NCBI RefSeq assembly: GCF_058153355.1 | Contig: NZ_CM177019.1 | Strand: one strand, 5' to 3' | DNA length: 64,000 bases | Shown: one piece after another, positions 1 through 64,000 of the stretch | Layout of the letters: each line of letters begins with the position of its first letter | How positions within the stretch are numbered: position 1 is the stretch's first letter | The notes under the pieces: model-generated | What the model was told of the DNA's origin: nothing | What the model saw: the letters and a program-made list of their open reading frames with translations, nothing else | Database searches by the model: none | Position numbers and translations under genes: made by a program

Positions 1-563
1 GTTGCATAAGAGGCAAATGTGGAGTCGAGGATCACTGCACGTATGCCCTCACGATCACCCTGACCAACAACATCAAGAATATTCGCCCCGCCAATACTCT
101 GCCCGAACAGTACCAGTCGTTGTGGGTTTACATCACTGCGATGGCGCACCACATTGATGGCACTTAGCGTATCGTCCAGCAATCCGGCCTGAGACGGTGT
201 GCCTTTTGATTTACCAAACCCGCGATAATCAAACATAAAAACGTTGAAATTACGCTCGGGTAACCAACTGACCAGCGGCCAGTGGGCGGACATATTTCCG
301 GCATTGCCGTGAGCATGAATGATGGTTGCGATGGCGTTGTCAGCGGGGCCTGTCGAAGAAGGGATAAACCAGCCTTGCAGACGAGTACCGTCCTTAGCTG
401 TAAATTCGACGGATTCCGCCGACCAGGGGTCGGGACCGTAAATTTTGTCGTCGGGATAATAGAAGAAGTTGATGGCAACGCGCGGCACTAAATAAACGCA
501 GAAGGCAACAACAAAGAGAATAAACAGAATTTTGAGAACGCGTGTGTTCACTGGCAGTGCCAT
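1..563 (-). CDS. yfhR: alpha/beta-hydrolase family protein YfhR; 3' end lies beyond the window start
   Basis: Manual reverse-strand translation from ATG (complement of 561..563) gives MALPVNTRVLKILFILFVVAFCVYL... with HGNAGN and a GQSIGG nucleophile elbow (GxSxG). No stop before position 1. Position upstream of suhB matches K-12 synteny. Confidence 0.7.
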   Translation of the reverse strand, partial: MALPVNTRVLKILFILFVVAFCVYLVPRVAINFFYYPDDKIYGPDPWSAESVEFTAKDGTRLQGWFIPSSTGPADNAIATIIHAHGNAGNMSAHWPLVSWLPERNFNVFMFDYRGFGKSKGTPSQAGLLDDTLSAINVVRHRSDVNPQRLVLFGQSIGGANILDVVGQGDREGIRAVILDSTFASYA

Positions 564-707
564 AACCTTTCCTTGCGACTTCTTTATCATCCATTAATCG
601 GGGAAAGATGGTGGGAGAGTGACGAAAGAAAGTAAAGCAGAGCGGAAGCATTTCGGAATAGCGCCTGAAAGGCGAGGGCGGGTGAGAGAAATCACCCGCC
701 AGAGAAA

Positions 708-1511
708 TTAACGCTTCAGGGCGTCGCTTAACTCGTCACGCATGTTCGCCAGCATGGCTTTAACAACGCGCGGGTTACCGGCAACGATGTTACCGGTCAG
801 CATGTAGTTATGACCACCGGTGAAGTCGCTGACGATACCGCCCGCTTCACGAACCAGCAGCTCACCTGCGGCGAAATCCCACGGACGCAGACCGATTTCA
901 AAGAAACCGTCAACACGACCTGCGGCAACGTAAGCCAGATCCAGCGCCGCAGAACCAGTACGACGGAAGTCTGCACATTCGTTGAACAGTTTGCCGACGA
1001 TGTTGATGTAAGTGGTAGCGTACTGTTTTGCTTTGAACGGGAAGCCGGTCGCCAGAATAGTACCGTCGAGATCGCGAGCTGTGCTGCCGCGCAGACGGTA
1101 GCCGTTCAGCTGTGCGCCCTGACCGCGAGTCGCGGTGAACAGTTCGTTACGCATAGGATCATAAACCACAGCAACTTCAGTGCGGCCTTTGATACGAACG
1201 GCAATAGATACCGCGAAGTGCGGCAGGCGTTTGATAAAGTTGGTAGTGCCATCCAGTGGATCGATAACCCATTGAACATCCTGATCGGTACCTTCAAGTT
1301 CACCGCTTTCTTCGGTGATGATGGTGTGCTGTGGGTAAGATTTACGAATCGTGTCGATAATCACCGCTTCGGCAGCTTTATCTACGTTGGTCACGAAATC
1401 GTTACTGCCTTTCTGGCTCGCTTCTACAGCGTCCGGGGTTTCATAGTTTTTGGCAATTAAATTACCCGCCTTGCGCGCTGCGCGCACGGCGATGTTCAGC
1501 ATCGGATGCAT
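708..1511 (-). CDS. suhB: inositol monophosphatase / NusA-associated antiterminator factor SuhB
   Basis: 267-aa ORF with IMPase-family motifs (DPLDGT, WDFAAG); expected position next to trmJ. Confidence 0.95.
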   Translation of the reverse strand: MHPMLNIAVRAARKAGNLIAKNYETPDAVEASQKGSNDFVTNVDKAAEAVIIDTIRKSYPQHTIITEESGELEGTDQDVQWVIDPLDGTTNFIKRLPHFAVSIAVRIKGRTEVAVVYDPMRNELFTATRGQGAQLNGYRLRGSTARDLDGTILATGFPFKAKQYATTYINIVGKLFNECADFRRTGSAALDLAYVAAGRVDGFFEIGLRPWDFAAGELLVREAGGIVSDFTGGHNYMLTGNIVAGNPRVVKAMLANMRDELSDALKR

Positions 1512-1629
1512 CGGTCTCTCTCACTGGATGTTAAAGAACGGGAAAACGGCGCAGAGTATAGCAGCGAGATCGGCATCTGTCTTCGTTTTATGATAAGATG
1601 CGTGAATAATCTTTAGATGAAGAAAGACA

Positions 1630-2370
1630 ATGCTGCAAAATATTCGAATTGTGCTGGTGGAGACGTCACACACCGGTAATATGGGTTCTGTTGCCCGTGC
1701 CATGAAAACAATGGGCTTAACCAATCTGTGGCTGGTTAATCCACTAGTGAAACCTGACTCCCAGGCGATTGCTCTGGCAGCAGGGGCCAGCGATGTGATT
1801 GGTAATGCTCACATTGTCGATACACTCGACGAAGCGTTAGCCGGTTGTAGCCTGGTGGTTGGCACCAGTGCACGCTCGCGCACGCTGCCGTGGCCGATGC
1901 TCGACCCGCGCGAATGCGGTTTGAAAAGCGTCGCTGAAGCGGCAAATACGCCGGTGGCACTGGTTTTTGGTCGTGAGCGTGTCGGCTTGACCAATGAAGA
2001 GTTGCAAAAGTGCCATTATCATGTCGCCATTGCCGCTAACCCGGAATACAGTTCGCTTAACCTGGCGATGGCTGTTCAGGTTATTGCCTATGAAGTGCGC
2101 ATGGCCTGGCTGGCGACTCAGGAGAACAGCGAGCAGGTTGAACATGACGAGACGCCGTATCCGCTGGTCGATGATCTGGAACGTTTTTACGGTCATCTTG
2201 AACAAACGCTGCTGGCAACCGGCTTTATCCGTGAAAACCATCCGGGGCAGGTGATGAATAAGCTGCGTCGTCTGTTTACCCGTGCGCGCCCGGAAAGCCA
2301 GGAGTTGAATATCCTGCGCGGGATTCTGGCTTCTATTGAGCAGCAGAATAAAGGTAACAAGGCCGAATAA
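1630..2370 (+). CDS. trmJ: tRNA (cytidine/uridine-2'-O)-methyltransferase TrmJ (SpoU family)
   Basis: 246-aa ORF, SpoU/TrmH-like sequence; divergent from suhB as in K-12. Confidence 0.9.
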
Positions 2371-2377
2371 CCGAGGT

Positions 2378-2450
2378 TGCCTGATACGGCGCTTAACGCG
2401 TCTTGTCAGGCCTACATTGTACTGAACCCCTGGTCGGATAAAGTGTTTAC
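2378..2450. repeat. REP / BIME-like palindromic units
   Basis: gcctgatacggcgcttaacgcgtcttgtcaggcctac followed by a degenerate second unit (cggataaagtgtttacgccgcacccgaca); typical enterobacterial REP shape, located 3' of trmJ. Confidence 0.5.
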
Positions 2451-2524
2451 GCCGCACCCGACAACAGGTACAAACGCCACGATAAAAAAATGGCACTGAA
2501 GGTTAAATACCCGACTAAATCAGT

Positions 2525-2610
2525 CAAGTAAATAGTTGACCAATTTACTCGGGAATGTCAGACTTGACCCTGCTATGCAATACCCCCACTTTTACAATAA
2601 AAAACCCCGG
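2525..2610 (+). promoter_or_regulatory. iscR promoter / IscR autoregulatory operator region
   Basis: Sequence immediately upstream of iscR with TTGACC-type -35 candidates and AT-rich tract (aaatagttgaccaatttactcgggaatgtcagacttgaccc). IscR autorepression of isc is established knowledge; exact site boundaries not verified. Confidence 0.4.
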
Positions 2611-2639
2611 GCAGGGGCGAGTTTGAGGTGAAGTAAGAC

Positions 2640-3128
2640 ATGAGACTGACATCTAAAGGGCGCTATGCCGTGACCGCAATGCTTGACGTTGCGCTCAACT
2701 CTGAAGCGGGCCCGGTACCGTTGGCTGATATTTCCGAACGTCAGGGAATTTCCCTTTCTTATCTGGAACAACTGTTTTCCCGTCTGCGTAAAAATGGTCT
2801 GGTTTCCAGCGTACGCGGACCAGGCGGTGGTTATCTGTTAGGCAAAGATGCCAGCAGCATCGCCGTTGGCGAAGTGATTAGCGCCGTTGATGAATCTGTA
2901 GATGCCACCCGTTGTCAGGGTAAAGGCGGCTGCCAGGGGGGCGATAAATGCCTGACCCACGCGCTTTGGCGTGATTTGAGCGACCGTCTCACCGGTTTTC
3001 TCAACAACATTACTTTAGGCGAACTGGTTAATAACCAGGAAGTGCTGGATGTATCTGGTCGTCAGCATACTCACGACGCGCCACGCACCCGCACACAAGA
3101 CGCGATCGACGTTAAGTTACGCGCTTAA
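2640..3128 (+). CDS. iscR: Fe-S cluster regulator IscR (Rrf2 family)
   Basis: 162-aa [22 protein letters not shown]... with helix-turn-helix N-terminus and Cys cluster ([13 protein letters not shown]). Confidence 0.95.
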
Positions 3129-3149
3129 TTTAACCGTCCTGTTTCGTGT

Positions 3150-3225
3150 TGCATCTGCGTTGACTGCACATACTCACTCCGGTCACTTACTTATGTAAGC
3201 TCCCGGAGATTCGTAAGTTTGTCAA
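3150..3225. repeat. ERIC/IRU-like element fragment in the iscR–iscS spacer
   Basis: gtcacttacttatgtaagctcccggagattc resembles the ERIC core (GTCACTTACTTATGTAAGCTCCTGGGGATTCAC as recalled); the spacer is 240 nt. Confidence 0.4.
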
Positions 3226-3368
3226 CTTGCTGAAACCCGAAACAGTTAGGTTAAAGATAACAAGATATTAGAATCAGGCCGGGGCGTCTCGCGCTCCGTA
3301 AACACGGTCGTACATCCAGCCGGTAGCCTGGTTCCTTGCATTGAGTGATGTACGGAGTTTATAGAGCA

Positions 3369-4583
3369 ATGAAATTACCGATTTATCTCGACTACTCCGC
3401 AACCACGCCGGTGGACCCGCGTGTTGCCGAGAAAATGATGCAGTTTATGACGATGGATGGAACTTTTGGTAACCCGGCCTCCCGTTCTCACCGTTTCGGC
3501 TGGCAGGCTGAAGAAGCGGTAGATATCGCTCGTAATCAGATTGCCGATCTGGTTGGCGCTGATCCGCGAGAAATCGTCTTTACCTCTGGTGCTACCGAAT
3601 CTGACAACCTGGCGATCAAAGGTGCTGCTAACTTTTATCAGAAAAAAGGCAAGCACATCATCACCAGCAAAACCGAACACAAAGCGGTACTGGATACCTG
3701 CCGTCAGCTGGAGCGCGAAGGTTTTGAAGTCACTTACCTGGCACCGCAGCGTAACGGTATTATCGACCTGAAAGAACTCGAAGCAGCGATGCGTGATGAC
3801 ACCATCCTTGTTTCCATCATGCACGTAAATAACGAAATCGGCGTGGTGCAGGATATCGCGGCTATCGGTGAAATGTGCCGTGCTCGTGGCATTATCTATC
3901 ACGTTGATGCAACCCAGAGCGTGGGCAAACTGCCTATCGACCTGAGCCAGTTGAAAGTTGACCTGATGTCTTTCTCCGGTCACAAAATCTACGGCCCGAA
4001 AGGTATCGGTGCGCTGTATGTGCGTCGTAAACCGCGCGTACGTATCGAAGCACAAATGCACGGCGGCGGTCACGAGCGCGGTATGCGTTCCGGTACTCTG
4101 CCTGTTCACCAGATCGTCGGGATGGGCGAAGCCTATCGCATCGCAAAAGAAGAGATGGCGACCGAGATGGAACGCCTGCGCGGCCTGCGTAACCGTCTGT
4201 GGAACGGCATCAAAGATATCGAAGAAGTTTACCTGAACGGTGACCTGGAACACGGTGCGCCGAACATTCTCAACGTCAGCTTTAACTACGTTGAAGGTGA
4301 GTCGCTGATTATGGCGCTGAAAGACCTTGCGGTTTCTTCCGGTTCTGCCTGTACGTCAGCAAGCCTCGAACCGTCCTACGTGCTGCGCGCGCTGGGGCTG
4401 AACGACGAGCTGGCACATAGCTCTATCCGTTTCTCTTTAGGTCGTTTTACTACTGAAGAAGAGATCGACTACACCATCGAGTTAGTTCGTAAATCCATCG
4501 GTCGTCTGCGTGACCTTTCTCCGCTGTGGGAAATGTACAAGCAGGGCGTGGATCTGAACAGCATCGAATGGGCACATCATTAA
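3369..4583 (+). CDS. iscS: cysteine desulfurase IscS
   Basis: ORF track 3345..4583; conserved start [16 protein letters not shown] at 3369 (404 aa); PLP-dependent class V aminotransferase motifs ([12 protein letters not shown]). Confidence 0.95.
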
Positions 4584-4610
4584 TCGGTATCGGAATCAGG
4601 AGAATTTATA

Positions 4611-4997
4611 ATGGCTTACAGCGAAAAAGTTATCGATCATTACGAGAATCCGCGTAACGTGGGTTCCTTCGACAACAACGACGAGAACGTGGGCAGCGGC
4701 ATGGTGGGTGCACCGGCCTGTGGCGACGTGATGAAGTTGCAGATTAAAGTCAACGATGAAGGTATCATTGAAGACGCGCGTTTTAAAACTTACGGCTGCG
4801 GTTCCGCTATCGCTTCCAGCTCCCTGGTCACCGAATGGGTGAAAGGGAAGTCTCTCGACGAAGCACAGGCGATCAAAAACACCGATATTGCTGAAGAACT
4901 TGAACTGCCGCCGGTGAAAATTCACTGTTCTATTCTGGCAGAAGACGCGATCAAAGCCGCCATTGCGGACTATAAAAGCAAACGTGAAGCAAAATAA
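4611..4997 (+). CDS. iscU: Fe-S cluster scaffold IscU
   Basis: 128-aa ORF with the three conserved Cys (GAPACGDV, GCGSAIASS, HCSILAEDA). Confidence 0.95.
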   Translation: MAYSEKVIDHYENPRNVGSFDNNDENVGSGMVGAPACGDVMKLQIKVNDEGIIEDARFKTYGCGSAIASSSLVTEWVKGKSLDEAQAIKNTDIAEELELPPVKIHCSILAEDAIKAAIADYKSKREAK

Positions 4998-5013
4998 GAG
5001 TTGAGGTTTGGTT

Positions 5014-5337
5014 ATGTCGATTACACTGAGCGACAGTGCAGCAGCGCGAGTAAATACCTTTCTGGCTAACCGCGGCAAAGGGTTTGGCCTGCGTCTGGGT
5101 GTGAGAACCTCCGGATGTTCAGGTATGGCTTATGTACTGGAATTTGTTGACGAACCGACGCCGGAAGACATCGTGTTTGAAGACAAAGGCGTGAAAGTCG
5201 TGGTCGATGGCAAAAGCCTGCAATTTCTGGACGGTACGCAACTGGATTTCGTAAAAGAAGGCCTGAACGAAGGGTTTAAATTTACCAACCCGAACGTCAA
5301 AGATGAGTGTGGTTGCGGCGAAAGCTTCCACGTTTGA
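5014..5337 (+). CDS. iscA: Fe-S cluster A-type carrier IscA
   Basis: ATG at 5014 (track ORF begins at TTG 5008); 107 aa ending ...CGCGESFHV with the conserved Cys triad. Confidence 0.95.
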
Positions 5338-5432
5338 TGCGCATACCGATAACCCCACCGTGGTCAGCTGCGCGTGGGGTTTGTTTTACCTGATTCGTCG
5401 TTATTGCGGCGGATCGCAGCCCTGAGAATGTT

Positions 5433-5948
5433 ATGGATTACTTCACCCTCTTTGGCTTGCCTGCCCGTTATCAACTCGATACCCAGGCACTGAGCCTGCG
5501 TTTTCAGGATCTACAACGTCAGTATCATCCTGATAAATTCGCCAGCGGAAGCCAGGCGGAACAACTCGCCGCCGTACAGCAATCTGCAACCATTAACCAG
5601 GCCTGGCAAACGCTGCGTCATCCGTTAATGCGCGCGGAATATTTACTTTCTTTGCACGGTTTTGATCTCGCCAGTGAGCAGCATACTGTGCGCGACACCG
5701 CGTTCCTGATGGAACAGCTGGAGCTGCGCGAAGAACTGGACGAGATCGAACAGGCGAAAGATGAAGCGCGGCTGGAAAGCTTTATCAAACGTGTGAAAAA
5801 GATGTTTGATACCCGCCATCAGTTGATGGTTGAACAGTTAGACAACGAGACGTGGGACGCGGCGGCGGATACCGTGCGTAAGCTGCGTTTTCTCGATAAA
5901 CTGCGAAGCAGTGCCGAACAACTCGAAGAAAAACTGCTCGATTTTTAA
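5433..5948 (+). CDS. hscB: J-domain co-chaperone HscB
   Basis: 171-aa ORF with J-domain HPD motif (QYHPDKF). Confidence 0.95.
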
Positions 5949-5964
5949 TTTCTGGAAGCTAAAC

Positions 5965-7815
5965 ATGGCCTTATTACAAATTAGTGAACCTGGTTTGAGT
6001 GCTGCGCCGCATCAGCGTCGTCTGGCGGCCGGTATTGACCTGGGCACAACCAACTCGCTGGTGGCGACAGTACGCAGCGGTCAGGCCGAAACGTTAGCCG
6101 ACCATGAAGGCCGTCACCTGCTGCCCTCTGTTGTTCACTATCAACAGCAGGGGCATTCGGTGGGTTATGACGCGCGCACTAACGCAGCGCTTGACACCGC
6201 CAACACCATTAGTTCTGTTAAACGCCTGATGGGGCGCTCGCTGGCTGATATCCAGCAACGCTACCCGCATTTGCCTTATCAATTCCAGGCCAGCGAAAAC
6301 GGCTTGCCGATGATTGAAACAGCAGCGGGATTGCTGAATCTGGTGCGCGTTTCTGCGGACATCCTCAAAGCACTGGCGGCGCGGGCAACTGAAGCCCTGG
6401 CAGGCGACTTGGATGGTGTCGTTATCACCGTTCCGGCGTACTTTGACGATGCCCAGCGTCAGGGCACCAAAGACGCGGCGCGTTTGGCTGGGCTGCATGT
6501 TCTGCGCTTGCTTAACGAACCGACCGCTGCGGCTATCGCCTACGGACTGGACTCCGGTCAGGAAGGCGTGATCGCTGTTTATGACCTCGGTGGCGGGACG
6601 TTTGATATTTCCATTCTTCGCTTAAGTCGCGGCGTGTTCGAAGTGCTGGCGACCGGCGGTGATTCCGCGCTCGGCGGCGATGACTTTGACCATCTGTTAG
6701 CAGATTACATTCGCGAACAGGCGGGCATTCCTGACCGTAGCGATAACCGCGTTCAGCGTGAACTGCTGGATGCCGCCATTGCGGCCAAAATCGCGCTGAG
6801 CGATGCGGACTCTGTGACCGTGAATGTTGCGGGCTGGCAGGGTGAAATCAGCCGTGAACAATTCAATGAACTGATCGCGCCATTGGTAAAACGAACCTTA
6901 CTGGCTTGTCGTCGTGCGCTGAAAGACGCGGGCGTAGAAGCTGATGAAGTGCTGGAAGTGGTGATGGTTGGTGGTTCTACCCGCGTGCCGCTGGTGCGTG
7001 AACGGGTGGGTGAATTTTTCGGTCGTCCACCGCTGACTTCCATCGACCCGGATAAAGTCGTCGCTATTGGCGCGGCGATTCAGGCGGATATTCTGGTGGG
7101 TAACAAGCCGGACAGCGAAATGCTGTTGCTTGATGTGATCCCGCTGTCGCTGGGCCTCGAAACCATGGGTGGCCTGGTGGAGAAAGTGATCCCGCGTAAC
7201 ACCACAATTCCGGTGGCGCGCGCCCAGGATTTCACCACCTTTAAAGATGGTCAGACGGCGATGTCTATCCATGTAATGCAGGGCGAGCGTGAACTGGTGC
7301 AGGACTGTCGCTCGCTGGCGCGTTTTGCGCTGCGTGGTATTCCGGCGCTACCGGCTGGCGGCGCGCATATTCGCGTAACGTTTCAGGTCGATGCTGATGG
7401 TCTTTTGAGCGTGACGGCGATGGAGAAATCCACCGGCGTTGAGGCGTCTATTCAGGTTAAACCGTCTTATGGTCTGACCGACAGTGAAATCGCCTCGATG
7501 ATCAAAGACTCAATGAGCTATGCCGAGCAGGACGTAAAAGCCCGTATGCTGGCTGAACAAAAAGTAGAAGCGGCGCGTGTGCTGGAAAGTTTGCACGGCG
7601 CGCTGGCTGCTGATGCCGCGCTGTTAAGCGCCGCAGAACGTCAGGTCATTGACGATGCTGCCGCTCACCTGAGTGAAGTGGCGCAGGGCGATGATGTTGA
7701 CGCCATCGAACAAGCGATTAAAAACGTAGACAAACAAACCCAGGATTTCGCCGCTCGCCGCATGGACCAGTCGGTTCGTCGTGCGCTGAAGGGCCATTCC
7801 GTGGACGAGGTTTAA
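5965..7815 (+). CDS. hscA: Hsp70-type chaperone HscA
   Basis: ATG at 5965 gives 616 aa [11 protein letters not shown]...; Hsp70 signatures ([16 protein letters not shown]). Confidence 0.95.
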
Positions 7816-7816
7816 T

Positions 7817-8152
7817 ATGCCAAAGATTGTTATTTTGCCTCATCAGGATCTCTGTCCTGATGGCGCTGTTCTGGAAGCGAATAGCGGTGAAACCATTCTC
7901 GACGTTGCGCTGCGTAACGGCATCGAGATTGAACACGCCTGTGAAAAATCCTGTGCTTGCACCACCTGCCACTGCATCGTTCGTGAAGGTTTTGATTCGC
8001 TGCCGGAAAGCTCAGAGCAGGAAGACGACATGCTGGACAAAGCCTGGGGGCTGGAGCCGGAAAGCCGTTTAAGCTGCCAGGCGCGCGTTACCGACGAAGA
8101 TTTAGTGGTCGAAATTCCGCGTTACACTATCAACCATGCGCGTGAGCATTAA
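7817..8152 (+). CDS. fdx: [2Fe-2S] ferredoxin Fdx
   Basis: 111-aa ORF with Cys cluster ([12 protein letters not shown] ... C). Confidence 0.95.
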
Positions 8153-8163
8153 CAGAGGTTAGT

Positions 8164-8364
8164 ATGGGACTTAAGTGGACCGATAGCCGCGAAATTGGCG
8201 AAGCACTGTACGATGCATATCCCGATCTTGATCCGAAAACGGTTCGATTCACCGATATGCATCAGTGGATTTGCGATCTGGAAGATTTCGACGACGACCC
8301 GCAGGCGTCCAACGAGAAAATCCTCGAAGCGATTTTATTAGTCTGGCTGGACGAAGCCGAGTGA
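8164..8364 (+). CDS. iscX: Fe-S assembly protein IscX
   Basis: 66-aa acidic ORF at the expected position after fdx. Confidence 0.9.
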
Positions 8365-8369
8365 TTTCC

Positions 8370-8500
8370 GCGTCATGCTTCACGCCGCAGATGCGTTGGC
8401 TGCGCTCGTTCACCCCAGTCACATAGTTATCTATGCTCCTGGGGCTTCACTCACTTGCCGCCTTCCTGCAACGCGAATCATTTAGCGGAAAAATCCTGGG
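8370..8500. repeat. ERIC/IRU element (enterobacterial repetitive intergenic consensus)
   Basis: cgttcaccccagtcacatagttatctatgctcctggggcttcac plus flanking cacgccgcagatgcgttggctgcgctc match the ERIC imperfect palindrome as recalled; lies in the iscX–pepB spacer. Confidence 0.55.
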
Positions 8501-8541
8501 GCTGCCAACTGGCGGCCCTTTTACAAATAAGGATAACTAAA

Positions 8542-9825
8542 ATGACAGAAGCGATGAAGATTACCCACTCGACCCAACCTGCCGACGCGCGCTGGGGAGA
8601 AAAAGCGACTTACAGCATTAATAATGATGGTATTACCCTGCATTTGAACGGGGCAGACGATCTGGGGCTGATCCAGCGTGCGGCGCGCAAGATTGACGGT
8701 CTGGGTATCAAGCATGTTCAGCTAAGCGGTGAAGGCTGGGATGCGGATCGTTGCTGGGCATTCTGGCAAGGTTACAAAGCCCCGAAAGGCACGCGTAAAG
8801 TGGAGTGGCCGGATCTGGACGATGCCCAGCGTCAGGAACTGGATAACCGCCTGATGATCATCGACTGGGTGCGTGACACCATCAACGCACCAGCAGAAGA
8901 ACTGGGGCCATCGCAACTGGCACAGCGTGCTGTTGATCTGATCAGCAACGTCGCAGGCGATCGTGTGACTTACCGGATCACCAAAGGTGAAGATCTTCGT
9001 GATCAAGGTTATATGGGGCTGCACACTGTCGGGCGTGGTTCAGAACGTTCCCCGGTATTGCTGGCGCTGGATTACAACCCAACTGGCGATAAAGAAGCGC
9101 CGGTGTACGCGTGCCTGGTAGGTAAAGGCATCACCTTTGATTCCGGCGGCTACAGCATCAAACAGACCGCGTTTATGGACTCAATGAAGTCTGACATGGG
9201 CGGTGCGGCAACGGTTACCGGGGCGCTGGCATTTGCCATTACGCGCGGTCTGAACAAGCGTGTGAAGCTGTTCCTCTGCTGTGCGGATAACCTGATTAGC
9301 GGCAACGCGTTCAAACTGGGGGATATCATTACCTATCGCAACGGTAAAAAAGTCGAAGTCATGAACACCGATGCGGAAGGGCGTCTGGTTCTGGCAGATG
9401 GCCTGATTGACGCCAGTGCGCAGAAACCGGAACTGATTATCGATGCCGCGACACTCACCGGTGCGGCGAAAACCGCGCTGGGTAATGATTATCACGCGCT
9501 GTTCAGTTTTGACGATGCATTGGCCGGTCGCCTACTGGAGAGTGCCGCCCAGGAGAACGAACCGTTCTGGCGTCTGCCGCTGGCGGAGTTCCACCGTAGC
9601 CAGCTGCCATCTAACTTTGCGGAACTGAACAATACCGGAAGCGCGGCGTATCCGGCGGGTGCAAGTACGGCGGCGGGCTTCCTGTCGCACTTTGTTGAGA
9701 ACTATAAACAAGGTTGGCTGCATATCGACTGTTCGGCGACTTACCGTAAAGCACCGGTTGAACAGTGGTCTGCGGGTGCGACCGGGCTGGGTGTGCGCAC
9801 GATTGCTAATCTGTTAACGGCGTAA
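8542..9825 (+). CDS. pepB: peptidase B (M17 leucyl aminopeptidase family) PepB
   Basis: Conserved start [10 protein letters not shown] at 8542 (427 aa); M17 motif NTDAEGRL present. Confidence 0.9.
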
Positions 9826-9833
9826 ACTAATAT

Positions 9834-9935
<102 letters not shown>

Positions 9936-9967
9936 GTGCCCCGAACGTTGAATGAATTGTGGTTCTT

Positions 9968-10744
9968 ATGTCCGAAACAAAAAACGAACTTGAAGACCTG
10001 CTGGAAAAAGCAGCAACCGAACCGGCGCACCGCCCGGCCTTTTTCCGTACTCTACTGGAATCCACTGTCTGGGTACCAGGTACGGCGGCGCAGGGCGAGG
10101 CAGTGGCTGAAGATAGCGCGCTTGATTTACAGCACTGGGAAAAAGAAGACGGTACTAGCGTCATTCCTTTTTTCACCTCGTTAGAAGCACTGCAACAGGC
10201 GGTCGACGGCGAACAGGCGTTTGTCGTAATGCCCGTTCGCACACTGTTTGAGATGACCCTTGGCGAAACGCTCTTCCTTAATGCCAAATTGCCAACCGGT
10301 AAAGAGTTTATGCCGCGTGAAATCAGTTTGTTGATTGGTGAAGAAGGAAATCCGCTGAGCAGTCAGGAAGTACTGGAAGGCGGTGAATCGCTGATATTAT
10401 CGGAAGTCGCAGAGCCGCCAGCACAAATGATTGATTCACTTACCACCTTATTTAAAACCATTAAGCCGGTGAAGCGTGCTTTTATTTGTTCAATTAAAGA
10501 GAACGAAGAGGCACAGCCTAATTTACTTATTGGCATTGAAGCCGATGGCGATATCGAAGAAATTATTCAGGCGGCGGGAAGTGTAGCGACCGATACATTA
10601 CCTGGTGATGAACCAATAGATATTTGCCAGGTGAAAAAAGGGGAAAAAGGAATTAGCCACTTTATTACCGAACATATTGCGCCATTCTATGAACGTCGCT
10701 GGGGTGGATTCCTGCGTGATTTTAAACAGAATCGAATAATTTAA
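9968..10744 (+). CDS. sseB: SseB (enhanced serine sensitivity protein B)
   Basis: ATG at 9968 gives 258 aa MSETKNELEDLL...; matches remembered SseB N-terminus and K-12 synteny. Confidence 0.8.
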   Translation: MSETKNELEDLLEKAATEPAHRPAFFRTLLESTVWVPGTAAQGEAVAEDSALDLQHWEKEDGTSVIPFFTSLEALQQAVDGEQAFVVMPVRTLFEMTLGETLFLNAKLPTGKEFMPREISLLIGEEGNPLSSQEVLEGGESLILSEVAEPPAQMIDSLTTLFKTIKPVKRAFICSIKENEEAQPNLLIGIEADGDIEEIIQAAGSVATDTLPGDEPIDICQVKKGEKGISHFITEHIAPFYERRWGGFLRDFKQNRII

Positions 10745-10779
10745 AATATGCCGCCCCAAAGGGCGGCATTCGGGCTTAC

Positions 10780-11190
10780 TTGCTGTTCTGAAGGTTGTTA
10801 ACCATCAGTAAATTGTTGCCGGAGGGACTCCGGTTATTATTTACTTCGGAAAACAGCGCACCAGAAACAATAAGTACGATACAGAAGTACCGTATCTTCA
10901 TTGTGCGGTCCATGCGAAGACCGCATCACGACAGCACCACTGGCGATATTGCCGCGATAGCAAGCGCTGAGACGCGCTTGCCCTAACGGTCGCGGAACAT
11001 CCTTTCCTTAAGCCAGCGCCCGCTTGCGAGACGGCGGAAAGGGCCACAGTGGATAATACACTAACAGAACAATAATAACTCTCTTTTGCTTGACAGAAAG
11101 AGAGTTACTGGCGAGTATTGTCTTCGCTGAGACGCGCTTGCATTACTACGGTAATACAACCTGCTGGAAAGGCCGCGAACCAGACCAGCA
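10780..11190. ncRNA. candidate ryfA-family small-RNA locus (strand and ends unresolved)
   Basis: ~490-nt non-coding spacer between sseB and sseA with several strong stem-loops (e.g. 11-bp stem at 11076..11107) and an exact 17-nt repeat (10965..10981 and 11125..11141). In K-12 an sRNA (ryfA) is, to my recollection, annotated between sseA and sseB. Confidence 0.3.
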
Positions 11191-11222
11191 ATAAAAAACC
11201 GCCAAATTCGGCGGTTTTTTAT
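11191..11222. terminator. bidirectional rho-independent terminator
   Basis: aaaaaaccgccaaattcggcggtttttt: GC stem flanked by an A-run and a T-run, immediately 3' of sseA (minus strand). Confidence 0.7.
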
Positions 11223-11236
11223 TGCCTGTAAAAAGC

Positions 11237-12082
11237 TTATTTCTCTGGCTCAACCGGTAAATCGGCCCGTGCGCCCCATTCACTCCATGCGCCGTCGTAT
11301 AGTTTCACGTTTGGCACATCCAGCGTCGCGAGTGCTAACAAAACCACGGCTGCCGTTACACCAGAACCGCAACTGACGATAATTGGTTTGTCGTAGCTGA
11401 CACCGCGACCAAAAAATATCGCATCCAGTTCATCGGTCGTTTTTAGTTCGCCTTCTCGTACTAGTTCTGTTCACGGAACGTTCAACGCGCCGGGAATGTG
11501 CCCGCGACGTAAACCTGGGCGAGGTTCATCAACTTCTGCATTAAAACGTGCAGCCGGGCGGGCATCAATAATTTGCGCCGTATTTTCATGGCTTGCCAAT
11601 AACACATCGGTTACTTTCACCACAGCCTCAGGATTAAACGCAGCGTTAAACTCACCTTCTGGCAGCGCTACTGCACCTTCTTCTAATAGCAGATCATCAC
11701 GCTGCCAGCCTGCAAGTCCACCACCCAGAATCGACACTTTCTCTACACCAAAGGTGCGCAGCATCCACCATGCGCGTGGGGCTGAGAAAAGATTACCTTC
11801 GTCATAGACAATCAGGTGCTTATCCTGGTTAACGCCTAACTCACGCATTGCAACGGCGAACGTTTCCGGGCGCGGCAGCATGTGCGGAAGCGGGGAATTG
11901 TGATCAGAAAGCGTTTCGATATCGAAAAACACTGCGCCGGGAATATGTCCATTCAGATACTCCTGGGCAACGTTACGATCTTCCTGTCCAGGCGGTGCCA
12001 TGCGGGCATCGATAATCTGAATTTCCGGGTCATCAATATGTTCGGCGAGCCAGTCGGCTCCTACAAACCATGTCGTGGACAT
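11237..12082 (-). pseudogene. sseA: 3-mercaptopyruvate sulfurtransferase SseA, interrupted by an in-frame TGA
   Basis: ORF stops at TGA (complement of 11471..11473) after ...HIPGALNVP. The same frame continues without further stops for 77 codons (TELVREGELKTTDELDAIFFGRGVSYDKPIIVSCGSGVTAAVVLLALATLDVPNVKLYDGAWSEWGARADLPVEPEK*), including the rhodanese active-site CGSGVT. Confidence 0.8.
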
Positions 12083-12287
12083 AGGCATCTCCATTTTTGC
12101 CGGGTTAGGCTAAATTGTCGGATGTTTAGTGAAAAGCGACAAGCAAAAGAGGCTGATTTGGCTGTCTGAGCCACAATTCTCACTAAAATTCGGATTCCAT
12201 GGGCGCGATACTGAATTACATAACGTAAATTCTCACGCATAATAATTATTCGACGTTGCTAACGGGCCATTGTGGCAGGGATGAAAA

Positions 12288-15200
12288 ATGAAAAAGTTAC
12301 GCGTAGCCGCCTGCATGCTAATGCTGGCGCTGGCAGGGTGCGACAACAACGATAACGCGCCAACAGCGGTGAAAAAAGATGTACCTTCTGAAGTTACTAA
12401 AGCGGCATCTTCAAAAAATGCGAGTTCAGCAAAACTCTCTGCACCGGAGCGACAAAAACTGGCACAACAGAGTGCCGGTAAGGCGCTGACATTGCTGGAT
12501 CTCTCTGAAGTCCAACTCGATGGCGCAGCCACGCTGGTGCTGACCTTCTCTATCCCTCTCGACCCGGATCAGGATTTCTCGCGCGTTATTCACGTCGTTG
12601 ATAAAAAAAGCGGCAAAGTGGATGGGGCCTGGGAGCTGTCAGATAATCTTAAAGAGCTGCGTTTACGCCACCTCGAGCCGAAACGTGATTTGATCGTTAC
12701 TATTGGCAAGGAGGTCAAGGCACTCAACAACGCAACCTTCAGTAAAGATTACGAAAAAACTATAACTACCCGCGATATCCAGCCCAGCGTCGGTTTTGCC
12801 AGCCGTGGTTCGCTGCTGCCTGGAAAAGTCATTGAAGGGCTGCCGGTAATGGCGCTCAATGTTAACAATGTCGATGTTAACTTCTTCCGTGTTAAGCCAG
12901 AATTTCTGCCAGCATTTATTAGCCAATGGGAATACCGAAATTCGCTGGCGAACTGGCAGTCAGACAAACTGCTGCAAATGGCGGATCTGGTTTATACCGG
13001 ACGTTTTGATCTCAATCCTGCGCGTAACACCCGTGAAAAATTATTGCTGCCGCTGGGTGATATCAAACCGCTTCAGCAGGCGGGTGTGTATCTGGCTGTG
13101 ATGAATCAGGCTGGACGTTACGATTACAGTAATCCCGCGACGCTGTTTACATTAAGTGATATCGGCGTATCGGCCCACCGTTATCACAATCGTCTGGATA
13201 TCTTTACCCAAAGCCTGGAAAACGGCGCGGCCCAGCAAGGAGTTGAAGTCTCATTATTAAATGAGAAAGGGCAGACTCTGACTCAGGCAACCAGTGATGC
13301 CCAGGGGCATGTGCAGCTGGAAAATGATAAAAACGCGGCATTACTGTTGGCGCGTAAAGACGGTCAGACAACGCTACTCGATTTAAAACTTCCGGCGCTG
13401 GACTTAGCAGAATTTAACATTGCTGGCGCGCCAGGCTATAACAAACAGTTTTTCATGTTTGGCCCGCGCGATCTTTATCGCCCGGGTGAAACAGTCATCC
13501 TTAATGGTTTATTGCGTGATGCAGACGGTAAAGCGTTGCCCGATCAACCCATCAAGCTGGACGTAATTAAACCCGACGGGCAGGTACTCAGGAGCGTCGT
13601 TAGTCAGCCGGAGAATGGCCTCTATCACTTTACCTGGCCACTCGATAGTAATGCGGCCACCGGCATGTGGCATATCCGAGCCAACACGGGCGATAACCAG
13701 TATCGGATGTGGGATTTCCACGTCGAAGATTTTATGCCAGAGCGCATGGCGCTGAATCTGACCGGTGAGAAAACCCCGCTAACGCCGAAAGATGAAGTGA
13801 AATTCTCCGTGGTGGGTTACTACCTGTACGGGGCGCCTGCTAATGGTAATACTTTGCAAGGGCAACTTTTCCTGCGCCCACTGCGTGAAGCTGTGTCAGC
13901 CTTACCTGGTTTCGAATTCGGCGATATAGCTGCTGAAAACCTTTCGCGCACGCTGGATGAAGTTCAGTTGACGCTGGATGATAAAGGGCGCGGCGAAGTT
14001 TCTACAGAAAGCCAGTGGAAGGAAACGCATTCCCCATTACAGGTTATTTTCCAGGGCAGTTTGCTGGAGTCTGGCGGTCGCCCGGTGACGCGCCGTGCTG
14101 AGCAGGCTATCTGGCCTGCCGATGCATTGCCGGGGATCCGTCCGCAATTCGCCTCGAAATCGGTTTACGATTATCGCACTGACAGTACGGTAAAACAGCC
14201 CATTGTTGATGAAGGCAGTAACGCCGCTTTTGACATCGTTTATAGCGATGCACAGGGCGTGAAAAAAGCTGTGTCTGGCTTACAAGTGCGCCTGATTCGC
14301 GAACGCCGCGATTACTACTGGAACTGGTCAGAAGATGAAGGCTGGCAGTCACAGTTTGATCAAAAAGATCTGATCGAAAATGAACAAACACTGGATCTTC
14401 AGGCTGATGAAACCGGTAAAGTCAGTTTCCCGGTAGAGTGGGGCGCTTATCGTCTGGAAGTCAAAGCGCCGAATGAAGCGGTCAGTAGTGTGCGTTTCTG
14501 GGCTGGCTATAGCTGGCAGGACAATAGCGACGGTAGCGGTGCTGTGCGACCAGACCGTGTCACGCTGAAACTGGATAAAGCCAGTTATCGCCCTGGTGAT
14601 ACCATTAAGTTGCACATTGCCGCGCCAACGGCGGGTAAAGGCTATGCGATGGTCGAGTCCAGTGAAGGGCCGCTGTGGTGGCAGGAGATTGATGTTCCAG
14701 CACAAGGGCTGGATCTGACGATTCCGGTCGATAAAACCTGGAATCGTCATGATCTTTATTTAAGTACGCTGGTGGTACGTCCTGGCGATAAATCCCGCTC
14801 CGCGACGCCAAAACGCGCAGTTGGCGTGTTGCATTTGCCGCTTGGCGATGAAAACCGTCGTCTCGATCTGGCGCTGGAAACTCCAGCGAAAATACGCCCC
14901 AATCAGCCATTAACCGTGAAAATTAAAGCCAGCAATAAAAATGGTGAGATGCCAAAACAGGTGAATGTGCTGGTGTCTGCGGTTGATAGCGGTGTGTTGA
15001 ATATTACTGATTATGTCACGCCAGATCCGTGGCAGGCATTCTTTGGTCAGAAACGCTATGGCGCAGATATTTACGATATTTACGGTCAGGTCATTGAAGG
15101 TCAGGGGCGTCTGGCAGCTCTGCGTTTTGGTGGCGATGGTGATGAACTGAAACGCGGTGGTAAACCGCCAGTAAATCACGTCAATATTGTTGCGCAACAG

Positions 15201-17249
15201 GCGCTACCGGTAACACTCAACGAACAGGGCGAAGGCACGGTTACATTGCCGATTGGTGATTTTAACGGTGAATTGCGCGTCATGGCACAAGCATGGACAG
15301 CAGATGATTTCGGTAGCAACGAAAGCAAAGTGGTTGTTGCCGCACCGGTGATAGCAGAACTGAACATGCCGCGCTTTATGGCCAGCGGTGACACCTCACG
15401 TCTGACGCTGGATATCACTAATCTTACCGATAAACCGCAAAAACTGAACGTTGCTCTGACCGCCAGTGGCTTGCTTGAACTGGTTAGCGATTCACCCGCA
15501 GCCGTTGAATTAGCGCCGGGCGTGCGAACCACGCTGTTTATCCCGGTGCGAGCATTGCCGGGTTATGGTGATGGTGAAATTCAGGCCACTATCAGCGGGT
15601 TAGCGTTACCGGGTGAAACCGTTGCCGATCAGCATAAGCAGTGGAAAATGGGTGTCCGTCCGGCATTTCCGGCACAAACCGTCAATTACGGTACGGCGTT
15701 GCAGCCTGGTGAGACATGGGCGATTCCAGCTGATGGATTGCAAAACTTCTCGCCTGTTACGCTGGAAGGGCAATTGTTGTTGAGCGGCAAACCACCGTTG
15801 AATATTGCACGTTATATCAAAGAGTTAAAAGCGTATCCGTACGGTTGTCTGGAGCAAACCGCCAGCGGCCTGTTCCCGTCACTTTACACCAACGCAGCCC
15901 AACTGCAGGCGTTGGGAATCAAAGGCGACAGTGATGAGAAGCGCCGTGCGGCAGTCGATATCGGCATTTCTCGTTTACTGCAAATGCAACGTGATAACGG
16001 TGGCTTTGCGCTGTGGGATAAAAACGGTGATGAAGAGTACTGGCTGACGGCTTACGTGATGGATTTCCTGGTCCGCGCAGGTGAGCAGGGTTACAGCGTG
16101 CCGACAGAAGCCATTAACCGGGGGAATGAGCGTCTACTGCGCTATTTACAAGATCCGGGCATGATGTCGATTCCGTATGCGGATAATCTCAAAGCCAGTA
16201 AATTCGCCGTACAGTCTTACGCTGCGCTGGTGCTGGCCCGTCAGCAAAAGGCACCGCTGGGTGCGCTGCGTGAAATCTGGGAGCATCGTGCCGATGCTGC
16301 GTCTGGATTACCGCTGCTGCAACTTGGCGTTGCGCTGAAAACCATGGGCGATGCAACGCGTGGTGAAGAAGCGATTGTGCTGGCGCTGAAAACGCCGCGC
16401 AATAGTGATGAGCGGATATGGCTGGGTGATTACGGTAGTCCACTGCGCGACAACGCATTGATGCTCTCCTTGCTGGAAGAGAACAAATTGCTACCCGATG
16501 AGCAGTACCCTCTGCTGAACACACTTTCGCAGCAGGCGTTCGGTGAACGCTGGTTATCAACTCAGGAAAGTAACGCGCTGTTCCTGGCTGCCCGTACGAT
16601 TCAGGATTTACCGGGCAAATGGCAGGCGCAAACGTCTTTCTCTGCTGAGCTGCTGACAGGTGAGAAAGCGCAAACCAGCAATCTGAATAGCGATCAACTT
16701 GCCACCTTACAGGTGACCAACAGTGGCGATCAGCCGTTATGGCTGCGTGTGGATGCCAGCGGATATCCGCAATCCGCCCCTTTACCGGCGAGCAATGTGC
16801 TGCAAATCGAGCGCCATATTCTTGGCACTGACGGTAAGAGCAAATCGCTGGATTCGTTACGTAGCGGCGATCTGGTACTGGTCTGGTTGCAGGTCAAAGC
16901 CAGTAACAGCGTGCCGGATGCTTTGGTCGTTGATTTACTGCCTGCGGGCCTGGAACTGGAAAACCAGAACCTGGCTAACGGCAGCGCCAGCCTGGAGCAA
17001 AGTGGTAGCGAAGTGCAAAACCTACTCAGTCAAATGCAACAAGCGAACATTAAGCATATTGAGTTTCGTGACGATCGCTTTGTGGCGGCGGTTGCCGTTG
17101 ATGAATATCAACCAGTCACGCTGGTGTATCTGGCGCGGGCGGTAACGCCGGGAACATACAATGTTCCGCAACCAATGGTGGAATCGATGTATGTTCCCCA
17201 CTGGCGGGCGACTGGCGCGGCTGAAGATCTGTTGATTGTCAGACCGTAA
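12288..17249 (+). CDS. yfhM: alpha-2-macroglobulin family lipoprotein YfhM (ECAM)
   Basis: 1653-aa ORF with lipobox (LALAGC) and thioester motif CLEQ (GCLEQTAS); intact. Confidence 0.9.
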   Translation: MKKLRVAACMLMLALAGCDNNDNAPTAVKKDVPSEVTKAASSKNASSAKLSAPERQKLAQQSAGKALTLLDLSEVQLDGAATLVLTFSIPLDPDQDFSRVIHVVDKKSGKVDGAWELSDNLKELRLRHLEPKRDLIVTIGKEVKALNNATFSKDYEKTITTRDIQPSVGFASRGSLLPGKVIEGLPVMALNVNNVDVNFFRVKPEFLPAFISQWEYRNSLANWQSDKLLQMADLVYTGRFDLNPARNTREKLLLPLGDIKPLQQAGVYLAVMNQAGRYDYSNPATLFTLSDIGVSAHRYHNRLDIFTQSLENGAAQQGVEVSLLNEKGQTLTQATSDAQGHVQLENDKNAALLLARKDGQTTLLDLKLPALDLAEFNIAGAPGYNKQFFMFGPRDLYRPGETVILNGLLRDADGKALPDQPIKLDVIKPDGQVLRSVVSQPENGLYHFTWPLDSNAATGMWHIRANTGDNQYRMWDFHVEDFMPERMALNLTGEKTPLTPKDEVKFSVVGYYLYGAPANGNTLQGQLFLRPLREAVSALPGFEFGDIAAENLSRTLDEVQLTLDDKGRGEVSTESQWKETHSPLQVIFQGSLLESGGRPVTRRAEQAIWPADALPGIRPQFASKSVYDYRTDSTVKQPIVDEGSNAAFDIVYSDAQGVKKAVSGLQVRLIRERRDYYWNWSEDEGWQSQFDQKDLIENEQTLDLQADETGKVSFPVEWGAYRLEVKAPNEAVSSVRFWAGYSWQDNSDGSGAVRPDRVTLKLDKASYRPGDTIKLHIAAPTAGKGYAMVESSEGPLWWQEIDVPAQGLDLTIPVDKTWNRHDLYLSTLVVRPGDKSRSATPKRAVGVLHLPLGDENRRLDLALETPAKIRPNQPLTVKIKASNKNGEMPKQVNVLVSAVDSGVLNITDYVTPDPWQAFFGQKRYGADIYDIYGQVIEGQGRLAALRFGGDGDELKRGGKPPVNHVNIVAQQALPVTLNEQGEGTVTLPIGDFNGELRVMAQAWTADDFGSNESKVVVAAPVIAELNMPRFMASGDTSRLTLDITNLTDKPQKLNVALTASGLLELVSDSPAAVELAPGVRTTLFIPVRALPGYGDGEIQATISGLALPGETVADQHKQWKMGVRPAFPAQTVNYGTALQPGETWAIPADGLQNFSPVTLEGQLLLSGKPPLNIARYIKELKAYPYGCLEQTASGLFPSLYTNAAQLQALGIKGDSDEKRRAAVDIGISRLLQMQRDNGGFALWDKNGDEEYWLTAYVMDFLVRAGEQGYSVPTEAINRGNERLLRYLQDPGMMSIPYADNLKASKFAVQSYAALVLARQQKAPLGALREIWEHRADAASGLPLLQLGVALKTMGDATRGEEAIVLALKTPRNSDERIWLGDYGSPLRDNALMLSLLEENKLLPDEQYPLLNTLSQQAFGERWLSTQESNALFLAARTIQDLPGKWQAQTSFSAELLTGEKAQTSNLNSDQLATLQVTNSGDQPLWLRVDASGYPQSAPLPASNVLQIERHILGTDGKSKSLDSLRSGDLVLVWLQVKASNSVPDALVVDLLPAGLELENQNLANGSASLEQSGSEVQNLLSQMQQANIKHIEFRDDRFVAAVAVDEYQPVTLVYLARAVTPGTYNVPQPMVESMYVPHWRATGAAEDLLIVRP

Positions 17250-19551
17250 ATGCCTCGCCTGTTAACCAAACGCGGCTGCTGGATCACGCTGGCAGCTGCG
17301 CCCTTTCTCCTTTTTTTTGCCGCGTGGGGAGCAGATAAACTCTGGCCCCTGCCATTGCATGAAGTCAATCCCGCACGCGTAGTCGTGGCGCAGGATGGTA
17401 CGCCACTCTGGCGTTTCGCCGATGCTGAGGGCATCTGGCGCTATCCGGTAACCATCGAAGATGTCTCTCCGCGTTACCTTGAAGCACTGATCAATTATGA
17501 AGATCGCTGGTTCTGGAAGCATCCGGGGGTGAATCCATTCTCGGTGGCGCGCGCAGCATGGCAAGATCTCACTTCGGGACGGGTTATTTCCGGCGGCAGC
17601 ACACTCACCATGCAGGTTGCTCGTCTGCTTGATCCTCACCCCAAAACTTTTGGCGGCAAAATTCGCCAGCTCTGGCGCGCGTTTCAACTGGAATGGCACT
17701 TGTCTAAACGTGACATTCTGACCTTGTATCTTAATCGCGCTCCGTTTGGTGGTACGTTGCAGGGGATCGGTGCGGCAAGCTGGGCATATCTCGGAAAATC
17801 GCCTGCGAATTTAAGCTATTCCGAGGCGGCAATGTTAGCGGTGTTACCGCAAGCGCCCAGCCGACTGCGTCCGGATCGCTGGCCGGAACGTGCCGAGGCC
17901 GCACGTAATAAAGTGCTCAATCGGATGGCTGCGCAAGGTGTGTGGTCCCGTGAGCAGGTAAAAGAATCTAGTGAAGAGCCCATCTGGTTGGCACCCCGAC
18001 AAATGCCGCAACTGGCACCGCTGTTTTCGCGAATGATGCTCGGTAAAAGTAAAAGCGACAAAATCGTTACTACGCTGGATGCTGGTTTACAGCGTCGTCT
18101 GGAAGAACTGGCGCAAAACTGGAAAGGACGATTGCCACCGCGCAGTTCGTTGGCAATGATCGTTGTTGATCATACTGATATGAGTGTGCGCGGCTGGGTA
18201 GGATCGGGATGATTCCCGCTTTGGGCATGTCGATATGGTCAATGCGATCCGATCGCCGGGATCGGTACTCAAACCGTTTGTTTATGGTCTGGCGCTGGAT
18301 GAAGGCTTGATCCACCCTGCATCGCTGTTGCAAGACGTTCCCCGGCGCACTGGTGATTATCGACCAGGCAACTTTGACAGCGGTTTTCATGGCCCGATCA
18401 GCATGAGTGAGGCGCTGGTGCGCTCGCTGAATTTACCTGCTGTGCAGGTGCTGGAAGCCTATGGACCGAAACGGTTTGCGGCAAAGTTACGCAATGTTGG
18501 ATTGCCGTTATATTTGCCCAACGGTGCTGCACCGAATCTTTCGCTCATTCTCGGCGGCGCAGGTGCAAAACTGGAGGATATGGCTGCAGCGTATACCGCA
18601 TTTGCTCGCCACGGTAAGGCGGGTAAGTTGCGCTTACAGCCGGGGGACCCATTACTTGAGCGACCGTTAATGTCGCCGGGGGCCGCGTGGATTATCCGCC
18701 GAATTATGGCAGATGAAGCGCAGCCGCTTCCGGATGGCGCTTTGCCACGCGTCGTACCACTGGCGTGGAAAACAGGAACCAGTTATGGCTATCGCGATGC
18801 ATGGGCTATTGGCGTTAACGCTCGTTACGTAATTGGGATCTGGACTGGCAGACCGGACGGTACGCCCGTTGTCGGTCAGTTTGGCTTTGCCAGCGCCGTA
18901 CCGCTGTTGAATCAGGTCAATAATATCTTACTGTCGCGCAGTGCGAATCTGCCGGAAGACCCGCGTCCTGATTCTGTAAGCCGTGGCGTTATCTGCTGGC
19001 CGGGTGGGCAATCATTGCCAGAAGGTGACAGTAATTGCCGCCGTCGTCTTGCCACCTGGTTGCTCGAAGGTAGCCAGCCACCAACATTACTTTTACCGGA
19101 GCAGGAAGGAATAAGTGGGATTCGTTTCCCCATCTGGCTTGATGAGCAAGGTAAACGTGTTGCTGCTGATTGTCCTCAGGCTCGACAAGAAATGATTAAT
19201 GTCTGGCCATTACCACTTGAACCCTGGCTACCTGCTGCTGAACGACGAGCAGCGCGCTTACCTGGGGCATCAACAAATTGCCCGCCGTATGGTCGTGATG
19301 CTCAGGTACCTTTACAGTTGATTGGTGTGCGTAATGGCGTAATTATCAAACGTCTGCCAGGAGCTACTGATGCGTCATTACCAGTACAATTAAGCGGAGG
19401 AACAGGCGAACGCTGGTGGTTTCTTAATGGTGAACCGTTAGCTGAACGCGGGCGTAACGTGACTCTGCATTTGACAGAGAAAGGCGATTATCAATTACTG
19501 GTAATGGACGAAATGGGGCAGGTCGCGACGGTGAGATTTGTCATGCAGTAG
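17250..19551 (+). pseudogene. pbpC: penicillin-binding protein 1C (PbpC) split by a frameshift
   Basis: Two adjacent ORFs in different frames: 17250..18212 (transglycosylase GT51 domain, EDRWFWKHPGVNP) and 18235..19551 (transpeptidase, SPGSVLKP SxxK motif). The second frame read upstream gives ...DDSRFGHVDMVN back to a stop at 18199..18201, so the shift lies in 18199..18213. Confidence 0.8.
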
Positions 19552-19699
19552 TCTGTTTTGCCATGCTTTGTTGCTTAAACTCGGTTTATTTTAAAAAAAT
19601 GTTACCTTCATCAATAGTCAACGGCCCTGTTGCTCATTATAATCCGCGCCATCTCGTACGCTGGTACAGACAACAACAGAATAATTTACAGAGGTAAAA

Positions 19700-20131
19700 A
19701 TGGCTATTGAACGTACTTTTTCCATCATCAAACCGAACGCGGTAGCAAAAAACGTCATTGGCAATATCTTTGCGCGCTTTGAAGCTGCAGGGTTCAAAAT
19801 TGTCGGCACCAAAATGCTGCACCTGACCGTTGAACAGGCTCGTGGCTTTTATGCTGAACACGATGGAAAACCGTTCTTTGATGGTCTGGTTGAATTCATG
19901 ACCTCTGGCCCGATCGTGGTTTCCGTGCTGGAGGGTGAAAACGCCGTTCAGCGTCACCGCGATCTGCTGGGCGCGACCAATCCGGCAAACGCACTGGCCG
20001 GTACTCTGCGTGCTGATTACGCTGACAGCCTGACCGAAAATGGTACCCACGGTTCTGATTCCGTCGAATCTGCCGCTCGCGAAATCGCTTATTTCTTCGG
20101 CGAAGGCGAAGTGTGCCCGCGCACCCGTTAA
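19700..20131 (+). CDS. ndk: nucleoside diphosphate kinase
   Basis: 143-aa [18 protein letters not shown]... with catalytic His motif (NGTHGSDS). Confidence 0.95.
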
Positions 20132-20280
20132 TAATTTCGTAAATGCCGCGTGCAAACGTGGCATCCGTGCGCCAGAATTTGTACAATGCAGCGCCCCCGG
20201 ACGAGCAGCCGCTCACCGGGGCGTTTCTTTTTTCAACCCTCCAGGGGCCATAACGTGTAATAACGAGGCCGGAATAGCAT

Positions 20281-21435
20281 ATGTCTGAACAATTAGTCAC
20301 ACCTGAAAACGTCACCACGAAAGATGGAAAAATCAACCTGCTGGATCTCAACCGTCAGCAGATGCGGGAGTTTTTTAAAGATTTAGGTGAAAAACCCTTC
20401 CGCGCCGATCAGGTGATGAAGTGGATGTATCACTATTGCTGCGACAACTTTGATGAGATGACCGACATCAACAAAGTGTTGCGCGGCAAGCTGAAAGAGG
20501 TGGCGGAAATCCGCGCACCGGAAGTGGTTGAAGAACAGCGTTCATCTGACGGCACCATTAAATGGGCGATTGCCGTTGGCGATCAGCGCGTCGAAACGGT
20601 GTATATCCCGGAAGACGACCGCGCCACGCTCTGCGTCTCTTCGCAGGTGGGGTGTGCGCTGGAGTGTAAATTCTGTTCCACCGCCCAGCAGGGCTTTAAC
20701 CGCAACCTGCGGGTATCGGAAATTATCGGCCAGGTGTGGCGTGCGGCGAAAATCGTCGGCGCAGCAAAAGTCACCGGTCAGCGCCCAATCACTAACGTCG
20801 TGATGATGGGTATGGGCGAGCCGCTGCTCAACCTAAACAATGTCGTTCCGGCGATGGAAATCATGTTGGATGACTTTGGTTTTGGTCTGTCTAAACGTCG
20901 CGTGACGCTTTCCACTTCCGGTGTAGTTCCGGCGCTGGATAAACTGGGCGATATGATCGACGTAGCGCTGGCAATTTCCCTGCACGCGCCGAACGACGAA
21001 ATTCGTGACGAAATTGTGCCGATCAACAAAAAGTACAATATCGAAACGTTCCTTGCTGCGGTGCGCCGCTATCTGGAGAAATCTAACGCCAATCAGGGCC
21101 GAGTCACTATTGAATACGTGATGCTTGATCACGTTAACGACGGCACTGAACACGCGCACCAACTGGCGGAGCTGCTGAAAGATACGCCGTGTAAGATCAA
21201 CCTGATCCCGTGGAACCCGTTCCCTGGCGCGCCGTATGGACGCAGCTCAAACAGTCGTATCGACCGTTTCTCTAAAGTGCTGATGAGCTACGGTTTCACC
21301 ACTATTGTGCGTAAAACTCGTGGTGATGATATCGATGCTGCCTGTGGTCAGTTGGCGGGCGATGTTATCGACCGTACGAAACGTACCCTGCGTAAACGAA
21401 TGCAGGGTGAGGCCATCGACATTAAAGCGGTCTGA
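20281..21435 (+). CDS. rlmN: 23S rRNA/tRNA m2A methyltransferase RlmN (radical SAM)
   Basis: 384-aa ORF with radical-SAM Cys motif (CALECKFC). Confidence 0.95.
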
Positions 21436-21443
21436 TAGCCATT

Positions 21444-21482
21444 ACGCCACGGTTACTTTATGTACCGTGGCGTAATCTTTTA
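21444..21482 (+). terminator. rho-independent terminator after rlmN
   Basis: Inverted repeat ttacgccacggt...accgtggcgtaa followed by a T-rich tract. Confidence 0.5.
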
Positions 21483-21719
21483 TGAATGAAGTATTAAGTT
21501 GCAATTGTCTGGTCAATATTAACGGTGCGTTTTTGCTGACTTTAAGGCAGTATGTAACGATGCAACAGTAAGTTAGCCTTAGTGAATGTGGGCTTTGTCA
21601 CGAGCACACAGACGGTCTTATACTGTATGATAACGGTTAACTTAACGGATGTTTCGCGGTGTGGGTGAGCATGATGGTTCACCGGCATCTCAATTCTCAT
21701 TTAAACGTACCTGCAGCGA

Positions 21720-22733
21720 ATGAATACTGAAGCCACGCACGACCAAAATGAAGCACTTACTACCGGCGCTCGCCTGCGTAATGCTCGCGAACAACTAGGA
21801 CTTAGTCAGCAGGCCGTTGCTGAGCGACTTTGCCTGAAGGTTTCCACGGTACGCGACATTGAAGAAGATAAGGCACCTGCCGATCTTGCTTCAACATTCC
21901 TGCGCGGATATATCCGCTCTTATGCGCGTCTGGTACATATTCCAGAAGAAGAACTGCTACCGGGGCTGGAAAAACAGGCTCCACTACGAGCTGCAAAAGT
22001 TGCGCCGATGCAGAGTTTTTCCCTCGGTAAACGCCGCAAAAAACGTGACGGCTGGCTGATGACCTTCACCTGGCTGGTGTTGTTTGTGGTTATTGGCCTG
22101 AGCGGTGCCTGGTGGTGGCAAGACCACAAAGCTCAGCAGGAAGAGATCACTACTATGGCCGATCAATCTTCTGCGGAACTGAGCAGTAATAACGAACAGG
22201 GGCAGAGTGTTCCGTTAGATACGTCGACAACCACAGACCCGACTACGACGTCCACGCCGCCAGCGTCTGTGGATACTACCGCAACTAACACGCAAACACC
22301 TGCCATAACTTCGCCAGCACCAGCTGTTGATTCACAACAGAATGCAGTTGTTTCACCTTCGCAGGCAAATGTTGATACCGCTGCGACCCCGGCACCAACG
22401 GCAACAACAACGCCAGATGGTGCTGCGCCGTTGCCAACCGATCAGGCTGGCGTGACCACGCCGGCGGTTGACCCGAATGCGTTGGTGATGAACTTTACTG
22501 CCGATTGCTGGCTGGAAGTCACTGACGCTACCGGTAAAAAACTGTTTAGCGGTATGCAGCGTAAAGACGGTAATTTGAACTTAACCGGCCAGGCTCCGTA
22601 CAAACTGAAAATTGGTGCGCCAGCCGCAGTACAGATCCAGTATCAAGGGAAACCTGTCGATCTGAGTCGTTTTATCAGAACTAACCAGGTTGCGCGTCTG
22701 ACCCTAAATGCCGAACAATCACCGGCGCAGTAA
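21720..22733 (+). CDS. rodZ: cytoskeleton protein RodZ
   Basis: 337-aa ORF: N-terminal HTH, one TM segment, Pro/Thr-rich linker, C-terminal domain. Confidence 0.9.
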
Positions 22734-22759
22734 CAGACGGGTAACGCGGGAGATTTTTC

Positions 22760-23878
22760 ATGCATAACCAGGCTCCAATTCAACGTAGAAAATCAACACG
22801 TATTTACGTTGGGAATGTGCCGATTGGCGATGGTGCCCCCATCGCCGTACAGTCCATGACCAATACGCGTACGACAGACGTCGAAGCTACGGTCAATCAA
22901 ATTAAGGCGCTGGAACGTGTTGGCGCTGATATCGTCCGTGTCTCCGTACCGACGATGGACGCGGCAGAAGCGTTCAAGCTCATCAAACAACAGGTTAACG
23001 TACCGCTGGTGGCTGATATCCACTTTGACTATCGCATTGCGCTGAAAGTAGCGGAATACGGGGTCGATTGTTTGCGTATTAACCCTGGCAATATCGGTAA
23101 TGAAGAGCGTATTCGCATGGTGGTTGACTGCGCGCGCGATAAAAACATTCCGATCCGTATTGGCGTTAACGCTGGATCGCTGGAAAAAGATCTGCAAGAA
23201 AAGTATGGCGAACCGACGCCGCAGGCGTTGCTGGAATCTGCCATGCGTCATGTTGATCATCTCGATCGCCTGAACTTCGATCAGTTCAAAGTCAGCGTGA
23301 AAGCGTCTGACGTCTTCCTCGCTGTTGAGTCTTATCGTTTGCTGGCAAAACAGATCGATCAACCGCTGCATCTTGGGATCACCGAAGCGGGTGGCGCACG
23401 TAGTGGGGCAGTAAAATCTGCCATTGGTTTAGGCCTGCTGCTGTCTGAAGGCATCGGCGACACGCTGCGCGTATCGCTGGCGGCCGATCCGGTCGAAGAG
23501 ATCAAAGTCGGTTTCGATATTTTGAAATCGCTGCGTATCCGTTCGCGCGGGATCAACTTCATCGCCTGCCCGACCTGTTCGCGTCAGGAGTTTGACGTTA
23601 TCGGTACGGTTAACGCCCTGGAGCAACGCCTGGAAGATATCATCACCCCGATGGACGTTTCGATTATCGGCTGCGTGGTGAATGGACCAGGTGAGGCGCT
23701 GGTTTCTACACTCGGCGTTACCGGCGGCAACAAGAAAAGCGGCCTCTATGAAGATGGCGTGCGCAAAGACCGTCTGGACAACAACGATATGATCGACCAG
23801 CTGGAAGCGCGCATTCGTGCGAAAGCCAGCCAACTGGATGAAGCGCGTCGAATTGACGTTCAGCAGGTTGAAAAATAA
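22760..23878 (+). CDS. ispG: HMBPP synthase IspG (GcpE)
   Basis: 372-aa ORF with Cys motif (CPTCSR) of the [4Fe-4S] enzyme. Confidence 0.95.
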
Positions 23879-23879
23879 T

Positions 23880-23975
23880 AACGTGATGGGAAGCGCTTCG
23901 CTTCCCGTGTATGATTGAACCCGCATGGCTCCCGAAATATTGAGGGGCGCGTTGAGGGTTCATTTTTATATTCAG
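23880..23975 (+). ncRNA. candidate 3'-UTR-derived sRNA (SroE-like) in the ispG–hisS spacer
   Basis: Stem-loop gggaagcgcttcgcttccc directly after the ispG stop. An sRNA from the gcpE–hisS spacer is recalled from K-12; not verifiable from sequence alone. Confidence 0.3.
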
Positions 23976-23988
23976 AAAGAGAATAAAC

Positions 23989-25263
23989 GTGGCAAAAAAC
24001 ATTCAAGCCATTCGCGGCATGAACGATTACCTGCCTGGCGAAACGGCCATCTGGCAGCGCATTGAAGGCACACTGAAAAACGTGCTCGGCAGCTACGGTT
24101 ACAGTGAAATCCGCTTGCCGATTGTAGAGCAGACCCCGCTATTCAAACGTGCGATTGGTGAAGTCACCGACGTGGTTGAAAAAGAGATGTACACCTTTGA
24201 GGATCGCAATGGCGACAGCCTGACCCTGCGCCCTGAAGGGACGGCGGGCTGTGTACGCGCCGGCATCGAGCATGGTCTTCTGTACAATCAGGAACAGCGT
24301 CTGTGGTATATCGGGCCGATGTTCCGTCACGAGCGTCCGCAGAAAGGGCGTTATCGTCAGTTCCACCAGTTGGGCTGCGAAGTTTTCGGTCTACAAGGTC
24401 CTGATATCGACGCTGAACTGATTATGCTCACCGCCCGCTGGTGGCGTGCGCTGGGTATCTCTGAACACGTAACTCTTGAGCTGAACTCTATCGGTTCGCT
24501 GGAAGCACGCGCCAATTATCGCGATGCGCTGGTTGCATTCCTTGAGCAGCATAAAGAAAAACTGGACGAAGACTGCAAACGCCGCATGTACACTAACCCG
24601 TTGCGCGTGCTGGATTCCAAAAATCCGGAAGTGCAGGCCCTTCTCAACGACGCCCCAGCATTAGGTGACTATCTTGACGAGGAATCTCGTGAGCACTTTG
24701 CTGGTCTGTGCAAACTGCTGGAGAGCGCGGGTATCGCTTACACCGTAAACCAGCGTCTGGTGCGTGGTCTGGACTACTATAACCGTACTGTTTTTGAGTG
24801 GGTGACTAACAGCCTCGGTTCCCAGGGCACCGTGTGCGCAGGCGGTCGTTATGACGGTCTGGTGGAACAACTGGGTGGTCGTGCAACACCGGCAGTCGGT
24901 TTCGCGATGGGCCTCGAACGTCTTGTATTGTTAGTTCAGGCCGTTAATCCGGAATTTAAAGCCGATCCTGTTGTCGATATATATCTGGTGGCTTCAGGTG
25001 CTGACACACAATCTGCGGCTATGGCATTAGCAGAGCGTCTGCGTGATGAATTACCGGGCGTGAAACTGATGACCAACCACGGCGGCGGCAACTTTAAGAA
25101 GCAGTTTGCCCGTGCTGATAAATGGGGCGCCCGCGTTGCTGTGGTGCTGGGTGAGTCTGAAGTGGCTAACGGCACAGCAGTAGTGAAGGATTTGCGCTCT
25201 GGTGAGCAAACGGCAGTTGCGCAGGATAGTGTAGCCGCGCATTTGCGCACGTTACTGGGTTAA
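23989..25263 (+). CDS. hisS: histidyl-tRNA synthetase
   Basis: 424-aa ORF (GTG start), class II aaRS motifs. Confidence 0.95.
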
Positions 25264-25280
25264 GGAAGGAGAAGGACAGC

Positions 25281-25901
25281 GTGGAAATTTACGAGAACGA
25301 AAACGACCAGGTTGAAGCGGTTAAACGCTTTTTTGCTGAAAATGGCAAAGCACTGGCTGTTGGGGTGATTTTGGGCGTTGGCGCATTGATTGGCTGGCGC
25401 TACTGGAACAGCCATCAGGTTGATTCTACACGCTCCGCTTCTCTTGCCTATCAAAATGCGGTTACCGCAGTGAGCGAAGGCAAACCGGATAGCATCCCGG
25501 CGGCGGAAAAATTTGCTGCTGAAAATAAAAATACCTATGGTGCGCTGGCTTCTTTGGAACTTGCGCAGCAATTTGTTGACAAAAATGAACTAGAGAAAGC
25601 TGCCACCCAGTTACAACAGGGATTGGCGGACACGAGCGATGAAAATCTCAAAGCCGTGATAAATCTGCGTCTTGCCCGCGTTCAGGTACAGCTCAAGCAG
25701 GCTGATGCCGCGCTGAAAACCCTCGATACCATCAAAGGTGAAGGGTGGGCTGCCATTGTTGCCGACCTGCGTGGCGAAGCATTGCTGAGCAAAGGTGATA
25801 AGCAAGGTGCGCGTAGTGCATGGGAAGCTGGCGTGAAAAGCGATGTTACCCCGGCACTGAGCGAAATGATGCAGATGAAAATTAATAATTTGTCCATCTG
25901 A
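25281..25901 (+). CDS. yfgM: TPR-like membrane protein YfgM
   Basis: 206-aa ORF with N-terminal TM helix; K-12 synteny. Confidence 0.85.
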   Translation: MEIYENENDQVEAVKRFFAENGKALAVGVILGVGALIGWRYWNSHQVDSTRSASLAYQNAVTAVSEGKPDSIPAAEKFAAENKNTYGALASLELAQQFVDKNELEKAATQLQQGLADTSDENLKAVINLRLARVQVQLKQADAALKTLDTIKGEGWAAIVADLRGEALLSKGDKQGARSAWEAGVKSDVTPALSEMMQMKINNLSI

Positions 25902-25911
25902 GAGGGACCCG

Positions 25912-27090
25912 ATGCAATTGCGTAAATTACTGCTGCCAGGACTGCTTTCCGTTACCCTTTTAAGCGGCTGTTCGCTGTTTAACAGCGAAGAAGATGTGGT
26001 AAAGATGTCCCCATTGCCGACCGTTGAAAACCAGTTTACGCCGACCACGGCGTGGAGCACTTCCGTGGGTAGCGGCATTGGCAACTTCTATTCCAATCTT
26101 CATCCGGCACTGGCGGACAACGTTGTCTATGCAGCAGACCGCGCTGGTTTAGTAAAAGCGCTGAATGCGGATGATGGCAAAGAAATCTGGTCTGTCAGTC
26201 TGGCCGAGAAAGATGGCTGGTTCTCTAAAGAGCCTGCATTACTTTCTGGCGGCGTGACCGAGTCTGGCGGACATGTCTACATTGGTAGCGAAAAGGCGCA
26301 GGTTTACGCGCTGAATACCAGCGATGGTACTGTGGCATGGCAAACTAAAGTCGCGGGTGAAGCGCTTTCTCGCCCGGTGGTCAGCGACGGTCTGGTGTTA
26401 ATCCACACCAGTAACGGTCAGTTGCAAGCCCTGAACGAAGCTGACGGCGCTGTCAAATGGACAGTTAACCTCGATATGCCTTCACTCTCTTTGCGTGGCG
26501 AGTCTGCGCCAGCAACGGCTTTTGGTGCGGCCGTCGTGGGTGGCGATAATGGTCGCGTCAGCGCAGTGCTAATGGAACAGGGCCAGATGATTTGGCAGCA
26601 GCGTATTTCCCAGGCGACCGGTTCTACCGAAATTGACCGCCTGAGCGATGTTGACACGACTCCCGTCATTGTTAACGGCGTTGTTTTCGCGCTGGCCTAT
26701 AATGGTAACCTGACGGCGCTTGATCTGCGCAGCGGTCAGATTATGTGGAAGCGCGAACTGGGTTCGGTGAATGATTTCATCGTCGACGGCAACCGCATCT
26801 ATCTGGTCGATCAAAATGACCGGGTGATGGCGTTGACCATTGATGGCGGCGTTACGCTGTGGACACAAAGCGATCTGCTGCATCGCCTGTTGACTTCTCC
26901 GGTGCTGTATAATGGCAACCTGGTGGTAGGTGACAGTGAAGGTTATCTGCACTGGATCAACGTCGAAGATGGTCGTTTCGTTGCCCAGCAAAAAGTTGAT
27001 AGCTCCGGTTTCCAGACTGAACCGGTTGCCGCTGACGGCAAACTGCTGATCCAGGCAAAAGACGGGACTGTGTACTCTATTACACGTTAA
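25912..27090 (+). CDS. bamB: outer-membrane assembly lipoprotein BamB
   Basis: 392-aa ORF with lipobox (LLSGC) and PQQ-like beta-propeller repeats. Confidence 0.95.
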   Translation: MQLRKLLLPGLLSVTLLSGCSLFNSEEDVVKMSPLPTVENQFTPTTAWSTSVGSGIGNFYSNLHPALADNVVYAADRAGLVKALNADDGKEIWSVSLAEKDGWFSKEPALLSGGVTESGGHVYIGSEKAQVYALNTSDGTVAWQTKVAGEALSRPVVSDGLVLIHTSNGQLQALNEADGAVKWTVNLDMPSLSLRGESAPATAFGAAVVGGDNGRVSAVLMEQGQMIWQQRISQATGSTEIDRLSDVDTTPVIVNGVVFALAYNGNLTALDLRSGQIMWKRELGSVNDFIVDGNRIYLVDQNDRVMALTIDGGVTLWTQSDLLHRLLTSPVLYNGNLVVGDSEGYLHWINVEDGRFVAQQKVDSSGFQTEPVAADGKLLIQAKDGTVYSITR

Positions 27091-27107
27091 TCGTCTCTGT
27101 CGTTCAC

Positions 27108-27150
27108 TTTGAAAACGGCTCCTGGACAGGGGCCGTTTTCCTGTTTTTAA
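27108..27150 (+). terminator. rho-independent terminator after bamB
   Basis: aaacggctcctggacaggggccgttttcctgttttt. Confidence 0.5.
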
Positions 27151-27207
27151 CAACGACACGAATATAGCGTGCGTTGTCTGATGATTTATAAAAATGAGGC
27201 TTTAAAC

Positions 27208-28680
27208 ATGGTACCTGTGGTCGCGCTTGTCGGGCGCCCTAACGTAGGAAAATCCACGTTATTTAACCGTCTAACTCGCACCCGAGATGCGCTGGTTGCG
27301 GATTTCCCGGGTCTGACTCGTGACCGTAAGTACGGTCGTGCGGAAATTGAAGGCCGCGAGTTTATTTGTATTGATACCGGCGGGATTGACGGAACAGAAG
27401 ACGGTGTAGAAACCCGCATGGCGGAACAGTCGCTGCTGGCGATTGAAGAAGCGGACGTCGTACTGTTTATGGTGGATGCGCGCGCGGGCCTGATGCCTGC
27501 GGATGAAGCGATTGCTAAACATCTGCGCTCCCGCGAAAAACCGACCTTCCTGGTGGCAAACAAAACCGATGGTCTGGATCCGGATCAGGCCGTTGTTGAT
27601 TTTTATTCGCTCGGTTTAGGTGAAATCTATCCTATCGCCGCGTCTCACGGTCGTGGCGTATTAAGTCTGCTGGAGCACGTGCTGTTGCCGTGGATGGAAG
27701 ATATCGCACCACAAGAAGAAGTGGATGAAGACGCTGAGTACTGGGCGCAATTTGAAGCGGAAGAGAACGGCGAAGAAGAAGAGGAAGACGACTTTGACCC
27801 GCAAAGTCTGCCAATCAAACTGGCGATAGTGGGTCGTCCTAACGTCGGTAAGTCTACACTCACTAACCGTATCCTTGGCGAAGAACGCGTCGTAGTTTAC
27901 GACATGCCGGGCACTACGCGTGACAGTATCTACATTCCAATGGAACGCGATGGGCGTGAGTATGTACTCATTGACACTGCGGGCGTACGTAAACGCGGCA
28001 AAATCACCGATGCGGTAGAGAAATTCTCCGTAATCAAAACATTGCAGGCGATTGAAGATGCCAACGTGGTGATGTTGGTGATTGATGCTCGCGAAGGTAT
28101 TTCCGATCAGGATCTCTCCCTGCTGGGCTTTATTCTCAATAGTGGGCGCTCACTTGTGATTGTAGTGAACAAGTGGGACGGCCTGAGCCAGGAAGTGAAA
28201 GAGCAAGTAAAAGAGACGCTGGACTTCCGTCTGGGCTTTATCGACTTCGCCCGTGTGCATTTTATCTCTGCATTACACGGCAGTGGCGTTGGTAATCTGT
28301 TTGAATCAGTGCGTGAAGCGTATGACAGCTCCACCCGTCGTGTGGGGACATCTATGCTGACGCGTATCATGACCATGGCGGTTGAAGATCACCAGCCGCC
28401 GCTGGTTCGCGGGCGTCGTGTGAAGCTGAAATATGCCCACGCCGGTGGTTACAATCCGCCGATTGTGGTGATTCACGGCAACCAAGTGAAAGACCTGCCT
28501 GATTCGTACAAACGCTACTTGATGAATTACTTCCGCAAGTCTCTGGACGTGATGGGTACGCCGATTCGTATTCAGTTCAAAGAAGGGGAAAACCCATATG
28601 CGAACAAGCGTAACACCCTGACGCCGACCCAGATGCGCAAGCGTAAGCGTTTGATGAAGCATATTAAGAAAAGTAAGTAA
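27208..28680 (+). CDS. der: ribosome-biogenesis GTPase Der (EngA)
   Basis: ATG at 27208 gives 490 aa; two G domains (GRPNVGKST twice) and a basic C-terminus. Confidence 0.95.
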
Positions 28681-28742
28681 TCACTTATCTGGTTTCCCTT
28701 TCCAAACGGAGAGGGAAACTGAACAACAGGCGAGGAGTATTT

Positions 28743-28958
28743 ATGGAACTCAACTGCCCAACCTGCCATAACCCTCTCGAACGCAACGGTGAAACTGCCC
28801 ACTGTGCAACTTGTGCCAAAGATTTCACCATTCAGGCGCTTTGTCCTGACTGCCATCAGCCATTACAGGTGTTAAAAGCTTGTGGTGCAGTAGATTATTT
28901 CTGCCAGCATGGGCACGGTTTAATATCCAAAAAGCGCGTTGAATTTATTGTTGCTTAA
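28743..28958 (+). CDS. yfgJ: zinc-ribbon protein YfgJ
   Basis: 71-aa ORF with CxxC...CxxC pairs. Confidence 0.85.
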   Translation: MELNCPTCHNPLERNGETAHCATCAKDFTIQALCPDCHQPLQVLKACGAVDYFCQHGHGLISKKRVEFIVA

Positions 28959-29149
28959 TATTATTTAAATATATGGTGTAATCATTTGTATTCATAATAT
29001 AAATGATTGCATCCTATTTTATTTGTTGAAACGCAAATGTAAGTGAGCGAAATCACTGTGTTATAAATTTAAGATTATATTTAGTTTTCCTGGCGTGCCT
29101 TTCTGAATAATCTGGAATAGAATATTAGAGCTAATTTTAAGCATTATTA
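28959..29149 (+). promoter_or_regulatory. AT-rich leader / probable promoter region of the accessory insert
   Basis: ~190 bp of AT-rich sequence immediately upstream of the sinH-like gene; no specific promoter elements resolved. Confidence 0.35.
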
Positions 29150-31342
29150 ATGTCACAGGGGATGTGCATGCTGCGATGGAAACGCTGTATTATGCTAACA
29201 TTTATCTCTGGAGCTGCTTTTGCGGCTCCAGAGATAAATGTTGAGCATAAAGAATCGTTACCTGATTTAGGTAGTCAGGCCGCACAACAGGAAGAGCAAA
29301 CTAACAAGGGTAAATCGCTAAAAGAGCGTGGTGCCGATTACGTCATTAACTCTGCCACGCAAGGGTTTGAAAACCTGACACCCGAGGCGCTGGAGTCCCA
29401 GGCCAGAAGCTATCTGCAAAGTCAAATTACCTCTACGACACAATCTTATATTGAGGATACACTCTCCCCCTACGGTAAGGTCCGAACGAATCTTTCTCTT
29501 GGTCAGGGCGGCGATCTGGATGGCAGTTCCATCGATTATTTTGTTCCCTGGTATGATAATCAAACTACTGTTTATTTCAGCCAATTTTCTGCACAACGAA
29601 AAGAAGATCGTACGATCGGGAATATTGGGCTTGGTGTAAGACATAATTTTGATAGATGGTTATTGGGTGGAAATATATTTTATGATTATGATTTTACCCG
29701 TGGGCATCGCCGTTTAGGTTTAGGTGCCGAAGCCTGGACTGATTATTTAAAATTCTCTGGCAACTATTATCATCCGCTTTCTGACTGGAAAGACTCCGAA
29801 GATTTCGATTTTTATGAGGAGCGTCCTGCGCGCGGTTGGGATATTCGCGCCGAAGCCTGGCTACCCGCTTACCCGCAGCTTGGCGGTAAAATCGTTTTCG
29901 AACAGTATTACGGTGATGAAGTCGCGCTTTTTGGCACCGATAATCTGGAGAAAGATCCCTTCGCCGTCACGCTGGGTGTGAAATACCAGCCCGTACCGCT
30001 CATTGCCGTAGGAACGGATTTCAAAGCCGGCACTGGCGATAATACCGATCTTTCTGTTAACGCAACGCTGAACTACCAGTTTGGCGTCCCGCTCAAAGAC
30101 CAGCTTGATCCTGACAAAGTAAGCGCGGCTCACTCGCTCATGGGCAGCCGTCACGACTTTGTTGAACGTAACAACTTTATTGTTCTGGAATACAAAGAGA
30201 AAGATCCCCTCGATGTCACTTTGTGGCTGAAAGCTGATGCGACGAATGAACATCCCGAGTGCGTGATTAAAGATACGCCAGAAGCAGCCATCGGGCTGGA
30301 AAAATGTAAGTGGACCATTAACGCGCTCATTAATCATCATTACAAAATCGTTGCTGCCTCCTGGCAGGCGAAAAACAATGCTGCACGTACGCTGGTGATG
30401 CCGGTTATCAAAGAAAACACCCTTACTGAAGGGAACAACAACCACTGGAATCTGGTACTGCCTGCCTGGCAGTACAGCTCTGATAAAGCCGACCAGGAAA
30501 AACTCAATACCTGGCGGGTACGCCTGGCGCTGGAAGATGAAAAAGGCAATCGGCAGAACTCCGGCGTGGTGGAAATCACCGTTCAGCAGGATCGTAAAAT
30601 TGAGCTCATCGTTAACAACATCGCCAATGTACCGGATGAGAACAATCACAGCCACGAAGCCAGCGCGCAAGCGGATGGTGTAGATGGTGTCGTCATGGAT
30701 CTCGACGTTACCGATAGCTTTGGCGACAACACTGACCGTAACGGTAATGTCTTGCCGCAGGATAATCTCAGCCCGCAGCTGTTTGATGCCAACGATAAAA
30801 AAGTGACGCTGGCGAATAAACCCTGCACCACCGAAGTGCCGTGCGTTTTTATCGCCAAACAAGATAAAGAAAAGGGGACCGTTACGCTCTCCAGTACGTT
30901 GCCCGGCACCTTCCGCTGGAAAGCGAAAGCCGCCCCTTATGATGACAGTAACTATGTTGACGTAACGTTCCTGGGTTCTGACATCGGCGGGCTGAATGCT
31001 TTTATCTACCGCGTTGGTGCAGCTAAGCCCGTCAATCTTATCGGCAACAAAGAACCGTTGCCTCTCAATAGCCGCTATCGCTTTGTGCTGTGGCGCGACG
31101 CTAACAAAGACGGCGTGTTCCAGCTTTCTGAGAAGCTCACTGACGACGAGATGAAACAGTATGACTATCAGTGGGAATTCACGGGGAATAGCGTAAATGG
31201 CAATACCGGCGCGCAAACCAATACCACGAACGTCGATATAGAGATCCCGGCAACCAACAAGGAAGCGGCAGCAAAATTTAATGCTCAGGTAACCGATGGC
31301 GTGCAGGGATACGGTTTGCAGGTCAATTACAGCAAGAAATAG
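29150..31342 (+). CDS. sinH: intimin/invasin-family inverse autotransporter (SinH-like)
   Basis: 730-aa ORF. Residues ~150–340 match the intimin/invasin beta-barrel translocator (…ERPARGWDIRAEAWLPAYPQLGGKIVFEQYYGDEVALFG…GVKYQPVPLIAVGTDFKAGTGDNTDLSVNATLNYQFG…SRHDFVERNNFIVLEYKEKD, compare intimin …LIYEQYYGDNVALF…SRYDLVQRNNNIILEYKK). Signal peptide present; first in-frame start may be downstream of 29150. Confidence 0.8.
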   Translation: MSQGMCMLRWKRCIMLTFISGAAFAAPEINVEHKESLPDLGSQAAQQEEQTNKGKSLKERGADYVINSATQGFENLTPEALESQARSYLQSQITSTTQSYIEDTLSPYGKVRTNLSLGQGGDLDGSSIDYFVPWYDNQTTVYFSQFSAQRKEDRTIGNIGLGVRHNFDRWLLGGNIFYDYDFTRGHRRLGLGAEAWTDYLKFSGNYYHPLSDWKDSEDFDFYEERPARGWDIRAEAWLPAYPQLGGKIVFEQYYGDEVALFGTDNLEKDPFAVTLGVKYQPVPLIAVGTDFKAGTGDNTDLSVNATLNYQFGVPLKDQLDPDKVSAAHSLMGSRHDFVERNNFIVLEYKEKDPLDVTLWLKADATNEHPECVIKDTPEAAIGLEKCKWTINALINHHYKIVAASWQAKNNAARTLVMPVIKENTLTEGNNNHWNLVLPAWQYSSDKADQEKLNTWRVRLALEDEKGNRQNSGVVEITVQQDRKIELIVNNIANVPDENNHSHEASAQADGVDGVVMDLDVTDSFGDNTDRNGNVLPQDNLSPQLFDANDKKVTLANKPCTTEVPCVFIAKQDKEKGTVTLSSTLPGTFRWKAKAAPYDDSNYVDVTFLGSDIGGLNAFIYRVGAAKPVNLIGNKEPLPLNSRYRFVLWRDANKDGVFQLSEKLTDDEMKQYDYQWEFTGNSVNGNTGAQTNTTNVDIEIPATNKEAAAKFNAQVTDGVQGYGLQVNYSKK

Positions 31343-31391
31343 GGTCGGCGCCATGGCTGATCGGGCCACCGCTGAATATTAATCAAGGAGA

Positions 31392-32390
31392 GTGTTTATG
31401 AAACCTGATATGAAACGTGGCCTGACAAAAGTCGCGCTCGCGTTGATGCTGGCTGGATACTGTGCCGTACCAGCCGCTATGGCGGAAGATGCCGCCTGGG
31501 TCGCCAGTGGAGCGACCGCTGAATTCGAAGGGACTATACCCTGGCTCTATCGCGAAGGGGGGAATGCCACGATTAACTCGGAAGATGCGGATCACATTAA
31601 AGTGACGTCTGATGGTAAAGGGACCCGTCCTCCAGGTAGCGAGACGGATAAACGCCTTTACTCAGGGGATACCATCACGCTGGGTTGGGATATCGGCGAT
31701 ACCGAAGGGGATATTGATGATGGTCCCGCAGGCATTGATGCGAAAACGACGGCCACTATCAAATGGTACAGCTACAGCAATAATGCGGGTGGCGATAAAA
31801 CTGAGCTGACCGCAGCGGCAGGCAAGACGAGTTATAAACTCACTGATGACGATCGTGGGCGTTATATCGGTGTTGAAATCCAGCCCATCACCCAGACCGG
31901 TAATCCCTTCGAGGGAACGTCGCTGACTCTGCTGGATATTTCAACGGCCAGCGGTGGCGGCAGCGATACGGACAATGTCGATCCCGGCCCGGTTGTGAAC
32001 CAGAATCTGAAAGTTGCCATCTTCGAGAAAGGCACCACTACCAACCTTATCGGTGGTAACACGGCCATTGCGCTTAATAAAACATATGTGGCCAAACTGT
32101 ACTCGGATGAAAACCAGAACGATAAATACGACGCAGGTACGGATATGGACGTTACCGCTAACTATGACTTTGCATGGGTCTTTAACGGTAACAGTAAACA
32201 ACTCCGTGCTGCAGGCGGTATTGCTAATGCCAGCTTCGATAACAATGACATTGTTATCCCGCAAACTAACGAAGAAGCAAGAACCAGCCTTAACGGTAGT
32301 GACCGTAATGGTAAGAGTGGTCTTGCGATCCCAGCAAACGGCGACGGCGTTCAGGGCTATACGCTGTCAATTATTTACAAACACCACTAA
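31392..32390 (+). CDS. sinI: secreted protein paralogous to the SinH C-terminal domain (SinI-like)
   Basis: 332-aa ORF with signal peptide (KVALALMLAGYCAVPAAMA). C-terminus shares clear motifs with the SinH C-terminus: YDFAWVFNGNS / YDYQWEFTGNS, IVIPQTNEEAR / IEIPATNKEAA, DGVQGYTLSIIY / DGVQGYGLQVNY. Confidence 0.6.
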   Translation: MFMKPDMKRGLTKVALALMLAGYCAVPAAMAEDAAWVASGATAEFEGTIPWLYREGGNATINSEDADHIKVTSDGKGTRPPGSETDKRLYSGDTITLGWDIGDTEGDIDDGPAGIDAKTTATIKWYSYSNNAGGDKTELTAAAGKTSYKLTDDDRGRYIGVEIQPITQTGNPFEGTSLTLLDISTASGGGSDTDNVDPGPVVNQNLKVAIFEKGTTTNLIGGNTAIALNKTYVAKLYSDENQNDKYDAGTDMDVTANYDFAWVFNGNSKQLRAAGGIANASFDNNDIVIPQTNEEARTSLNGSDRNGKSGLAIPANGDGVQGYTLSIIYKHH

Positions 32391-32499
32391 TGCGCACGAC
32401 TGCATTCCCGTAGGGGAATGCTGTTTTCCGCCTGTTTTGCTTAGCGACGCGTTAAGCAAAACAGGTTGATGTTTTGTTTATCATGTTGGAGTTTTCTAC

Positions 32500-35400
32500 A
32501 TGTCGGTATGTCTGAAACCAGGGAAAATCATTATGCTTCTGGGCATGTTGGCAGCGTTTATGCTGTCTGACTTTGCACGAGCAGGGGTGGAATGGCAGAC
32601 ATATCCTGATTCTACAGGCGAGTTTAACGGAACCGTTCCTTTTGCCGACAGCGCCAGCGTACCCGTCTATCAGGGCAGTGTTCAGCTTAATCCTGGCGAA
32701 TCTCATGATGTCGGGTTTTCTGCTAAACCGAATGAATTTAGCGTTGACGATGACGCCGCTAACCTGATTGTTGCTAATCCTCAGGACAATGAAGGCGACC
32801 AGTTTTCCACACCACCTGCGCTGCGCTGGGAAAATCAAACACCCCCTACCGTCAGCCTGGTGTGGGCCGATGCCGCCACGCCCGATGTACCCCTTAACCC
32901 ACAACCCATTGCTAACCGTAGCTTTTGTGCTCAGGGGCTCGCCGGACGCTCGCTGGTGGCCTGGCCGCAGATTGATGCGCAGCAAACCCTCCCACTGCTC
33001 TACCTGTTGACCTCGACCGGCTATCCCTATGCGGGGACGGTGGCGCTGGTGGACCAGAAAGTGACCCTGAACATCGCGCCCGCGCAGGGCGATTTAATCT
33101 CGGTGAGCGCCAGCGGTTATAACGAAACGATCGCGGCGGCAAAAACCACCGTTGGCGACACCATCACGCTCACCGTCACCACTAAAGATTGTCAGGGCAA
33201 CGTCGCGGGTAATATTCCGTTTATTATCAAACGTAAAGATGCTGAAAATCGCCAGGGGGCAGTGAATAATAGTGCGCCAGTGGTACTGGATAGCACCGAG
33301 TTAACGACGACGGCTACCGAATACCATGGCACCTCTGATGCCAACGGCACGGCCACCATCACGGTGAGCCAACCGAACGGCCCTGGCGTCAAAACGCCAC
33401 TGGTGGTCAGCATTTCCGGCATTGCGCAAACCAGCGAAACCGCGGTGATTTTTACGGTGCTCACCAGCCCGGACGCGGCGCAGGCTACGATGTGGGGCCA
33501 TATGGCGGAAACGGTAGAAGCGCACGGTTACACCTTCAGTCGACCAAAGCTGGCGGCAGAAGTCAGCAATGAAAGCGCCACGGTCGTCGATCACAACGAA
33601 ACCTGGTCCACCTTCACCTGGAGCGGCGCAGATAACCACTGCACCGTGCTGCCCGGCATGCGCCACTTCGGCGCGCTGGCGACCGTTATCCCCACATCGG
33701 TGCAGACAGTCCTTGGCTGGCCGATGCAGGGGGATTATTACTGGTCATCGCTGGCGGGCACCACCGGGCAGCACCATGCGGCGGATGTCTCTAACCGTGG
33801 TGAAACGCAAAAGCCGGATAGCACCCCGTTTCTTGTAAGCTGCGTGGATAAACCCGCGCCTGATGTCGAGCCGAAAATCGTCCTTACGCCCGAAAACTAT
33901 GATGATACGGCACAGGCGATGAAATCGCAGGTGGGCGAAGACGCCACGATGCGTCTGACGATCACCGACAATAAAAATAACGATCAACCACTGGCGTATT
34001 ACTACTTCTCGCTGCATCTGGATGACGGCGTTAACCGCAAAAATCAAACCGATTCCGCCTGGGAAGCCCATCCGGTGCAGATTACTGGTGGTTCGAATTT
34101 GCAACAGGTTGATGCTCACACCTATGAAGGCATGACCGATGTCAACGGTCAGGCTTCGCTAACCCTGAGTCAGCCCGACGGCGCAGGCGTGAAAACCCAT
34201 ATCACGGCGAAAATGCGCAGCAATTTTACGGCTACAGATGCCAAAGACGTGATTTTTACTGTGATCACCAGCCCGGACAGCGACAAGGCGCGGATGTGGG
34301 GCCATATGCGCGGCATTGTTGTATCTGGCAGTCTGTTCAAACGCCCAGTGCTGGCGGATGAAACTGAGCATGAACTGGGATCGGTGCGGGAAAATAACGA
34401 AGACTGGGCGCTGTTCGATCAAGACACCAGTATGCAGGCTGAATGCGGCGTCGGCCATACGCCAAGTCAGAGTGGGCTGGAAAGCCTTTTTTCAGCCCAT
34501 CCCGGTAACGCGATTGGCACTGAGTATGGCTGGCCCACCGCACAACAGAACTACCTAAGCGCGGTGGAGCAAGCCACGCATTCATCGGTGAATTTGGCGA
34601 ACGGAAACGTCGACAGCTACCCCGGCTTTAAGCGAAATTACCTCTCCTGTTCGGGCAATGAGATGGTCGCGAAGGTTGAAGTGAGCACCGATCACGATGT
34701 CACCCCTGGCAGCAAAGCGCAGGCCAAAGTGGGAGACACCGTCGTGATGACCGTGCGTACGGTTAACGCGCTCAATAATACCCCCGTTCCCTTTACTGCC
34801 TTCACCATCACTAAAGGCATGGGGTATAACCGAGCGGGGCTGGTGAGCGGGTTTGATGACCCGAGCAGCGGCGCAATCTCGATGAATGGCACGCAATACG
34901 GCACATCGCAGCCGTCGATGGTTTATACGGGTACGACAGATGCACAAGGCGTGGCAACGGTCGAAATAGAGCAACCACAAGGCGTCGGGCTAAGAACGGC
35001 GCTGAGCGTAACGCCGGTAAATTCCTACCTGCCGAATACCGTTAATTACAGCGTTATTTTCACCACCCCAACCAGCCCGGACGTTATTGGCGCGCAGATG
35101 TGGGGCCATATGGATGAAACGATTACTGTTGATTCATTAACCTTTACCCGGCCTAAGCTGGCAGCAGAAATCGCCAGTCCGGATGGCACACTAACGGAAA
35201 AAAACGAAGTCTGGGCGCGCGTTAGCCAGGCCAGTACGGCCATTACCAGTAAAGGCGGTTGCGGAGCCAATATGCTGCCGCGTCGCTCACAGCTCAGTGC
35301 GCTCTATGACGCTAATAACGGCAATGCGGTGCAAACCACACACGGCTGGCCGACGCAGCGTCAGCCCTACTGGAGCAGTTCCCCCGCGGATGTAACGCCG

Positions 35401-38400
35401 CACTATTACACCATTGCCCTGGATAACGGCGCACAGGCTATCGGCGGCGATACGCCGGTTTACGTCAGTTGCCTGACGACGGCGAACAAACCTGCCAGCA
35501 GCATTACGCTGGATGTGGTTGATAACGCACAGTGGGCTGCCGGAAATAACGCGGCGAAGCTGAAAAAAGGCGAAACGCTACGGGTTAAGGTAACGGTAAA
35601 AGATGCGCAGGGTAATCCGCTCACGGATATGCCATTTAAACTGAGTCGCGGAGACGGTTATACCCGCACGGGCGAAAAACATATTGCCGGTAGTGGCGAT
35701 GCGCTGGTGGCACCGGTGGTGATTAACAGTGGGCTGGCGGATGAAACGACGTTGAACGACACCGCGGGATTTTATACTGCCATGACCGGTAGCGACGGCA
35801 GCAAAATCCTCAATATTACCCGCCCGGATACTCACGGCACCAAAACGGCGCTGACGGCGACGTTGTATTCCGATGCAACAAAAAAAGACAGCCTGGATAC
35901 GATCTTTACTGTGGTCACCAGCCCGGATAGTAGCAAAGCGAAAATGTGGGGGCATATGCCGGAAACGGTGACGGCTGCGGACGGTACGGTATTTAAACGC
36001 CCGCTGTTGTTGAAGGAACTGGCCTATCAGACTGGGCGAACATCGACGTCTGAAGACAATGAAAACTGGGCGTTGTTTAACATTAATTATGCGAGTTCTT
36101 CCACGACGTATAGTGGCTGTGGAACCAACTATATTCCGACTCAAGCCGGTCTGACGTCACTGTTTGCTAATAATGCGGGCAACACCATGAAAACCGTGCA
36201 GGGCTGGCCGGTGGCAACACGCTATTTGTCCAACACGTCCGACAACGGCAGCATGGAGCAGCGTAACTACAAGGCGGTAGATCTCAGCAATGGCACGAGT
36301 GCGGCAGTGTCATCAACGGCGCTGCAACTGCTGACCTGCCAGACCACGCCGGTAACCACGGTGGGCCAAATTCTGCTGGAAGCGGCAGATCCGGCGACGC
36401 TGGATACCACCTATAACGTGGTAAAAGCGAAAAAAGGCGAAGAATCCGTGGTGCGCGTCACCACCAAAGATACGCAAGGCAACCTGGTGGGCAATACGGC
36501 ATTTATCCTGACGCGTGCCAACAGCGTGAGTCGGGCTAACGCATCAGCAACCGCGAGCGTGGGCGCGCTGACGGTGACGGATGCTTGGGGAAATACGCGA
36601 AATAATTTCCAGTCGACGAGTGAAACGATTTACGGCGTGACTGGTGCAGACGGGTCAACGACATTTACCCTGAAACAGGATAACAGTACCGGGTTAAGAA
36701 CCGATCTCACGGCAAAACTGGATACGTCCAGCAGCGTCAAGGCGACGCTACCGGTGGTCTTTACTGTCGTGACCAGCCCGGATTCGCCAAAAGCGAATTT
36801 TTGGGGACATATGGCCGAAACGGTGATGGCCTCCGACGGTACAATCTATAAACGACCACTGTTGTTGAAAGAGCTGAGTAACACCAGTGGTCGAAATTCT
36901 ACGGCTGAAAACGGTGAAGATTGGGCAAGATTCACCTGGACTCAGTCGGCTGACACCAGCATGAATGGGTGTGGTACAGATTATATGCCGACGCTGGATG
37001 GACTGAAGTCTTTGTATGACGCCAATAGCGGTAATGTGATGAGTACGGTGCAGGGATGGCCGGTAAAAACGACCTATCTCACCAATACCCCGAGTGATAC
37101 GCAAACAGGGAGCCGTTACTACAATGTGGTGCAACTGAATACTGGTGCAGTCTCACAAATCTCGACGAACACAGTCGTGCTACAAACCTGCCGCACAACG
37201 CCGTTGACGGCTGCTAGCCAGATTACGCTGGAGGCCTCAGACCCCGCGCAATTTGTCAGCATTGACAGTACGCTTAGCGCGATCAAAGTGCAGAAAGGCG
37301 ATAGCGTGTCGATCCGCATTTCGACTAAAGATGCACAGGGGAATTTAGTCGGCAATACGCCGTTTGCCCTGAAACACGCTAACCCGGTCAATCGCCAAAA
37401 TGTGGCGTCAACATCGCAGAAAGTGTCGGTCACGACTGCGTCGGGTACGACGGTGGATACCACTGCATCGACCATTCTGTATGGCGTGACCGGGCCAGAC
37501 GGAACCACCACGATGACACTCCGACAGGATGCGTCTACTGGACTCAAAACCGACTTTTATGCTCTGTTGAACGATACCGGCGTGTCGTCGAACACCTTGC
37601 CAGTGATCTTCACCGTCGTCACCAGCCCGGATACACCGCTGGCGGCCAACTGGGGGCATATGGCAGAAACCTTTACCAGCAGCAAGGGAGTCACCTTCAA
37701 ACGGCCTTTCCTCAAAGCTGAACTTTCTGGTGGTACGGCGGTAACGACCAATAATGAAGTCTGGTCGCGCCTGACAGCAACGGAGAAAACGGATGCCAGC
37801 AAGGCTGGGTGTGATGAGAGTTATCAACCGCTGATGACTGACATGCAGGGGTTGTATGCGGATTACCCTAACAACCAGTTGGGCACGGTGCTCGGCTTGC
37901 CGACTTCCGCCGGGTATATGTGGGCCTACGACATGATGACGGTTTCTGGCAGCAGCTGGAGCAACCAGGCATATTCGCTCGTTAATGGTCAGACAGTTCA
38001 GGCATCGTCCAGTTATACGGCGGTAGTGATGTGCCTGGTGGAACCGCATACCGTTCCGGCGATGATAGAGATCACTTCAACAGCACAGGATGCGGCAAAA
38101 ACGGTCAGCAATGGTGGTCGACCGAGCGCCGTAGCGAAGAAAGGTGAGACGATTCCGCTGACGGTGACCGTACGTGATAGCACCGGGAATCCGGTACCCT
38201 ACGCCGACTTTACCCTCACGCGTGGAACGACGCTGGATCGCTCGAAAGCAACCGTTAACTCGAGTGCGGACGATCTTACCGTGAAGTCATTGATACCCGC
38301 GAACAGTGACGCTGGGCTGACGGCAAATGGGGCAAAAGTGCTCAGAACAACGGGCAGTGATGGCACAGCCACCTTTGAAGTGAGCCAGAATGCCACGACA

Positions 38401-40590
38401 GGACTGGCGACCCCCATAACCGTCACGCTGGCGCGTGATGTAACCAAAACCGCCACGCTGGATGTTATCTACACGGTGATAACCAGCCCGGACTCACCGA
38501 GCGCGAAATTCTGGGGGCACATGCCGGACACCTTTACCAGTTCGGCAGGCGTCACCTTCAGACGACCGCTGCTGAAAGCCGAAGCGACTTCAGGGTCATC
38601 GATTAGCACTAACGGCAATGGTGAAGTGTGGTCGTATATGAGCAACGTTCAAAATTTAACATCGACAGATTGTCCGCTGGAGAATCAACCGCGCAGTAAT
38701 GAATTGTTGGATTTGTATAATGATCATCCCAACGGCGCGATAATGACTGACCTGGGGCTGCCGATATATGCAGGCAAGTGGTGGGCTTATGATATGGTCA
38801 TGCCGGATTTATATACGTGGCAGTATCAGACGGTCAGCCTGAGCGCAGGAGATATCGCGAAGAGCTCGGCAAGCAACGCGCTGATGCTTTGCCTGACGAA
38901 GCCGCATCCGGCAGGCGTCAGCGTAATGTTGACGTCATCCGCAATGGATAACGCCAGAACCCTCAGTAATGGCGGGCGACCCAGCGCGTCAGTGAAAAAA
39001 GGTAACCCACTGCCAATTGTGGTGACGGTCAAAGATCGTGATGGCAACCCGCTGGCGGGAGAGGCCGTGACGCTCAGGCGTGGTTCAGCGATGAGTCGTT
39101 CAGGAGCAGGAGTGGGCACGCCGGCAAATGCAATGACGTTGACAGAATTGACACCTGTGTCGGCGGAGTTTTCTCTGGCCGCACACGATACGCAATGGCA
39201 AGGTTTCACCGGCAGTGATGGTACGGCCACTTTCAATGTTGAACAGCCTGAGACCATCGGCCTGGCCATTTCGTTCACCGCTATACTGGCGCGAGATGTA
39301 GCAACTACCAGCGTCCTTGATGCGATCTTTACCGTCGTTACCAGCCCGGATTCCGCAATGGCGACCTACTGGGGCCATATGCCGGATACGGTAACGGCGG
39401 AAAACGGCGTGGTCTTTGAACGGCCTAAATTGTTGAAAGAGCTGCCGTCGAGCGCCGGAGTCAGTCAGGTGACGGATAACAATGAAGTGTGGCCGTTGTT
39501 TAAGGCAACGCAAAGGGAAGATAGCAGCCTCAGTCCTTGTGAAGCGGCACGTCGGCCATTGAGCGATGATTTATTATCGCTCTACGCGCGCTATCCGGGG
39601 AACACGCTGACGACTCAAATCGGCTGGTCTACGAAGTATGCATGGTGGGCACTGGATAACAAGCAGGGGAATGCCCTGGTTGTCAGTCTGAATAATGGTT
39701 TTGAGTCGTCGACGGCGAGTACGGGGTATCAGGGATGTCTGGTCAATCCCCGCGCGACCGTCTCCAGCGTCACGCTGACATCGACGGCGCTGGATGCCAC
39801 TACGCAGGCAGCGAAGGTAAAAAAAGGTGAAGCCGTGCCCCTCGTTGTTACCGTAAAAGACAACGCCGGGAAGCCGGTACCGAATGTCGCTTTCACCTTA
39901 AAACGTGGTGATGCCATGCCACGTAACAGCGGGGCGACGTTGTACGGTGATGTTGCGGCGATGGATGATATGACGGTACAACCTGCCAGCGGGACGGTGG
40001 TAACGCTGGCTGACAGTGGGAATACGGTCGACGGAGTGACTGGGGCGGACGGTACGGCAAGTTTTACCGTTCGTCAGGATAATACGCCAGGATATAAAAC
40101 GCCGTTGACGGTGACGCTGACGGATAACGCCACAATAACGGCGATGCTGGATACGATTTTCACCGTCGTTACCAGTCCAAATGTACCCACAGCCCATTTT
40201 TGGGGACATATGTCGGATACCACTGTGGTAAACGGTAAAACGCTACATCGTCCACAGTTGGAATCAGAACTGCCATCGGCAGCCATCATGGTGGCAACAC
40301 CGAACGTCAATAATGAGACGTGGGCACTGGCGCATACTGTTGACTCGCAAAAATGGGATATTTCGCAGCAGTGCGGCCTCCTTGATTTTGCACCGAATTA
40401 TGCGGATTTAGAGGCTCTGCACACTAACTTCAGTACTCTCGGATGGCCGTCAATGCCTAATACCCCCTATCTATCTAAAGACAGAGAGCGGTCAGGTAAG
40501 TATTACTGCGGTATGATTGAAGAGACAGGTTCTCAATCTTGCAGTATTGAGCCTACCAGCACGCCGGGATTTGCTACTTGTGTCAGGTAA
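32500..40590 (+). CDS. ratA: giant repetitive surface protein, RatA-like (2696 aa)
   Basis: Single uninterrupted ORF with N-terminal signal-like hydrophobic segment ([17 protein letters not shown]) and nine tandem modules each carrying the motif [IV]FTV[VI]TSPD-x6-WGHM…RP.L…E.W…GCG…GWP…C. Confidence 0.75.
33000..40300 (+). repeat. nine tandem ~840-bp coding modules inside ratA
   Basis: TSPD-WGHM motif DNA (accagcccgga...tggggncatatg) recurs at about 33465, 34267, 35065, 35915, 36773, 37623, 38483, 39343 and 40173, period ~800–860 nt; the copies are diverged, not identical. Confidence 0.7.
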
Positions 40591-40599
40591 AAAAAACAG

Positions 40600-40630
40600 A
40601 GCCAGCACGACGATGCTGGCGCGTTTTATC
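40600..40630. terminator. hairpin between convergent ratA and xseA
   Basis: gccagcacgacgatgctggcg followed by ttttat, in the 44-bp gap between the two stop codons. Confidence 0.5.
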
Positions 40631-40634
40631 TGAT

Positions 40635-42041
<1,407 letters not shown>

Positions 42042-42090
42042 TTATTCAGTCGATAGTAACCCGCCCTCCGGGGATAGCAAGCATTTTTTG

Positions 42091-42135
42091 CAAAAAGGGG
42101 TAGATGCAATCGGTTACGCTCTGTATAATGCCGCG
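42091..42135 (+). promoter_or_regulatory. guaB promoter (-10 TATAAT at 42124..42129)
   Basis: Perfect TATAAT hexamer ~45 nt upstream of the guaB ATG, with an A/T-rich upstream tract; -35 not confidently assigned. Confidence 0.45.
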
Positions 42136-42172
42136 GCAATATTTATTAACCACTCTGGTCGAGATATTGCCC

Positions 42173-43639
42173 ATGCTACGTATCGCTAAAGAAGCTCTGA
42201 CGTTTGACGACGTTCTCCTCGTTCCTGCACATTCTACCGTTCTGCCGAATACCGCTGACCTCAGCACCCAGCTGACGAAAACTATTCGTCTGAATATCCC
42301 TATGCTCTCCGCAGCAATGGATACCGTAACGGAAGCGCGCCTGGCTATCGCCCTGGCTCAGGAAGGCGGTATCGGCTTTATCCACAAAAACATGTCCATT
42401 GAACGCCAGGCTGAAGAAGTTCGCCGCGTGAAAAAACACGAATCTGGCGTGGTAACCGATCCGCAGACTGTTCTGCCAACCACGACGCTGCGCGAAGTGA
42501 AAGAGCTGACCGAGCGTAACGGTTTTGCAGGCTATCCGGTTGTGACCGAAGAAAACGAACTGGTCGGCATTATCACCGGTCGTGACGTGCGTTTTGTTAC
42601 CGATCTGAACCAGCCGGTTAGCGTTTACATGACGCCGAAAGAGCGTCTGGTAACCGTGCGTGAAGGCGAAGCCCGTGAAGTGGTGCTGGCAAAAATGCAC
42701 GAAAAACGCGTTGAAAAAGCGCTGGTGGTTGATGATGAATTCCACCTGATCGGCATGATCACTGTGAAGGACTTCCAGAAAGCGGAACGTAAACCGAACG
42801 CCTGTAAAGACGAACAAGGCCGTCTGCGTGTAGGTGCAGCGGTTGGCGCAGGTGCGGGTAACGAAGAGCGTGTTGATGCGCTGGTTGCCGCAGGCGTTGA
42901 CGTTCTGCTGATCGACTCCTCTCACGGTCACTCTGAAGGCGTTCTGCAGCGTATCCGTGAAACTCGCGCTAAATATCCTGACCTGCAAATCATCGGCGGC
43001 AACGTGGCAACAGCTGCAGGTGCCCGCGCGCTGGCAGAAGCCGGTTGCAGTGCCGTTAAAGTGGGTATCGGCCCAGGTTCTATTTGTACTACCCGCATTG
43101 TTACTGGCGTCGGTGTACCGCAGATCACTGCCGTTGCTGACGCAGTAGAAGCCCTGGAAGGCACCGGGATTCCGGTTATCGCTGACGGTGGTATTCGTTT
43201 CTCTGGCGATATCGCCAAAGCTATCGCTGCTGGTGCAAGCGCGGTGATGGTAGGTTCCATGCTGGCGGGTACTGAAGAATCCCCAGGTGAAATCGAGCTC
43301 TACCAGGGCCGTTCTTACAAGTCTTACCGTGGGATGGGCTCTCTGGGCGCGATGTCCAAAGGTTCTTCTGACCGTTACTTCCAGAGCGACAACGCTGCCG
43401 ACAAACTGGTGCCGGAAGGTATCGAAGGCCGTGTAGCCTACAAAGGTCGTCTGAAAGAGATCATTCACCAGCAGATGGGCGGCCTGCGCTCCTGTATGGG
43501 CCTGACCGGCTGTGGTACTATCGACGAACTGCGTACTAAAGCGGAGTTTGTACGTATCAGCGGTGCGGGCATTCAGGAAAGCCACGTTCACGACGTGACC
43601 ATTACTAAAGAGTCCCCGAACTACCGTCTGGGCTCCTGA
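42173..43639 (+). CDS. guaB: IMP dehydrogenase
   Basis: ATG at 42173 gives 488 aa [21 protein letters not shown]...; CBS pair and catalytic loop [11 protein letters not shown]. Confidence 0.95.
42378..42386 (+). promoter_or_regulatory. consensus DnaA box (TTATCCACA) inside the 5' part of guaB
   Basis: Exact 9-mer TTATCCACA ~200 bp downstream of the guaB start. Confidence 0.35.
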
Positions 43640-43707
43640 TTCTCTTCGCCCGACTTCATGTCGGGCGATTTATATTATCTGTTTCACTTGCCTCGGAATA
43701 AGCGTCA

Positions 43708-45285
43708 ATGACGGAAAACATTCATAAGCATCGCATCCTCATTCTGGACTTCGGTTCTCAGTACACCCAACTGGTTGCGCGCCGCGTGCGTGAACTGGGT
43801 GTTTACTGCGAACTGTGGGCGTGGGATGTGACAGAAGCACAAATTCGTGACTTCAATCCAAGCGGCATTATTCTTTCCGGCGGCCCGGAAAGCACCACCG
43901 AAGAAAACAGCCCGCGTGCGCCGCAGTATGTCTTTGAAGCAGGCGTACCGGTATTCGGCGTTTGCTATGGTATGCAGACCATGGCAATGCAGTTGGGTGG
44001 TCATGTTGAAGCCTCTAACGAACGTGAATTTGGCTATGCGCAGGTTGAAGTCGTAAACGACAGCGCCCTGGTTCGCGGTATCGAAGATGCTCTGACAGCA
44101 GACGGTAAACCTCTGCTCGATGTCTGGATGAGCCACGGCGATAAAGTTACCGCTATCCCGTCCGACTTCATCACCGTAGCCAGCACCGAAAGCTGCCCGT
44201 TCGCCATCATGGCAAATGAAGAAAAACGCTTCTATGGCGTACAGTTCCACCCGGAAGTGACTCACACCCGCCAGGGGATGCGCATGCTGGAGCGTTTTGT
44301 GCGTGATATCTGCCAGTGTGAAGCCCTGTGGACGCCAGCGAAAATTATCGACGATGCAGTAGCCCGTATCCGCGAGCAGGTAGGCGACGATAAAGTGATC
44401 CTCGGCCTCTCTGGTGGCGTGGATTCCTCCGTGACTGCAATGCTGCTGCACCGCGCAATCGGCAAAAACCTGACTTGCGTATTCGTCGACAACGGCCTGC
44501 TGCGTCTCAACGAAGCAGAGCAGGTTCTGGATATGTTTGGCGATCACTTTGGTCTGAACATTGTTCACGTTCCGGCAGAAGATCGCTTCTTGTCAGCGCT
44601 GGCTGGTGAAAACGATCCGGAAGCAAAACGTAAAATCATTGGTCGCGTTTTCGTTGAAGTATTCGATGAAGAAGCGCTGAAACTGGAAGATGTGAAGTGG
44701 CTGGCGCAGGGTACTATCTACCCTGATGTTATCGAATCTGCCGCGTCTGCAACCGGTAAAGCGCACGTCATCAAATCTCACCACAACGTGGGCGGCCTAC
44801 CGAAAGAGATGAAGATGGGCCTGGTTGAACCGCTGAAAGAGCTGTTCAAAGACGAAGTGCGTAAAATTGGTCTGGAGCTGGGCCTGCCGTACGACATGCT
44901 GTACCGTCACCCGTTCCCGGGACCAGGGCTTGGCGTTCGTGTGCTGGGCGAAGTGAAGAAAGAGTACTGCGACCTGCTGCGCCGTGCTGATGCCATCTTC
45001 ATTGAAGAACTGCGTAAAGCGGACCTGTACGACAAAGTTAGCCAGGCGTTTACCGTGTTCCTGCCGGTACGTTCTGTTGGCGTAATGGGCGATGGTCGTA
45101 AATACGACTGGGTTGTGTCTCTGCGTGCCGTCGAAACCATCGACTTTATGACCGCACACTGGGCGCATCTGCCGTACGATTTCCTTGGTCGCGTTTCCAA
45201 CCGCATTATCAATGAAGTGAACGGTATTTCCCGCGTGGTGTATGACATCAGCGGCAAGCCACCGGCGACTATTGAGTGGGAATGA
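43708..45285 (+). CDS. guaA: GMP synthase (glutamine-hydrolysing)
   Basis: 525-aa ORF with GATase-1 domain (GVCYGMQ) and ATP-PPase SGGVDSS motif. Confidence 0.95.
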
Positions 45286-45310
45286 TTTGATCCCTGCACT
45301 ATGAATTAGC

Positions 45311-45341
45311 AAAACCCTCTGTTACTACAGAGGGTTTTTTA
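45311..45341 (+). terminator. rho-independent terminator after guaA
   Basis: aaaccctctgttactacagagggtttttt. Confidence 0.65.
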
Positions 45342-45378
45342 TACTCACGAATCATAGGATTGAAGTTACTGACATCGC

Positions 45379-45918
45379 TTAGTTAAACCAGCTGTCCGAT
45401 TTGTTCTCTTCTGCTTTGCCCACGCTTTTCATCAGATCGCGACCGCCTTCAGTCATATTCCTGTTTGCGTCAGCTTCAGATTGCACCACATCGGTTTGCG
45501 CAGCTTTGTGCTTCAGTTCCTGATCGATAAATTCGTTTTCTCGCTTAACGCGGGCTTCTTCTTTCGCCAGCGCCAGTTTTTGTTTCTGAATCTCTAAGCT
45601 GCGTAGCTCATCTTCATAACTTTGATCGCGTTTCTTGTCCGCAGTGGCTTCGGCGTCCAGTTTATCCTGACGAGCTTTCTTATTCGCCGCTGCCGTTGCC
45701 GCTCTTTTATTAGCCGCGGCCTGGGCGTTTGCGCGACGTTGCTTCTCTTGCTGGATTTCCCTGTTGCGCTCCGCGACCCATTCGTCATGCTGCCTTTGCT
45801 CTTCATTTTTACCTTGCTGTTCCGCTTCTGCGACAGCAGAGAGTTGATCCTGCAATGATGAGGCGATAGCCGGATAGCTTAAGGAGGCTAAGATGGCGCA
45901 AAGAAAAACTTTCTTCAT
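45379..45918 (-). CDS. yfgI: periplasmic coiled-coil protein YfgI
   Basis: 179-aa ORF with signal peptide and highly charged K/E/Q/A-rich sequence; K-12 synteny. Confidence 0.8.
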   Translation of the reverse strand: MKKVFLCAILASLSYPAIASSLQDQLSAVAEAEQQGKNEEQRQHDEWVAERNREIQQEKQRRANAQAAANKRAATAAANKKARQDKLDAEATADKKRDQSYEDELRSLEIQKQKLALAKEEARVKRENEFIDQELKHKAAQTDVVQSEADANRNMTEGGRDLMKSVGKAEENKSDSWFN

Positions 45919-45933
45919 GACTCCTCCTGATTA

Positions 45934-46452
45934 TTAGCTCTTTTCAGGACATTTGGTATTTGGCTGAATACGCGTTTCGTTATACGTCGTGGTAATAACA
46001 ACGGCTAAACCTGTCGTAAACTGGCACTCTTTACCCACCTGGGTGGAGGTATACACTTTGGTGCCTTCCTTATACGTTAGAGAAACACCTTCCACTAAGG
46101 TTTTATCATTCACCATAGAACCTGCTGCCGCGCCAACAGCTCCGCCGCCAACTGCACCTGCCGTCGTTCCGGAATTGCTGCCAGACCCCACGTTGTGGCC
46201 GATAACACCGCCAGCGACTGCACCAATAAGCGCGCCGAAGGCTTGTGCGTTTCGTTTATTTTGGGAGTTGTCTACGGCAACTTTTGCGGGAAGAATGGAA
46301 ATAATATTAACGGTTTTAGTTTCTTGTTTGGTATTCAGTTGATCGGTTTGATAAACATCGGCGGCATGATCATCAGCATTTGACTGGCATCCTGCCAGAG
46401 TGAATGACGCTAACATTGCCACAGGTAGAAGACATTTTTTAAATTTCATCAC
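45934..46452 (-). CDS. yfgH: glycine-zipper outer-membrane lipoprotein YfgH
   Basis: 172-aa ORF with lipobox (LAGC) and Gly-rich GxxxG tract. Confidence 0.8.
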   Translation of the reverse strand: MMKFKKCLLPVAMLASFTLAGCQSNADDHAADVYQTDQLNTKQETKTVNIISILPAKVAVDNSQNKRNAQAFGALIGAVAGGVIGHNVGSGSNSGTTAGAVGGGAVGAAAGSMVNDKTLVEGVSLTYKEGTKVYTSTQVGKECQFTTGLAVVITTTYNETRIQPNTKCPEKS

Positions 46453-46762
46453 TATTCCTTGTTATACACATTACGAAAAATAAGACATTTAAGATCATCA
46501 AAAGAGGAAAGTAAATGTATTGCGTATAAAGGAATAGATTAAATTTATTAAAATTCATGTGGAAAATAATTTATAAAAATACATCATTAAAACATATGTA
46601 TTAATTTTATATTTATTTCGCAGCCAAACAGGATAAACATCAGTCAGGACAAAGACGTAAAATTTAAGATGAAAGAATATCTGCCGCTTTGATAATCCCA
46701 AAGAGCAAAAGCATCCGACAGCGAGGTGCCGTTATGTTCTGTGAAAGTGGAGAAGGTAACCG

Positions 46763-46954
46763 CTAACGTTGTACCGGTGATTCGACGGAGAGTGTGGATT
46801 GCTGAGCTTCTTTTTTGCTCTGATGGTGCTGCCATGCACCGACGGACGAGTAGATAAAACGGCCAAAGAAGAAGATAAAGCTGATGAGCAGTACGATACG
46901 GGTCATGCGACTGTTAAATCGGTGTCGTTTTCGCATACTGGTTGCCTGACTCAC
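46763..46954 (-). CDS. yfgG: small membrane protein YfgG
   Basis: 63-aa ORF with one hydrophobic helix (IVLLISFIFFFGRFIY); expected position between yfgH and pdeF. Confidence 0.65.
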   Translation of the reverse strand: MSQATSMRKRHRFNSRMTRIVLLISFIFFFGRFIYSSVGAWQHHQSKKEAQQSTLSVESPVQR

Positions 46955-47164
46955 AAAAGGTTCCTTGAAGTATGTCCCACGCCGTGGACGGTACTTACAT
47001 TAAGGCACAACAGGACAAAATGGTCAATTCTTCGTTATGTAAAAAAGCGTCAGTGGATACATATTTTAATGTTATGGAAGTTAATTTAATTATTTACAAT
47101 GATGATGTAATAATGATGAATTAACATGATAAACGTAATAATTCATTAATCAGGGGTATTTTGT

Positions 47165-47178
47165 TTGATATATATCAA
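47165..47178. promoter_or_regulatory. perfect FNR/CRP-class palindrome TTGAT-atat-ATCAA upstream of pdeF
   Basis: Exact TTGATatatATCAA ~130 bp upstream of the pdeF start, within an AT-rich divergent yfgG/pdeF regulatory region. Confidence 0.55.
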
Positions 47179-47305
47179 TTGGAACTTTCATATGACACTT
47201 AGAATCAATGCTCTCTATAGTGATGAATAATCATCATTCGAAGTCAGGTGGGATGCCTGTCTGAATACACCTCCTTCAGGATGTGGGGGATTCTGCTGAG
47301 CATCT

Positions 47306-49549
47306 ATGAAACTGAATGCAACCTATATAAAAATACGTGATAAATGGTGGGGGCTTCCGCTGTTCCTGCCTTCTTTAATCTTGCCCATTTTCGCCCATAT
47401 TAATACTTTCGCGCATATTTCTTCCGGTGAGGTTTTTCTCTTTTACCTGCCTTTGGCACTGATGATCAGCATGATGATGTTTTTCAGCTGGGCGGCATTG
47501 CCAGGGATCGCCTTAGGGATTTTTGTCCGCAAATATTCAGAGCTGGGTTTTTACGAAACGCTCTCATTAACAGCTAATTTTATTATCATTATCATTCTCT
47601 GTTGGGGCGGTTACAGGGTCTTTACTCCCCGGCGTAACAACGTTTCACATGGTGATACCCGTTTAATTTCCCAGCGTATATTCTGGCAGATTGTGTTTCC
47701 TGCAACGCTGTTTCTGATACTTTTCCAGTTTGCCGCATTTGTAGGGTTACTGGCGAGTAGAGAAAATCTGGTCGGCGTCATGCCTTTTAACCTCGGGACC
47801 TTAATCAATTATCAGGCCTTACTGGTGGGCAATCTGATTGGTGTTCCGCTGTGCTACTTCATCATTCGGGTGGTGCGAAATCCGTTTTATTTACGCAGCT
47901 ATTATTCGCAATTAAAACAGCAAGTTGATGTGAAAGTCACCAAAAAAGAGTTCGCGCTCTGGCTACTGGCATTAGGTGCGTTGTTGTTGCTGTTATGCAT
48001 GCCGTTAAATGAAAAAAGCACGATTTTCAGCACCAATTATACCTTGTCATTATTGCTACCCCTGATGATGTGGGGAGCCATGCGCTATGGTTATAAGTTG
48101 ATTTCGCTGCTCTGGGCGGTCGTGCTGATGATCAGCATCCACAGCTATCAAAATTACATTCCCATTTATCCTGGCTATACCACGCAACTGACCATAACCT
48201 CCTCCAGTTATCTGGTATTCTCTTTTATTGTCAATTATATGGCTGTACTGGCAACCCGTCAGCGAGCGGTAGTCAGACGCATTCAGCGGCTTGCGTATGT
48301 GGACCCGGTGGTTCATCTGCCAAATGTTCGCGCCCTGAATCGCGCGTTGCGTGATGCCCCCTGGTCTGCGCTTTGTTATTTACGCATCCCCGGCATGGAA
48401 ATGCTGGTTAAGAACTATGGCATCATGCTACGGATTCAATACAAGCAAAAACTTTCTCACTGGCTGTCACCATTGCTGGAACCGGGTGAAGATGTTTATC
48501 AGCTTTCGGGTAACGATCTCGCGCTGCGACTGAATACAGAATCGCACCAGGAGCGCATTACCGCACTGGATAGCCATCTCAAGCAATTTCGTTTCTTTTG
48601 GGATGGAATGCCGATGCAACCGCAGATTGGCGTCAGTTACTGCTATGTACGCTCGCCGGTGAATCATATCTACCTGCTGCTGGGAGAGCTAAATACGGTT
48701 GCTGAACTCTCCATCGTGACCAACGCTCCAGAAAATATGCAGCGCCGCGGGGCTATGTATTTACAACGTGAATTGAAAGATAAAGTCGCGATGATGAATC
48801 GGCTACAGCAGGCATTGGAGCATAACCATTTTTTCCTGATGGCCCAGCCGATTACCGGTATGCGTGGTGATGTCTACCATGAAATTCTTCTGCGCATGAA
48901 AGGTGATAATGATGAACTGATCAGCCCCGACAGCTTCTTGCCGGTCGCGCACGAATTTGGTTTATCGTCGAGTATCGACATGTGGGTCATTGAGCATACG
49001 CTGCAATTTATGGCTGAAAACAGAGCGAAGATGCCCGCTCACCGTTTTGCGATTAATCTGTCGCCAACCTCGGTATGTCAGGCTCGTTTTCCCGTTGAAG
49101 TCAGTCAGCTGCTGGCTAAATATCAAATTGAAGCGTGGCAACTTATTTTTGAAGTCACCGAAAGTAATGCTCTGACCAATGTTAAGCAGGCGCAGATCAC
49201 CTTGCAGCATCTTCAGGAATTAGGCTGCCAGATTGCGATTGATGATTTCGGAACCGGCTACGCCAGCTATGCACGGCTTAAAAATGTGAATGCCGATCTG
49301 CTTAAAATTGACGGCAGTTTTATCCGCAATATTGTGTCAAATAGTCTGGATTATCAGATAGTGGCGTCGATTTGCCACCTGGCGCGAATGAAGAAAATGC
49401 TGGTAGTGGCAGAGTACGTTGAAAACGAAGAGATCCGCGAGGCGGTGCTCTCTTTGGGGATCGATTATATGCAGGGTTATCTTATTGGTAAGCCGCAACC
49501 GTTAATTGATACGCTGAATGAAATCGAACCCATTCGCGAAAGTGCCTGA
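47306..49549 (+). CDS. pdeF: c-di-GMP phosphodiesterase PdeF (YfgF): MASE1, degenerate GGDEF, EAL
   Basis: 747-aa ORF with multiple N-terminal TM helices and a C-terminal EAL-domain region. Confidence 0.9.
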   Translation: MKLNATYIKIRDKWWGLPLFLPSLILPIFAHINTFAHISSGEVFLFYLPLALMISMMMFFSWAALPGIALGIFVRKYSELGFYETLSLTANFIIIIILCWGGYRVFTPRRNNVSHGDTRLISQRIFWQIVFPATLFLILFQFAAFVGLLASRENLVGVMPFNLGTLINYQALLVGNLIGVPLCYFIIRVVRNPFYLRSYYSQLKQQVDVKVTKKEFALWLLALGALLLLLCMPLNEKSTIFSTNYTLSLLLPLMMWGAMRYGYKLISLLWAVVLMISIHSYQNYIPIYPGYTTQLTITSSSYLVFSFIVNYMAVLATRQRAVVRRIQRLAYVDPVVHLPNVRALNRALRDAPWSALCYLRIPGMEMLVKNYGIMLRIQYKQKLSHWLSPLLEPGEDVYQLSGNDLALRLNTESHQERITALDSHLKQFRFFWDGMPMQPQIGVSYCYVRSPVNHIYLLLGELNTVAELSIVTNAPENMQRRGAMYLQRELKDKVAMMNRLQQALEHNHFFLMAQPITGMRGDVYHEILLRMKGDNDELISPDSFLPVAHEFGLSSSIDMWVIEHTLQFMAENRAKMPAHRFAINLSPTSVCQARFPVEVSQLLAKYQIEAWQLIFEVTESNALTNVKQAQITLQHLQELGCQIAIDDFGTGYASYARLKNVNADLLKIDGSFIRNIVSNSLDYQIVASICHLARMKKMLVVAEYVENEEIREAVLSLGIDYMQGYLIGKPQPLIDTLNEIEPIRESA

Positions 49550-49555
49550 ATAATG

Positions 49556-49582
49556 CGGGCCGACATTTCTTGTCGGCCCGCA
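49556..49582. terminator. bidirectional hairpin terminator between pdeF and ppx
   Basis: gcgggccgacatttcttgtcggcccgc. Confidence 0.6.
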
Positions 49583-49587
49583 AAGCA

Positions 49588-53200
<3,613 letters not shown>

Positions 53201-53370
53201 TACCACTTTTACTCCGTTTTATTCACGGGACACTGCCTGGATATTATGGCGAGCAATATTGGCAGATGTCCAACTATGCCAGAAAAGGGGGAAAAAAACT
53301 GCTGGAGCTTGCGATTTACAGGTGAATTGAAAAACGCCAGCGGCAGAGCTGGCGCTTTAACTACGGGGCA

Positions 53371-54008
53371 TTACTCGTCGGCAGCGTAGCCCTGCGGCGG
53401 CAGACGTTGACCATCCAGCCACGCGGCGTTTTCGTGCATTTTCAGACGACCATCGGCAAACCAGCTAATCACCAGTGGATAAATAGCGTGTTCCTGGGTT
53501 TGCACGCGGGCGGTGATGTCATCCTCCGTATCACCAGCAAATACCGGGACTTTCGCCTGTAAAATAACCGGGCCACCGTCCAGTTCATCGGTGACGAAAT
53601 GCACCGATGTACCGTGCTCTTCATCGCCATTTTCCAGCGCCTGACGATGGGTGTGTAATCCGGGATATTTCGGCAGCAGAGAAGGGTGAATATTCAGCAA
53701 ACGCCCGGCATAGTGGGAGACAAACGCCGGGCTGAGAATGCGCATAAAACCAGCCAGCACGACCACATCGGGTGCGTACATGTCGATTTCATGAATCAAC
53801 TCCCGGTCATAGGCTTCACGACTGTCAAACGCGCTGGCGATGAGCGTATGCGTTGCAATACCCGCCTGGCGGGCGCGTTCAAGGCCGAACGCGTCGGCCT
53901 TATTGCTGAAAACTGCCCGTAGGGTGCCTTTAATTTTGTTGGCTTTGCAGGCGTCAATTATTGCCTGCAAATTACTTCCGTTGCCGGAAATAAGCACCAC
54001 AATATTCA

Positions 54009-54009
<1 letters not shown>
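53371..54009 (-). CDS. purN: phosphoribosylglycinamide formyltransferase
   Basis: 212-aa ORF MNIVVLISGNGSNLQAII...; start overlaps the purM stop. Confidence 0.95.
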
Positions 54010-55064
<1,055 letters not shown>

Positions 55065-55100
55065 TTACTTGCGGTAGAAAAATAAAAATTCGGCGCAATT

Positions 55101-55116
55101 CTAACAGGGAAAGCAA
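55101..55116. promoter_or_regulatory. PurR operator (pur box) of purMN
   Basis: AAGCAAACGTTTGCGA, 14/16 match to the PurR palindrome ACGCAAACGTTTGCGT, 55 bp upstream of purM. Confidence 0.6.
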
Positions 55117-55371
55117 ACGTTTGCGAGACTGCTTTACACAACCTTTTTGCACTTCATTTTCCCAAGCGCGCGGCGAAAGAATAGCTGCACCGTGGCAAAG
55201 GAGAGTTTTTGGATGGAATAATATTCTTTCATAACCACATGAATATAAAGTAACTTTATCTAAAACCGTTATCATTTTGACTAAAGTCAACGAAAATAAT
55301 ATTGCCGCCTTGAAGAAAGGAGGTATAATCCGTCGATTTTTTTTGTGGCTGCCCCTCAAAGGAGAAAGAGT

Positions 55372-55998
55372 ATGAAGATCGTGGAAGTCAAACACCCACT
55401 CGTCAAACACAAGCTGGGACTGATGCGTGAGCAAGATATCAGCACCAAGCGCTTTCGCGAACTCGCTTCCGAAGTGGGTAGCCTGCTGACTTACGAAGCG
55501 ACCGCCGACCTCGAAACGGAAAAAGTAACTATCGAAGGCTGGAACGGCCCGGTAGAAATCGACCAGATCAAAGGTAAGAAAATTACCGTGGTGCCAATTT
55601 TACGTGCCGGTCTGGGGATGATGGACGGTGTGCTGGAAAACGTTCCGAGCGCGCGCATCAGCGTCGTCGGTATGTACCGTAATGAAGAAACGCTGGAGCC
55701 GGTACCGTACTTCCAGAAACTGGTTTCTAACATCGATGAGCGTATGGCGCTGATCGTTGACCCAATGCTGGCAACCGGTGGTTCCGTTATCGCGACCATC
55801 GACCTGCTGAAAAAAGCGGGCTGCAGCAGCATCAAAGTTCTGGTGCTGGTAGCTGCGCCAGAAGGTATCGCAGCGCTGGAAAAAGCGCACCCGGACGTCG
55901 AACTGTATACTGCATCGATTGACCAGGGACTGAACGAGCACGGATACATTATTCCGGGCCTCGGCGATGCCGGTGACAAAATCTTTGGTACGAAATAA
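55372..55998 (+). CDS. upp: uracil phosphoribosyltransferase
   Basis: ATG at 55372 gives 208 aa [19 protein letters not shown]... Confidence 0.95.
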
Positions 55999-56013
55999 AG
56001 AATAAAAATTATT

Positions 56014-56043
56014 AAAGCCGACTTTAAGAGTCGGCTTTTTTTT
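56014..56043 (+). terminator. hairpin terminator/attenuator between upp and uraA
   Basis: aaagccgactttaagagtcggcttttttttt. Confidence 0.6.
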
Positions 56044-56083
56044 GAGTAAAGCGCCTATAACACATAATACAGAGGAATATACT

Positions 56084-57373
56084 ATGACGCGCCGTGCTAT
56101 CGGGGTGAGTGAAAGACCGCCACTTTTACAAACAATCCCGCTTAGTTTGCAACATTTGTTCGCCATGTTTGGTGCAACCGTCCTGGTGCCCGTCTTATTT
56201 CATATTAACCCGGCGACTGTACTGTTATTCAATGGTATCGGGACGCTGCTGTATCTCTTCATCTGTAAAGGGAAAATCCCGGCTTATCTTGGTTCCAGCT
56301 TTGCCTTTATTTCACCGGTATTGTTACTGTTGCCGTTAGGGTATGAAGTCGCGCTGGGCGGCTTTATTATGTGCGGCGTGCTGTTCTGCCTGGTTTCTTT
56401 TATCGTGAAGAAAGCGGGGACCGGCTGGCTGGACGTGCTGTTTCCACCTGCGGCAATGGGCGCAATCGTTGCCGTCATCGGTCTGGAGTTGGCGGGCGTA
56501 GCTGCCGGTATGGCAGGTTTACTCCCGGCTGAAGGGCAAACGCCAGACTCCAAAACCATCATCATCTCCATTACCACGCTGGCAGTCACGGTTTTAGGTT
56601 CCGTGCTGTTTCGTGGTTTCCTGGCAATTATCCCGATTTTAATTGGCGTGCTGGTGGGCTACGCGCTCTCTTTCGCAATGGGAATTGTCGATACCACGCC
56701 GATTATTAACGCCCACTGGTTTGCGCTGCCAACTCTCTATACGCCGCGCTTCGAGTGGTTTGCCATTCTGACTATTCTGCCAGCGGCGTTAGTGGTTATT
56801 GCCGAACACGTAGGGCACCTGGTAGTAACGGCTAATATCGTCAAAAAAGATCTGCTGCGCGATCCAGGTCTGCACCGTTCGATGTTTGCTAACGGCTTGT
56901 CGACCGTGATCTCCGGCTTCTTTGGCTCTACGCCAAACACCACCTACGGGGAAAACATTGGCGTGATGGCGATCACCCGTGTTTACAGTACCTGGGTTAT
57001 CGGCGGGGCGGCGATTTTCGCTATCCTGCTTTCCTGCGTCGGTAAACTGGCTGCAGCTATCCAGATGATCCCATTGCCGGTGATGGGCGGCGTTTCGCTG
57101 CTGCTTTATGGTGTTATCGGTGCTTCCGGTATTCGTGTTTTGATCGAATCGAAAGTGGATTACAACAAAGCACAGAACCTGATCCTGACTTCTGTCATTT
57201 TGATCATCGGTGTCAGTGGCGCGAAGGTAAACATCGGCGCGGCGGAGCTGAAAGGTATGGCGCTGGCGACCATCGTCGGTATCGGCTTAAGTTTGATCTT
57301 CAAACTGATTAGTGTGCTGCGCCCTGAAGAAGTGGTGCTGGACGCAGAAGACGCGGATATAACAGACAAATAA
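56084..57373 (+). CDS. uraA: uracil:H+ symporter (NCS2 family)
   Basis: ATG at 56084 gives 429 aa [19 protein letters not shown]...; polytopic membrane protein. Confidence 0.95.
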
Positions 57374-57422
57374 TGTACCGACCGGGCAGTGCTGCTGCCC
57401 GGTTCAAACATCATGGGATTCT

Positions 57423-58169
57423 GTGGTAAACTTCTCGCGATTTTGTGAAATCCTGGTTGAGGTATCTCTGAACACACCGGCACAGCTCTCTTTGCCACTT
57501 TATCTTCCTGACGACGAAACCTTTGCAAGTTTCTGGCCGGGGGATAACTCCTCTTTACTGGCCGCGCTGCAAAACGTGCTGCGTCAGGAACATAGCGGTT
57601 ACATTTATCTCTGGGCACGCGAAGGCGCGGGGCGCAGTCATCTGCTGCACGCGGCTTGCGCGGAATTGTCGCAGCGTGGCGATGCGGTGGGCTATGTCCC
57701 GCTGGATAAACGCACCTGGTTTGTTCCGGAAGTGCTCGACGGTATGGAGCATTTGTCGCTGGTCTGTATCGACAACATTGAGTGTATTGCAGGCGATGAG
57801 TTGTGGGAGATGGCGATTTTCGATCTCTACAATCGAATTCTGGAATCGGGTAAAACACGGTTGTTAATCACCGGCGATCGTCCACCGCGGCAGTTGAATC
57901 TGGGATTACCGGATCTCGCGTCGCGACTCGACTGGGGGCAGATCTACAAATTGCAGCCTCTTTCTGATGAAGATAAGTTGCAGGCGCTACAGTTACGCGC
58001 GCGTTTGCGTGGTTTTGAACTGCCGGAAGATGTGGGGCGTTTCTTGCTGAAGCGGCTCGACAGAGAGATGCGCACGTTATTTATGACGTTGGATCAGTTG
58101 GATCGTGCGTCGATTACCGCGCAACGTAAGCTGACCATTCCGTTTGTGAAAGAAATTCTGAAACTGTAG
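57423..58169 (+). CDS. hda: DnaA-inactivating AAA+ protein Hda
   Basis: ORF track 248 aa with AAA+ box and position after uraA; the true start may be an internal non-ATG codon, so the 5' end is uncertain. Confidence 0.8.
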
Positions 58170-58204
58170 ACAAGACGTTTATCGTCGGATGCGCGCCCAT
58201 TGTA

Positions 58205-58250
58205 TTCGTAGGCCGGATAAGACGCGGCAAGCGTCGTATCCGGCAACGTG
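58205..58250. repeat. REP palindromic unit
   Basis: gtaggccggataagacgcggcaagcgtcgtatccggcaac between hda and yfgD. Confidence 0.5.
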
Positions 58251-58274
58251 ACTTAACTCGCGAAAAGGCGCATA

Positions 58275-58634
58275 TTAACCCACGATTTCCAGCACCTGCT
58301 CCGGTGGACGACCAATTCGCGCTTTGCCATTGGCGACCACAATCGGGCGCTCCATTAGCTTCGGATTATCCACCATTGCCTGAATCAGCGCCTCTTCGCT
58401 AAGCGAACTGTCAGCCAGGTTCAGTTCTTTATAAAGATCCTCTTTCTGGCGCATCAATTCACGAGCGCTATTCATTCCCAGCATTTTCAGCAAATCGCGC
58501 AGCGTTGCCGCATCGGCGGGTGTCTCAAGGTAGAGCACCACTTCTGGCTCCACGCCGTTTTCTTTCAGCAGGTTCAGCGTTTCCCGGCTCTTTGAACAGC
58601 GTGGGTTATGGTAGATTTTTACCTGTTTGGTCAT
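58275..58634 (-). CDS. yfgD: ArsC/Spx-family thioredoxin-fold protein YfgD
   Basis: 119-aa ORF MTKQVKIYHNPRCSKSRETL... (CxxS motif). Confidence 0.85.
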   Translation of the reverse strand: MTKQVKIYHNPRCSKSRETLNLLKENGVEPEVVLYLETPADAATLRDLLKMLGMNSARELMRQKEDLYKELNLADSSLSEEALIQAMVDNPKLMERPIVVANGKARIGRPPEQVLEIVG

Positions 58635-58654
58635 TGTTCTTCCTTTAATGCGAA

Positions 58655-60118
58655 TTACATCTTGGTATAAGGCTTAAAGCGTTCCTGCAGCTGGCGCAAC
58701 TGGTCGATGCGCGCATCGTAACGCGCTTGTTGCAGGCTGCCTAATTTCACCTGAGAACTGGCGCTACTCAACAAGGAAATGGCCTGATCGAGTCGCCCGG
58801 CGAGCGCATAACCTTCTGCTCGCGCTGCCAGTTCCTGATCGCGGTTATTTAGCGCGGCCTCCGCCTGTGCCAGTAAATCCCAGCCATTGCTGTCATCTTT
58901 ATTATTAAAAGTGTAGCGATTCAGAATATTGGCCGCTTCCTGTGGTTGCCCCCCTTGCAGATAAGCGTTCGCCAGGTTGAGCTGCAACACCGGATTGGTG
59001 CGCAAATCGCGGGCATTTTTCAGGCGATTGATAGCGTCATTGGCTTTGTTTTGCCCAAGATCGATATCGGTAGCCAGATCGAGATACCATGCGTTGCCAG
59101 GTTCTGCCGCCAGTAACGGTTGCAGCGTTTTACGCGCTTCGTCGTATTTATTGGCTTCCATCGCCTGTAAAGCACGACCATATTGCGCCGCTCGTTGCTG
59201 ACGAACGTTTCCTTTCGCCCATTCATCCAGCAAATCACTGGTGAGCTGATTACGTCCGGAATTATACATCCCCAGTGTGCGCGCTTTCGCCAGATAGAAA
59301 TCCTCCGACGACTGCACCACCATCGGGCGCATCTGATTAGCACGGTTACGGGCATCCGCCAGACGGCTTTCCGGCAACGGGTGAGTCAATAAAATTTCCG
59401 GCGGACGCGAGGAGTAACGCGCCTGATCGAGTAATTTTTCGAGGAAGGTTGGCATCGCCTGCGGATCGAATCCTGAGCGTTGCAGCACCTGAATACCAAT
59501 GCGGTCCGCTTCCTGTTCATTTTGCTGGGTGAAGCTGATCATCCCCTGGCGCGTTCCCGCCAGTGTACCGGTCAGCGCCGCCATCCCCGCTTGCGGACTG
59601 GCCATCGCCAGTAAAATAGAACCTAACGCGCCGACCCAGGTAAGCGGTGCGCTGCGCTGTTGATCTTCCATCGCTCGCGCCAGGTGACGTTGGGTGACGT
59701 GGGAGATTTCGTGCGCCATAACTGAAGCCAGTTGACTTTCGTTATCGGAATAACGGAACAGGGCAGAGTGCAGCACCACGTTGCCGCCAAAGAAAGCAAA
59801 GGCGTTAATTTCGTCGTTATTGATCAAAAAGAAATGGAACGGCGTCTTAACCGAATTGGCATGCGAAACCAGACGCATCCCCAGCGAATTAATGTACTGC
59901 GTTAACAACGGGTCATTAATTAACGGCGCACTGCCGCGTAATTGGCGGACATAATAGTCGCCCATCTGCATTTCCTGACCAATGGAAAGCGTGCTTCCTG
60001 CGGAGGTTCCCATATCCGGCAAGGTGTCTGCGCTATCGGCAAACGCCGGGGCTACCTGACCGATAGTCATAGCAGCAATGAGGGTAGCAACCAGGTTTTT
60101 TTTCAACTGCCTGAACAT
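58655..60118 (-). CDS. bepA: periplasmic M48 metalloprotease / chaperone BepA (YfgC)
   Basis: 487-aa ORF with signal peptide, HEISH (HExxH) zinc motif and C-terminal TPR region. Confidence 0.9.
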
Positions 60119-60330
60119 AACCTCTGTCCTGTGTTTCTGGAGATAGTCATTTGACCGATACTGTGAAATATCGTTCCCACCGCGCCGCCTTTGAGTGTAA
60201 CGGCGAAGATTAGCCCACTCAAATGACTTTTCAGTTTCCTGAATTCGTCATAAAAAGCGAAGTCTTTTTTGTGACATTTCGATACAATTGCGGATCGCAA
60301 TCCCGCTCTTGAGGTTCAGGGAAGGTCTTT

Positions 60331-61392
60331 ATGCTCGAAATGTTGATGCAATGGTATCGCCGCCGTTTTAGCGACCCGGAAGCGATTGCCTTGCTGGTTA
60401 TTTTAGTTGCCGGATTTGGCATTATCTTTTTCTTTAGCGGCCTACTCGCACCGTTGCTGGTGGCGATTGTGCTGGCCTATTTACTGGAATGGCCAACCGT
60501 GCGCCTACAATCAATAGGCTGCTCCCGACGTTGGGCGACATCGATTGTATTGGTCGTTTTCGTCGGTATTTTGCTGCTGATGGCGTTCGTGGTAATGCCT
60601 ATCGCCTGGCAACAGGGCATCTACTTAATCCGTGATATGCCGGGGATGCTCAATAAGCTCTCTGATTTTGCCGCCACGTTGCCGCGCCGCTATCCGGCGT
60701 TAATGGATGCGGGGATTATTGATGCAATGGCCGAAAATATGCGCAGCCGGATGCTCACCATGGGCGATTCGGTGGTGAAAATTTCCCTCGCCTCGCTGGT
60801 CGGTTTGCTGACCATTGCCGTCTATCTGGTGCTGGTGCCATTGATGGTCTTCTTCCTGCTGAAAGACAAAGAGCAAATGTTGAACGCCGTTCGTCGGGTG
60901 CTGCCGCGTAACCGTGGACTGGCAGGACAGGTGTGGAAGGAGATGAATCAACAAATCACCAACTATATCCGCGGCAAAGTGCTGGAGATGATCGTGGTGG
61001 GGATTGCCACCTGGCTGGGATTCTTACTCTTCGGGCTGAACTATTCGCTGCTGCTGGCGGTGCTGGTCGGCTTCTCGGTACTTATTCCGTACATTGGTGC
61101 ATTTGTGGTGACCATTCCGGTGGTTGGCGTGGCGCTATTCCAGTTTGGTGCTGGCACGGAATTCTGGAGCTGCTTCGCGGTGTATCTGATCATTCAGGCG
61201 CTGGACGGCAACCTGTTAGTACCTGTGTTGTTCTCCGAAGCGGTTAACCTGCATCCGCTGGTCATTATTTTATCAGTAGTGATCTTCGGTGGTTTGTGGG
61301 GATTCTGGGGCGTATTCTTCGCCATTCCATTGGCGACGCTGATCAAAGCCGTGATTCACGCCTGGCCCGATGGGCAAATCGCGCAAGAATAA
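60331..61392 (+). CDS. perM: AI-2E/PerM-family permease (YfgO)
   Basis: 353-aa multi-TM ORF; K-12 synteny. Confidence 0.85.
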   Translation: MLEMLMQWYRRRFSDPEAIALLVILVAGFGIIFFFSGLLAPLLVAIVLAYLLEWPTVRLQSIGCSRRWATSIVLVVFVGILLLMAFVVMPIAWQQGIYLIRDMPGMLNKLSDFAATLPRRYPALMDAGIIDAMAENMRSRMLTMGDSVVKISLASLVGLLTIAVYLVLVPLMVFFLLKDKEQMLNAVRRVLPRNRGLAGQVWKEMNQQITNYIRGKVLEMIVVGIATWLGFLLFGLNYSLLLAVLVGFSVLIPYIGAFVVTIPVVGVALFQFGAGTEFWSCFAVYLIIQALDGNLLVPVLFSEAVNLHPLVIILSVVIFGGLWGFWGVFFAIPLATLIKAVIHAWPDGQIAQE

Positions 61393-61428
61393 TCTTCAGC
61401 CCGACGAACTGTTTCGCCGGGCTGATTT

Positions 61429-62277
61429 TTAGGGTTCCTGACGTAAATAAATAGCCCGATAACAAATACTCACCAGCACTGCACCGCCGATAATATTACC
61501 CAGCATCACCGGGAGCAGATTGGCGGTAATAAAATGGCTGACCGTCAGTGCCGGAAAATTGTCTGCGCTACTGTGCGCCAGTTGCCAGAAGGAGGTAGGG
61601 GCGAAATGGCGAATGGCAATGGCGAACGGAATCACAAACAAATTGGCGATACAGTGCTCAAAGCCACTGGCGACAAACAGGGTGATGGGCAAAATCATGG
61701 CGACGATTTTGTCGCATAATGAACGTCCGCAATAACTCATCCACAGCGCCAGACAAACCATCAGATTGCACATAATGCCGAGGCTGACTGATTCAGTAAA
61801 TGTATGATGCATTTTGCCCTCGGCGCAGTGTAAAACCGCGACTCCCCACATCGCGTTTTCACTCATCACCAGCCCGGAAAACCAGATTAACAAACTGAAA
61901 CAGGCAATACCTGCCAGATTACCGCAGGCCACCAGAAGTGCATTAATCAGCCATGTTCGCAAGCTAATAACGCCCCGACTTTTTGCCATCACCGTCATTA
62001 CCGACGAGGTGAACAGGCTGGTGCCGCAAACCGCCAGCAAAATAAAGCCGAGTGTAAAGCAAAGGCCACCCACCAGATGGGTTAATGCCTGTGAAGACGG
62101 GGCATCGGCGATAACGGTAAGGTAAAAAGTAAATCCGATCGCCATAAACACGCCTGCGGACATCGCCATTAAAAAGACCGACACTTTGCTGCGGACAATT
62201 TTATGGGCGGCAATCCGTTCAGCGATTGCCGCTTTTCTGGCGCTCAACTGCAAGTCGAAAGAGAGTTTGTTTCTCAT
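61429..62277 (-). CDS. focB: formate channel FocB (FNT family)
   Basis: 282-aa multi-TM ORF adjacent to hyfR. Confidence 0.85.
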   Translation of the reverse strand: MRNKLSFDLQLSARKAAIAERIAAHKIVRSKVSVFLMAMSAGVFMAIGFTFYLTVIADAPSSQALTHLVGGLCFTLGFILLAVCGTSLFTSSVMTVMAKSRGVISLRTWLINALLVACGNLAGIACFSLLIWFSGLVMSENAMWGVAVLHCAEGKMHHTFTESVSLGIMCNLMVCLALWMSYCGRSLCDKIVAMILPITLFVASGFEHCIANLFVIPFAIAIRHFAPTSFWQLAHSSADNFPALTVSHFITANLLPVMLGNIIGGAVLVSICYRAIYLRQEP

Positions 62278-62298
62278 GCATACTCCTGCAAAAACAGA

Positions 62299-64000
62299 TT
62301 ACAACACCTCGCGAACCGAGATCCCCAGCCGCTGCATTCGTGATAGCAGCGTGGTGCGCTTCATCCCTAATCGCGTCGCCGCGCCACGGGGCCCGGCAAC
62401 AATGCCATTGGTTTCTCGCAATACCTGAACAATGCGCTGACGTTCTTCTTCGTCATTCTCTGGCGTCGTCGGGTGCAGTAACTGCGCCATTGAACTGCGA
62501 AGCGCCGAATTTTCATTTAACGTCGGCAGTAAACGGCTTTGTCGGACATTAAGATGTAAATTCAGACTGTTACCGCGAGTCAGCAGTACCGCTCGCTCAA
62601 TCACGTTTTCCAGCTCGCGCACGTTGCCCGGCCAGTCCCACGACATCAACTGGCGTAGCGCTTCTGTTGGAATGGCATCAATTGTGCGATTCATATGGCG
62701 AGCCATTTTTTGTGTAAAATGTTTTGCTAAAAGAGGGATATCTTCCGGACGGTCGCGTAGCGGCGGCAATTCCAGTGGAAAGACATTCAGGCGATAAAAG
62801 AGATCGCTGCGAAACTGGCGATCTTCTACCATTTGCCACAAATCACGGTTGGTGGCGGCAATGACTCTGACATTCACCGGGATCGTTCTACTCCCACCGA
62901 GACGCTCAATTTCCCGCTCCTGTAATACGCGTAGCAGTTTGGGCTGAAGTTCTAACGGTAGATCGCCAATTTCATCGAGAAATAACGTGCCGCCATCGGC
63001 AATTTCAAAACGACCACGATGAGTGTTAATCGCGCCAGTAAATGCCCCTTTGTCGTGACCGAATAACTCACTTTCCAGAAGACTGGCGGGGATAGCGGCG
63101 CAGTTGATTTTGACCAGCGGCTTGTCGCGTCGCGGGCTCAGTTGATGGATCGCCCTGGCGATCACCTCTTTGCCGGTTCCGGTTTCACCACAAATCAACA
63201 CCGTACTGTCGCTCTTCGCCACAATATCTACCTGCTGGAGTAAATCTTCCATTGCCTGGCTTTGGTAGATAATGTCACCGACGCCCAGATTCGAAAGGAG
63301 CTGCTCGCTAAGCTGGTGATTTTCTTGCTGTAAGCTTTCCTGCAAATCGGTCATGCTACGCCAGGCATCGGCATTGCCAACGGCAATAGCGATGCGATCG
63401 GCAATATGTTGTAGTAGCTGGCAGTTTTCCTCACTAAAGAGAGTGGGAGAGGTATGCGCCAGCAACAATGCACCCGGTGTATGGTTGCCAAAGGTGAGCG
63501 GTATAAGGAGCGCAGATTCGCAGCCGTTAGATGCAAGTAAGTGTAATAACGGGTCGCGTTGCCAGAGAAACAGATCGTCTGCACGGTGCGTCAAGGTCGG
63601 TTGTCGGGTTTGTAGCGTTTGTGTCAGCAATACACTTTCGCCAGGCATACAGCGTGGCAGACACGCACAATGTGAGGCAGAAAGATCGCTGCACCACAGG
63701 CTGAACTTCTCGTTCTTTCGATGATCGCCCAGTACCATACTGACTGAAGCCAGACCGAAAAAATGATGGATCTCACGAGCGACGTCAGCGATCAGATCGT
63801 CGAGATCAAGATGTGACAACACTGCATTGGTGATATCCACCAGTACCCGATGATGATCGCGATCTTTCTCCAGCAAACGCAGCGCCACCTGCTGTTCTTC
63901 ATCATTGAGCCATGATTGCAGAACCGGAGTGATTATGTGTGCCAGCCAGTTAAACAGTGTGCAATCCTGGGGAGTAAAACGACTGCCGTGGGTGCGAATA
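62299..64000 (-). CDS. hyfR: sigma-54-dependent transcriptional activator HyfR; 5' end beyond the window
   Basis: Reading frame is open to the window end (manual translation beyond the track start at 63888 shows no stop); sigma-54 AAA+ motifs (GETGTGKE, GAFTGA) and C-terminal HTH. Confidence 0.85.
   Translation of the reverse strand, partial: IRTHGSRFTPQDCTLFNWLAHIITPVLQSWLNDEEQQVALRLLEKDRDHHRVLVDITNAVLSHLDLDDLIADVAREIHHFFGLASVSMVLGDHRKNEKFSLWCSDLSASHCACLPRCMPGESVLLTQTLQTRQPTLTHRADDLFLWQRDPLLHLLASNGCESALLIPLTFGNHTPGALLLAHTSPTLFSEENCQLLQHIADRIAIAVGNADAWRSMTDLQESLQQENHQLSEQLLSNLGVGDIIYQSQAMEDLLQQVDIVAKSDSTVLICGETGTGKEVIARAIHQLSPRRDKPLVKINCAAIPASLLESELFGHDKGAFTGAINTHRGRFEIADGGTLFLDEIGDLPLELQPKLLRVLQEREIERLGGSRTIPVNVRVIAATNRDLWQMVEDRQFRSDLFYRLNVFPLELPPLRDRPEDIPLLAKHFTQKMARHMNRTIDAIPTEALRQLMSWDWPGNVRELENVIERAVLLTRGNSLNLHLNVRQSRLLPTLNENSALRSSMAQLLHPTTPENDEEERQRIVQVLRETNGIVAGPRGAATRLGMKRTTLLSRMQRLGISVREVL

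Follow-up and report, generated by a model that had tools for sequence, protein, structure and literature searches.

The window analyzed here is a 64,000-nt stretch of DNA that carries, among its genes, suhB, trmJ, iscR, iscS, iscU, iscA, hscB, hscA, fdx, and iscX. Its iscR–iscS spacer extends from 3129 to 3368 and is 240 nt long. The original prediction, which was made from the letters of this DNA alone, held that this spacer was unusually long and carried an inserted or remodelled ERIC-like palindrome, and alignment with K-12 MG1655, in which the spacer is 111 nt and the ERIC is absent, bore out both the length and the insertion: the window has 129 nt of extra DNA (3129–3257). The start of iscS was placed at the ATG at 3369, in agreement with the K-12 annotation of a 404-aa protein, and the GTG at 3345, which is merely the mechanical start of the open reading frame, was rejected. 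A scan of 3129–3368 for promoters and terminators returned no promoter- or terminator-like site, and in particular no GC-rich hairpin followed by a T run, and the notions of an intrinsic terminator in the spacer and of a promoter or terminator borne by the ERIC were both dropped. The coordinates of the features discussed below are collected in Table 1.

Table 1. Features of the iscR–iscS region in window coordinates
Feature	Coordinates	Strand	Basis and remarks
iscR coding sequence (162 aa)	2640–3128	+	ORF list; aligns to K-12 iscR (b2531); stop codon TAA at 3126–3128
Full-length ERIC/IRU (RU-1), 127 nt	3129–3255	+	Same orientation as the published consensus; starts directly behind the iscR stop codon
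ERIC 5' terminal inverted repeat, 25 nt	3129–3153	+	80% complementary to 3231–3255; helices 1–2 of the fold
Central palindrome (ERIC core)	3177–3208	+	Inverted repeat; apical helices of the fold; target of ERIC-PCR primers
ERIC 3' terminal inverted repeat, 25 nt	3231–3255	+	Pairs with 3129–3153
Linker, AU-rich, single stranded	3256–3272	+	Joins the ERIC hairpin to the iscRS core; unpaired in the minimum free energy (MFE) structure
iscRS element ("iscR stability element," Rfam RF01517)	3258–3367	+	cmscan, 117.8 bits, model positions 1–110 of 110
5' arm of the second inverted repeat, CGTACATC	3309–3316	+	Falls within a hairpin loop of iscRS
Predicted RyhB pairing region	3337–3372	+	Overlaps the 3' arm GATGTACG (3347–3354), GGAG (3354–3357), and AUG (3369–3371)
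iscS coding sequence (404 aa)	3369–4583	+	ORF list; K-12 annotation b2530; tblastn in 57 species

The insert between iscR and iscS is, by sequence similarity, an intergenic member of the ERIC family. Positions 3129–3255 aligned in the plus orientation over the full 127 positions of the published consensus for E. coli ERICs (PMC2759123), with no gap and 92 identities, and also aligned end to end with the cusC–cusF, aceF–lpdA, and ybiT ERICs. We then constructed an HMM solely from three further E. coli ERICs (those of cusC–cusF and aceF–lpdA and the one 3' of ybiT); with nhmmer, it matched the insert over HMM positions 3–125 with a score of 85.8 bits and an E value of 1.5e-26 in the spacer set and 9.4e-26 in the whole window. 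As judged from these alignments, the assignment of 3129–3255 to ERIC is well past chance, and what had been called an ERIC-like palindrome proved to be a genuine, full-length ERIC (92/127 consensus positions, E of about 1e-26). The string quoted in the original prediction, gtcacttacttatgtaagctcccggagattc, corresponds to 3182–3212. A query for the ERIC core, which agrees with the published consensus, was 36/40 identical on the minus strand. When used as a blastn query, the ERIC found a median of seven places per E. coli genome at 60 to 80% identity, the pattern of a dispersed family; a second copy is present within the window at 8365–8491. Identity with a REP/BIME was rejected, since REPs are GC-rich palindromes of approximately 35 to 40 nt and the insert is 127 nt long and fits the ERIC profile. 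Rfam matches to V_AS5 and CssrA over the ERIC were discarded at 20.7 and 21.8 bits, far under their gathering scores. A subthreshold match to the REP-like naRNA4 was seen at 2432–2495, which lies outside the spacer.

The boundaries of the insert were compared with those of alleles that have no insert at this site. The sequences flanking the ERIC read TAA/TAAAAAG… in filled alleles versus …AAAGA/TAACAAG… in empty ones (the slash marks the junction), with the 115-nt allele of the E. albertii type as the nearest counterpart. TA dinucleotides lie near both ends of the ERIC, at 3131–3132 and 3252–3253. Among the alleles compared, no exact empty-site counterpart for a TA target-site duplication was found, and filled and empty alleles differ over the 18 nt bordering the ERIC on the right; the linker that follows the ERIC holds 2 extra nt (GA) relative to the empty alleles.

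Downstream of the insert lies the iscRS element, which was matched over its full model (E value of 2.1e-31; gathering score, 40). From 3294 to 3457, the window and K-12 differ at a single position, 3331. The outer closing stem of the element is weakened in the window, in which cmscan found 2 of its 5 pairs to be noncanonical and its 5' strand reads AUAUU (3265–3269) versus AAUUC in K-12. This stem is present in the MFE structure of K-12 and absent from that of the window, and the inner stems are intact. Membership in RF01517 nevertheless holds despite the broken outer stem, because of the full-model score and the intact inner stems. In K-12, iscRSUA is cotranscribed (PMC12533949), and the iscR fragment owes its protection to a REP-like 3' structure (PMC7038943, PMC12533949). 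It is the iscRS structure that protects this fragment when RyhB prevents the translation of iscS and iscSUA decays (PMC12533949, PMC7038943, citing Desnoyers et al. 2009). The placement of the insert in the segment of iscRSUA mRNA in which this RyhB-dependent differential decay operates, which had also been proposed from the letters, was confirmed (mechanism in PMC12533949 and PMC7038943). The scan for RyhB pairing was limited to the RyhB core from K-12 ryhB, as the full-length duplex gave unrealistic end-to-end pairing. With this core, RNAduplex predicted duplexes of −20.8 kcal/mol at 3327–3355, −19.1 kcal/mol at 3337–3361, and −17.0 kcal/mol at 3353–3372, and no comparable site was found within the ERIC, where the best duplex reached −12.7 kcal/mol.

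The spacer had also been described as containing a second inverted repeat. The arms of this repeat do exist, with CGUACAUC (3309–3316) and GAUGUACG (3347–3354) complementary at 8 of 8 bases, and an 8-nt inverted repeat is by itself statistically unremarkable. The repeat is not new: it lies inside the iscRS element and is present in K-12 too. As a structure it found no support: the Rfam consensus structure of RF01517 does not pair 3309–3316 with 3347–3354, and the 5' arm was predicted to be approximately 90% unpaired (mean probability, 0.90).

Folding of the spacer, which had likewise been suggested as a check, showed that the ERIC RNA would form one long, self-contained hairpin with a predicted stability of −45.8 kcal/mol and a z score of −5.2; none of 200 shuffled sequences was equally stable. 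We then calculated the partition function of a 360-nt construct made up of 60 nt of iscR, the spacer, and 60 nt of iscS. In this construct, the ERIC was expected to form 42.6 base pairs internally versus 0.9 with everything outside it, so that the ERIC is predicted to be structurally insulated from the iscRS element. The mean probabilities of being unpaired for the Shine-Dalgarno sequence, the AUG, and the RyhB site were 0.01, 0.20, and 0.30, respectively, compared to 0.01, 0.20, and 0.26 for K-12. In this model, the presence of the ERIC makes next to no difference to the iscRS element, the ribosome-binding site of iscS, or the site at which RyhB pairs. These calculations did not uphold the suggestion that the ERIC is part of the protective structure, as it lies upstream of that structure and is predicted to be insulated from it. 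The predicted accessibility of the RyhB site, the Shine-Dalgarno sequence, and the AUG is as in K-12, and the one local remodelling is that of the outer iscRS stem, with its two noncanonical pairs.

The distribution of the insert among E. coli genomes was determined with megablast searches of the junction region. A long spacer was present in 490 of 5,424 complete genomes, and in the remaining genomes the spacer was 111 nt or, rarely, 115 nt. The ERIC alone was found at an identity of at least 99% in 489 genomes, in one place in each, and was never annotated. The ERIC at this site is an insertion polymorphism, with the site filled in approximately 9% and empty in approximately 91% of complete E. 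coli genomes. Carriers include HS (NC_009800), ATCC 8739, O26:H11, O111:H8/H11, O103, and O158:H23, and the element is absent from K-12, BL21, and a derivative of O157:H7 86-24. Within E. coli, the DNA flanking it comes in two or more haplotypes: the 3.8-kb trmJ–iscA haplotype of the window was matched at an identity of at least 99% in 15 genomes only, and in other carriers the flanks were approximately 97.4% identical to those of the window and the ERIC was 100% identical.

We also examined the same site in other species by searching species-representative genomes with an exact 19-mer from the iscRS element, which yielded at least 78 loci. Complete iscR and iscS ends were present for 57 Enterobacteriaceae species among the loci listed, from which the representatives of E. 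coli and S. enterica subsp. enterica were absent. A palindromic insert occupied the iscR–iscS site in 40 of these 57 species, among the matches listed. The 3' module of the spacer was nearly constant in length (92 to 103 nt) among the 57 species listed, and the 5' module fell into distinct length classes: 13 to 21 nt without an insert in 17 species, E. albertii among them; 57 to 85 nt with a single stable hairpin of −18 to −33 kcal/mol in 28 species; and 126 to 144 nt with a full-length or near-full-length ERIC in 12 species. A full ERIC at the site and in the orientation of the window's copy was found in 10 species among the matches listed. The nearest relative among those matches was that of C. 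amalonaticus, at 86% identity to the window copy. The other forward copies were those of C. youngae, C. werkmanii, Citrobacter On2M, Enterobacter asburiae, two further Enterobacter species, RIT691, and two Phytobacter species (67 to 75% identity). In two Citrobacter genomes, the ERIC was reversed (nhmmer minus strand, E values of 1e-17 and 5e-15).

The inserts of 57 to 85 nt gave weak nhmmer matches, with E values from 4.5e-4 to greater than 1. They were classified with a multiple alignment and eight representative pairwise alignments to full-length neighbors, which gave 81 to 94% identity in the arms; 13 were classed as forward and 8 as reverse ERICs that had lost their centers and retained their arms, and seven Kluyvera inserts are palindromic but were left unclassified. 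Examples of the internally deleted pairs are Leclercia versus E. asburiae (93%), C. braakii versus a reversed Citrobacter copy (94%), Phytobacter massiliensis versus P. diazotrophicus (86%), and Citrobacter NCU1 versus the window (81%).

The ten orthologous forward copies were then compared for the maintenance of pairing. The bases were paired in 97.2% of stem cells, and changes on both sides of a pair had occurred at 10 of 39 pairs, compared to 4.0 ± 1.2 when columns were shuffled (0 of 500 shuffles reached 10) and 0 to 2 in slid controls. The cells that were not Watson-Crick pairs comprised 15 G·U, nine of them in one column pair, versus 2 A·C. This excess of G·U over A·C gives a weak hint that the sense-strand RNA may be the form that is maintained.

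The position of the ERIC relative to the stop codon of the upstream gene was compared among copies. The ERIC follows directly upon the stop codon at iscR (TAA/TTTAACCG), iscX (TGA/TTTCCGCG), and ybiT (TAA/TTTCCCGC), in all cases in one orientation and with nearly identical junctions, and the cusC ERIC lies 6 nt past the stop codon in that same orientation. The ERIC between aceF and lpdA is approximately 180 nt from the aceF stop codon and has the opposite orientation relative to transcription. The shared orientation of the stop-abutting copies accords with the published rule for stop-adjacent ERICs and with the RNase E model (PMC2229807, PMC3184786, PMC10969869). According to the work on Yersinia, translating ribosomes keep the hairpin of stop-adjacent ERICs open, which unmasks an RNase E site in the 3' terminal inverted repeat and lowers the level of the upstream transcript in an orientation-dependent manner (PMC2229807, PMC3184786, PMC10969869, citing De Gregorio et al. 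2005). In the Yersinia elements, the proposed RNase E site lies in the terminal inverted repeat equivalent to 3231–3255 (PMC10969869, PMC2229807).

The window carries a full-length ERIC between the iscR stop codon and the iscRS element, whose likeliest added effect would be a translation-coupled one on iscR mRNA; we place the probability of this overall reading at approximately 0.6. The iscRSUA transcript would include the ERIC. When a ribosome terminates at the TAA of iscR, its mRNA channel would cover the first 12 nt or so of the ERIC, and the geometry of the ERIC and the stop codon is compatible with a ribosome-opened hairpin, which is geometrically possible at this locus. As the element abuts the stop codon, the terminating ribosome would hold the ERIC 5' arm open, thereby exposing the AU-rich 3' arm and linker (approximately 3240–3272) to RNase E. 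A cut there would detach iscR from the 3' structure that protects it, which would be a new way of reducing the amount of iscR mRNA compared to iscSUA. RyhB control should persist, because the iscRS/RyhB module is intact; RyhB-triggered decay of iscSUA and survival of the iscR fragment would thus both be expected to continue, and the surviving fragment would carry the ERIC hairpin in its 3' untranslated region. With 2 of its 5 pairs broken, the outer iscRS stem could push the outcome in either direction. That the insert may change the processing of isc mRNA, as originally suggested, is a reasonable hypothesis. The translation-coupled RNase E effect itself, which is argued by analogy with Yersinia, is put forward tentatively, at odds somewhat short of even.

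About as plausible as the RNase E effect, and likewise doubtful on its own, is the explanation that the ERIC is a neutral passenger, cotranscribed with no measurable effect on iscR or iscSUA and persisting only because it folds upon itself and leaves the adjacent regulatory RNA undisturbed. In its favor are the predicted insulation of the hairpin, with the Shine-Dalgarno sequence, AUG, and RyhB site as accessible as in K-12, and the fact that both alleles are found in successful E. coli lineages. Seventeen of the 57 species, among the matches listed, and K-12 as well do without an insert, and the loss of the center with retention of the arms is the decay expected of a neutral palindrome. Against this stand the hairpin found just past the stop codon in 40 of the 57 species (among the matches listed) and the upkeep of the stem across genera at the isc locus, where 97% of the pairing is kept and 10 of 39 pairs have changed on both sides, although quasi-palindrome (template-switch) mutation can yield compensatory changes without selection. 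In Yersinia, moreover, stop-adjacent ERICs in the same orientation alter the level of the upstream mRNA (PMC2229807, PMC10969869).

Less plausible than either of the above, and improbable in our estimate, is the explanation that the ERIC acts in the manner of a REP as a second barrier to 3'→5' exonucleases, making the iscR fragment more stable or more abundant under iron limitation. It is true that the iscR coding sequence is followed at once by a hairpin of −45.8 kcal/mol, that K-12 shields its iscR fragment with a REP-like 3' structure (PMC7038943, PMC12533949), and that the ERIC stem could compensate for the weakness of the outer iscRS stem. However, the iscRS element downstream already supplies the barrier, so that a hairpin upstream of it adds nothing unless the RNA is cut between the two, and the published in vivo data on stop-adjacent ERICs point toward destabilization rather than protection (PMC2229807).

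With respect to the origin of the insert, it is very improbable that a resident E. coli ERIC jumped only recently into the isc operon in the lineage of the window. ERICs are MITEs that are polymorphic for presence and absence, 14 extra sites have been reported in E. coli other than K-12 (PMC10969869), and the copies in carriers are at least 99% identical to one another, all of which would suit a recent arrival. However, no other ERIC more than 80% identical to the isc copy was found in 5,426 E. coli genomes, and for this reason the isc ERIC is not considered a recent resident jump and transposition from an E. coli copy is largely refuted. The same site is also filled in the same orientation in Citrobacter, Enterobacter, and Phytobacter, with the C. 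amalonaticus copy 86% identical; the altered right flank, GATATTAG, is common to alleles of the Citrobacter freundii complex; and the insert is on at least two flanking haplotypes within E. coli. Last, the reading of this spacer as the plain structured spacer of K-12, for which only its 3' 110 nt (the known element) speak, is refuted by the K-12 spacer of 111 nt, which is without 3129–3257.

The allele in the window is a mosaic, in which the body of the ERIC is nearest to that of C. amalonaticus, the right flank resembles that of the C. freundii complex, and the iscRS module resembles that of E. coli and E. albertii. In our reading, the isc ERIC belongs to a long-standing set of ERICs that fill this very site in several genera. 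Three scenarios could account for this set: one ancient insertion that was later lost or internally deleted many times, a hot spot at which insertion recurs, and transfer of alleles between genera. At least two insertion events are required, because both orientations occur at the site. A more far-reaching and unlikely reading is that the base after the iscR stop codon is a long-lived, repeatedly filled ERIC docking site, in which case the persistence of a hairpin there in 40 of the 57 species (among the matches listed), with compensatory changes and even where the ERIC core is gone, would reflect selection for a translation-sensitive hairpin that would serve as a second module of the iscR 3' signal and set the ratio of iscR to iscSUA.

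The RyhB–iscRSUA pair, as established in K-12, is a textbook case of a small RNA that drives the differential decay of an operon mRNA. Approximately 9% of complete E. coli genomes have a 127-nt hairpin between iscR and the protective structure, among them those of the reference commensal HS, of ATCC 8739, which is used as a test strain, and of the major non-O157 EHEC serogroups. Most of the sampled genera of Enterobacteriaceae have an insert at the iscR–iscS site. If the survival of iscR mRNA were altered, then the IscR-dependent regulation of isc, of suf, and of the virulence and adhesion genes under IscR control would differ by lineage in a manner unseen in gene-content comparisons. The isc locus also provides natural, isogenic-like pairs for the only published functional model of an ERIC, that of translation-coupled exposure to RNase E. 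If there were no effect, the locus would be a clear case of a MITE tolerated through structural insulation. If the docking-site reading were true, the K-12 model would describe a minority architecture, and HS, ATCC 8739, O26, O111, and O103 would have heritable differences in Fe–S homeostasis from K-12 and O157:H7.

Outside the survey of Wilson & Sharp (2006), our literature search turned up no account of an ERIC between iscR and iscS. What is new here is the ERIC copy at the isc regulatory site; the ERIC family, RF01517, and the existence of strain-specific ERIC sites (PMC10969869) were already known. Compared to the iscRS element of K-12, the one described here is the same full RF01517 with its RyhB site and iscS ribosome-binding site, but it starts 129 nt further downstream, the K-12 element beginning a few bases past the iscR stop codon. 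RF01517 excludes the ERIC, which is not part of that family. With REP/BIME stabilizers such as that of malE–malF, the insert shares the form of an intercistronic palindrome and the potential both to block 3'→5' decay and to cause differential expression of cistrons, but REPs are GC-rich units of approximately 35 nt and the isc insert is 127 nt and has an ERIC profile. The "B-oriented" ERICs of Yersinia enterocolitica are also cotranscribed, abut the upstream stop codon, and have terminal inverted repeats that form a hairpin and a 3' repeat that is AU rich. They differ in genus and ERIC subfamily, and the isc copy is followed by a second, dedicated stabilizing structure. The K-12 ERICs (cusC–cusF, iscX–pepB, ybiT, and aceF–lpdA) share with the isc copy a length of 127 nt, the core, a long imperfect palindrome, and an intergenic position in operons. 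They are approximately 66 to 73% identical to it, and the K-12 iscR–iscS site is empty. Unlike these copies, which lie in anonymous spacers, the isc ERIC adjoins a characterized regulatory RNA.

The iscR–iscS spacer has received ERICs in both orientations. Reversed copies were found at the same spacer site in the Citrobacter MAG HRGM_0066 and in C. amalonaticus ku-bf3, with nhmmer minus-strand matches of E 1e-17 and E 5e-15. Reversed ERICs carrying internal deletions occupy the same spacer in Salmonella enterica arizonae and diarizonae, C. braakii, and Pluralibacter gergoviae as well as in Lelliottia, Huaxiibacter, and Kosakonia S29. The reversed copies therefore demonstrate that there were at least two independent insertion events at this spacer. 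Among the alleles found, the 115-nt spacer of E. coli strain 33E (NZ_CM147847.1), in which the iscR stop codon TAA is followed directly by AAGATAAAAAGTATTCAG, comes closest to representing a clean empty ERIC site. The last ~40 nt of iscR in this strain are strongly divergent, and its spacer has the same length as that of E. albertii, with a nearly identical start. This spacer allele was probably imported.

We compared the trmJ–iscA region of the window (1600–5400) to complete E. coli genomes. Only 15 of 5,426 matched it at 99% identity or higher, and nearly all of the others were approximately 97.4% identical to it. Despite this ~97.4% match, the iscR–iscS ERIC of the window was 100% identical to the copy carried by many of these other genomes. 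These results suggest that the segment around isc in the lineage of the window is divergent or recombinant. Additional structural variation in the isc neighborhood was seen in two strains: GZ2408C (NZ_CM172481.1), in which an IS621 (IS110-like) transposase is annotated within the region homologous to 1600–5400, and N96, whose match to these positions is in two pieces, with ~90 extra bases.

The isc operon of this strain contains two ERICs that abut stop codons, one after iscR and one after iscX, the last gene. The second copy, which is full length and has the same orientation as the first, begins at base 1 past the iscX stop codon (TGA followed by TTTCCGCG) and is identical to the published E. 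coli ERIC consensus at 105 of 127 positions. A GC hairpin followed by a T run, resembling a terminator, is located between this ERIC and pepB. An identical copy is present in K-12. Coverage of this repeat extended to only 3,289 of the 5,425 E. coli genomes, which makes it polymorphic as well.

Coordinates of repeat-related matches and complementary arms in the window
Feature	Position	Strand	Score
naRNA4 (REP-derived), sub-threshold	2432–2495	+	Rfam, 30.1 bits (gathering score, 59.5)
V_AS5 (Vibrio antisense RNA AS5), on ERIC	3133–3255	−	Rfam, only 20.7 bits (gathering score, 96)
5' arm, CGUACAUC	3309–3316		
3' arm, GAUGUACG	3347–3354		
Full-length ERIC, second copy	8365–8491	+	94.1 bits, E 2.6e-28

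Within the iscRS element, CGUACAUC and GAUGUACG are perfectly complementary over 8 nt, a pairing that the consensus structure of Rfam for iscRS lacks. A hairpin loop contains the 5' arm, whose probability of being unpaired is 0.90, and the 3' arm overlaps the Shine-Dalgarno sequence of iscS as well as the site predicted for RyhB. No variation in the 3' arm was detected in 58 of 58 sequences; the invariance of the 5' arm across these sequences is by construction, since it was part of the search pattern. One possibility is that this complement forms a pseudoknot; another is that it competes internally with RyhB for the same target.

The Rfam families naRNA4 and V_AS5 gave matches below their gathering scores. 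The naRNA4 match falls in the trmJ–iscR intergenic region, where it probably marks a REP/BIME unit lying upstream of the iscR promoter. The V_AS5 match to the ERIC spans the entire 129-position model, and an ERIC-like repeat may have been the basis of this Vibrio family.

Follow-up and report, generated by a model that had tools for sequence, protein, structure and literature searches.

[quoted passage not shown] Its members are imperfect palindromes of 127 bp and are related to miniature inverted-repeat elements. The family shares with the REP/BIME and Correia/NEMIS families the character of a small extragenic palindromic repeat that is co-transcribed with its neighbors and can alter mRNA processing or stability, and it differs from them in consensus and length. 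In Yersinia, ERICs that adjoin stop codons lower the level of the upstream transcript in an orientation-dependent manner (De Gregorio 2005, as reviewed in PMC2229807 and PMC10969869), and ERICs at 3′ ends unmask an RNase E site in their 3′ terminal repeat, according to the same two papers.

The window analyzed here, a stretch of 64,000 nucleotides, carries the isc locus of E. coli on its + strand, with hscA at 5911-7815, fdx at 7817-8152 and iscX at 8164-8364; farther 3′ lie pepB, from its ATG at 8542 to its end at 9825, and sseB at 9959-10744. Post-transcriptional control of the isc operon by RyhB is already well studied. The operon is treated as iscRSUA-hscBA-fdx-iscX (PMC12533949), and yfhJ (iscX), pepB and sseB are derepressed along with isc when iscR is mutated, in E. 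coli as in Yersinia (PMC4055776, which cites Giel 2006).

An earlier note on this DNA had flagged 8365-8541 as an ERIC element. That interval is exactly the whole iscX-pepB intergenic region, 177 bp, which is unannotated in the RefSeq records of today, as it is in K-12, where the spacer is also 177 bp. The assignment holds for 8365-8491 (+), a complete 127-bp copy of ERIC; it does not hold for 8492-8541, which contain a separate hairpin and the pepB Shine-Dalgarno sequence. The iscX stop codon, TGA, occupies 8362-8364 (+), as given by the open reading frame at 8164-8364 and by the iscX annotation in matching E. coli records, and the first base of the ERIC is the base right after it (gap 0). 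The genes iscX and pepB are on the same strand, and the ERIC is intergenic between them.

Several lines of evidence establish the identity of the 127-bp element. Delihas 2007 (PMC2759123, Table 1a) gives an ERIC/RU-1 consensus for E. coli, and 8365-8491 agrees with it at 105 of 127 positions (83%) in an ungapped comparison, whereas the best ungapped consensus match in 20 shuffles of the 64-kb window reached only 52-58 of 127. For independent evidence, we built a covariance model (R1) solely from ERIC copies at other loci or in other species, leaving this copy out; its sources were yjbE-yjbF, psuT-yeiL, preT-yeiS, pgk-fbaA, ybtA-ybtP, four Serratia copies and two published consensus sequences. 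R1 matched 8365-8492 on the + strand with 130.5 bits (E 2.9e-39) over model positions 1-128 of 128. The consensus and covariance scans that the earlier note had suggested as a check therefore returned a significant full-length alignment, rather than the absence of one, and the 70-nt string quoted there has a single occurrence, at 8381-8450, the central part of the 127-bp element. The family is also dispersed, as expected of a repeat: 59,501 places were counted over 5,425 E. coli genomes (median, 13 per genome), and inspected copies lie at unrelated loci, such as the five gene pairs that contributed to R1. We therefore regard 8365-8491 as a complete ERIC copy with near certainty; the consensus match, the independent model, the copy number and the palindromic covariation described below all bear out the imperfect palindrome proposed at the outset.

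The copy in the window is 100% identical to that of K-12 MG1655, which by our conversion of coordinates occupies 2656409-2656535. The iscX-pepB ERIC is thus a known repeat, already present in K-12, and an ordinary member of its family, with which it shares its 127-bp length, central and terminal inverted repeats, a same-strand intergenic site and multi-copy dispersal. The internal deletions and ~70-bp internal inserts seen at this site in other genomes are likewise known length variants of ERIC. Nothing essential distinguishes the copy beyond its TT...AA termini and a set of site-specific substitutions. The ERIC-PCR primer sequences ERIC1R and ERIC2 each match it at 19 of 22 positions, in opposite orientations around the center, and the central core at 8413-8444 is the ERIC-PCR primer target region. 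The + strand of the window corresponds to the orientation printed by Delihas 2007 (PMC2759123); the ERIC-PCR primers are written in the reverse-complement orientation. A REP/BIME assignment, with consensus units of 35-40 bp, was also considered and rejected, as the ERIC consensus and model fit 8365-8491 instead and REP units appear in the pepB-sseB spacer only.

The terminal inverted repeats of the element (I1) span 26 nt each and are 73% complementary: the left one, 8365-8390 (+), forms the 5′ half of the basal stem and pairs with the right one, CTGCAACGCGAATCATTTAGCGGAAA, at 8466-8491 (+). The central inverted repeat (I2; 8413-8426 and 8431-8444) lies within the core at 8413-8444 (+) and forms the apical stem-loop CCCCAGTCACATAG-TTAT-CTATGCTCCTGGGG. 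The RNA of the whole element is predicted to form one imperfect hairpin, with its two ends paired, at -42.7 kcal/mol (z -3.2). Among 11 aligned copies, compensatory double changes occur at 15 of 34 predicted pairs. In the basal stem they affect pairs 2/128, 4/126, 5/125 and 6/124 of alignment A3, and the apical stem covaries among copies as CTTAC/GTAAG, CATAG/CTATG, CAGAG/CTCTG and CACAG/CTGTG.

Sequence peculiarities of the copy are found at both ends and in the center. The consensus begins and ends in TA, whereas the window copy has TT at 8365-8366 and AA at 8490-8491. When we looked for a TA target-site duplication, the ERIC-less E. coli allele was found to differ in the adjoining bases and offers no clean empty site. 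The lineage of copies at this site is marked by substitutions of its own, with TTTCCGCG on its left end, CGCGAATCATTTAGCGGAAA on its right end and ATAG/CTAT in the apical stem. The right arm, 8466-8491, is the arm best conserved across genera. Its A/U-rich motif, GAATTATTTT in the consensus, reads GAATCATTTA in the window copy; the site lineage has GAAUCAUUUA instead of GAAUUAUUUU, so that the motif is partly mutated.

The element had been placed at the 3′ end of the isc operon. Its position after iscX is correct, but intercistronic describes it better, since it lies between the iscX stop codon and the hairpin that precedes pepB. A scan for sigma-70-like promoters on the + strand between hscA and sseB (5800-10000) found none. 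Because of this result and the IscR-mutant data, the ERIC is most likely transcribed inside a long polycistronic isc-hsc-fdx-iscX(-pepB-sseB) mRNA.

From this position we propose a mechanism. The ERIC RNA would fold within the isc mRNA as a hairpin of about 127 nt whose first base directly follows the iscX stop codon. On terminating at that codon, a ribosome would melt the 5′ arm of the ERIC and so free the A/U-rich 3′ arm. If the Yersinia precedent applies, the freed arm would expose the mRNA to RNase E and shift the ratio of upstream to downstream transcript. In this way the iscX-pepB ERIC would adjust, through mRNA processing or stability, how strongly pepB and sseB follow the isc genes.

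The case for such an intercistronic modulator draws on the stop-codon geometry of the Yersinia elements and on the RNase E precedent. The window copy fits that geometry, with zero gap after the stop codon and the A/U-rich arm on the 3′ side. Like the stop-codon ERICs reported from Yersinia, it abuts an upstream stop within what is probably a polycistronic transcript, and the 3′ side of its predicted RNA hairpin is the one rich in A and U. It differs from them in its partly mutated A/U motif and in that the effect is reported there and proposed here by analogy. The RNase E motif RNWUU is present in the 3′ arm of the consensus and absent from that of the window copy, and for this reason the Yersinia mechanism cannot simply be assumed at this site. 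By analogy, we infer that the window copy has the 'B' orientation of De Gregorio 2005. A literature search outside the primary ERIC catalogues found nothing specific tying ERIC to iscX, pepB or yfhJ, and two surveys of RNase E and RNase III in E. coli (PMC5371410, PMC3082872) leave the locus unmentioned in their main text. Overall, we hold it highly probable that the sequence is best explained as a complete ERIC copy placed between the iscX stop codon and the hairpin before pepB. That this copy acts as an intercistronic modulator of mRNA processing or stability, with a real, selected regulatory effect, is a tentative proposal, and we would put its chances a little below even.

To what extent the element matters at this locus can be approached from its distribution. 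The comparison of strains that had been suggested alongside the original assignment was carried out on 5,425 complete E. coli genomes having the locus, and presence of the iscX-pepB ERIC does vary among them: 3,289 (~61%) carry an ERIC allele. The sample splits into genomes with ERIC alone (~53%), with ERIC containing a 67-bp internal insert (8%; ~425 genomes) and without ERIC (39%; ~2,136 genomes, BL21 derivatives among them). The insert lies inside the right arm and is made of short hairpins, and the ERIC-less spacer measures 57-58 bp. In our reading of alignment A1, about one-third of the ~50 non-ERIC spacer positions differ between the ERIC-bearing and ERIC-less alleles, including another loop, stem-pair changes that preserve pairing and a 9-nt longer tail, whereas the flanking genes differ by just 2-5%. 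This disparity suggests that the two forms are old haplotypes and not the products of a recent clean insertion or excision.

We also examined the right-arm insert itself. It measures 67-69 bp and consists of four consecutive short hairpins (E. coli JCH8249, positions 398-466 of retrieved locus L001; also L012 and L059). A similar sequence occurs at yjfN-bsmA in 11 E. coli genomes.

Beyond E. coli, the ERIC or its remnant follows the iscX stop codon without a gap and keeps a constant orientation, usually as TTTYYGCGTCATG. Full or near-full copies are found in E. albertii, E. whittamii, Citrobacter youngae ATCC 29220, Enterobacter asburiae, Enterobacter sp. ENT03, Kluyvera genomospecies 3 and two Raoultella species. 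The E. whittamii copy carries the 67-bp right-arm insert found in E. coli, and Leclercia adecarboxylata has a homologous one; in Salmonella arizonae (L087), an unrelated stretch of ~70 bp interrupts the element at another internal position, and the Salmonella diarizonae copy is shortened by an internal deletion. Klebsiella oxytoca, K. grimontii, K. michiganensis, several Kluyvera species and one Raoultella keep nothing but the two ends. Among close relatives, a second C. youngae strain, a second Leclercia and the majority of Citrobacter and Enterobacter species have no ERIC. The ERICs of Serratia in this spacer are separate insertions that lie 3′ of the hairpin and occur in both orientations.

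The main rival to a regulatory role is that the element is a functionless relic, left by an old selfish insertion that a permissive spacer has tolerated and that is now decaying or disappearing. Much of the distribution agrees with this: presence varies within E. coli, within C. youngae and within Leclercia, internal deletions have reduced the element to its ends in Klebsiella, Kluyvera and Raoultella, and some copies contain secondary insertions of 67-70 bp. The Raoultella copies are moreover only 69% identical to that of the window. The ERIC-less 39% of E. coli, the 8% with an insert and the several genera with ends only count against function, and together they indicate that the ERIC is dispensable.

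Against the relic stands the conservation of the retained full copies. Compared with the window copy, those of Enterobacter, Citrobacter and Kluyvera reach 86-90% identity, above any E. coli paralogue, of which the best is 84.6% identical. For the same genome pairs, identity is 44-49% at pepB four-fold sites and 49-52% at iscX third positions (fdx third positions were out of register for several species and were excluded from the rate comparison). In E. albertii, the ERIC is 98.4% identical vs 83% for the four-fold sites. On these alignments, a retained full copy diverges at roughly one-tenth of the neutral, four-fold-site rate. Two further observations speak against a relic: the 7-10-nt spacer adjoining the ERIC is unrelated between genera, and the copies at the iscX stop codon share substitutions that are not in the family consensus, which argues against homogenization by gene conversion. 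In none of the frames do substitutions among the orthologous ERICs follow a codon period, so the conservation is not due to coding constraint. We consider the relic a serious contender, if on balance a rather doubtful one.

The same similarity could instead reflect a recent common source and not constraint, if the copies at the iscX stop codon were independent insertions at a hot spot or alleles spread by recombination. The patchy distribution in almost every genus is compatible with this, the separate Serratia ERICs in the same spacer and in both orientations show that the spacer attracts such elements, and the disparity between spacer and flanking genes in E. coli also speaks for it. Against it, the copies all have the same start base, the same orientation and common site-specific substitutions. 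ERIC-less E. coli hold no copy more than 84.6% identical, so that there is no source copy within the species, and the third positions of flanking iscX and pepB are only ~50% identical between genera, so that a transfer could have moved no more than the spacer. An origin of this kind is in our view unlikely.

We next consider whether the element is an independently transcribed small-RNA gene, possibly on the minus strand. Rfam has no family under the name ERIC and gives no match at the iscX-pepB site at its gathering threshold; at an E-value threshold, only V_AS5 and CssrA appear at the site, both below their gathering scores. RF02818 (V_AS5, Vibrio antisense RNA AS5) aligns over its full length (1-129) on the - strand with 44.9 bits (E 1e-8 in a 401-nt search) against a gathering score of 96. 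RF02798 (CssrA) aligns over the whole model with 26.1 bits against a gathering score of 93, and its match at 8293-8419 overlaps the ERIC in the left half only. With scores so far below gathering, membership in either family was rejected by the Rfam criterion. V_AS5 resembles the element in its full-model alignment and its long-hairpin architecture, but it is a Vibrio family and was probably built on an ERIC-like repeat; the likeness of both families is explained by their overlap with ERIC-like repeats, and the full-length V_AS5 alignment agrees with the ERIC identity of the element. K-12 annotates no RNA gene here, and a scan of 8100-8700 found no promoter-like or terminator-like site on either strand. 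A small RNA of the V_AS5 or CssrA kind is accordingly very improbable.

Translation of the element, whether by read-through that extends IscX or from a 36-codon ORF with its ATG at 8375, is equally hard to credit: the iscX frame is open past the TGA through the ERIC and the hairpin into the pepB ATG (8362-8544, 59 codons), the ATG-frame ORF at 8375-8485 is open in five orthologous copies and ORFs in ERIC were noted by Delihas 2007 (PMC2759123), but spacers of 176, 179, 244 and 248 nt break the frame in other genera, nonsynonymous changes equal or exceed synonymous ones in nearly every comparison and the ATG at 8375 has no preceding Shine-Dalgarno sequence. We therefore rejected an IscX-PepB read-through fusion, the frame relation of which is not kept in other genera, and likewise the small ORF at 8375 as a source of constraint, given substitutions without codon-position bias.

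The remainder of the spacer, 8492-8541, has a structure of its own. A G+C-rich hairpin, GGGCTGCC-AACT-GGCGGCCC, spans 8499-8518 (+) and is followed by TTTT up to 8522. Using IscX to retrieve the iscX-pepB spacers of 80 enterobacterial species, we found the hairpin in the form GGGCTGCC-N3-5-GGCGGCCC plus (G)TTT, just 5′ of the pepB ribosome-binding site, in 76 of the 80, from Escherichia to Serratia. Its loops vary among species, and there are a few compensatory variants in the stem. Downstream of iscX, the hairpin at 8499-8522 looks like a weak intrinsic terminator or an attenuator. Only four T residues follow the stem, and a consensus terminator scan did not call it. Since the downstream genes appear to be co-regulated with isc, we suggest that it causes partial termination at most. 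Judged by the species alignment, its sequence conservation is unusually strong for a terminator-like stem, and it may serve as an attenuator, as a processing barrier or as a protein site.

Adjacent to this hairpin is a second predicted interaction. The pepB Shine-Dalgarno sequence, AAGGA, lies at 8529-8533 and the start codon, ATG, at 8542-8544 (+; both from the sequence, in agreement with the pepB annotation of matching records). The segment AUCCU at 8493-8497 (+) is complementary to AGGAU at 8530-8534, which overlaps the Shine-Dalgarno sequence, and the two pair in the minimum-energy folds of both the 50-nt and the 221-nt contexts, with 85% of the ensemble in the 50-nt context. For the 50-nt stretch 8492-8541, in which both this AUCCU/AGGAU helix and the hairpin lie, the folding energy is -21.7 kcal/mol (z -4.6). 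AUCCU is thus a possible anti-Shine-Dalgarno sequence against pepB, as modeled by these folds. The pairing is limited to the ERIC-bearing allele of Escherichia and is found neither in the ERIC-less allele nor in other genera.

The distance from the hairpin to the ATG is 23-24 nt in ERIC-bearing alleles vs 30-35 nt in ERIC-less relatives of the same genera, a contrast seen in Escherichia, Citrobacter, Leclercia and Enterobacter (L033 vs L031, L059 vs L064, L032 vs L042). Kluyvera and Trabulsiella have the short distance without an ERIC. The contrast hints at two old spacer haplotypes common to several genera.

Taken to its furthest, the regulatory reading would see the ERIC that follows the iscX stop codon as an intercistronic RNA element under selection, with a rate of change about one-tenth that of four-fold sites in Escherichia, Citrobacter, Enterobacter and Kluyvera. 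Its presence or absence would then be an old haplotype polymorphism, possibly older than the splits between genera or else spread by recombination, that sets the coupling of pepB-sseB to the Fe-S operon, and the ERIC haplotype of Escherichia would additionally carry the pepB anti-Shine-Dalgarno sequence. We regard this full combination as improbable.

For annotation, the value of the iscX-pepB ERIC call is that the spacer is described correctly; otherwise it matters little. The comparison brought with it a three-allele polymorphism, strong conservation across genera, the hairpin before pepB and a rarer ERIC after iscR. We note that thousands of sequenced E. coli constitute a natural experiment, as they differ in having a spacer without ERIC, with ERIC or with ERIC plus insert. 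If the conservation does reflect function, the locus would be convenient for testing the effects of ERIC on polycistronic mRNAs.

The rarer element is a second full-length ERIC at 3129-3255 (+), directly after the iscR stop codon (iscR, 2640-3128) and in the same orientation as the iscX-pepB copy. It matches the consensus at 92 of 127 positions and model R1 with 101.4 bits (E 5.8e-30). Two nucleotides downstream begins the Rfam iscRS stability element (3258-3367). The stability element lies in the spacer for which RyhB-dependent differential decay of iscRSUA is reported. This ERIC is present in 490 of 5,424 E. coli genomes (9%) and absent from K-12 (DH5alpha, MC4100), relative to which it adds 129 bp at a TAA/TA-rich site with an ambiguous junction. 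Its best paralogue elsewhere in E. coli is only ~72-73% identical, so that a recent local transposition is not its origin. An effect on the iscR:iscSUA ratio is possible.

Other repeats and RNA genes in the window are of a different kind. The pepB-sseB spacer contains an inverted, BIME-like pair of REP units at 9831-9916, which is nothing like 8365-8491 and probably corresponds to the 'RU-3' 3′ of pepB in O157:H7 (Delihas 2007, PMC2759123). Rfam matches at gathering level identified ryfA at 10743-11047 (-; 309.9 bits) and sroE at 23878-23969 (+; 110 bits), which are expected E. coli small-RNA genes unrelated to the ERIC finding.

Follow-up and report, generated by a model that had tools for sequence, protein, structure and literature searches.

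Among the closest described relatives of the locus examined here is the timP/timR pair of Salmonella enterica SL1344. Andresen et al. (2020; PMC7667032) renamed ryfA as timP and described its Salmonella product as a 38-aa toxic inner-membrane protein; every enterobacterial timP that they examined has a partner gene of the timR kind with a terminator behind it. Eleftheraki & Holmqvist (2024; PMC11228461) described a timP 5′UTR of four stem-loops (SL1 to SL4), with the TimR site on SL2 and the Shine–Dalgarno (SD) sequence trapped by SL4, together with a 7-bp SL1–SL3 pseudoknot that translation requires and that TimR disrupts. Eleftheraki et al. [quoted passage not shown] In Shigella dysenteriae, Fris et al. 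(2017; PMC5333039) described ryfA1/ryfA2 together with ~100-nt RyfB transcripts, with expression data from RNA-seq and qRT-PCR, and found that RyfB1 specifically lowers RyfA1. TimR has also been seen by Northern blot in UPEC CFT073 and APEC CH138 (PMC13188913).

The window analysed here, a 64,000-nt stretch of contig NZ_CM177019.1 (GCF_058153355.1), carries a 492-nt spacer between sseB and sseA (10745..11236), bounded by the sseB stop, which ends at 10744, and by the sseA stop codon on the minus strand (11237..11239). Our preferred reading, with a probability of roughly 0.87, is that this spacer is a single-copy timP/timR type I toxin–antitoxin module. The timP/timR (= ryfA/ryfB) pair here is the enterobacterial system already described and annotated, and in this sense the finding is already known (Andresen 2020; Eleftheraki 2024, 2026; Fris 2017). 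A first-pass annotation, made from the letters alone, had suggested a ryfA-type locus, a mini-ORF corresponding to TimP and an antisense sRNA, and all three suggestions are borne out. An Rfam scan of 9500..12500 matched the ryfA model (RF00126) over its full length (model positions 1–296 of 296) on the minus strand of 10743..11047, at 309.9 bits (E = 1.3e-86; gathering score 80). The mini-ORF coincides codon for codon with the RefSeq E. coli timP CDS and passes the NCBIfam TimP profile, and the partner gene, timR, is present adjacent to timP. A megablast search with the spacer gave matches in 5,425 of 5,426 complete E. coli genomes, and the RefSeq CDS beneath the spacer match is "timP: small toxic inner membrane protein TimP". 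The presence and position of the RNA elements and the ORF (Table 1), like the conservation and covariation set out below, are direct observations.

Table 1. Features of the sseB–sseA spacer and its borders, in window coordinates; positions with a plus sign count from the predicted timP start
Feature	Position	Strand	Remarks
timP mRNA (historically ryfA RNA), ~305 nt	10743..11047	-	predicted transcription start site (TSS) to terminator
timP intrinsic terminator	10746..10773	-	core stem 10748-56/10761-69, then U-rich tail; 3′ hairpin of Rfam model
timP CDS, 41 codons + stop, MKIRYFCIVLIVSGALFSEVNNNRSPSGNNLLMVNNLQNSK	10776..10901	-	translation; PGAP timP position; NCBIfam NF040796
SL4 (+124..+143)	10905..10924	-	7-bp stem sequestering SD; 5′ flank GCGGUC (10919..10924) is 'site 4'
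SL3 (+90..+123)	10925..10958	-	includes pseudoknot 'site 3' GCCAGUG (10938..10944)
SL2 (+67..+88)	10960..10981	-	8-bp hairpin with TimR-binding site and 5-nt 'variable region' CGCGU
Predicted TimR target, 17-mer copy 1 (+67..+83)	10965..10981	-	5′ arm and loop of SL2
'Site 2' GACCGU (+57..+62)	10986..10991	-	complementary to site 4
SL1 (+6..+47)	11001..11042	-	holds pseudoknot 'site 1' CGCUGGC (11012..11018)
Predicted timP -10 hexamer TATTAT	11053..11058	-	6 nt upstream of Rfam start
11-bp perfect inverted repeat TAACTCTCTTT-N10-AAAGAGAGTTA	11076..11107	.	between the two predicted TSSs
Predicted timR promoter	11089..11118	+	-35 cTTGACA (11089..11095), 17-nt spacer, -10 GAGTAT (11113..11118)
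Predicted TimR seed, 17-mer copy 2	11125..11141	+	complementary to SL2 of timP mRNA
timR (= ryfB, STnc2070 homologue), ~99 nt	11125..11223	+	5′ end predicted to ~2 nt
Bidirectional intrinsic terminator	11188..11225	.	19-nt arms 11188..11206 / 11207..11225, A-run and T-run

The timP RNA has a predicted minimum free energy (MFE) of -131.5 kcal/mol (z = -6.45). Its start at ~11047 is suggested by conservation of the promoter, in which the -10 element keeps TAnnnT in 13 of 13 aligned loci. When the published 5′UTR architecture was mapped onto the window and its pairs were counted on an alignment of 16 sequences, 96.7% of cells could pair, against 38–50% when the partners were slid by 1–3 columns. 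The 7-bp pseudoknot between CGCUGGC (+30..+36) and GCCAGUG (+104..+110) can form in each of the 16 sequences, with two-sided changes at three of the seven base pairs (CG/UA, UA/CG, CG/UA/UG). The SL4 stem is 100% paired and invariant in the same sequences. Site 2 (+57..+62) and site 4 (+124..+129) can also pair in 16/16; since their positions are nearly invariant, the alignment gives no independent covariation support for this pairing.

Several structures that had been flagged in the spacer fall into place in this architecture. The hairpin gcaagcgc/gcgcttgc, which is SL2, is real, with 8 bp and a 6-nt loop, although it sits at 10960..10981 and not at 10961..10982. The terminator-like hairpin beside the ORF is the timP terminator, which sits 3 nt past the sseB stop codon and whose stem (10748..10756 / 10761..10769) is followed by ATTTTAAATT on the minus strand; the earlier coordinates (10747..10775) were only roughly right. 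All the features noted in that annotation are thus in the sequence, with slightly displaced coordinates for these two hairpins. The remark that the mini-ORF has no strong SD was also apt: the sole SD-like element is a GGA at 10909..10911, 7 nt before the AUG, which (at +137..+139) the MFE and centroid folds alike place within a 7-bp stem. The weakness of the SD is a known property of the system, and the sequestration of this element in SL4 accounts for the remark.

The minus-strand mini-ORF (ATG 10899..10901, stop 10776..10778) has exactly the translation given earlier, with its AUG at +147 of the RNA. It is the base-for-base counterpart of the RefSeq timP CDS in strains H15, EV36 and 2013C-4282, and NCBI already lists the identical 41-aa protein under the name TimP, on 342 contigs. 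The NCBIfam model NF040796 (toxic_TimP) matches residues 1–39 at profile positions 1–39 of 40, with 78.2 bits (E = 3.8e-22; cut-off 45). The N-terminal half of the protein is hydrophobic and the C-terminal half polar, with mean Kyte–Doolittle values of +2.26 for residues 5–18 and -1.13 for residues 19–41. Conservation across Escherichia and Shigella had been set beforehand as the test of the mini-ORF; it is open in 19 of 19 loci, drawn from Escherichia, Citrobacter, Superficieibacter, Yersinia, Rahnella and Erwinia, at 38–42 codons, and all length differences are whole-codon indels. Across these loci the N-terminal half, MK(I)RYxCIVLxVSGAL, is conserved, and the C-terminal half is variable and polar. 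Because RNA structure overlaps the ORF, nucleotide conservation alone is no proof of coding selection. A 45-codon ORF from an in-frame AUG four codons upstream (10911..10913), the version used by Bessaiah et al. 2021 (PMC8205139), was considered and rejected: this AUG overlaps the SD and is AAG in Rahnella and Erwinia, so that the downstream AUG (10899..10901) is the conserved start, in agreement with the Salmonella start, which was mapped to the downstream AUG (PMC7667032).

The exact 17-mer CGCTGAGACGCGCTTGC is present at both of the places where it had been noted (10965..10981 and 11125..11141), and the 64 kb window holds no third copy even when two mismatches are allowed. [quoted passage not shown] Copy 2 lies 78–94 nt upstream of the predicted timP start, on the opposite strand, and since the two RNAs would come from opposite strands, complementarity between them follows from a direct repeat in the DNA. 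The 17-mer is, as predicted from the sequence, the pairing site of the antitoxin sRNA TimR and the timP mRNA. The predicted pairing continues as far as +63 (10985), including one mismatch and one G·U, and then spans 21 nt (timP +63..+83 with upstream -98..-78). The earlier annotation had left the 17-mer without an explanation and had not linked copy 2 to the antitoxin.

The duplex was examined in 18 loci, namely 15 enterobacterial loci in which ryfA was located by Rfam, two E. coli loci and the window. The 15 came from a contig scan with GCGGTCNNNGCANNGACCGCAC, a GC-rich hairpin that proved too unspecific: it matched at least 120 loci, and among the matches listed were 15 enterobacterial timP loci and none from Salmonella; the non-timP matches were ignored. 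Fifteen of the 18 loci, representing six genera, have their best ungapped 5′UTR–upstream duplex in the same relative place (16–23 bp, timP +63..+87 with upstream -64..-99). A K-12-like locus has its partner at -418..-399, displaced by a 320-nt insertion, and the three exceptions, in C. amalonaticus, Y. aleksiciae and Y. similis, have rearranged 5′UTRs. The duplex sequences themselves are lineage-specific (GCAAGCGCGUCUCAGCG, GCAGGUGUUUCACAGCG, GCAGACACCCCACAG, CAGGCACACCUCAGUG, GCACACUCUCGUGCU, AAGCACGACCUCGUGC, GCGCAGACUAGCG). For SL2 and the TimR 5′ region of the window the predicted duplex energy is -47.1 kcal/mol, whereas 500 shuffled seeds came to -23.3 ± 4.0, none lower than -36.4. With identical alleles merged, the duplex matrix ranks the cognate TimR first among the predicted partners in 13 of its 14 rows. 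RNAduplex runs on the full 150-nt and 120-nt RNAs were discarded, as they returned implausible genome-length duplexes and shuffled controls down to -89 kcal/mol.

The timR gene was delimited on an alignment of 13 loci from six genera that runs from the timP start to past the terminator. CTTGAC (window 11089..11094) is invariant, with the -35 TTGACA at 11090..11095, and the -10 is conserved as nAnTAT. Downstream of the -10 come, in order, the variable seed, a conserved GCTTGC(G/A)TT(A/G)C, a core, GCTGGAAAGGCCGC-N-AACC-N-GACCAGC, that is almost invariant across the genera, and an intrinsic terminator. This order of elements places the TimR 5′ end at ~11125, exactly at the start of the 17-mer, and its 3′ end at ~11223. 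The predicted RNA folds at an MFE of -34.6 kcal/mol (z = -4.2). The terminator, having both an A-run and a T-run, can serve timR on the plus strand and the convergent sseA on the minus strand. Both the timP and timR promoters are predicted from cross-genus conservation; a consensus promoter scan requiring at least 4/6 matches per hexamer detected neither, that of timR being missed because its -10 matches at only 3/6 positions. Over timR no Rfam family reached its gathering score. Sub-threshold matches to AgrB, rimP-leader, IS128, RNAI and Leu-leader over 11139..11265 were rejected as terminator-driven: RF02891 (AgrB) scored 29.8 bits (E = 0.026; gathering score 40), mostly on the terminator hairpin, and RF00125 (IS128 RNA) reached no more than 25.9 and 25.4 bits (gathering threshold 80), likewise over the terminator (11184..11262).

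Because the locus is homologous to the Salmonella system, a mechanism of four steps can be proposed for it. The timP transcript would start at ~11047 on the minus strand, end at the terminator (~10746) and encode the 41-aa hydrophobic TimP, and timR (RyfB) would be transcribed divergently on the plus strand from ~11125 to ~11223, the first 17 nt of TimR being perfectly complementary to SL2, ~65 nt upstream of the timP start codon. With the timP SD locked in SL4, translation would require both the SL1–SL3 pseudoknot (site 1/site 3) and the site 2/site 4 pairing that opens SL4. TimR on SL2 would destabilise this active fold and block translation, and hence TimP would be produced only on depletion of TimR. 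We know of no published demonstration of the native TimP protein of Escherichia or Shigella. Its toxicity, inner-membrane location and membrane targeting would be those of the Salmonella protein, from which they are taken over (PMC7667032); transcription of the two RNAs and repression of TimP by TimR are likewise expected from the literature on other strains.

An alternative is that the Escherichia locus is mainly a regulatory RNA pair, in which RyfA is a trans-acting or ProQ-bound sRNA, TimR is its partner or sponge, and the TimP ORF is silent; we consider this a live alternative, though less likely than not. RyfA would then affect stress resistance, fimbriae and virulence. Binding of ProQ to RyfA, announced in the title of one paper (PMC10664665), counts in its favour. 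So does the finding that ΔryfA phenotypes in UPEC are complemented by ryfA alleles with a disrupted ORF (PMC8205139), as do the attenuation of ΔryfA in APEC, where ΔtimR and the ΔryfA-timR double mutant are near wild type (PMC13188913), and the lowering of ompC mRNA by RyfA1 overproduction in S. dysenteriae (PMC5333039). Fris et al. 2017 detected no protein product from ryfA1; the ORF that they tested was a differently predicted one of ~30 aa (PMC5333039). However, a silent ORF fits poorly with a reading frame kept open by whole-codon indels across six genera and conserved in its N-terminal half, and the invariance of the SD-sequestering SL4 together with the covariation of the pseudoknot is hard to explain if translation is irrelevant. 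Salmonella timP is, moreover, toxic when expressed from the E. coli chromosome (PMC13000454). The regulatory-RNA and toxin–antitoxin readings are compatible, since one RNA could have both functions, and the identity of the locus would be the same. The 17-mer repeat, for its part, might be a functionless remnant of a local duplication in the spacer, as other short direct repeats lie close by and segments of this spacer do duplicate in K-12-like genomes. This is extremely unlikely: the two copies change together between lineages while keeping their positions, a covariation that already contradicts a duplication leftover, copy 2 stands exactly at the start of a conserved promoter-to-terminator unit, and in Salmonella pairing at the corresponding site has been proved by compensatory mutations (PMC7667032).

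The 11-bp perfect stem, which the first-pass annotation had listed among the structures of the spacer, is confirmed (11076..11086 / 11097..11107, with a 10-nt loop), although its implied status as an RNA-level feature does not stand. It is very improbable that the stem forms at the RNA level, for instance as the terminator or a processing hairpin in a spacer transcript. The palindrome is perfect and its fold statistics are strong (-9.2 kcal/mol as single-stranded DNA, z = -5.3), as would suit such a hairpin; but it lies in the divergent promoter region, upstream of both predicted starts (timP ~11047, timR ~11125) and so outside both RNAs, it has no T-run after it, and its loop is occupied by the invariant timR -35 hexamer. 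The right arm falls within the spacer of the timR promoter and the left arm abuts the timP -35 region. The arms are, furthermore, missing from E. coli allele class 3 (2013C-4282, SCPM, E1V33) and from all of the Citrobacter, Superficieibacter, Yersinia, Erwinia and Rahnella loci compared. E. coli allele classes 1 and 2 have the repeat, with 12-bp arms in H15, as do both promoter copies of a K-12-like genome; in E. whittamii it is imperfect. Of 5,426 E. coli genomes, 3,361 carry the surrounding 51-nt segment at ≥95% identity. The stem is thus a genuine part of the promoter region that is confined to certain lineages and lies outside the core of the system. One suggestion for it is an operator through which an Escherichia regulator switches the ratio of timR to timP transcription, an improbable reading that, if true, would supply the condition under which TimP is made. 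The repeat exceeds chance expectation, is kept in two of the three E. coli allele classes and is outside both RNAs. A search for the palindrome half-site elsewhere in the window gave three one-mismatch matches, in no pattern.

The variable region of the window is CGCGU, the RNA reading GCAAG-CGCGU-CUCAGCG at +67..+83. Four versions of this region are described in Escherichia and Shigella, TGTTT, CGCGT, CCCCC and CACCC, of which the last three are 'ryfA1-like' as against TGTTT (PMC5333039). The window allele is thus ryfA1-like in the classes of Fris et al., and CGCGU is the commonest E. coli allele, found here in a simple one-module arrangement. Among 5,426 complete E. coli genomes, 2,908 have the 46-nt SL2 segment at ≥95% identity; the segment with the TimR seed occurs in 4,540.

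As the timP/timR system is already described, mechanistically dissected and annotated in RefSeq, little is at stake in recognising it here. What the analysis adds is an independent reproduction, on 16–19 loci of six genera, of the covariation of the antitoxin–target duplex and of the pseudoknot. Each of the structures flagged in the spacer can now be assigned to a named timPR element, and the sole element without an explanation is the promoter palindrome at 11076..11107.

The Salmonella SL1344 timP/timR locus resembles that of the window in its sseB ... sseA neighbourhood, its divergent arrangement and its Rfam family. The ORF starts at +147 in the window and at +145 in Salmonella, and in both the TimR 5′ end pairs with SL2, by 17 nt exactly in the window (as predicted) and by 18 nt in Salmonella. 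The SD in SL4, the 7-bp SL1–SL3 pseudoknot and the complementarity of sites 2 and 4 are common to the two. In contrast, TimP has 41 residues in the window and 38 in Salmonella, the two proteins diverge in their C-terminal halves, seed and target are not the same in sequence, and between sseA and timP Salmonella alone carries a further gene, STM2534. The ryfA1/ryfB1 and ryfA2/ryfB2 RNAs of S. dysenteriae belong to the same family as those of the window, and share with them a divergent sRNA of ~100 nt, with which the predicted TimR length of ~99 nt agrees (PMC5333039), and ~17 nt of complementarity overlapping the variable region; there, however, two modules stand in tandem where the window has one, and RyfA1 was treated by Fris et al. 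as a non-coding regulator, the putative ORF tested being a different one (PMC5333039). The E. coli K-12 locus has the same flanking genes and the same CDS annotation as the window, and 34 of 41 TimP residues are identical. K-12-like genomes differ in their variable region (UGUUU, against CGCGU in the window) and in carrying ~320 extra nt, in which lie a further timR copy and 17 nt left over from a timP 5′ end; part of this insert, which the window lacks, is a full IS128 (RF00125) at 261.3 bits. In K-12 the timR copy adjoining timP carries the window-type seed and the cognate copy is the distal one.

More widely, the tisB/istR-1, shoB/ohsC, zorO/orzO and dinQ/agrB pairs of E. coli encode, like timPR, a small hydrophobic toxin on a structured mRNA; their antitoxin sRNA likewise comes from an adjacent, non-overlapping divergent gene, and the complementarity of the two RNAs is short (~17–20 nt) and far upstream of the ribosome-binding site. 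Unlike the toxin mRNAs of these pairs, the timP mRNA is described in the literature as acting without nucleolytic processing, through a structural switch based on a pseudoknot, and TimP is set apart from these toxins by a Sec-type signal-like N-terminus; the sequence families differ as well, the weak AgrB match lying mainly on the terminator.

The timP/timR locus of the window, which encodes the TimP toxin and its divergent antitoxin sRNA, is a mosaic when compared with those of E. coli 2013C-4282 and E. coli H15. Identity with 2013C-4282 runs through sseB, the timP ORF and stem-loops SL4 and SL3 of the timP 5'UTR, and resumes at the TimR core and beyond; the SL2 loop, SL1, both promoters and the TimR seed lie between and are of the H15-type allele, with roughly one position in four unlike that in 2013C-4282. 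Since this H15-type stretch spans both the timP target and the TimR seed and is flanked by 2013C-4282-identical sequence, the comparison indicates that target and seed were swapped jointly, in one recombination tract of ~190 bp. The exact allele combination of the window was not found in any of the 5,426 complete E. coli genomes searched by megablast with the spacer, the top spacer identity being 96.7%.

Positions of the features discussed (whole-stretch coordinates)
Feature	Position	Strand
REP-like palindromic element, pepB–sseB spacer	9820..9864	
In-frame AUG upstream of annotated timP start	10911..10913	minus
timP/timR mosaic	~10970..11160	
sseA	11237..12082	
In-frame TGA in sseA	11471..11473	minus
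yfhM	12288..17249	

Two neighbouring regions also deserve comment. Of the 5,426 complete E. coli genomes, only 18 match the window's yfhM at 99% identity or more, and 5,404 match it at 90–95%; either the window may come from a minority lineage, or there may be two deeply diverged classes of yfhM allele. The REP-like element matches the Rfam naRNA4 family below threshold (40.3 bits vs a gathering score of 59.5).

The in-frame TGA in sseA replaces the TGG of Trp204 in E. coli 2013C-4282, as seen by sequence comparison. Because it precedes the catalytic-Cys motif SCGSG, either sseA is a pseudogene in this genome or the TGA is a sequencing error.

The additional AUG is four codons 5' of the start annotated for timP, where it overlaps the SD, and its product would be 45 aa long (MDRTMKIR...). 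This version of TimP is the one used for UPEC CFT073 (PMC8205139). The AUG is not kept in Rahnella or Erwinia in the locus comparison.

K-12-like genomes carry ~320 extra nt (E. coli EV36 locus, L002, 1830..2430), part of which is matched by Rfam IS128, and have the order timP, a timR copy, AT-rich sequence, a 17-nt piece left over from a timP 5' end and a second timR. The variable region of their timP is UGUUU; the first timR copy has a seed identical to that of the window and is non-cognate for K-12 timP, the second being the cognate copy. Among the 5,426 complete E. coli genomes, those with the window-type TimR seed outnumber those with the window-type timP target by ~1,600.

The ryfA/timP loci of C. 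amalonaticus (L079), Y. aleksiciae (L115) and Y. similis (L070) have a different and shorter 5' end; in these three loci SL1 is not recognisable and convincing TimR-type complementarity was not found at the usual upstream position. Y. similis has Ysr224 instead, immediately upstream on the same strand. The TimP ORF and SL4 are intact in all three.

Follow-up and report, generated by a model that had tools for sequence, protein, structure and literature searches.

The sseA gene in this stretch of DNA was found to be interrupted by an in-frame TGA. The locus is best explained, with a probability of roughly 0.88, as a very recent, strain-private null allele that arose from one G-to-A transition, changing Trp204 from TGG to TGA. 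The window analysed was the whole stretch of 64,000 nucleotides from contig NZ_CM177019.1 (assembly GCF_058153355.1), to which all positions below refer.

Structure and identity of the sseA locus

The gene, which encodes 3-mercaptopyruvate sulfurtransferase, lies on the minus strand at 11237..12082, running from an ATG at 12082..12080 to its natural stop, TAA, at 11239..11237. The premature TGA occupies 11471..11473 on the same strand and corresponds to codon 204 of 281, where the ancestral codon was TGG (Trp). Translation of the minus strand bore out what had been read from the letters alone, namely that the TGA (11473..11471) directly follows ...HIPGALNVP and that 77 intact codons then lead to the TAA; the frame as a whole (12094..11237, minus strand) reads ...HIPGALNVP-stop-TELVREG...SCGSGVT...VEPEK-stop. 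The 203 codons that remain open (11474..12082, minus strand) take in the non-catalytic rhodanese domain at the N-terminus and the linker, and reach ~40 residues into the catalytic domain. The 77 stranded codons (11240..11470, minus strand) encode the remainder of the catalytic rhodanese domain including the CGSGVT loop, within which the codon of the catalytic cysteine, TGC, is found at 11371..11369.

Only the 5' part of the gene appeared in the list of open reading frames, as a frame of 207 aa at 11471..12094. The gene span of 11237-12094 given by the sequence-only reading held at the stop end and was revised at the start. In the RefSeq annotation of the orthologue the protein begins with MSTTW, which places the start at the ATG at 12082, four codons inside the ATG at 12094, and a Shine-Dalgarno sequence, GGAG (12089..12092, minus strand), is located 6 nt 5' of the ATG at 12082. 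On the 3' side, folding and sequence indicated an intact intrinsic terminator (hairpin and U-tract) at 11187..11226 on the minus strand, the region 11240..11185 folding at -26.3 kcal/mol (z = -6.74). A consensus terminator scan listed nothing 3' of sseA despite the strong fold and U-tract there, and the fold and sequence were given preference.

To establish the identity of the gene, the protein was considered with codon 204 repaired. The repaired SseA scored 576.8 bits against the NCBIfam equivalog NF008557 (cutoff 250), with coverage of residues 1-280 of 281, and matched the solved E. coli SseA structure, PDB 1URH, with E = 7.8e-188. If the stop is read through, the protein differs from the crystallised K-12 protein at 5 of 280 aligned residues (~98% identity). 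Two Pfam Rhodanese domains were located, at residues 9-128 and 163-271. The orthologous span is named sseA in RefSeq, and the E. coli gene order is kept around it (isc operon, pepB, sseB, ryfA/timP, sseA, yfhM, pbpC, ndk). The locus thus showed the full-length match and the conserved genomic context of the SseA family (NF008557), and the translated product lacked the catalytic cysteine. This residue is Cys238 counting Met1, or Cys237 by PDB 1URH numbering. The stop at codon 204 falls within the second, catalytic rhodanese domain and precedes Cys238, as had been proposed for the CGSGVT cysteine, and the locus was therefore classified as an sseA pseudogene and not as a functional member of the family.

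Origin and age of the stop codon

The mutated base is at position 11471, where G has become A on the coding strand (T on the plus strand). Compared with the closest complete E. coli allele, the gene has four nucleotide differences, one of which is the G-to-A change at 11471. Compared with the intact allele of the sister isolates, it has a single difference over its whole length, at this same position, so that the suggestion of one nonsense change in an otherwise intact gene was confirmed at the nucleotide level. The comparison with alleles of related strains that the sequence-only reading had proposed also showed that the sister isolates carry TGG and a 281-aa SseA. The 231 nt 3' of the TGA were base-for-base the same as in the intact sister allele, and the frame past the TGA is therefore not a chance open frame. 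An exact match to the repaired 281-aa protein was present in NCBI E. coli records.

Two sister sequences from different sources were available for longer comparisons. The Logan contig SRR28786219_7 was aligned with the window over 49.6 kb (9903..59549) and showed just two differences, the base at 11471 and an indel of 11 bp in pbpC. The assembly GCA_015332025.1, aligned over 21 kb, differed at 11471, by the same pbpC indel and by a SNP at 6341. Between the two sisters no difference was seen over 15.3 kb, and neither of them differed from the window in 12083..12287, the sseA-yfhM intergenic region that includes the Shine-Dalgarno sequence. As these near-identical sisters carry TGG, the TGA is derived and very recent.

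The distribution of the allele was also followed through its neighbour, yfhM. An identical YfhM was found in 14 contigs, shown as five places, and the truncated SseA was seen at only one of the five (SRR31441161_12), the other four having a 281-aa SseA and a 770-aa PbpC; nine of the 14 contigs were grouped as similar to the four intact places, and the counts given are of the five places. A 61-nt search found TGA at codon 204 in none of the six complete E. coli genomes that share this allele background, and a 61-mer carrying TGA found it in none of 2277 complete E. coli genomes with a K-12-like background. These recurrence tests cover 2283 complete E. coli genomes; about 3100 others have different local backgrounds. 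In the contig index, the 203-aa product occurred in one public sample only, SRR31441161, and neither the 203-aa nor the 207-aa fragment had an exact match in the protein-cluster collection. The gene therefore shows what is expected of a nonsense pseudogene, that is, a single in-frame stop and an intact orthologue in near-identical relatives.

The sample SRR31441161 was examined through its Logan contigs. One of these, SRR31441161_12, codes for the 203-aa rhodanese product and has PbpC split; it matches the window at 100% identity across 9903..26212, as does a second contig across 1..9860. Based on this identity, the window represents that isolate or an identical clone.

Other private lesions in the window

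Two further differences from the sister isolates were found. In pbpC (PBP1C; 17250..19551, plus strand), an 11-bp deletion is present at the 18207/18208 junction, where the sisters have TTGATCTTAAT; no microhomology flanks it. The reading frame is shifted after approximately residue 319, leaving ORFs of 320 and 438 aa, and the 320-aa fragment is on record in SRR31441161 only. The gene for the Fe-S chaperone HscA (hscA, 5965..7815) carries a C-to-T substitution at 6341 (plus strand) that results in P126L. Pro is found at this residue in the relatives and in the nearest complete genome, and the exact P126L protein is again on record in SRR31441161 only. All three private changes (6341, 11471 and 18208) thus fall within 11.9 kb of the 55.3 kb compared with the sisters, and each alters a protein. 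The sister comparison stopped short of 59.5-64 kb, where perM matched only non-sister strains at 97.7-98.9% identity.

That all three changes alter protein is somewhat unusual for purely neutral accumulation, at n = 3. Their density stands in contrast to the identity of the sisters with each other, and the simplest reading is that the isolate carries a recent, unpurged mutational load. A decaying genome of the Shigella type was considered and rejected, as there were no IS insertions, the other compared genes of the window were intact and the sisters were free of the lesions.

Alternative explanations for the stop codon

It is very unlikely that the strain truly has TGG and that the A at 11471 stems from a sequencing or consensus error or from a minority variant in the culture. 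The record of the TGA allele in one sample only, and its single-base distance from a common intact allele, would agree with such an artefact. Against it, the separately built Logan assembly of SRR31441161 has the same base in contig SRR31441161_12, more than 26 kb of the Logan contigs being 100% identical to the window, and an assembler-specific error at this position therefore appears unlikely from the sequence comparison; since the Logan assembly may share reads with the source genome of the window, this agreement is no bar to a systematic read error or to a mutation that arose in culture. In addition, 11471 is not in a homopolymer, and the isolate reproducibly shows the pbpC deletion and the hscA missense change, which are not typical error types. 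Less probable still, to the point of being scarcely credible, is deliberate recoding of the UGA, either as selenocysteine or through programmed read-through, that would leave sseA functional. The stop has the leaky context UGA-A (the base 3' of the TGA is A), read-through would restore Trp, and the downstream frame is perfectly intact; the last of these is accounted for by the mutation being so recent that no further decay has set in. Folding of the 63 nt that start with the UGA gave just -5.8 kcal/mol (z = -0.56), and 59 of 200 shuffled sequences did as well; the Rfam search of the window gave no match at the UGA site. This agrees with the previous statement that no SECIS-like hairpin is evident and that selenocysteine is unsupported. 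Moreover, the UGA is neither conserved nor aligned with Cys, the codon being TGG (Trp) in the otherwise identical sisters and in all 2283 testable complete E. coli genomes, and selenocysteine at a Trp site has no rationale. For programmed read-through the stop and a stimulatory context would be conserved, and this stop is private to one sample; with the UGA absent from the relatives, no signal could have co-evolved with it. Only the background leakiness of the UGA-A context applies to the sseA stop.

The remaining alternative concerns how the mutation came about. The stop could belong to a burst or selected set of changes (HscA P126L, SseA W204* and the pbpC 11-bp deletion), with the leaky UGA-A keeping a trickle of authentic SseA. 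Its variants are a hypermutator, a mutagenised or laboratory-passaged strain, error-prone repair of one local tract, or selection favouring the loss of sseA and pbpC. This origin is judged unlikely, also when the variants are taken jointly, although it is the most probable of the alternatives weighed here. The spacing and the protein-altering nature of the three differences speak for it, as does the background of sisters that are identical over 15.3 kb, one of which has no difference from the window in 49.6 kb other than those at 11471 and in pbpC. Both private SNPs are C-to-T on the plus strand, and nonsense changes make up only ~3-5% of the possible substitutions in sseA. However, three events are too few to establish a pattern, and with p about 0.12 they are not significantly clustered in the 55.3 kb compared. 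Among spontaneous changes G:C-to-A:T is the most frequent, and an excess of deleterious changes is to be expected among mutations of very recent date. We know of no functional link between sseA and pbpC, and no metadata or publication was found for the run and assembly accessions of the sample. The preferred explanation is an ordinary one: a spontaneous G:C-to-A:T transition would have turned the Trp204 codon TGG into TGA, and the stop would most simply be one of several recent mutations that have not been purged, and not an adaptation.

Consequences for SseA

The promoter region, Shine-Dalgarno sequence and terminator are untouched, and the sseA mRNA is therefore probably still made. On this transcript, RF2 would terminate at codon 204 and free a 203-residue fragment ending in the middle of the second rhodanese domain. 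As this fragment would lack the active-site loop with the catalytic cysteine and end mid-domain, it is predicted to be non-catalytic, and 3-mercaptopyruvate sulfurtransferase activity would be lost. Restart of translation to give a catalytic fragment was considered and rejected, the first in-frame ATG, GTG or TTG past the stop being at residue 246, beyond the catalytic Cys. Neither a restart nor a recoding signal would thus be expected to rescue the gene.

UGA is the leakiest stop codon in E. coli, and its near-cognate tRNA is tRNA-Trp. K-12 has an unusually weak RF2 variant, and read-through figures from K-12 overestimate those of natural isolates, which probably leak less at UGA; prfB lies outside the window. 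In a K-12 reporter, read-through of UGA by Trp-tRNA-Trp in competition with RF2 was ~2% at 37 C and 4% at 25 C (PMC10570021), and an A 3' of the UGA has been described as a favourable read-through context (Engelberg-Kulka 1981, as cited in PMC9122581). Because the context is UGA-A and the lost codon is Trp, rare read-through would regenerate authentic SseA. From these literature values, a small fraction of ribosomes, probably ~1% or less with wild-type RF2, would insert Trp and complete the full-length protein, and a percent-level trace of wild-type SseA is plausible.

The isolate is accordingly predicted to be without, or nearly without, 3-mercaptopyruvate sulfurtransferase. A delta-sseA mutant grows normally in LB, contains less sulfane sulfur and is sensitive to H2O2 (PMC6401616). 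By analogy, the isolate would be expected to behave as a delta-sseA strain or a strong hypomorph, with normal growth, less sulfane sulfur and more sensitivity to H2O2. In annotation, the appropriate label for the locus is sseA pseudogene with an internal stop, and not a rhodanese protein of 203 or 207 aa. The allele is also a tidy natural case of a nonsense mutation for which background read-through would give back the unaltered wild-type protein. With the frameshift in pbpC and the missense change in hscA, it points to a fresh mutational load in this isolate, and a genome-wide look may be worthwhile.

Other features of the window

Several observations were made at other positions of the window. 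The ryfA sRNA/timP small-toxin locus (10743..11047, minus strand; Rfam RF00126, 309.9 bits) lies just downstream of the sseA terminator, with the timP ORF at 10901..10779 on the minus strand. The segment 10970..11133, in ryfA/timP and the spacer to approximately 11135, shows strong divergence, including indels, between E. coli lineages whose YfhM is the same (the window compared with one other), which suggests a recombination boundary or a fast-evolving spacer. At lower coordinates, the Logan short-read contigs of SRR31441161 and SRR28786219 both break at approximately 9861..9902, and a weak match to a naRNA4/REP-like repeat (9805..9864; 40.3 bits, below the gathering score) adjoins this break, which is probably due to a dispersed repeat.

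An ORF of 2696 aa at 32500..40590 (plus strand), downstream of sinH/sinI, encodes an adhesin with BIg21/InvE_AD repeats and is intact here and in the sisters. Its orthologue in the nearest complete genome, MFDS1019527, is annotated as frameshifted, and the 3' portion (35224..40376) shares only ~89% identity with that genome. A stretch of ~300 bp (40376..40683) separating the adhesin gene from xseA had no alignment to the nearest complete genome. The xseA gene (40635..42011, minus strand) encodes an XseA of 458 aa here and in the sister, compared with 455 aa in other strains, and the C-terminal end differs. Downstream of guaA (45285..45380) there is no insertion in the window, and MFDS1019527 has an integrase and prophage at this site. 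An apparent truncation of hyfR (62299..63888) was rejected, since no stop closes the frame before the window ends and hyfR runs off it.

Comparison with known systems

The locus shares with E. coli SseA (NF008557; PDB 1URH) the tandem rhodanese domains, the CGSGVT active-site loop and the same genomic location and synteny, and departs from it in that codon 204 is TGA and not TGG, so that the product ends at residue 203 without the catalytic cysteine. Bacterial selenoproteins such as fdhF likewise have an in-frame UGA within an enzyme gene whose frame continues; in fdhF the UGA is accompanied by an adjacent SECIS hairpin, whereas the UGA of sseA has no SECIS-like hairpin, is not conserved (the relatives have TGG) and is not at a catalytic Cys/Sec site. 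The sseA stop is private to a single isolate, in contrast to nonsense pseudogenes fixed in a host-restricted lineage. The possibility of trace read-through is reminiscent of the low-level expression of the 'pseudo-pseudogene' in Salmonella (PMC9122581). There is also a likeness to ordinary bacterial nonsense pseudogenes, in which a gene left intact in close relatives has acquired an in-frame stop through a G-to-A change. The sseA allele differs from these in that read-through would remake the exact wild-type protein, since the lost codon is Trp. The locus is thus an ordinary nonsense pseudogene, private to one strain, of a gene that is dispensable and well characterised, with nothing new in kind.

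Follow-up and report, generated by a model that had tools for sequence, protein, structure and literature searches.

A pbpC gene probably inactivated by a recent 11-bp deletion in one Escherichia coli isolate, next to an intact yfhM

The alpha2-macroglobulin encoded by yfhM and penicillin-binding protein 1c (PBP1c), encoded by pbpC, have been proposed to act together in defence and repair, an idea of Budd et al. (2004) which is restated in passages of PMC4498604 and PMC3328433. Those passages agree with the initial annotation of the locus described here, which had called the partnership a proposal, and we found no experimental test of the YfhM/PBP1c partnership in the literature. The yfhM product, ECAM, has been described as having a lipobox and a CxEQ thioester (PMC3328433). 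In standard laboratory culture, no role in peptidoglycan synthesis is known for PBP1c (PMC7554673, PMC6456298), and deletion of pbpC caused a growth defect at no pH tested (PMC6456298). A natural nonsense allele, pbpC Q246*, arose in S. Typhi isolates from gallbladder carriage (PMC7605710).

Here we describe this gene pair in a stretch of 64,000 nucleotides (the window) from contig NZ_CM177019.1 of RefSeq assembly GCF_058153355.1. We found that yfhM is intact while pbpC is divided over two reading frames, and comparison with intact alleles indicates that pbpC in this E. coli isolate is very probably a very recent, strain-private pseudogene which arose from a single 11-bp deletion.

The yfhM-pbpC junction and the deletion in pbpC

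The identities initially assigned to yfhM and pbpC were correct. The window's YfhM aligned to K-12 YfhM over its full length and without gaps at 97.9% identity (tblastn), and it contains the lipobox LAGC (Cys18) and the thioester motif CLEQ at 1187. Pfam assignments on an identical yfhM were bMG1, A2M_bMG2, bMG3, MG2, bMG5, bMG6, A2M_BRD and A2M. YfhM is accordingly a type I bacterial alpha2-macroglobulin, a class defined as lipoproteins of ~1650 aa with CxEQ and MG/A2M domains. The yfhM stop codon (TAA, 17247..17249) directly adjoins the pbpC ATG at 17250, which upholds the tight coupling originally described, and pbpC occupies the position which characterises PBP1c genes, immediately 3' of a thioester-type alpha2-macroglobulin gene, in the same order as in K-12. 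A promoter/terminator scan of 12000..19800 gave counts at the level of shuffled sequence (6 vs 6.6; 11 vs 8.9) and lends no independent support to operon boundaries. As yfhM lies upstream of pbpC, its coding sequence is untouched by the break and no polarity effect arises.

The ORF list and its translations divide pbpC into an ORF of 320 aa in frame 3 and an ORF of 438 aa in frame 1 (Table 1), and in a tblastn search with K-12 PbpC the match ran as far as 18206 in frame 3 with residues 1-319 and resumed at 18208 in frame 1 with residues 324-770, the change of frame lying at 18207/18208. The 320-aa ORF ends in GWVGSG, and its premature stop (TGA, 18210..18212) is two codons past the junction. 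Upstream of the ATG of the 438-aa ORF the second frame is open back to a TAG at 18199..18201, its translation there being DRDDSRFGHVDMVN (the frame-1 reading back to this TAG is also given as DRDDSRFGHVDM). Two halves in different frames, and a second frame open back to this stop, were thus both correctly described at the outset.

We aligned the window with the strains N96 and GN06156, which like K-12 are each annotated with a 770-aa pbpC in one frame, and found the lesion to be one gap, in which the window lacks the 11 bp TTGATCTTAAT at 18207 | 18208; the alignment with K-12 contains the same gap. A small lesion, net -2 or possibly +1, had been predicted within 18199..18213, with alignment to K-12 pbpC suggested as the means of sizing it; the junction falls within this interval, and a loss of 11 bp is congruent with net -2. 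The register of the deletion is unique, and direct reading of the alignment revealed no microhomology at its ends. Returning the 11 bp to the window produces a 770-aa ORF with exactly the DNA sequence that pbpC has in the closest relative, GCA_015332025.1. When 17000..19700 was compared by megablast with 5,426 complete E. coli genomes, 5,425 gave matches, and the best 30 of these each extended over 2,712 bp where the query has 2,701 bp, so the 11 bp are present in them. As the split is a deterministic feature of the sequence, chance is not at issue.

Table 1 Coordinates, within the window, of the pbpC fragments, yfhM and the other features discussed in the text.
Feature	Position	Strand	Description
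hscA private SNP	6341	+	C>T, P126L; Pro126 in K-12 and sister
sseA (3-mercaptopyruvate sulfurtransferase)	11240..12082	-	Private W204* (TGG>TGA); stop 11471..11473, SNP 11471
yfhM (ECAM, type I bacterial alpha2-macroglobulin)	12288..17249	+	Intact, 1653 aa
pbpC 5' fragment	17250..18212	+	319 native residues and Gly, then TGA; N-terminal anchor, complete GT51 domain, first transpeptidase strands
Deletion junction	18207..18208	+	11 bp TTGATCTTAAT absent, by comparison with intact alleles and K-12
pbpC 3' fragment	18208..19551	+	+1 frame; homology from 18208, first start ATG 18235 (438 aa); SVLK, SLN, KTG, BiPBP_C
sinH (intimin-like inverse autotransporter)	29150..31342		Within the extra segment between yfgJ and xseA
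BIg21/InvE_AD repeat adhesin, 2,696 aa	32500..40590		Within the extra segment between yfgJ and xseA

We also examined how far the window has diverged from K-12. The pbpC gene (17250..19551) has ~88% nucleotide identity to its K-12 counterpart, falling to 76% in one 300-bp window, with the strongest divergence at 18514..19413. Its dS against K-12 is 0.54 over the whole gene and reaches 0.73 in the 3' half, compared to 0.10-0.27 in flanking genes, and the allele was found at an identity of at least 95% in only 18 of 5,425 complete E. coli genomes. This suggests that the divergent pbpC either belongs to an old class of alleles or was imported from a distant Escherichia lineage. Between yfgJ and xseA (28743..42011) there are ~11.5 kb which are absent from K-12 and which contain sinH, the repeat adhesin and a 332-aa ORF; yfgJ (67.6% amino acid identity) and xseA (91.4%) are themselves far more diverged from K-12 than their neighbours. 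The segments of 1..51244 which are collinear with K-12 have 94-96% nucleotide identity to it, which we judge to be low for E. coli housekeeping regions, and a small group of ~18 genomes recurs as the source of the best complete-genome matches (98-99%). The window seems to belong to an uncommon and divergent lineage of E. coli.

Domains and motifs of the two pbpC fragments

We compared both ORFs to the NCBIfam equivalog model for PbpC, PRK11240 (NF008414), a family which also has the entry TIGR02073. The 320-aa ORF matched profile positions 1-319 with 656.5 bits and the 438-aa ORF matched positions 333-774 with 840.5 bits, the curated cutoff for the whole protein being 1121 bits; both fragments are PbpC-derived, neither is complete, and no single polypeptide qualifies as a whole PbpC. 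The 320-aa ORF contains the GT51 motifs EDRWFWKHPG at 84 (EDxxFxxHxG) and GGSTLTMQ at 115 (GGSTxTxQ), and the 438-aa ORF contains the transpeptidase motifs SVLK at 10 (SxxK), SLN at 64 (SxN) and KTG at 179. The full set of PBP1c catalytic motifs is therefore present, but it is distributed over two ORFs, and glycosyltransferase and transpeptidase do not lie on one membrane-anchored chain. Pfam assignments on identical genes from public contigs follow the same division: PF00912 (Transgly) only for the 320-aa ORF, and PF00905 (Transpeptidase) and PF06832 (BiPBP_C) for the 438-aa ORF.

SVLK occupies residues 10-13 of the 438-aa ORF, 22 residues past the break, in agreement with the initial placement of the break shortly before the SxxK motif. 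A sequence search of the PDB found no solved PBP1c, and the nearest structures were of PBP1a and PBP1b. When PbpC is aligned to PBP1a of P. aeruginosa (4oon), the break maps within the transpeptidase domain, where the first conserved strands precede it and the active-site serine follows 22 residues later.

Translated from its native start, the gene would yield a membrane-anchored fragment of 320 residues which contains the whole GT51 domain and lacks the transpeptidase catalytic motifs. For the 438-aa piece we found no start codon in frame 1 ahead of ATG 18235, no convincing ribosome-binding site on reading the sequence, and no signal or anchor sequence within the ORF, the N-terminus of which (MVNAIRSPGS) has no hydrophobic leader. 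As it has no export signal, this piece would be unable to reach the periplasm; even if made, it would presumably be cytoplasmic and useless for periplasmic cross-linking, and the bifunctional PBP1c would be lost.

GT51 domains can fold and act alone, as exemplified by 2oqo, a stand-alone PBP1a glycosyltransferase construct of 200 aa. This construct aligns to residues 61-240 of PbpC, wholly within the 320-aa ORF, and residues 62-228 of the fragment also align to the monofunctional family TIGR02070, although the score of 80.9 bits falls short of the cutoff for that family (182.65). With its anchor and a complete GT51 domain with motifs, the 320-aa fragment could retain glycosyltransferase activity, in which case the operon would encode YfhM and an anchored, GT-only enzyme, and the deletion would amount to the loss of a domain instead of a null allele. 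However, the fragment ends within the transpeptidase domain, which may leave an unfolded tail and lead to degradation, and the split arrangement was found in no sister isolate, so that there is no sign of its maintenance. We consider a partly functional product of this kind unlikely.

Private mutations and distribution of the break

We compared positions 1..59549 of the window to the sister isolates GCA_015332025.1 and SRR28786219, pieces of which jointly cover this interval and which are identical to each other across their 8,576-bp overlap. Exactly 3 differences were found: the pbpC deletion and the private SNPs in hscA and sseA (Table 1). K-12 and the sister have the ancestral state at hscA, sseA and pbpC, so all three changes are derived on the branch of the window isolate. 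The sseA change, C>T on the + strand, introduces a stop which precedes the CGSG active-site loop at 238 and thereby removes the catalytic Cys loop; the window's SseA matched only profile positions 1-203 of 281 in NCBIfam PRK11493, while an intact 281-aa sseA is present in K-12 and in both sister isolates examined. Judging by its sequence, sseA is another newly formed pseudogene, which lies across yfhM from the pbpC lesion at a distance of 6.7 kb.

The repaired pbpC has a dN/dS of 0.05 against K-12 in both halves, which indicates that purifying selection acted on the gene up to the time of the deletion and that the break is very recent. With a defined lesion of 11 bp and an intact gene in relatives from the same clone, pbpC has the properties of a recent unitary pseudogene. 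The ORF list and the K-12 alignment contained no sign of an IS element. Genome decay of the Shigella type was also considered and rejected, as the other 31 K-12 orthologues in 1..51 kb of the window are full length.

All three private changes are found within 11.9 kb (6341..18208) of the 59.5 kb compared, on either side of yfhM; all are protein-altering, two of them are presumably null alleles, and the two SNPs share both the change, C>T, and the strand. This leaves some room, beside plain drift, for selection or a local mutational episode, that is, for HscA P126L, SseA W204* and the pbpC deletion having been selected as losses or having arisen in a burst of strand-coordinated damage. However, three random points in 59.5 kb have a probability of ~0.10 of falling in so small a span (3r^2-2r^3, r=0.2), two SNPs are too few to define a spectrum, and a genome-wide mutator or a history of long passage fits the same data. 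To our knowledge no functional link exists among hscA, sseA and pbpC. The three changes could reflect an isolate with a mutator or a long history of passage, or a local cluster of mutations; selection or a local burst in particular seems to us improbable. The same low standing applies to the wider proposition that PBP1c has become a GT-only enzyme which still partners YfhM, that the three mutations represent a local burst or selection, or both.

We also examined how widespread the lesion is in public data, since the initial annotation had suggested surveying whether it is lineage-wide. The exact YfhM of the window is present on 14 public contigs; among the YfhM loci listed, three others have a 770-aa pbpC and the 320 + 438 split occurs only in Logan contig SRR31441161_12. 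This was also the one contig with the exact 320-aa fragment among 153 billion indexed gene positions, where the exact intact PbpC was found on 4 contigs of the clone. The clone's exact PepB is on 5 contigs and, separately, so is its exact 2696-aa adhesin. These 5 clone contigs match the sum of 4 intact copies and 1 broken copy, and the lesion is therefore private to one of five sampled clone members and is not lineage-wide. Two other look-ups were made: neither the 320-aa nor the 438-aa fragment is present, as an exact match, in a table of 15 billion clustered proteins, and the exact ppk product is found in ~90,000 index blocks, with a sister isolate at none of the ten places listed, whereas pepB and pdeF did lead to sister contigs.

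As just a single sample in the public index shows the lesion, it might be an artefact of sequencing or assembly in a genome which in reality has an intact 770-aa pbpC. The contigs of SRR31441161 in Logan, which is built from reads, are 100% identical to the window, including the junction and both private SNPs, and SRR31441161 in all likelihood represents the same isolate in an independent assembly of reads. The window's assembly may share reads with this sample; if so, the Logan match rules out an artefact of the assembler and not one at the level of the library. The loss of 11 bp in sequence which is neither repetitive nor homopolymeric would nevertheless be an atypical read or polishing error, and we regard an artefact as very unlikely.

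Programmed +1 (or -2) frameshifting, or reinitiation, which would rebuild a functional PBP1c, can be dismissed with near certainty: the frames overlap only in 18202..18209 (GAT CGG GA) and an AGGA a few bases 5' of the TGA superficially resembles the prfB site, but GGA TCG GGA TGA contains no slippery codon at which a tRNA could re-pair (as already noted from the sequence alone), the two-frame arrangement occurs neither in the sister contigs nor in any other genome inspected and so is not the conserved recoding site expected of a prfB-type +1 shift, and reinitiation would produce a C-terminal piece without an export signal.

A search for homologues of the 320-aa fragment returned truncated PbpC genes which lie within megabase contigs, among others of E. 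coli, S. enterica arizonae and further Enterobacteriaceae and of Pseudomonas; as the search yielded only proteins of at most 560 aa, many of which are ended by contig ends, it demonstrates recurrence qualitatively and gives no frequency. Sporadic loss of pbpC has thus already been seen elsewhere.

Meaning of the break and comparison with known systems

A recent, isolate-specific inactivation of pbpC by deletion, the reading we prefer, describes an ordinary mutation and no new biological arrangement. As no role of PBP1c in standard laboratory culture is known, a stray loss-of-function allele of pbpC is unremarkable, and the deletion may persist because, according to published work, the gene is not needed in standard laboratory culture. 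The combination of an intact yfhM and a broken pbpC had originally been described as a notable uncoupling of the pair. This description is unsupported: the lesion is in one of five clone members, on a branch of 3 mutations per 59.5 kb, and the break is too recent for yfhM to have decayed or for its retention to be demonstrated, so that no inference about functional independence of the two genes can be made. The intact yfhM beside a broken pbpC is a snapshot of a fresh mutation and has no evolutionary weight.

At most, the isolate is a natural pbpC-null (or GT-only) strain with isogenic wild-type sisters, SRR28786219 and GCA_015332025.1. The strain and its sisters are usable for testing the long-standing idea that YfhM and PBP1c cooperate in envelope defence, on which the lesion itself, being too young to have passed the filter of selection, says nothing. 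In annotation, the two pbpC ORFs are best joined and marked as a single pseudogene, and sseA calls for the same mark.

Among known systems, the 320-aa product resembles MtgA (TIGR02070) in having an N-terminal anchor and a single GT51 domain. By its sub-cutoff score it is not an MtgA orthologue, and unlike MtgA it is a truncated class A PBP with ~90 extra residues, which comprise a linker and a transpeptidase stub. The Q246* allele of S. Typhi is similar to the window allele in being a sporadic, isolate-private lesion in the N-terminal half of pbpC in a natural enterobacterial isolate. It differs in being a point nonsense mutation in another species, which was read as one element of a general degradation of genes in carriage, whereas the window has a frameshifting deletion.

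The closest comparison is with the yfhM-pbpC locus of K-12 (b2519), which has the same synteny (sseA <> yfhM-pbpC > ndk > rlmN) and the same abutment of stop and start codons. The repaired PbpC of the window and K-12 PBP1c are both 770 aa long, are 94.7% identical and both contain GT51, transpeptidase and BiPBP_C domains; unlike K-12 pbpC, the gene in the window is split at codon 320 by the 11-bp deletion.

Follow-up and report, generated by a model that had tools for sequence, protein, structure and literature searches.

What occupies the gap between yfgJ and xseA in this genome, and do the genes found there make up one secretion system? In K-12 DH10B the two genes are convergent and overlap by 4 bp. 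In the window, by which we mean the whole 64,000-nt stretch analysed, an insert of ~11.7 kb is placed exactly between their stop codons, as a preliminary description of this DNA had held, and the three co-oriented genes it listed were recovered intact and filling the gap (ORFs at 29150-31342, 31392-32390 and 32500-40590, all on the + strand). Our overall best explanation, to which we give a probability of roughly 0.55, is a SinH-SinI-RatA island in which the partners depend on SinH and expression of ratA is attenuated. The island and its flanks comprise:

28743-28958, + strand: yfgJ, zinc-ribbon protein, left flank (ORF; annotated as zinc ribbon in EC42405 and as yfgJ in K-12)
28959-29167, + strand: AT-rich leader upstream of sinH, with a conserved block TTAAGATTATATTTAG (29069-29084) and a -10-like hexamer TAGAAT (29118-29123)
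29168-31342, + strand: sinH, intimin-like inverse autotransporter, 724 aa (730 aa if read from the in-frame ATG at 29150)
31398-32390, + strand: sinI, SinI-family autotransporter-associated protein, 330 aa (NF040711)
32500-40590, + strand: ratA-like gene, 2696 aa (NF011844)
40601-40620, no strand assigned: bidirectional terminator-like hairpin between convergent ratA and xseA (terminator scan, both strands)
40635-42011, - strand: xseA, exodeoxyribonuclease VII large subunit, right flank (TIGR00237, 2.7e-156; annotations of EC42405 and K-12)

We saw neither an integrase nor a tRNA gene at the junctions of the insert, and no direct repeat; no other secretion genes were found among the island ORFs. 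The hairpin between ratA and xseA folds at -21.5 kcal/mol (z = -3.3). The YfgJ protein of the window is 100% identical to that of strain EC42405 and only 68% identical to that of K-12. RefSeq annotation places the same trio of genes at this site, and an ila cluster has been located between xseA and yfgJ (PMC12928451). We regard it as practically certain that this is the CS54-type "ila" island in its E. coli version: an accessory cassette, sinH-sinI-ratA, that lacks an integrase and has its fixed site between yfgJ and xseA. The locus is real, was correctly interpreted and is already known.

The most likely start of sinH is ATG 29168, which has an AGGGGA Shine-Dalgarno sequence 5 nt upstream and is the annotated start in RefSeq strain EC42405; the NF033423 profile alignment begins at residue 7 of the 730-aa reading. 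For sinI the likely start is ATG 31398, with the Shine-Dalgarno sequence AAGGAGA 6 nt upstream. As such, the SinH-like intimin/invasin barrel protein and the SinI-like signal-peptide protein described earlier keep their families, while their lengths probably change from 730 to 724 aa and from 332 to 330 aa. Gaps of 49 and 109 bp follow from the starts first given; with sinI beginning at 31398 the sinH-sinI gap is 55 bp.

SinH scored 1478 bits against the SinH equivalog NCBIfam NF033423 (cut-off 999). Its barrel matched Pfam IAT_beta (PF11924) at 5e-106 and the barrel structures of invasin and intimin (PDB 4e1t/4e1s) at 3e-73 and 7e-65, so that profile searches returned the intimin/invasin family for the 730-aa reading. 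These matches establish SinH as a type Ve (inverse) autotransporter whose N-terminal part forms a 12-stranded barrel of the intimin/invasin type and whose C-terminal part is the passenger:

29168-29224, + strand: SinH signal peptide
29354-30175, + strand: SinH IAT_beta barrel (PF11924)
30197-31339, + strand: SinH passenger
31013-31339, + strand: SinH C-terminal SinI-like domain

The giant nine-module, RatA-like protein of 2696 aa was likewise borne out. It scored 5386 bits against NCBIfam NF011844 (cut-off 3870), showed a repeat period of ~283 aa on self-comparison and contained nine domains when searched with a module HMM (E <= 3e-88 each). BIg21 and InvE_AD pairs were detected directly by Pfam within the residues scanned (1-1100 and 1600-2696), a module aligned with residues 120-324 of PDB 5n40 'putative invasin' (E 6e-33), and modules 1-8 hold Cys pairs 66-74 residues apart. 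These comparisons establish RatA, at the level of predicted domains, as nine tandem "Ig + lectin-like adhesion domain" tips of the kind found in Yersinia InvE, intimin and invasin:

32500-32583, + strand: RatA signal peptide
32584-33153, + strand: RatA N-terminal domain (signature at 32611-32643)
33154-33945, + strand: module 1, aa 219-482 (Pfam, module HMM)
33946-34731, + strand: module 2, aa 483-744 (Pfam, module HMM)
34732-35568, + strand: module 3, aa 745-1023 (Pfam, module HMM)
35569-36435, + strand: module 4, aa 1024-1312 (Pfam, module HMM)
36436-37296, + strand: module 5, aa 1313-1599 (self-comparison, module HMM)
37297-38142, + strand: module 6, aa 1600-1881 (Pfam, module HMM)
38143-39000, + strand: module 7, aa 1882-2167 (Pfam, module HMM)
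39001-39825, + strand: module 8, aa 2168-2442 (Pfam, module HMM)
39826-40587, + strand: module 9, aa 2443-2696, InvE_AD domain at the C-terminus (Pfam, module HMM)

Sec signal peptides were read by eye in both SinI and RatA, and neither sequence has a barrel, lipobox, type 1 secretion-type C-terminus or other recognisable anchor. SinI scored 377 bits against NCBIfam NF040711 (cut-off 165) and is divided as follows:

31398-31484, + strand: SinI signal peptide
31515-31544, + strand: SinI N-terminal signature TAEFEGTIPW
31644-31946, + strand: SinI Ig-like domain, followed by a Gly/Asp linker
31995-32387, + strand: SinI C-terminal SinH-like domain

The AF2 model of SinI contains two beta domains, with residues 39-65 (the signature region) below pLDDT 50; for the RatA N-domain no reliable model was obtained (pLDDT 38.9). 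Residues 215-327 of SinI are 33% identical to residues 622-721 of SinH (E 2e-10), and profile-profile comparison of the two C-terminal domains gave a probability of 99.6% (E 1e-24). The earlier view of SinI as a paralogous partner is therefore accurate for the C-terminal ~110 residues and limited to those. SinI also has a weak match to the ZirU family (8e-6; 26 bits against a cut-off of 100).

Just past the signal peptide, SinI, RatA, RatB and, in other genera, small partners with a single tip carry the signature …T-G-x-I/F-x-G-T-x-P…, then D-x-E-G-D. It was seen in Salmonella SinI, RatA and RatB and in the partners from Leminorella, Buttiauxella and Lelliottia. Of 9 partner proteins examined from databases, 8 have it as well, and the ninth looks like a corrupted sequence. 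The G, T and P are invariant (alignment A4), as are SinI residues T40, G45, P48 and W49 (alignment A1). With hhalign, mature SinI matched the RatA N-domain at E 3.5e-6 (probability 87.6%) and the N-terminal part of SinI alone at E 3.7e-8 (probability 95%); with the window sequence as master the probability was just 15.8% (P = 0.0016). The NCBIfam partner_SinI profile gave weak matches to the N-termini of RatA and RatB (0.0062 and 0.019), and no counterpart of the shared segment was found in SinH (P = 0.17 and 0.41). The D-x-E-G-D part is a widespread Ig-like repeat present in hundreds of giant proteins, and the partner-specific part is only the ~12-residue G-T-x-P signature, recognised after the fact, so the N-terminal homology appears modest. 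Together, the alignments establish SinI as a hybrid in its predicted domains, the C-terminal one paralogous to the last domain of SinH and the N-terminal segment homologous to the N-terminus of RatA and RatB.

How the genes are expressed was approached through the leader and the two spacers, in which three hairpins were found:

31345-31375, + strand: small conserved hairpin in the sinH-sinI spacer, with no U-tract and followed by the sinI Shine-Dalgarno sequence AAGGAGA
32400-32429, + strand: hairpin H1, resembling an intrinsic terminator, immediately downstream of the sinI stop (GC-rich stem of 8-10 bp, tetraloop, UUUUCC)
32430-32466, + strand: hairpin H2, 16-17 bp stem with conserved core UUUGCUUAR...YUAAGCAAA

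The leader is indeed AT-rich, at 27.8% GC over 28959-29167 compared with 51.8% for the whole window. Alignment of Escherichia and Pseudocitrobacter loci revealed conserved blocks and TA[C/G/T]AAT at the same place, and a sigma-70 consensus scan of the leader gave no full match, so the promoter here is putative. The sinH-sinI hairpin (CAGCG...GGCC...GGCC...CGCTG) is the same in folds of 12 loci, base changes preserve its pairing, and its lack of a terminator-like tail is consistent with sinH-sinI co-transcription. H1, which may function as a terminator, is kept in 18 loci with compensatory changes in 7 of 10 pairs (terminator scan, fold and alignment), and is present in Salmonella too. For H2 compensatory changes occur in 10 of 16 pairs, the core has a single copy in the window and in each related locus, its position being constant, and no Rfam family was matched. 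Combined, H1 and H2 have 97% of cells paired, a value matched by none of 500 shuffles, with slid controls at 37-49%. A terminator-like hairpin and second stem-loop lie in the sinI–ratA spacer of every genus examined, and a promoter scan found no promoter-like site between H2 and the ratA ATG.

The idea of one operon is thus upheld in part. A passage of a review citing Shea 2022 has sinH-sinI alone co-transcribed (PMC12525524), and a conserved, covariation-supported terminator-like hairpin separates sinI from ratA, so the "one operon" is probably sinHI plus attenuated read-through into ratA. Transcription would start in the AT-rich leader and cover sinH and sinI together; H1 and H2 would pass only a fraction of transcripts into ratA, or mark a processing site, and attenuated read-through would keep the giant RatA substoichiometric.

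Of 5426 complete E. coli genomes, 1749 carry sinH, in each case on the chromosome. Escherichia spp., Pseudocitrobacter, Citrobacter, Superficieibacter, Leminorella and Salmonella all share the sinH-sinI-rat order, and gene order is conserved in at least 8 genera, with identical orientation and short spacers in every genus examined. Buttiauxella and Lelliottia have a sinH-like gene (partial in Lelliottia, on a short contig), sinI and a partner of 362-368 aa whose N-half resembles SinI and whose C-terminal region is intimin-like. Compared with Pseudocitrobacter vendiensis, identity is 95–99% across the island and 72–85% in the flanks, which points to a recent transfer between genera. The region is a hotspot of recombination, and its alleles are mosaic. 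SinI of the window is 94-99% identical to that of EC42405 and H105, while the HB37 type has SinI at 67% and RatA at 65%. SinI alleles at 42-45% identity occur alongside SinH at ~86%, which argues against tight co-evolution of a SinH-SinI interface.

That SinH is the translocator for SinI and the Rat proteins is a published hypothesis (Heinz et al. 2016, PMC4943183); our literature search found no experiment on SinH-dependent export of SinI or RatA. We put such export or tethering at even odds. All three proteins would cross the inner membrane through Sec, and SinH would insert into the outer membrane and display its own passenger. SinI and RatA would need SinH for outer-membrane crossing or retention, as ZirS/ZirU depend on ZirT, with the shared signature and following D-x-E-G-D as a common recognition element, and RatA would then act as a long multivalent adhesin. 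A less probable, though possible, reading is that SinH is a self-sufficient classical inverse autotransporter adhesin, SinI an Ig-fold protein of the periplasm that assists or chaperones SinH or RatA, and RatA either exported by another route or periplasmic, the genes sharing a niche and not a secretion pathway. The SinH orthologue named IatB gives biofilm without the downstream gene (Goh 2019, PMC6714894), and SinH is a protective surface vaccine antigen whose passenger, specifically domain 3, was surface-accessible (Xing 2023, PMC9937491), in keeping with a classical passenger that is exported by its own protein. In the solved structures of intimin and invasin each barrel is plugged by the linker of the same protein, for which reason Heinz et al. 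proposed an alternative topology, and periplasmic Ig-fold chaperones were noted in the same work (PMC4943183); a SinH lumen filled in this manner should not pass a second substrate of 2696 aa. The wide variation of SinI beside a nearly constant SinH points the same way. However, nine modules of receptor-binding-tip type would be senseless in the periplasm, and this reading must also accommodate barrel-less, anchorless RatA and SinI in an island lacking other secretion genes, a gene order kept in so many genera and a signature common to all barrel-less partners.

Somewhat more doubtful still is a surface complex in which SinI is an adaptor that binds SinH via the shared C-terminal domain and tethers RatA via the N-terminal module common to SinI and RatA, on the pattern of the ZirT-ZirS-ZirU "multiprotein immunoglobulin adhesion system", with outer-membrane crossing by BAM/TAM or by the barrel only transiently. 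The hybrid build of SinI and its distant relationship to the ZirU family (8e-6) suit such a complex, and Prehna et al. 2012 reportedly found binding between ZirS and ZirU and of both to the ZirT passenger, but homologous domains need not bind each other. The complex overlaps our best explanation and differs only in the step requiring SinH. Very improbable is the view of sinH, sinI and ratA as functionally unlinked, independently transcribed island passengers brought together by a shared insertion hotspot only. The constant order, orientation and short spacers, the domain-level homology among the products, the lack of promoter-like sequence ahead of ratA and the sinH-sinI co-transcription cited in the review passage all contradict it, although the terminator-like hairpin before ratA and the mosaic alleles of the hotspot would be expected.

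Set beside the E. coli ila cluster, the window has the same three genes, order, orientation and chromosomal site, and represents one allelic type, nearly identical to that of P. vendiensis. This cluster, or sinH pathogenicity island, is reportedly the subject of Shea et al. 2022, Infect Immun 90:e00275-21. In the literature accessible to us we did not find the N-terminal signature and SinI-SinH C-terminal copy, the sinI-ratA hairpins or the P. vendiensis transfer. The CS54 island of Salmonella enterica is said to have been described by Kingsley et al. 2003 as shdA-ratB-ratA-sinI-sinH. The resemblance proposed in the preliminary description holds, Salmonella having the order der-yfgJ-sinH-sinI-ratA-ratB at the same site beside yfgJ/der, the same tandem hairpins after sinI and the same signature in SinI and RatA, and there in RatB as well. 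However, the window has one rat gene of 9 modules and 2696 aa where Salmonella has ratA (1865 aa) and ratB (2435 aa), the SinI proteins are only ~43% identical, and ratB and shdA are missing, the latter because ratA ends 44 bp before xseA.

The ZirT-ZirS-ZirU system is reportedly the work of Gal-Mor 2008 and Prehna 2012. It likewise has an inverse-autotransporter barrel protein followed by barrel-less, Sec-exported Ig-fold partners like its passenger, and the analogy drawn to it in the preliminary description is the one already published (Heinz et al. 2016, PMC4943183; Goh et al. 2019, PMC6714894). Unlike our island, it has no giant Rat-type protein, and SinI at 26 bits is not a member of the ZirU family; ZirT-dependent secretion was demonstrated experimentally, whereas SinH-dependent secretion is a hypothesis. 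The structure 5n40, which we take to be the C-terminal fragment of Yersinia pseudotuberculosis InvE (compare the Pfam name InvE_AD), aligns with each RatA module (E 6e-33), its Pfam halves being BIg21 and the 'adhesion domain' InvE_AD. The lectin-like tips of intimin (D2-D3) and invasin (D4-D5) have a conserved Cys pair, as do the RatA modules. InvE, intimin and invasin carry the tip once, at the end of a barrel-anchored passenger, whereas RatA, a protein lacking a barrel, carries it nine times. The logic proposed for the island is also that of classical two-partner secretion (type Vb, FhaC/FHA): a transporter in the outer membrane serves a giant adhesin that is encoded by a gene of its own, exported through Sec and recognised by an element at its N-terminus. 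However, SinH has an IAT_beta barrel and no Omp85/POTRA, RatA has no TPS domain, and the shared N-terminal signature, a short one, bears no relation to TPS domains.

Three co-oriented open reading frames had been placed between yfgJ and xseA in the preliminary description, and all three are present as stated there, on the plus strand. The features of the locus are:

28743-28958, plus strand: yfgJ, left flank
29150-31342, plus strand: sinH open reading frame
31392-32390, plus strand: sinI open reading frame
32500-40590, plus strand: ratA open reading frame
40635-42011, minus strand: xseA, right flank

The proposed insertion between two neighboring genes was borne out, with the K-12 DH10B versions of yfgJ and xseA being convergent and overlapping by 4 bp. 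In a junction alignment the extra DNA runs from directly after the yfgJ stop codon to the xseA stop region, and 44 bp separate the end of ratA from xseA. The island junctions showed neither an integrase nor a tRNA gene, and no direct repeat flanking the insert was seen. Long antisense open reading frames within sinH and ratA gave no family match and were treated as spurious. Upstream of the island, six of the compared loci (L011, L012, L014, L016, L017 and L018, belonging to Citrobacter, an Enterobacteriaceae bacterium and Superficieibacter) contain 2–5 kb of additional DNA between der and yfgJ.

The most likely start of sinH is the ATG at 29168, with a predicted product of 724 aa. This codon has a Shine-Dalgarno sequence (AGGGGA) 5 nt upstream and is the start used by RefSeq, and the SinH profile match begins at residue 7. 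For sinI the ATG at 31398 (AAGGAGA 6 nt upstream) is likewise the most probable start, giving a product of 330 aa. Spacers of 49 and 109 bp had been given for the two gene gaps; the 109 bp before ratA stands, while the sinH-sinI spacer becomes 55 bp with the moved starts. The leader is AT-rich as described, with 27.8% G+C at 28959-29167 against 51.8% in the window. A promoter scan found no sigma-70 consensus in the sinH leader and none before ratA. Just past the yfgJ stop codon, and still within the sinH leader, an AT-rich inverted repeat of 18 pairs with a T-run behind it (28975-29013) is possibly the yfgJ terminator.

The locus is real and its first interpretation was correct, but it is already known and that interpretation restates published views. 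In many E. coli genomes the RefSeq annotation has sinH, a gene of the SinI family and an ‘adhesion domain-containing protein’ here, and 1749 of 5426 complete E. coli genomes carry sinH, without exception on the chromosome. The region ‘xseA..yfgJ’ has been listed as ‘ila cluster (sinH, sinI, ratA), probably derived from CS54’, with reference to Shea et al. 2022 (PMC12928451). The E. coli orthologue of SinH received the name IatB from Goh et al. 2019, who also noted the SinI-like downstream gene and the analogy to zirTSU (PMC6714894), and development of SinH into a vaccine antigen was described by Xing et al. 2023 (PMC9937491). The order sinH-sinI-rat between yfgJ and xseA is found in several Escherichia species, Pseudocitrobacter, Citrobacter and Superficieibacter. 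Leminorella has the same gene order with different flanks and two rat genes.

Profile searches placed all three proteins above their NCBIfam cut-offs, in agreement with the identities first assigned. SinH scored 1478.1 bits as a whole protein against the SinH equivalog NF033423 (cut-off 999). The IAT_beta domain (PF11924, 5e-106) covers residues 63-336, N-terminal to the passenger, and the barrel matches the invasin and intimin structures 4e1t (3e-73) and 4e1s (7e-65). With these matches to NF033423, IAT_beta and the invasin/intimin barrels, the profile searches did not assign the protein to another family, the outcome that had been named as counting against the description. SinH thus classifies as a type Ve inverse autotransporter of the intimin/invasin family with a predicted 12-stranded IAT_beta barrel. 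A Sec signal peptide can be read by eye (MLRWKRCIMLTFISGAAFA, followed by APE). The Pfam scan gave no domain in the passenger, and the last ~110 residues are homologous to the C-terminal beta domain of SinI. In E. coli E69 (L024, ~8023-8792) an insertion of ~770 bp interrupts sinH; it begins with GGTGATGCTGCCAACTTACTGATTTAGTG, which we take to be an IS1 end sequence, and GACCTGCG is present on either side. The sinH gene of this strain is probably inactivated.

SinI, encoded directly downstream after the 55-bp spacer, scored 377.1 bits against the SinI family autotransporter-associated protein profile (NF040711, cut-off 165). It has a Sec-type signal peptide by eye, and no IAT_beta match, lipobox or barrel was found. 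Its C-terminal ~110 residues match the last domain of SinH by BLASTP (E 2e-10) and by hhalign (99.6% probability, E 1e-24). The AF2 model (pLDDT 70.5) consists of two beta domains and a Gly/Asp linker between them; confidence is low at residues 39-65, where the N-terminal signature treated below is located. SinI had no match at E <= 1 among PDB sequences, and Foldseek of the model against PDB gave none below 1e-3, only generic Ig/FnIII folds; these searches therefore provide no structural link to a solved Zir protein. The score against ZirU_fam is 26.1 bits, below the cut-off of 100, making SinI a distant relative and not a ZirU member. The first Ig-like domain (residues ~83-180; 31644-31946) has the pattern GD..T..W.IGDTEGD…YIG..I.P.T.TG.P. 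It is a very widespread repeat, its profile finding 935 cluster representatives, many of them giant and with up to 27 copies, and Pfam gives it a weak IG_AIR9 match (0.0015).

RatA scored 5386 bits against the RatA-like model NF011844/PRK15316 (cut-off 3870). Scores against the Salmonella RatA and RatB models (1957 and 2254) both fall below their cut-offs, so that the protein of the window is an orthologue of neither. Its build is a signal peptide, an N-terminal domain of ~190 aa and nine modules with a period of ~283 aa, measured by self-comparison of overlapping 150-aa segments. The count of nine modules had been proposed before, and a module HMM returns exactly nine domains, each at E <= 3e-88. 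In the stretches scanned with Pfam (aa 1-1100 and 1600-2696), pairs of BIg21 and InvE_AD, formerly DUF823 and DUF824, were detected directly, and one module aligns to the ‘putative invasin’ 5n40 at 6e-33. Each InvE_AD has a pair of cysteines, spaced 66-74 residues apart in modules 1-8; the pattern is that of the disulfide-bonded lectin-like tips of intimin and invasin. RatA thus consists of nine tandem copies of a receptor-binding tip that normally occurs singly at the end of an inverse-autotransporter passenger. A Sec signal peptide is present by eye, with no lipobox and no barrel, and within residues 1-1100 Pfam gives BIg21 and InvE_AD alone and no TPS domain. AF2 modeling of the N-terminal domain from a 13-sequence alignment reached a mean pLDDT of 38.9. 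Rat proteins range from 1852 to 3008 aa, or ~6–10 modules, in the species compared (L001-L027), and module number is plastic in evolution. In E. coli SCPM-O-B-8794 (L006, 11472-12236) the rat frame ends after 254 aa while module-like sequence goes on for ~5.5 kb, likely reflecting a frameshift or pseudogene, or an assembly error.

The proteins without a barrel that are encoded beside SinH carry a short signature, [ST]-[TA]-G-x-[IFLV]-x-G-T-x-P, directly after the signal peptide, and in many of them LK-x-G-x-W-Q stands upstream of it. It reads TAEFEGTIPW in SinI of the window, is also carried by RatA of the window, and is present in Salmonella SinI, RatA and RatB and in the Leminorella, Buttiauxella and Lelliottia partners. 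In an alignment of 20 sequences its G, T and P never vary. Eight of nine small representatives from a library of 1.8 billion proteins possess the signature, the ninth looking like a corrupted sequence. When profiles of mature SinI and the RatA N-domain were compared, E was 3.5e-6 (probability 87.6%), and the N-terminal part of SinI alone gave E 3.7e-8 (95%), yet with the window sequence as master the same comparison reached just P = 0.0016. With signal peptides included E was 2.5e-8, and without them the support is kept or reduced according to which sequence serves as master. The NCBIfam SinI profile weakly matches the N-termini of RatA (0.0062) and RatB (0.019), while profile-profile comparison found no counterpart of the segment in SinH. 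SinI can accordingly be read as a hybrid, its C-terminal domain paralogous to the last domain of SinH and its N-terminal module shared with RatA. The D-x-E-G-D block downstream of the signature is part of an Ig-like repeat found in up to 27 copies in hundreds of unrelated giant proteins, and it is the short signature alone, not this block, that is partner-specific. Heinz et al. 2016 called the Rat N-terminus ‘highly divergent’ (PMC4943183). As far as could be checked, neither the signature nor the sinI-ratA RNA element treated below has been described earlier in the literature.

In Buttiauxella (L026) a sinH-like gene and sinI are followed by a gene for a third protein of 362 aa (10982-12070), and in Lelliottia (L025, a short contig) the end of a sinH-like gene and sinI are followed by its 368-aa equivalent (1758-2864). 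The N-terminal halves are SinI-like (NF040711, 3e-26 and 1.5e-24) and the C-terminal regions resemble the C-terminal part of intimin (6.8e-8 and 4.5e-8). By eye the C-terminal region has a C-type-lectin-like motif, W..AK.WC..QGYRLP…LWQEWG. In evolutionary terms this ‘mini-Rat’ looks intermediate, linking SinI to the giant Rat proteins.

The 109 bp between sinI and ratA form two hairpins when folded (-49 kcal/mol, z = -5.1):

32400-32423, plus strand: H1, followed by UUUUCC, intrinsic-terminator-like
32430-32466, plus strand: H2, stem of 16–17 bp with conserved core UUUGCUUAR...YUAAGCAAA

In 18 loci drawn from at least six genera, 97% of cells are paired and compensatory changes occur at 17 of the 26 pairs; none of 500 shuffles reached the observed values and slid controls gave 37–49%. 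Salmonella possesses both hairpins. Each locus has a single copy of the H2 core, and the window contains no other. Scanned against Rfam, the island gave no credible family and none matching H1 or H2. The sinH-sinI spacer has just a small conserved hairpin with no U-tract, fitting the co-transcription of sinH and sinI reported at second hand in a review citing Shea 2022 (PMC12525524). The arrangement suggests that ratA may be reached by attenuated read-through or after processing. Other roles of the spacer were considered. A scan found no promoter-like sequence between H2 and the ratA start, and a ratA promoter overlapping H2 was rejected for its spacing to the ATG, which is too short, and its lack of sequence conservation. 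A SlyA-type DNA palindrome at H2 was rejected as well, the spacing being wrong and the outer pairs covarying as expected for RNA. In Escherichia sp. E1V33 (L010, 4553-4842) the spacer measures 290 bp instead of the usual ~110 bp; inspection by eye shows a REP/BIME-like palindrome (GCCTGATGCGCTTCGCTTATCAGGCCTACA) inserted beside H1, which is partly duplicated, and H2 is intact.

The window is E. coli-like. Its Der is 100% identical to that of EC42405 and 99.4% to those of H105 and HB37, and its flanks share 93–96% DNA identity with K-12. Against E. coli HB37, identity is 91% for SinH, about 67–68% for SinI and 65% for RatA. Within Escherichia (L003, L004, L006, L010, L013, L020 and L024) SinI falls into classes of 94–99%, 84%, about 67–68% and 42–45% identity to the window, with SinH at 86–96%; the 42–45% class, from other Escherichia lineages, resembles SinI of Salmonella and Citrobacter. 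Allelic types of the island run deep within E. coli, and for SinI either cassette exchange or diversifying selection seems to be at work.

With the Pseudocitrobacter vendiensis type strain (CPO20170097T, L005) the window shares 95–99% DNA identity at ~29.6-36.0 and 37.5-40.0 kb, whereas the upstream flank is 72–85% identical over most of its length, two ratA patches (36.0-37.5 and 40.0-40.5 kb) just 73–77%, and xseA 93–94%. The left breakpoint in identity is inside the sinH barrel region, at ~29.5-30.0 kb. High identity in the island against low identity in the flank indicates a recent inter-genus transfer or replacement by homologous recombination, with a mosaic ratA. Compared with K-12 (L002) at 28743-28958 and 40635-40700, YfgJ is 68% identical, the 5' half of the gene being very divergent and the 3' half conserved, and the C-terminal tail of XseA differs. 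Recombination tracts tied to presence or absence of the island reach into both flanking genes.

It had been held that the export relationships among the three products are not established, and this still seems true, as we found no paper testing them and no published test of SinI or RatA secretion depending on SinH. Heinz et al. 2016 proposed that SinH, like ZirT, is the translocator for SinI and Rat-like proteins (PMC4943183). Under such a model all three proteins would be exported by Sec, SinH would insert and display its own passenger, in keeping with the surface display and accessibility reported for E. coli SinH (PMC9937491), and SinI and RatA would be exported or tethered via SinH, the N-terminal signature serving as a common recognition element. 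RatA would act as a long multivalent adhesin, held substoichiometric by the terminator and stem-loop after sinI. We place the probability that export or tethering of SinI and RatA depends on SinH at about 0.5.

The main rival is that SinH is self-sufficient and its partners act or travel otherwise. IatB forms biofilm without a partner (PMC6714894), the barrel's own linker is expected to plug it (PMC4943183), and SinI alleles at 42–45% identity coexist with SinH at ~86%; even so, we regard this explanation as rather unlikely. Returning to dependence on SinH, a more specific version would give the signature the role of recognition signal in a genuine two-partner branch of type Ve secretion, with SinI as an adaptor between SinH, through its C-terminal domain, and RatA, through its N-terminal module, and with the covarying terminator and stem-loop setting the SinHI:RatA ratio. 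This version is put forward tentatively and is itself doubtful.

SinH is a leading ExPEC vaccine antigen, and the island is carried by about one third of complete E. coli genomes as well as by Salmonella, Citrobacter and related genera. Two questions have stood since 2003 and 2016: by what route a barrel-less protein of 2696 aa and its small partner arrive at the surface, and whether two-partner translocation is within the capacity of an inverse autotransporter. Modest new leads on the export question, which could make it easier to test, come from the signature, the hybrid build of SinI and the conserved RNA element: the first is a mutable handle, the second predicts who binds whom and the third predicts unequal expression. 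Allelic diversity of SinI and RatA, together with inter-genus exchange, bears on the breadth of vaccine coverage.

The type of system in the window is not a new one. Classical two-partner secretion (type Vb) pairs an Omp85/POTRA transporter with a TPS substrate, whereas the SinH barrel is IAT_beta. The likeness to ZirT/ZirS-type systems holds in architecture, a barrel protein followed by co-encoded barrel-less Ig-fold partners that resemble its passenger, and Heinz et al. 2016 published the same analogy; SinI of the window, however, is outside the ZirU family. The likeness to CS54 was also confirmed: the Salmonella locus, found by exact-protein look-up with a 10-kb flank that leaves the xseA end outside, reads der-yfgJ-sinH-sinI-ratA-ratB, and both islands are located between xseA and yfgJ. 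The full CS54 set is shdA-ratB-ratA-sinI-sinH, whereas the window lacks ratB and shdA and has one rat gene. The island of the window is the E. coli ila cluster, a relative with three genes, and not the five-gene CS54.
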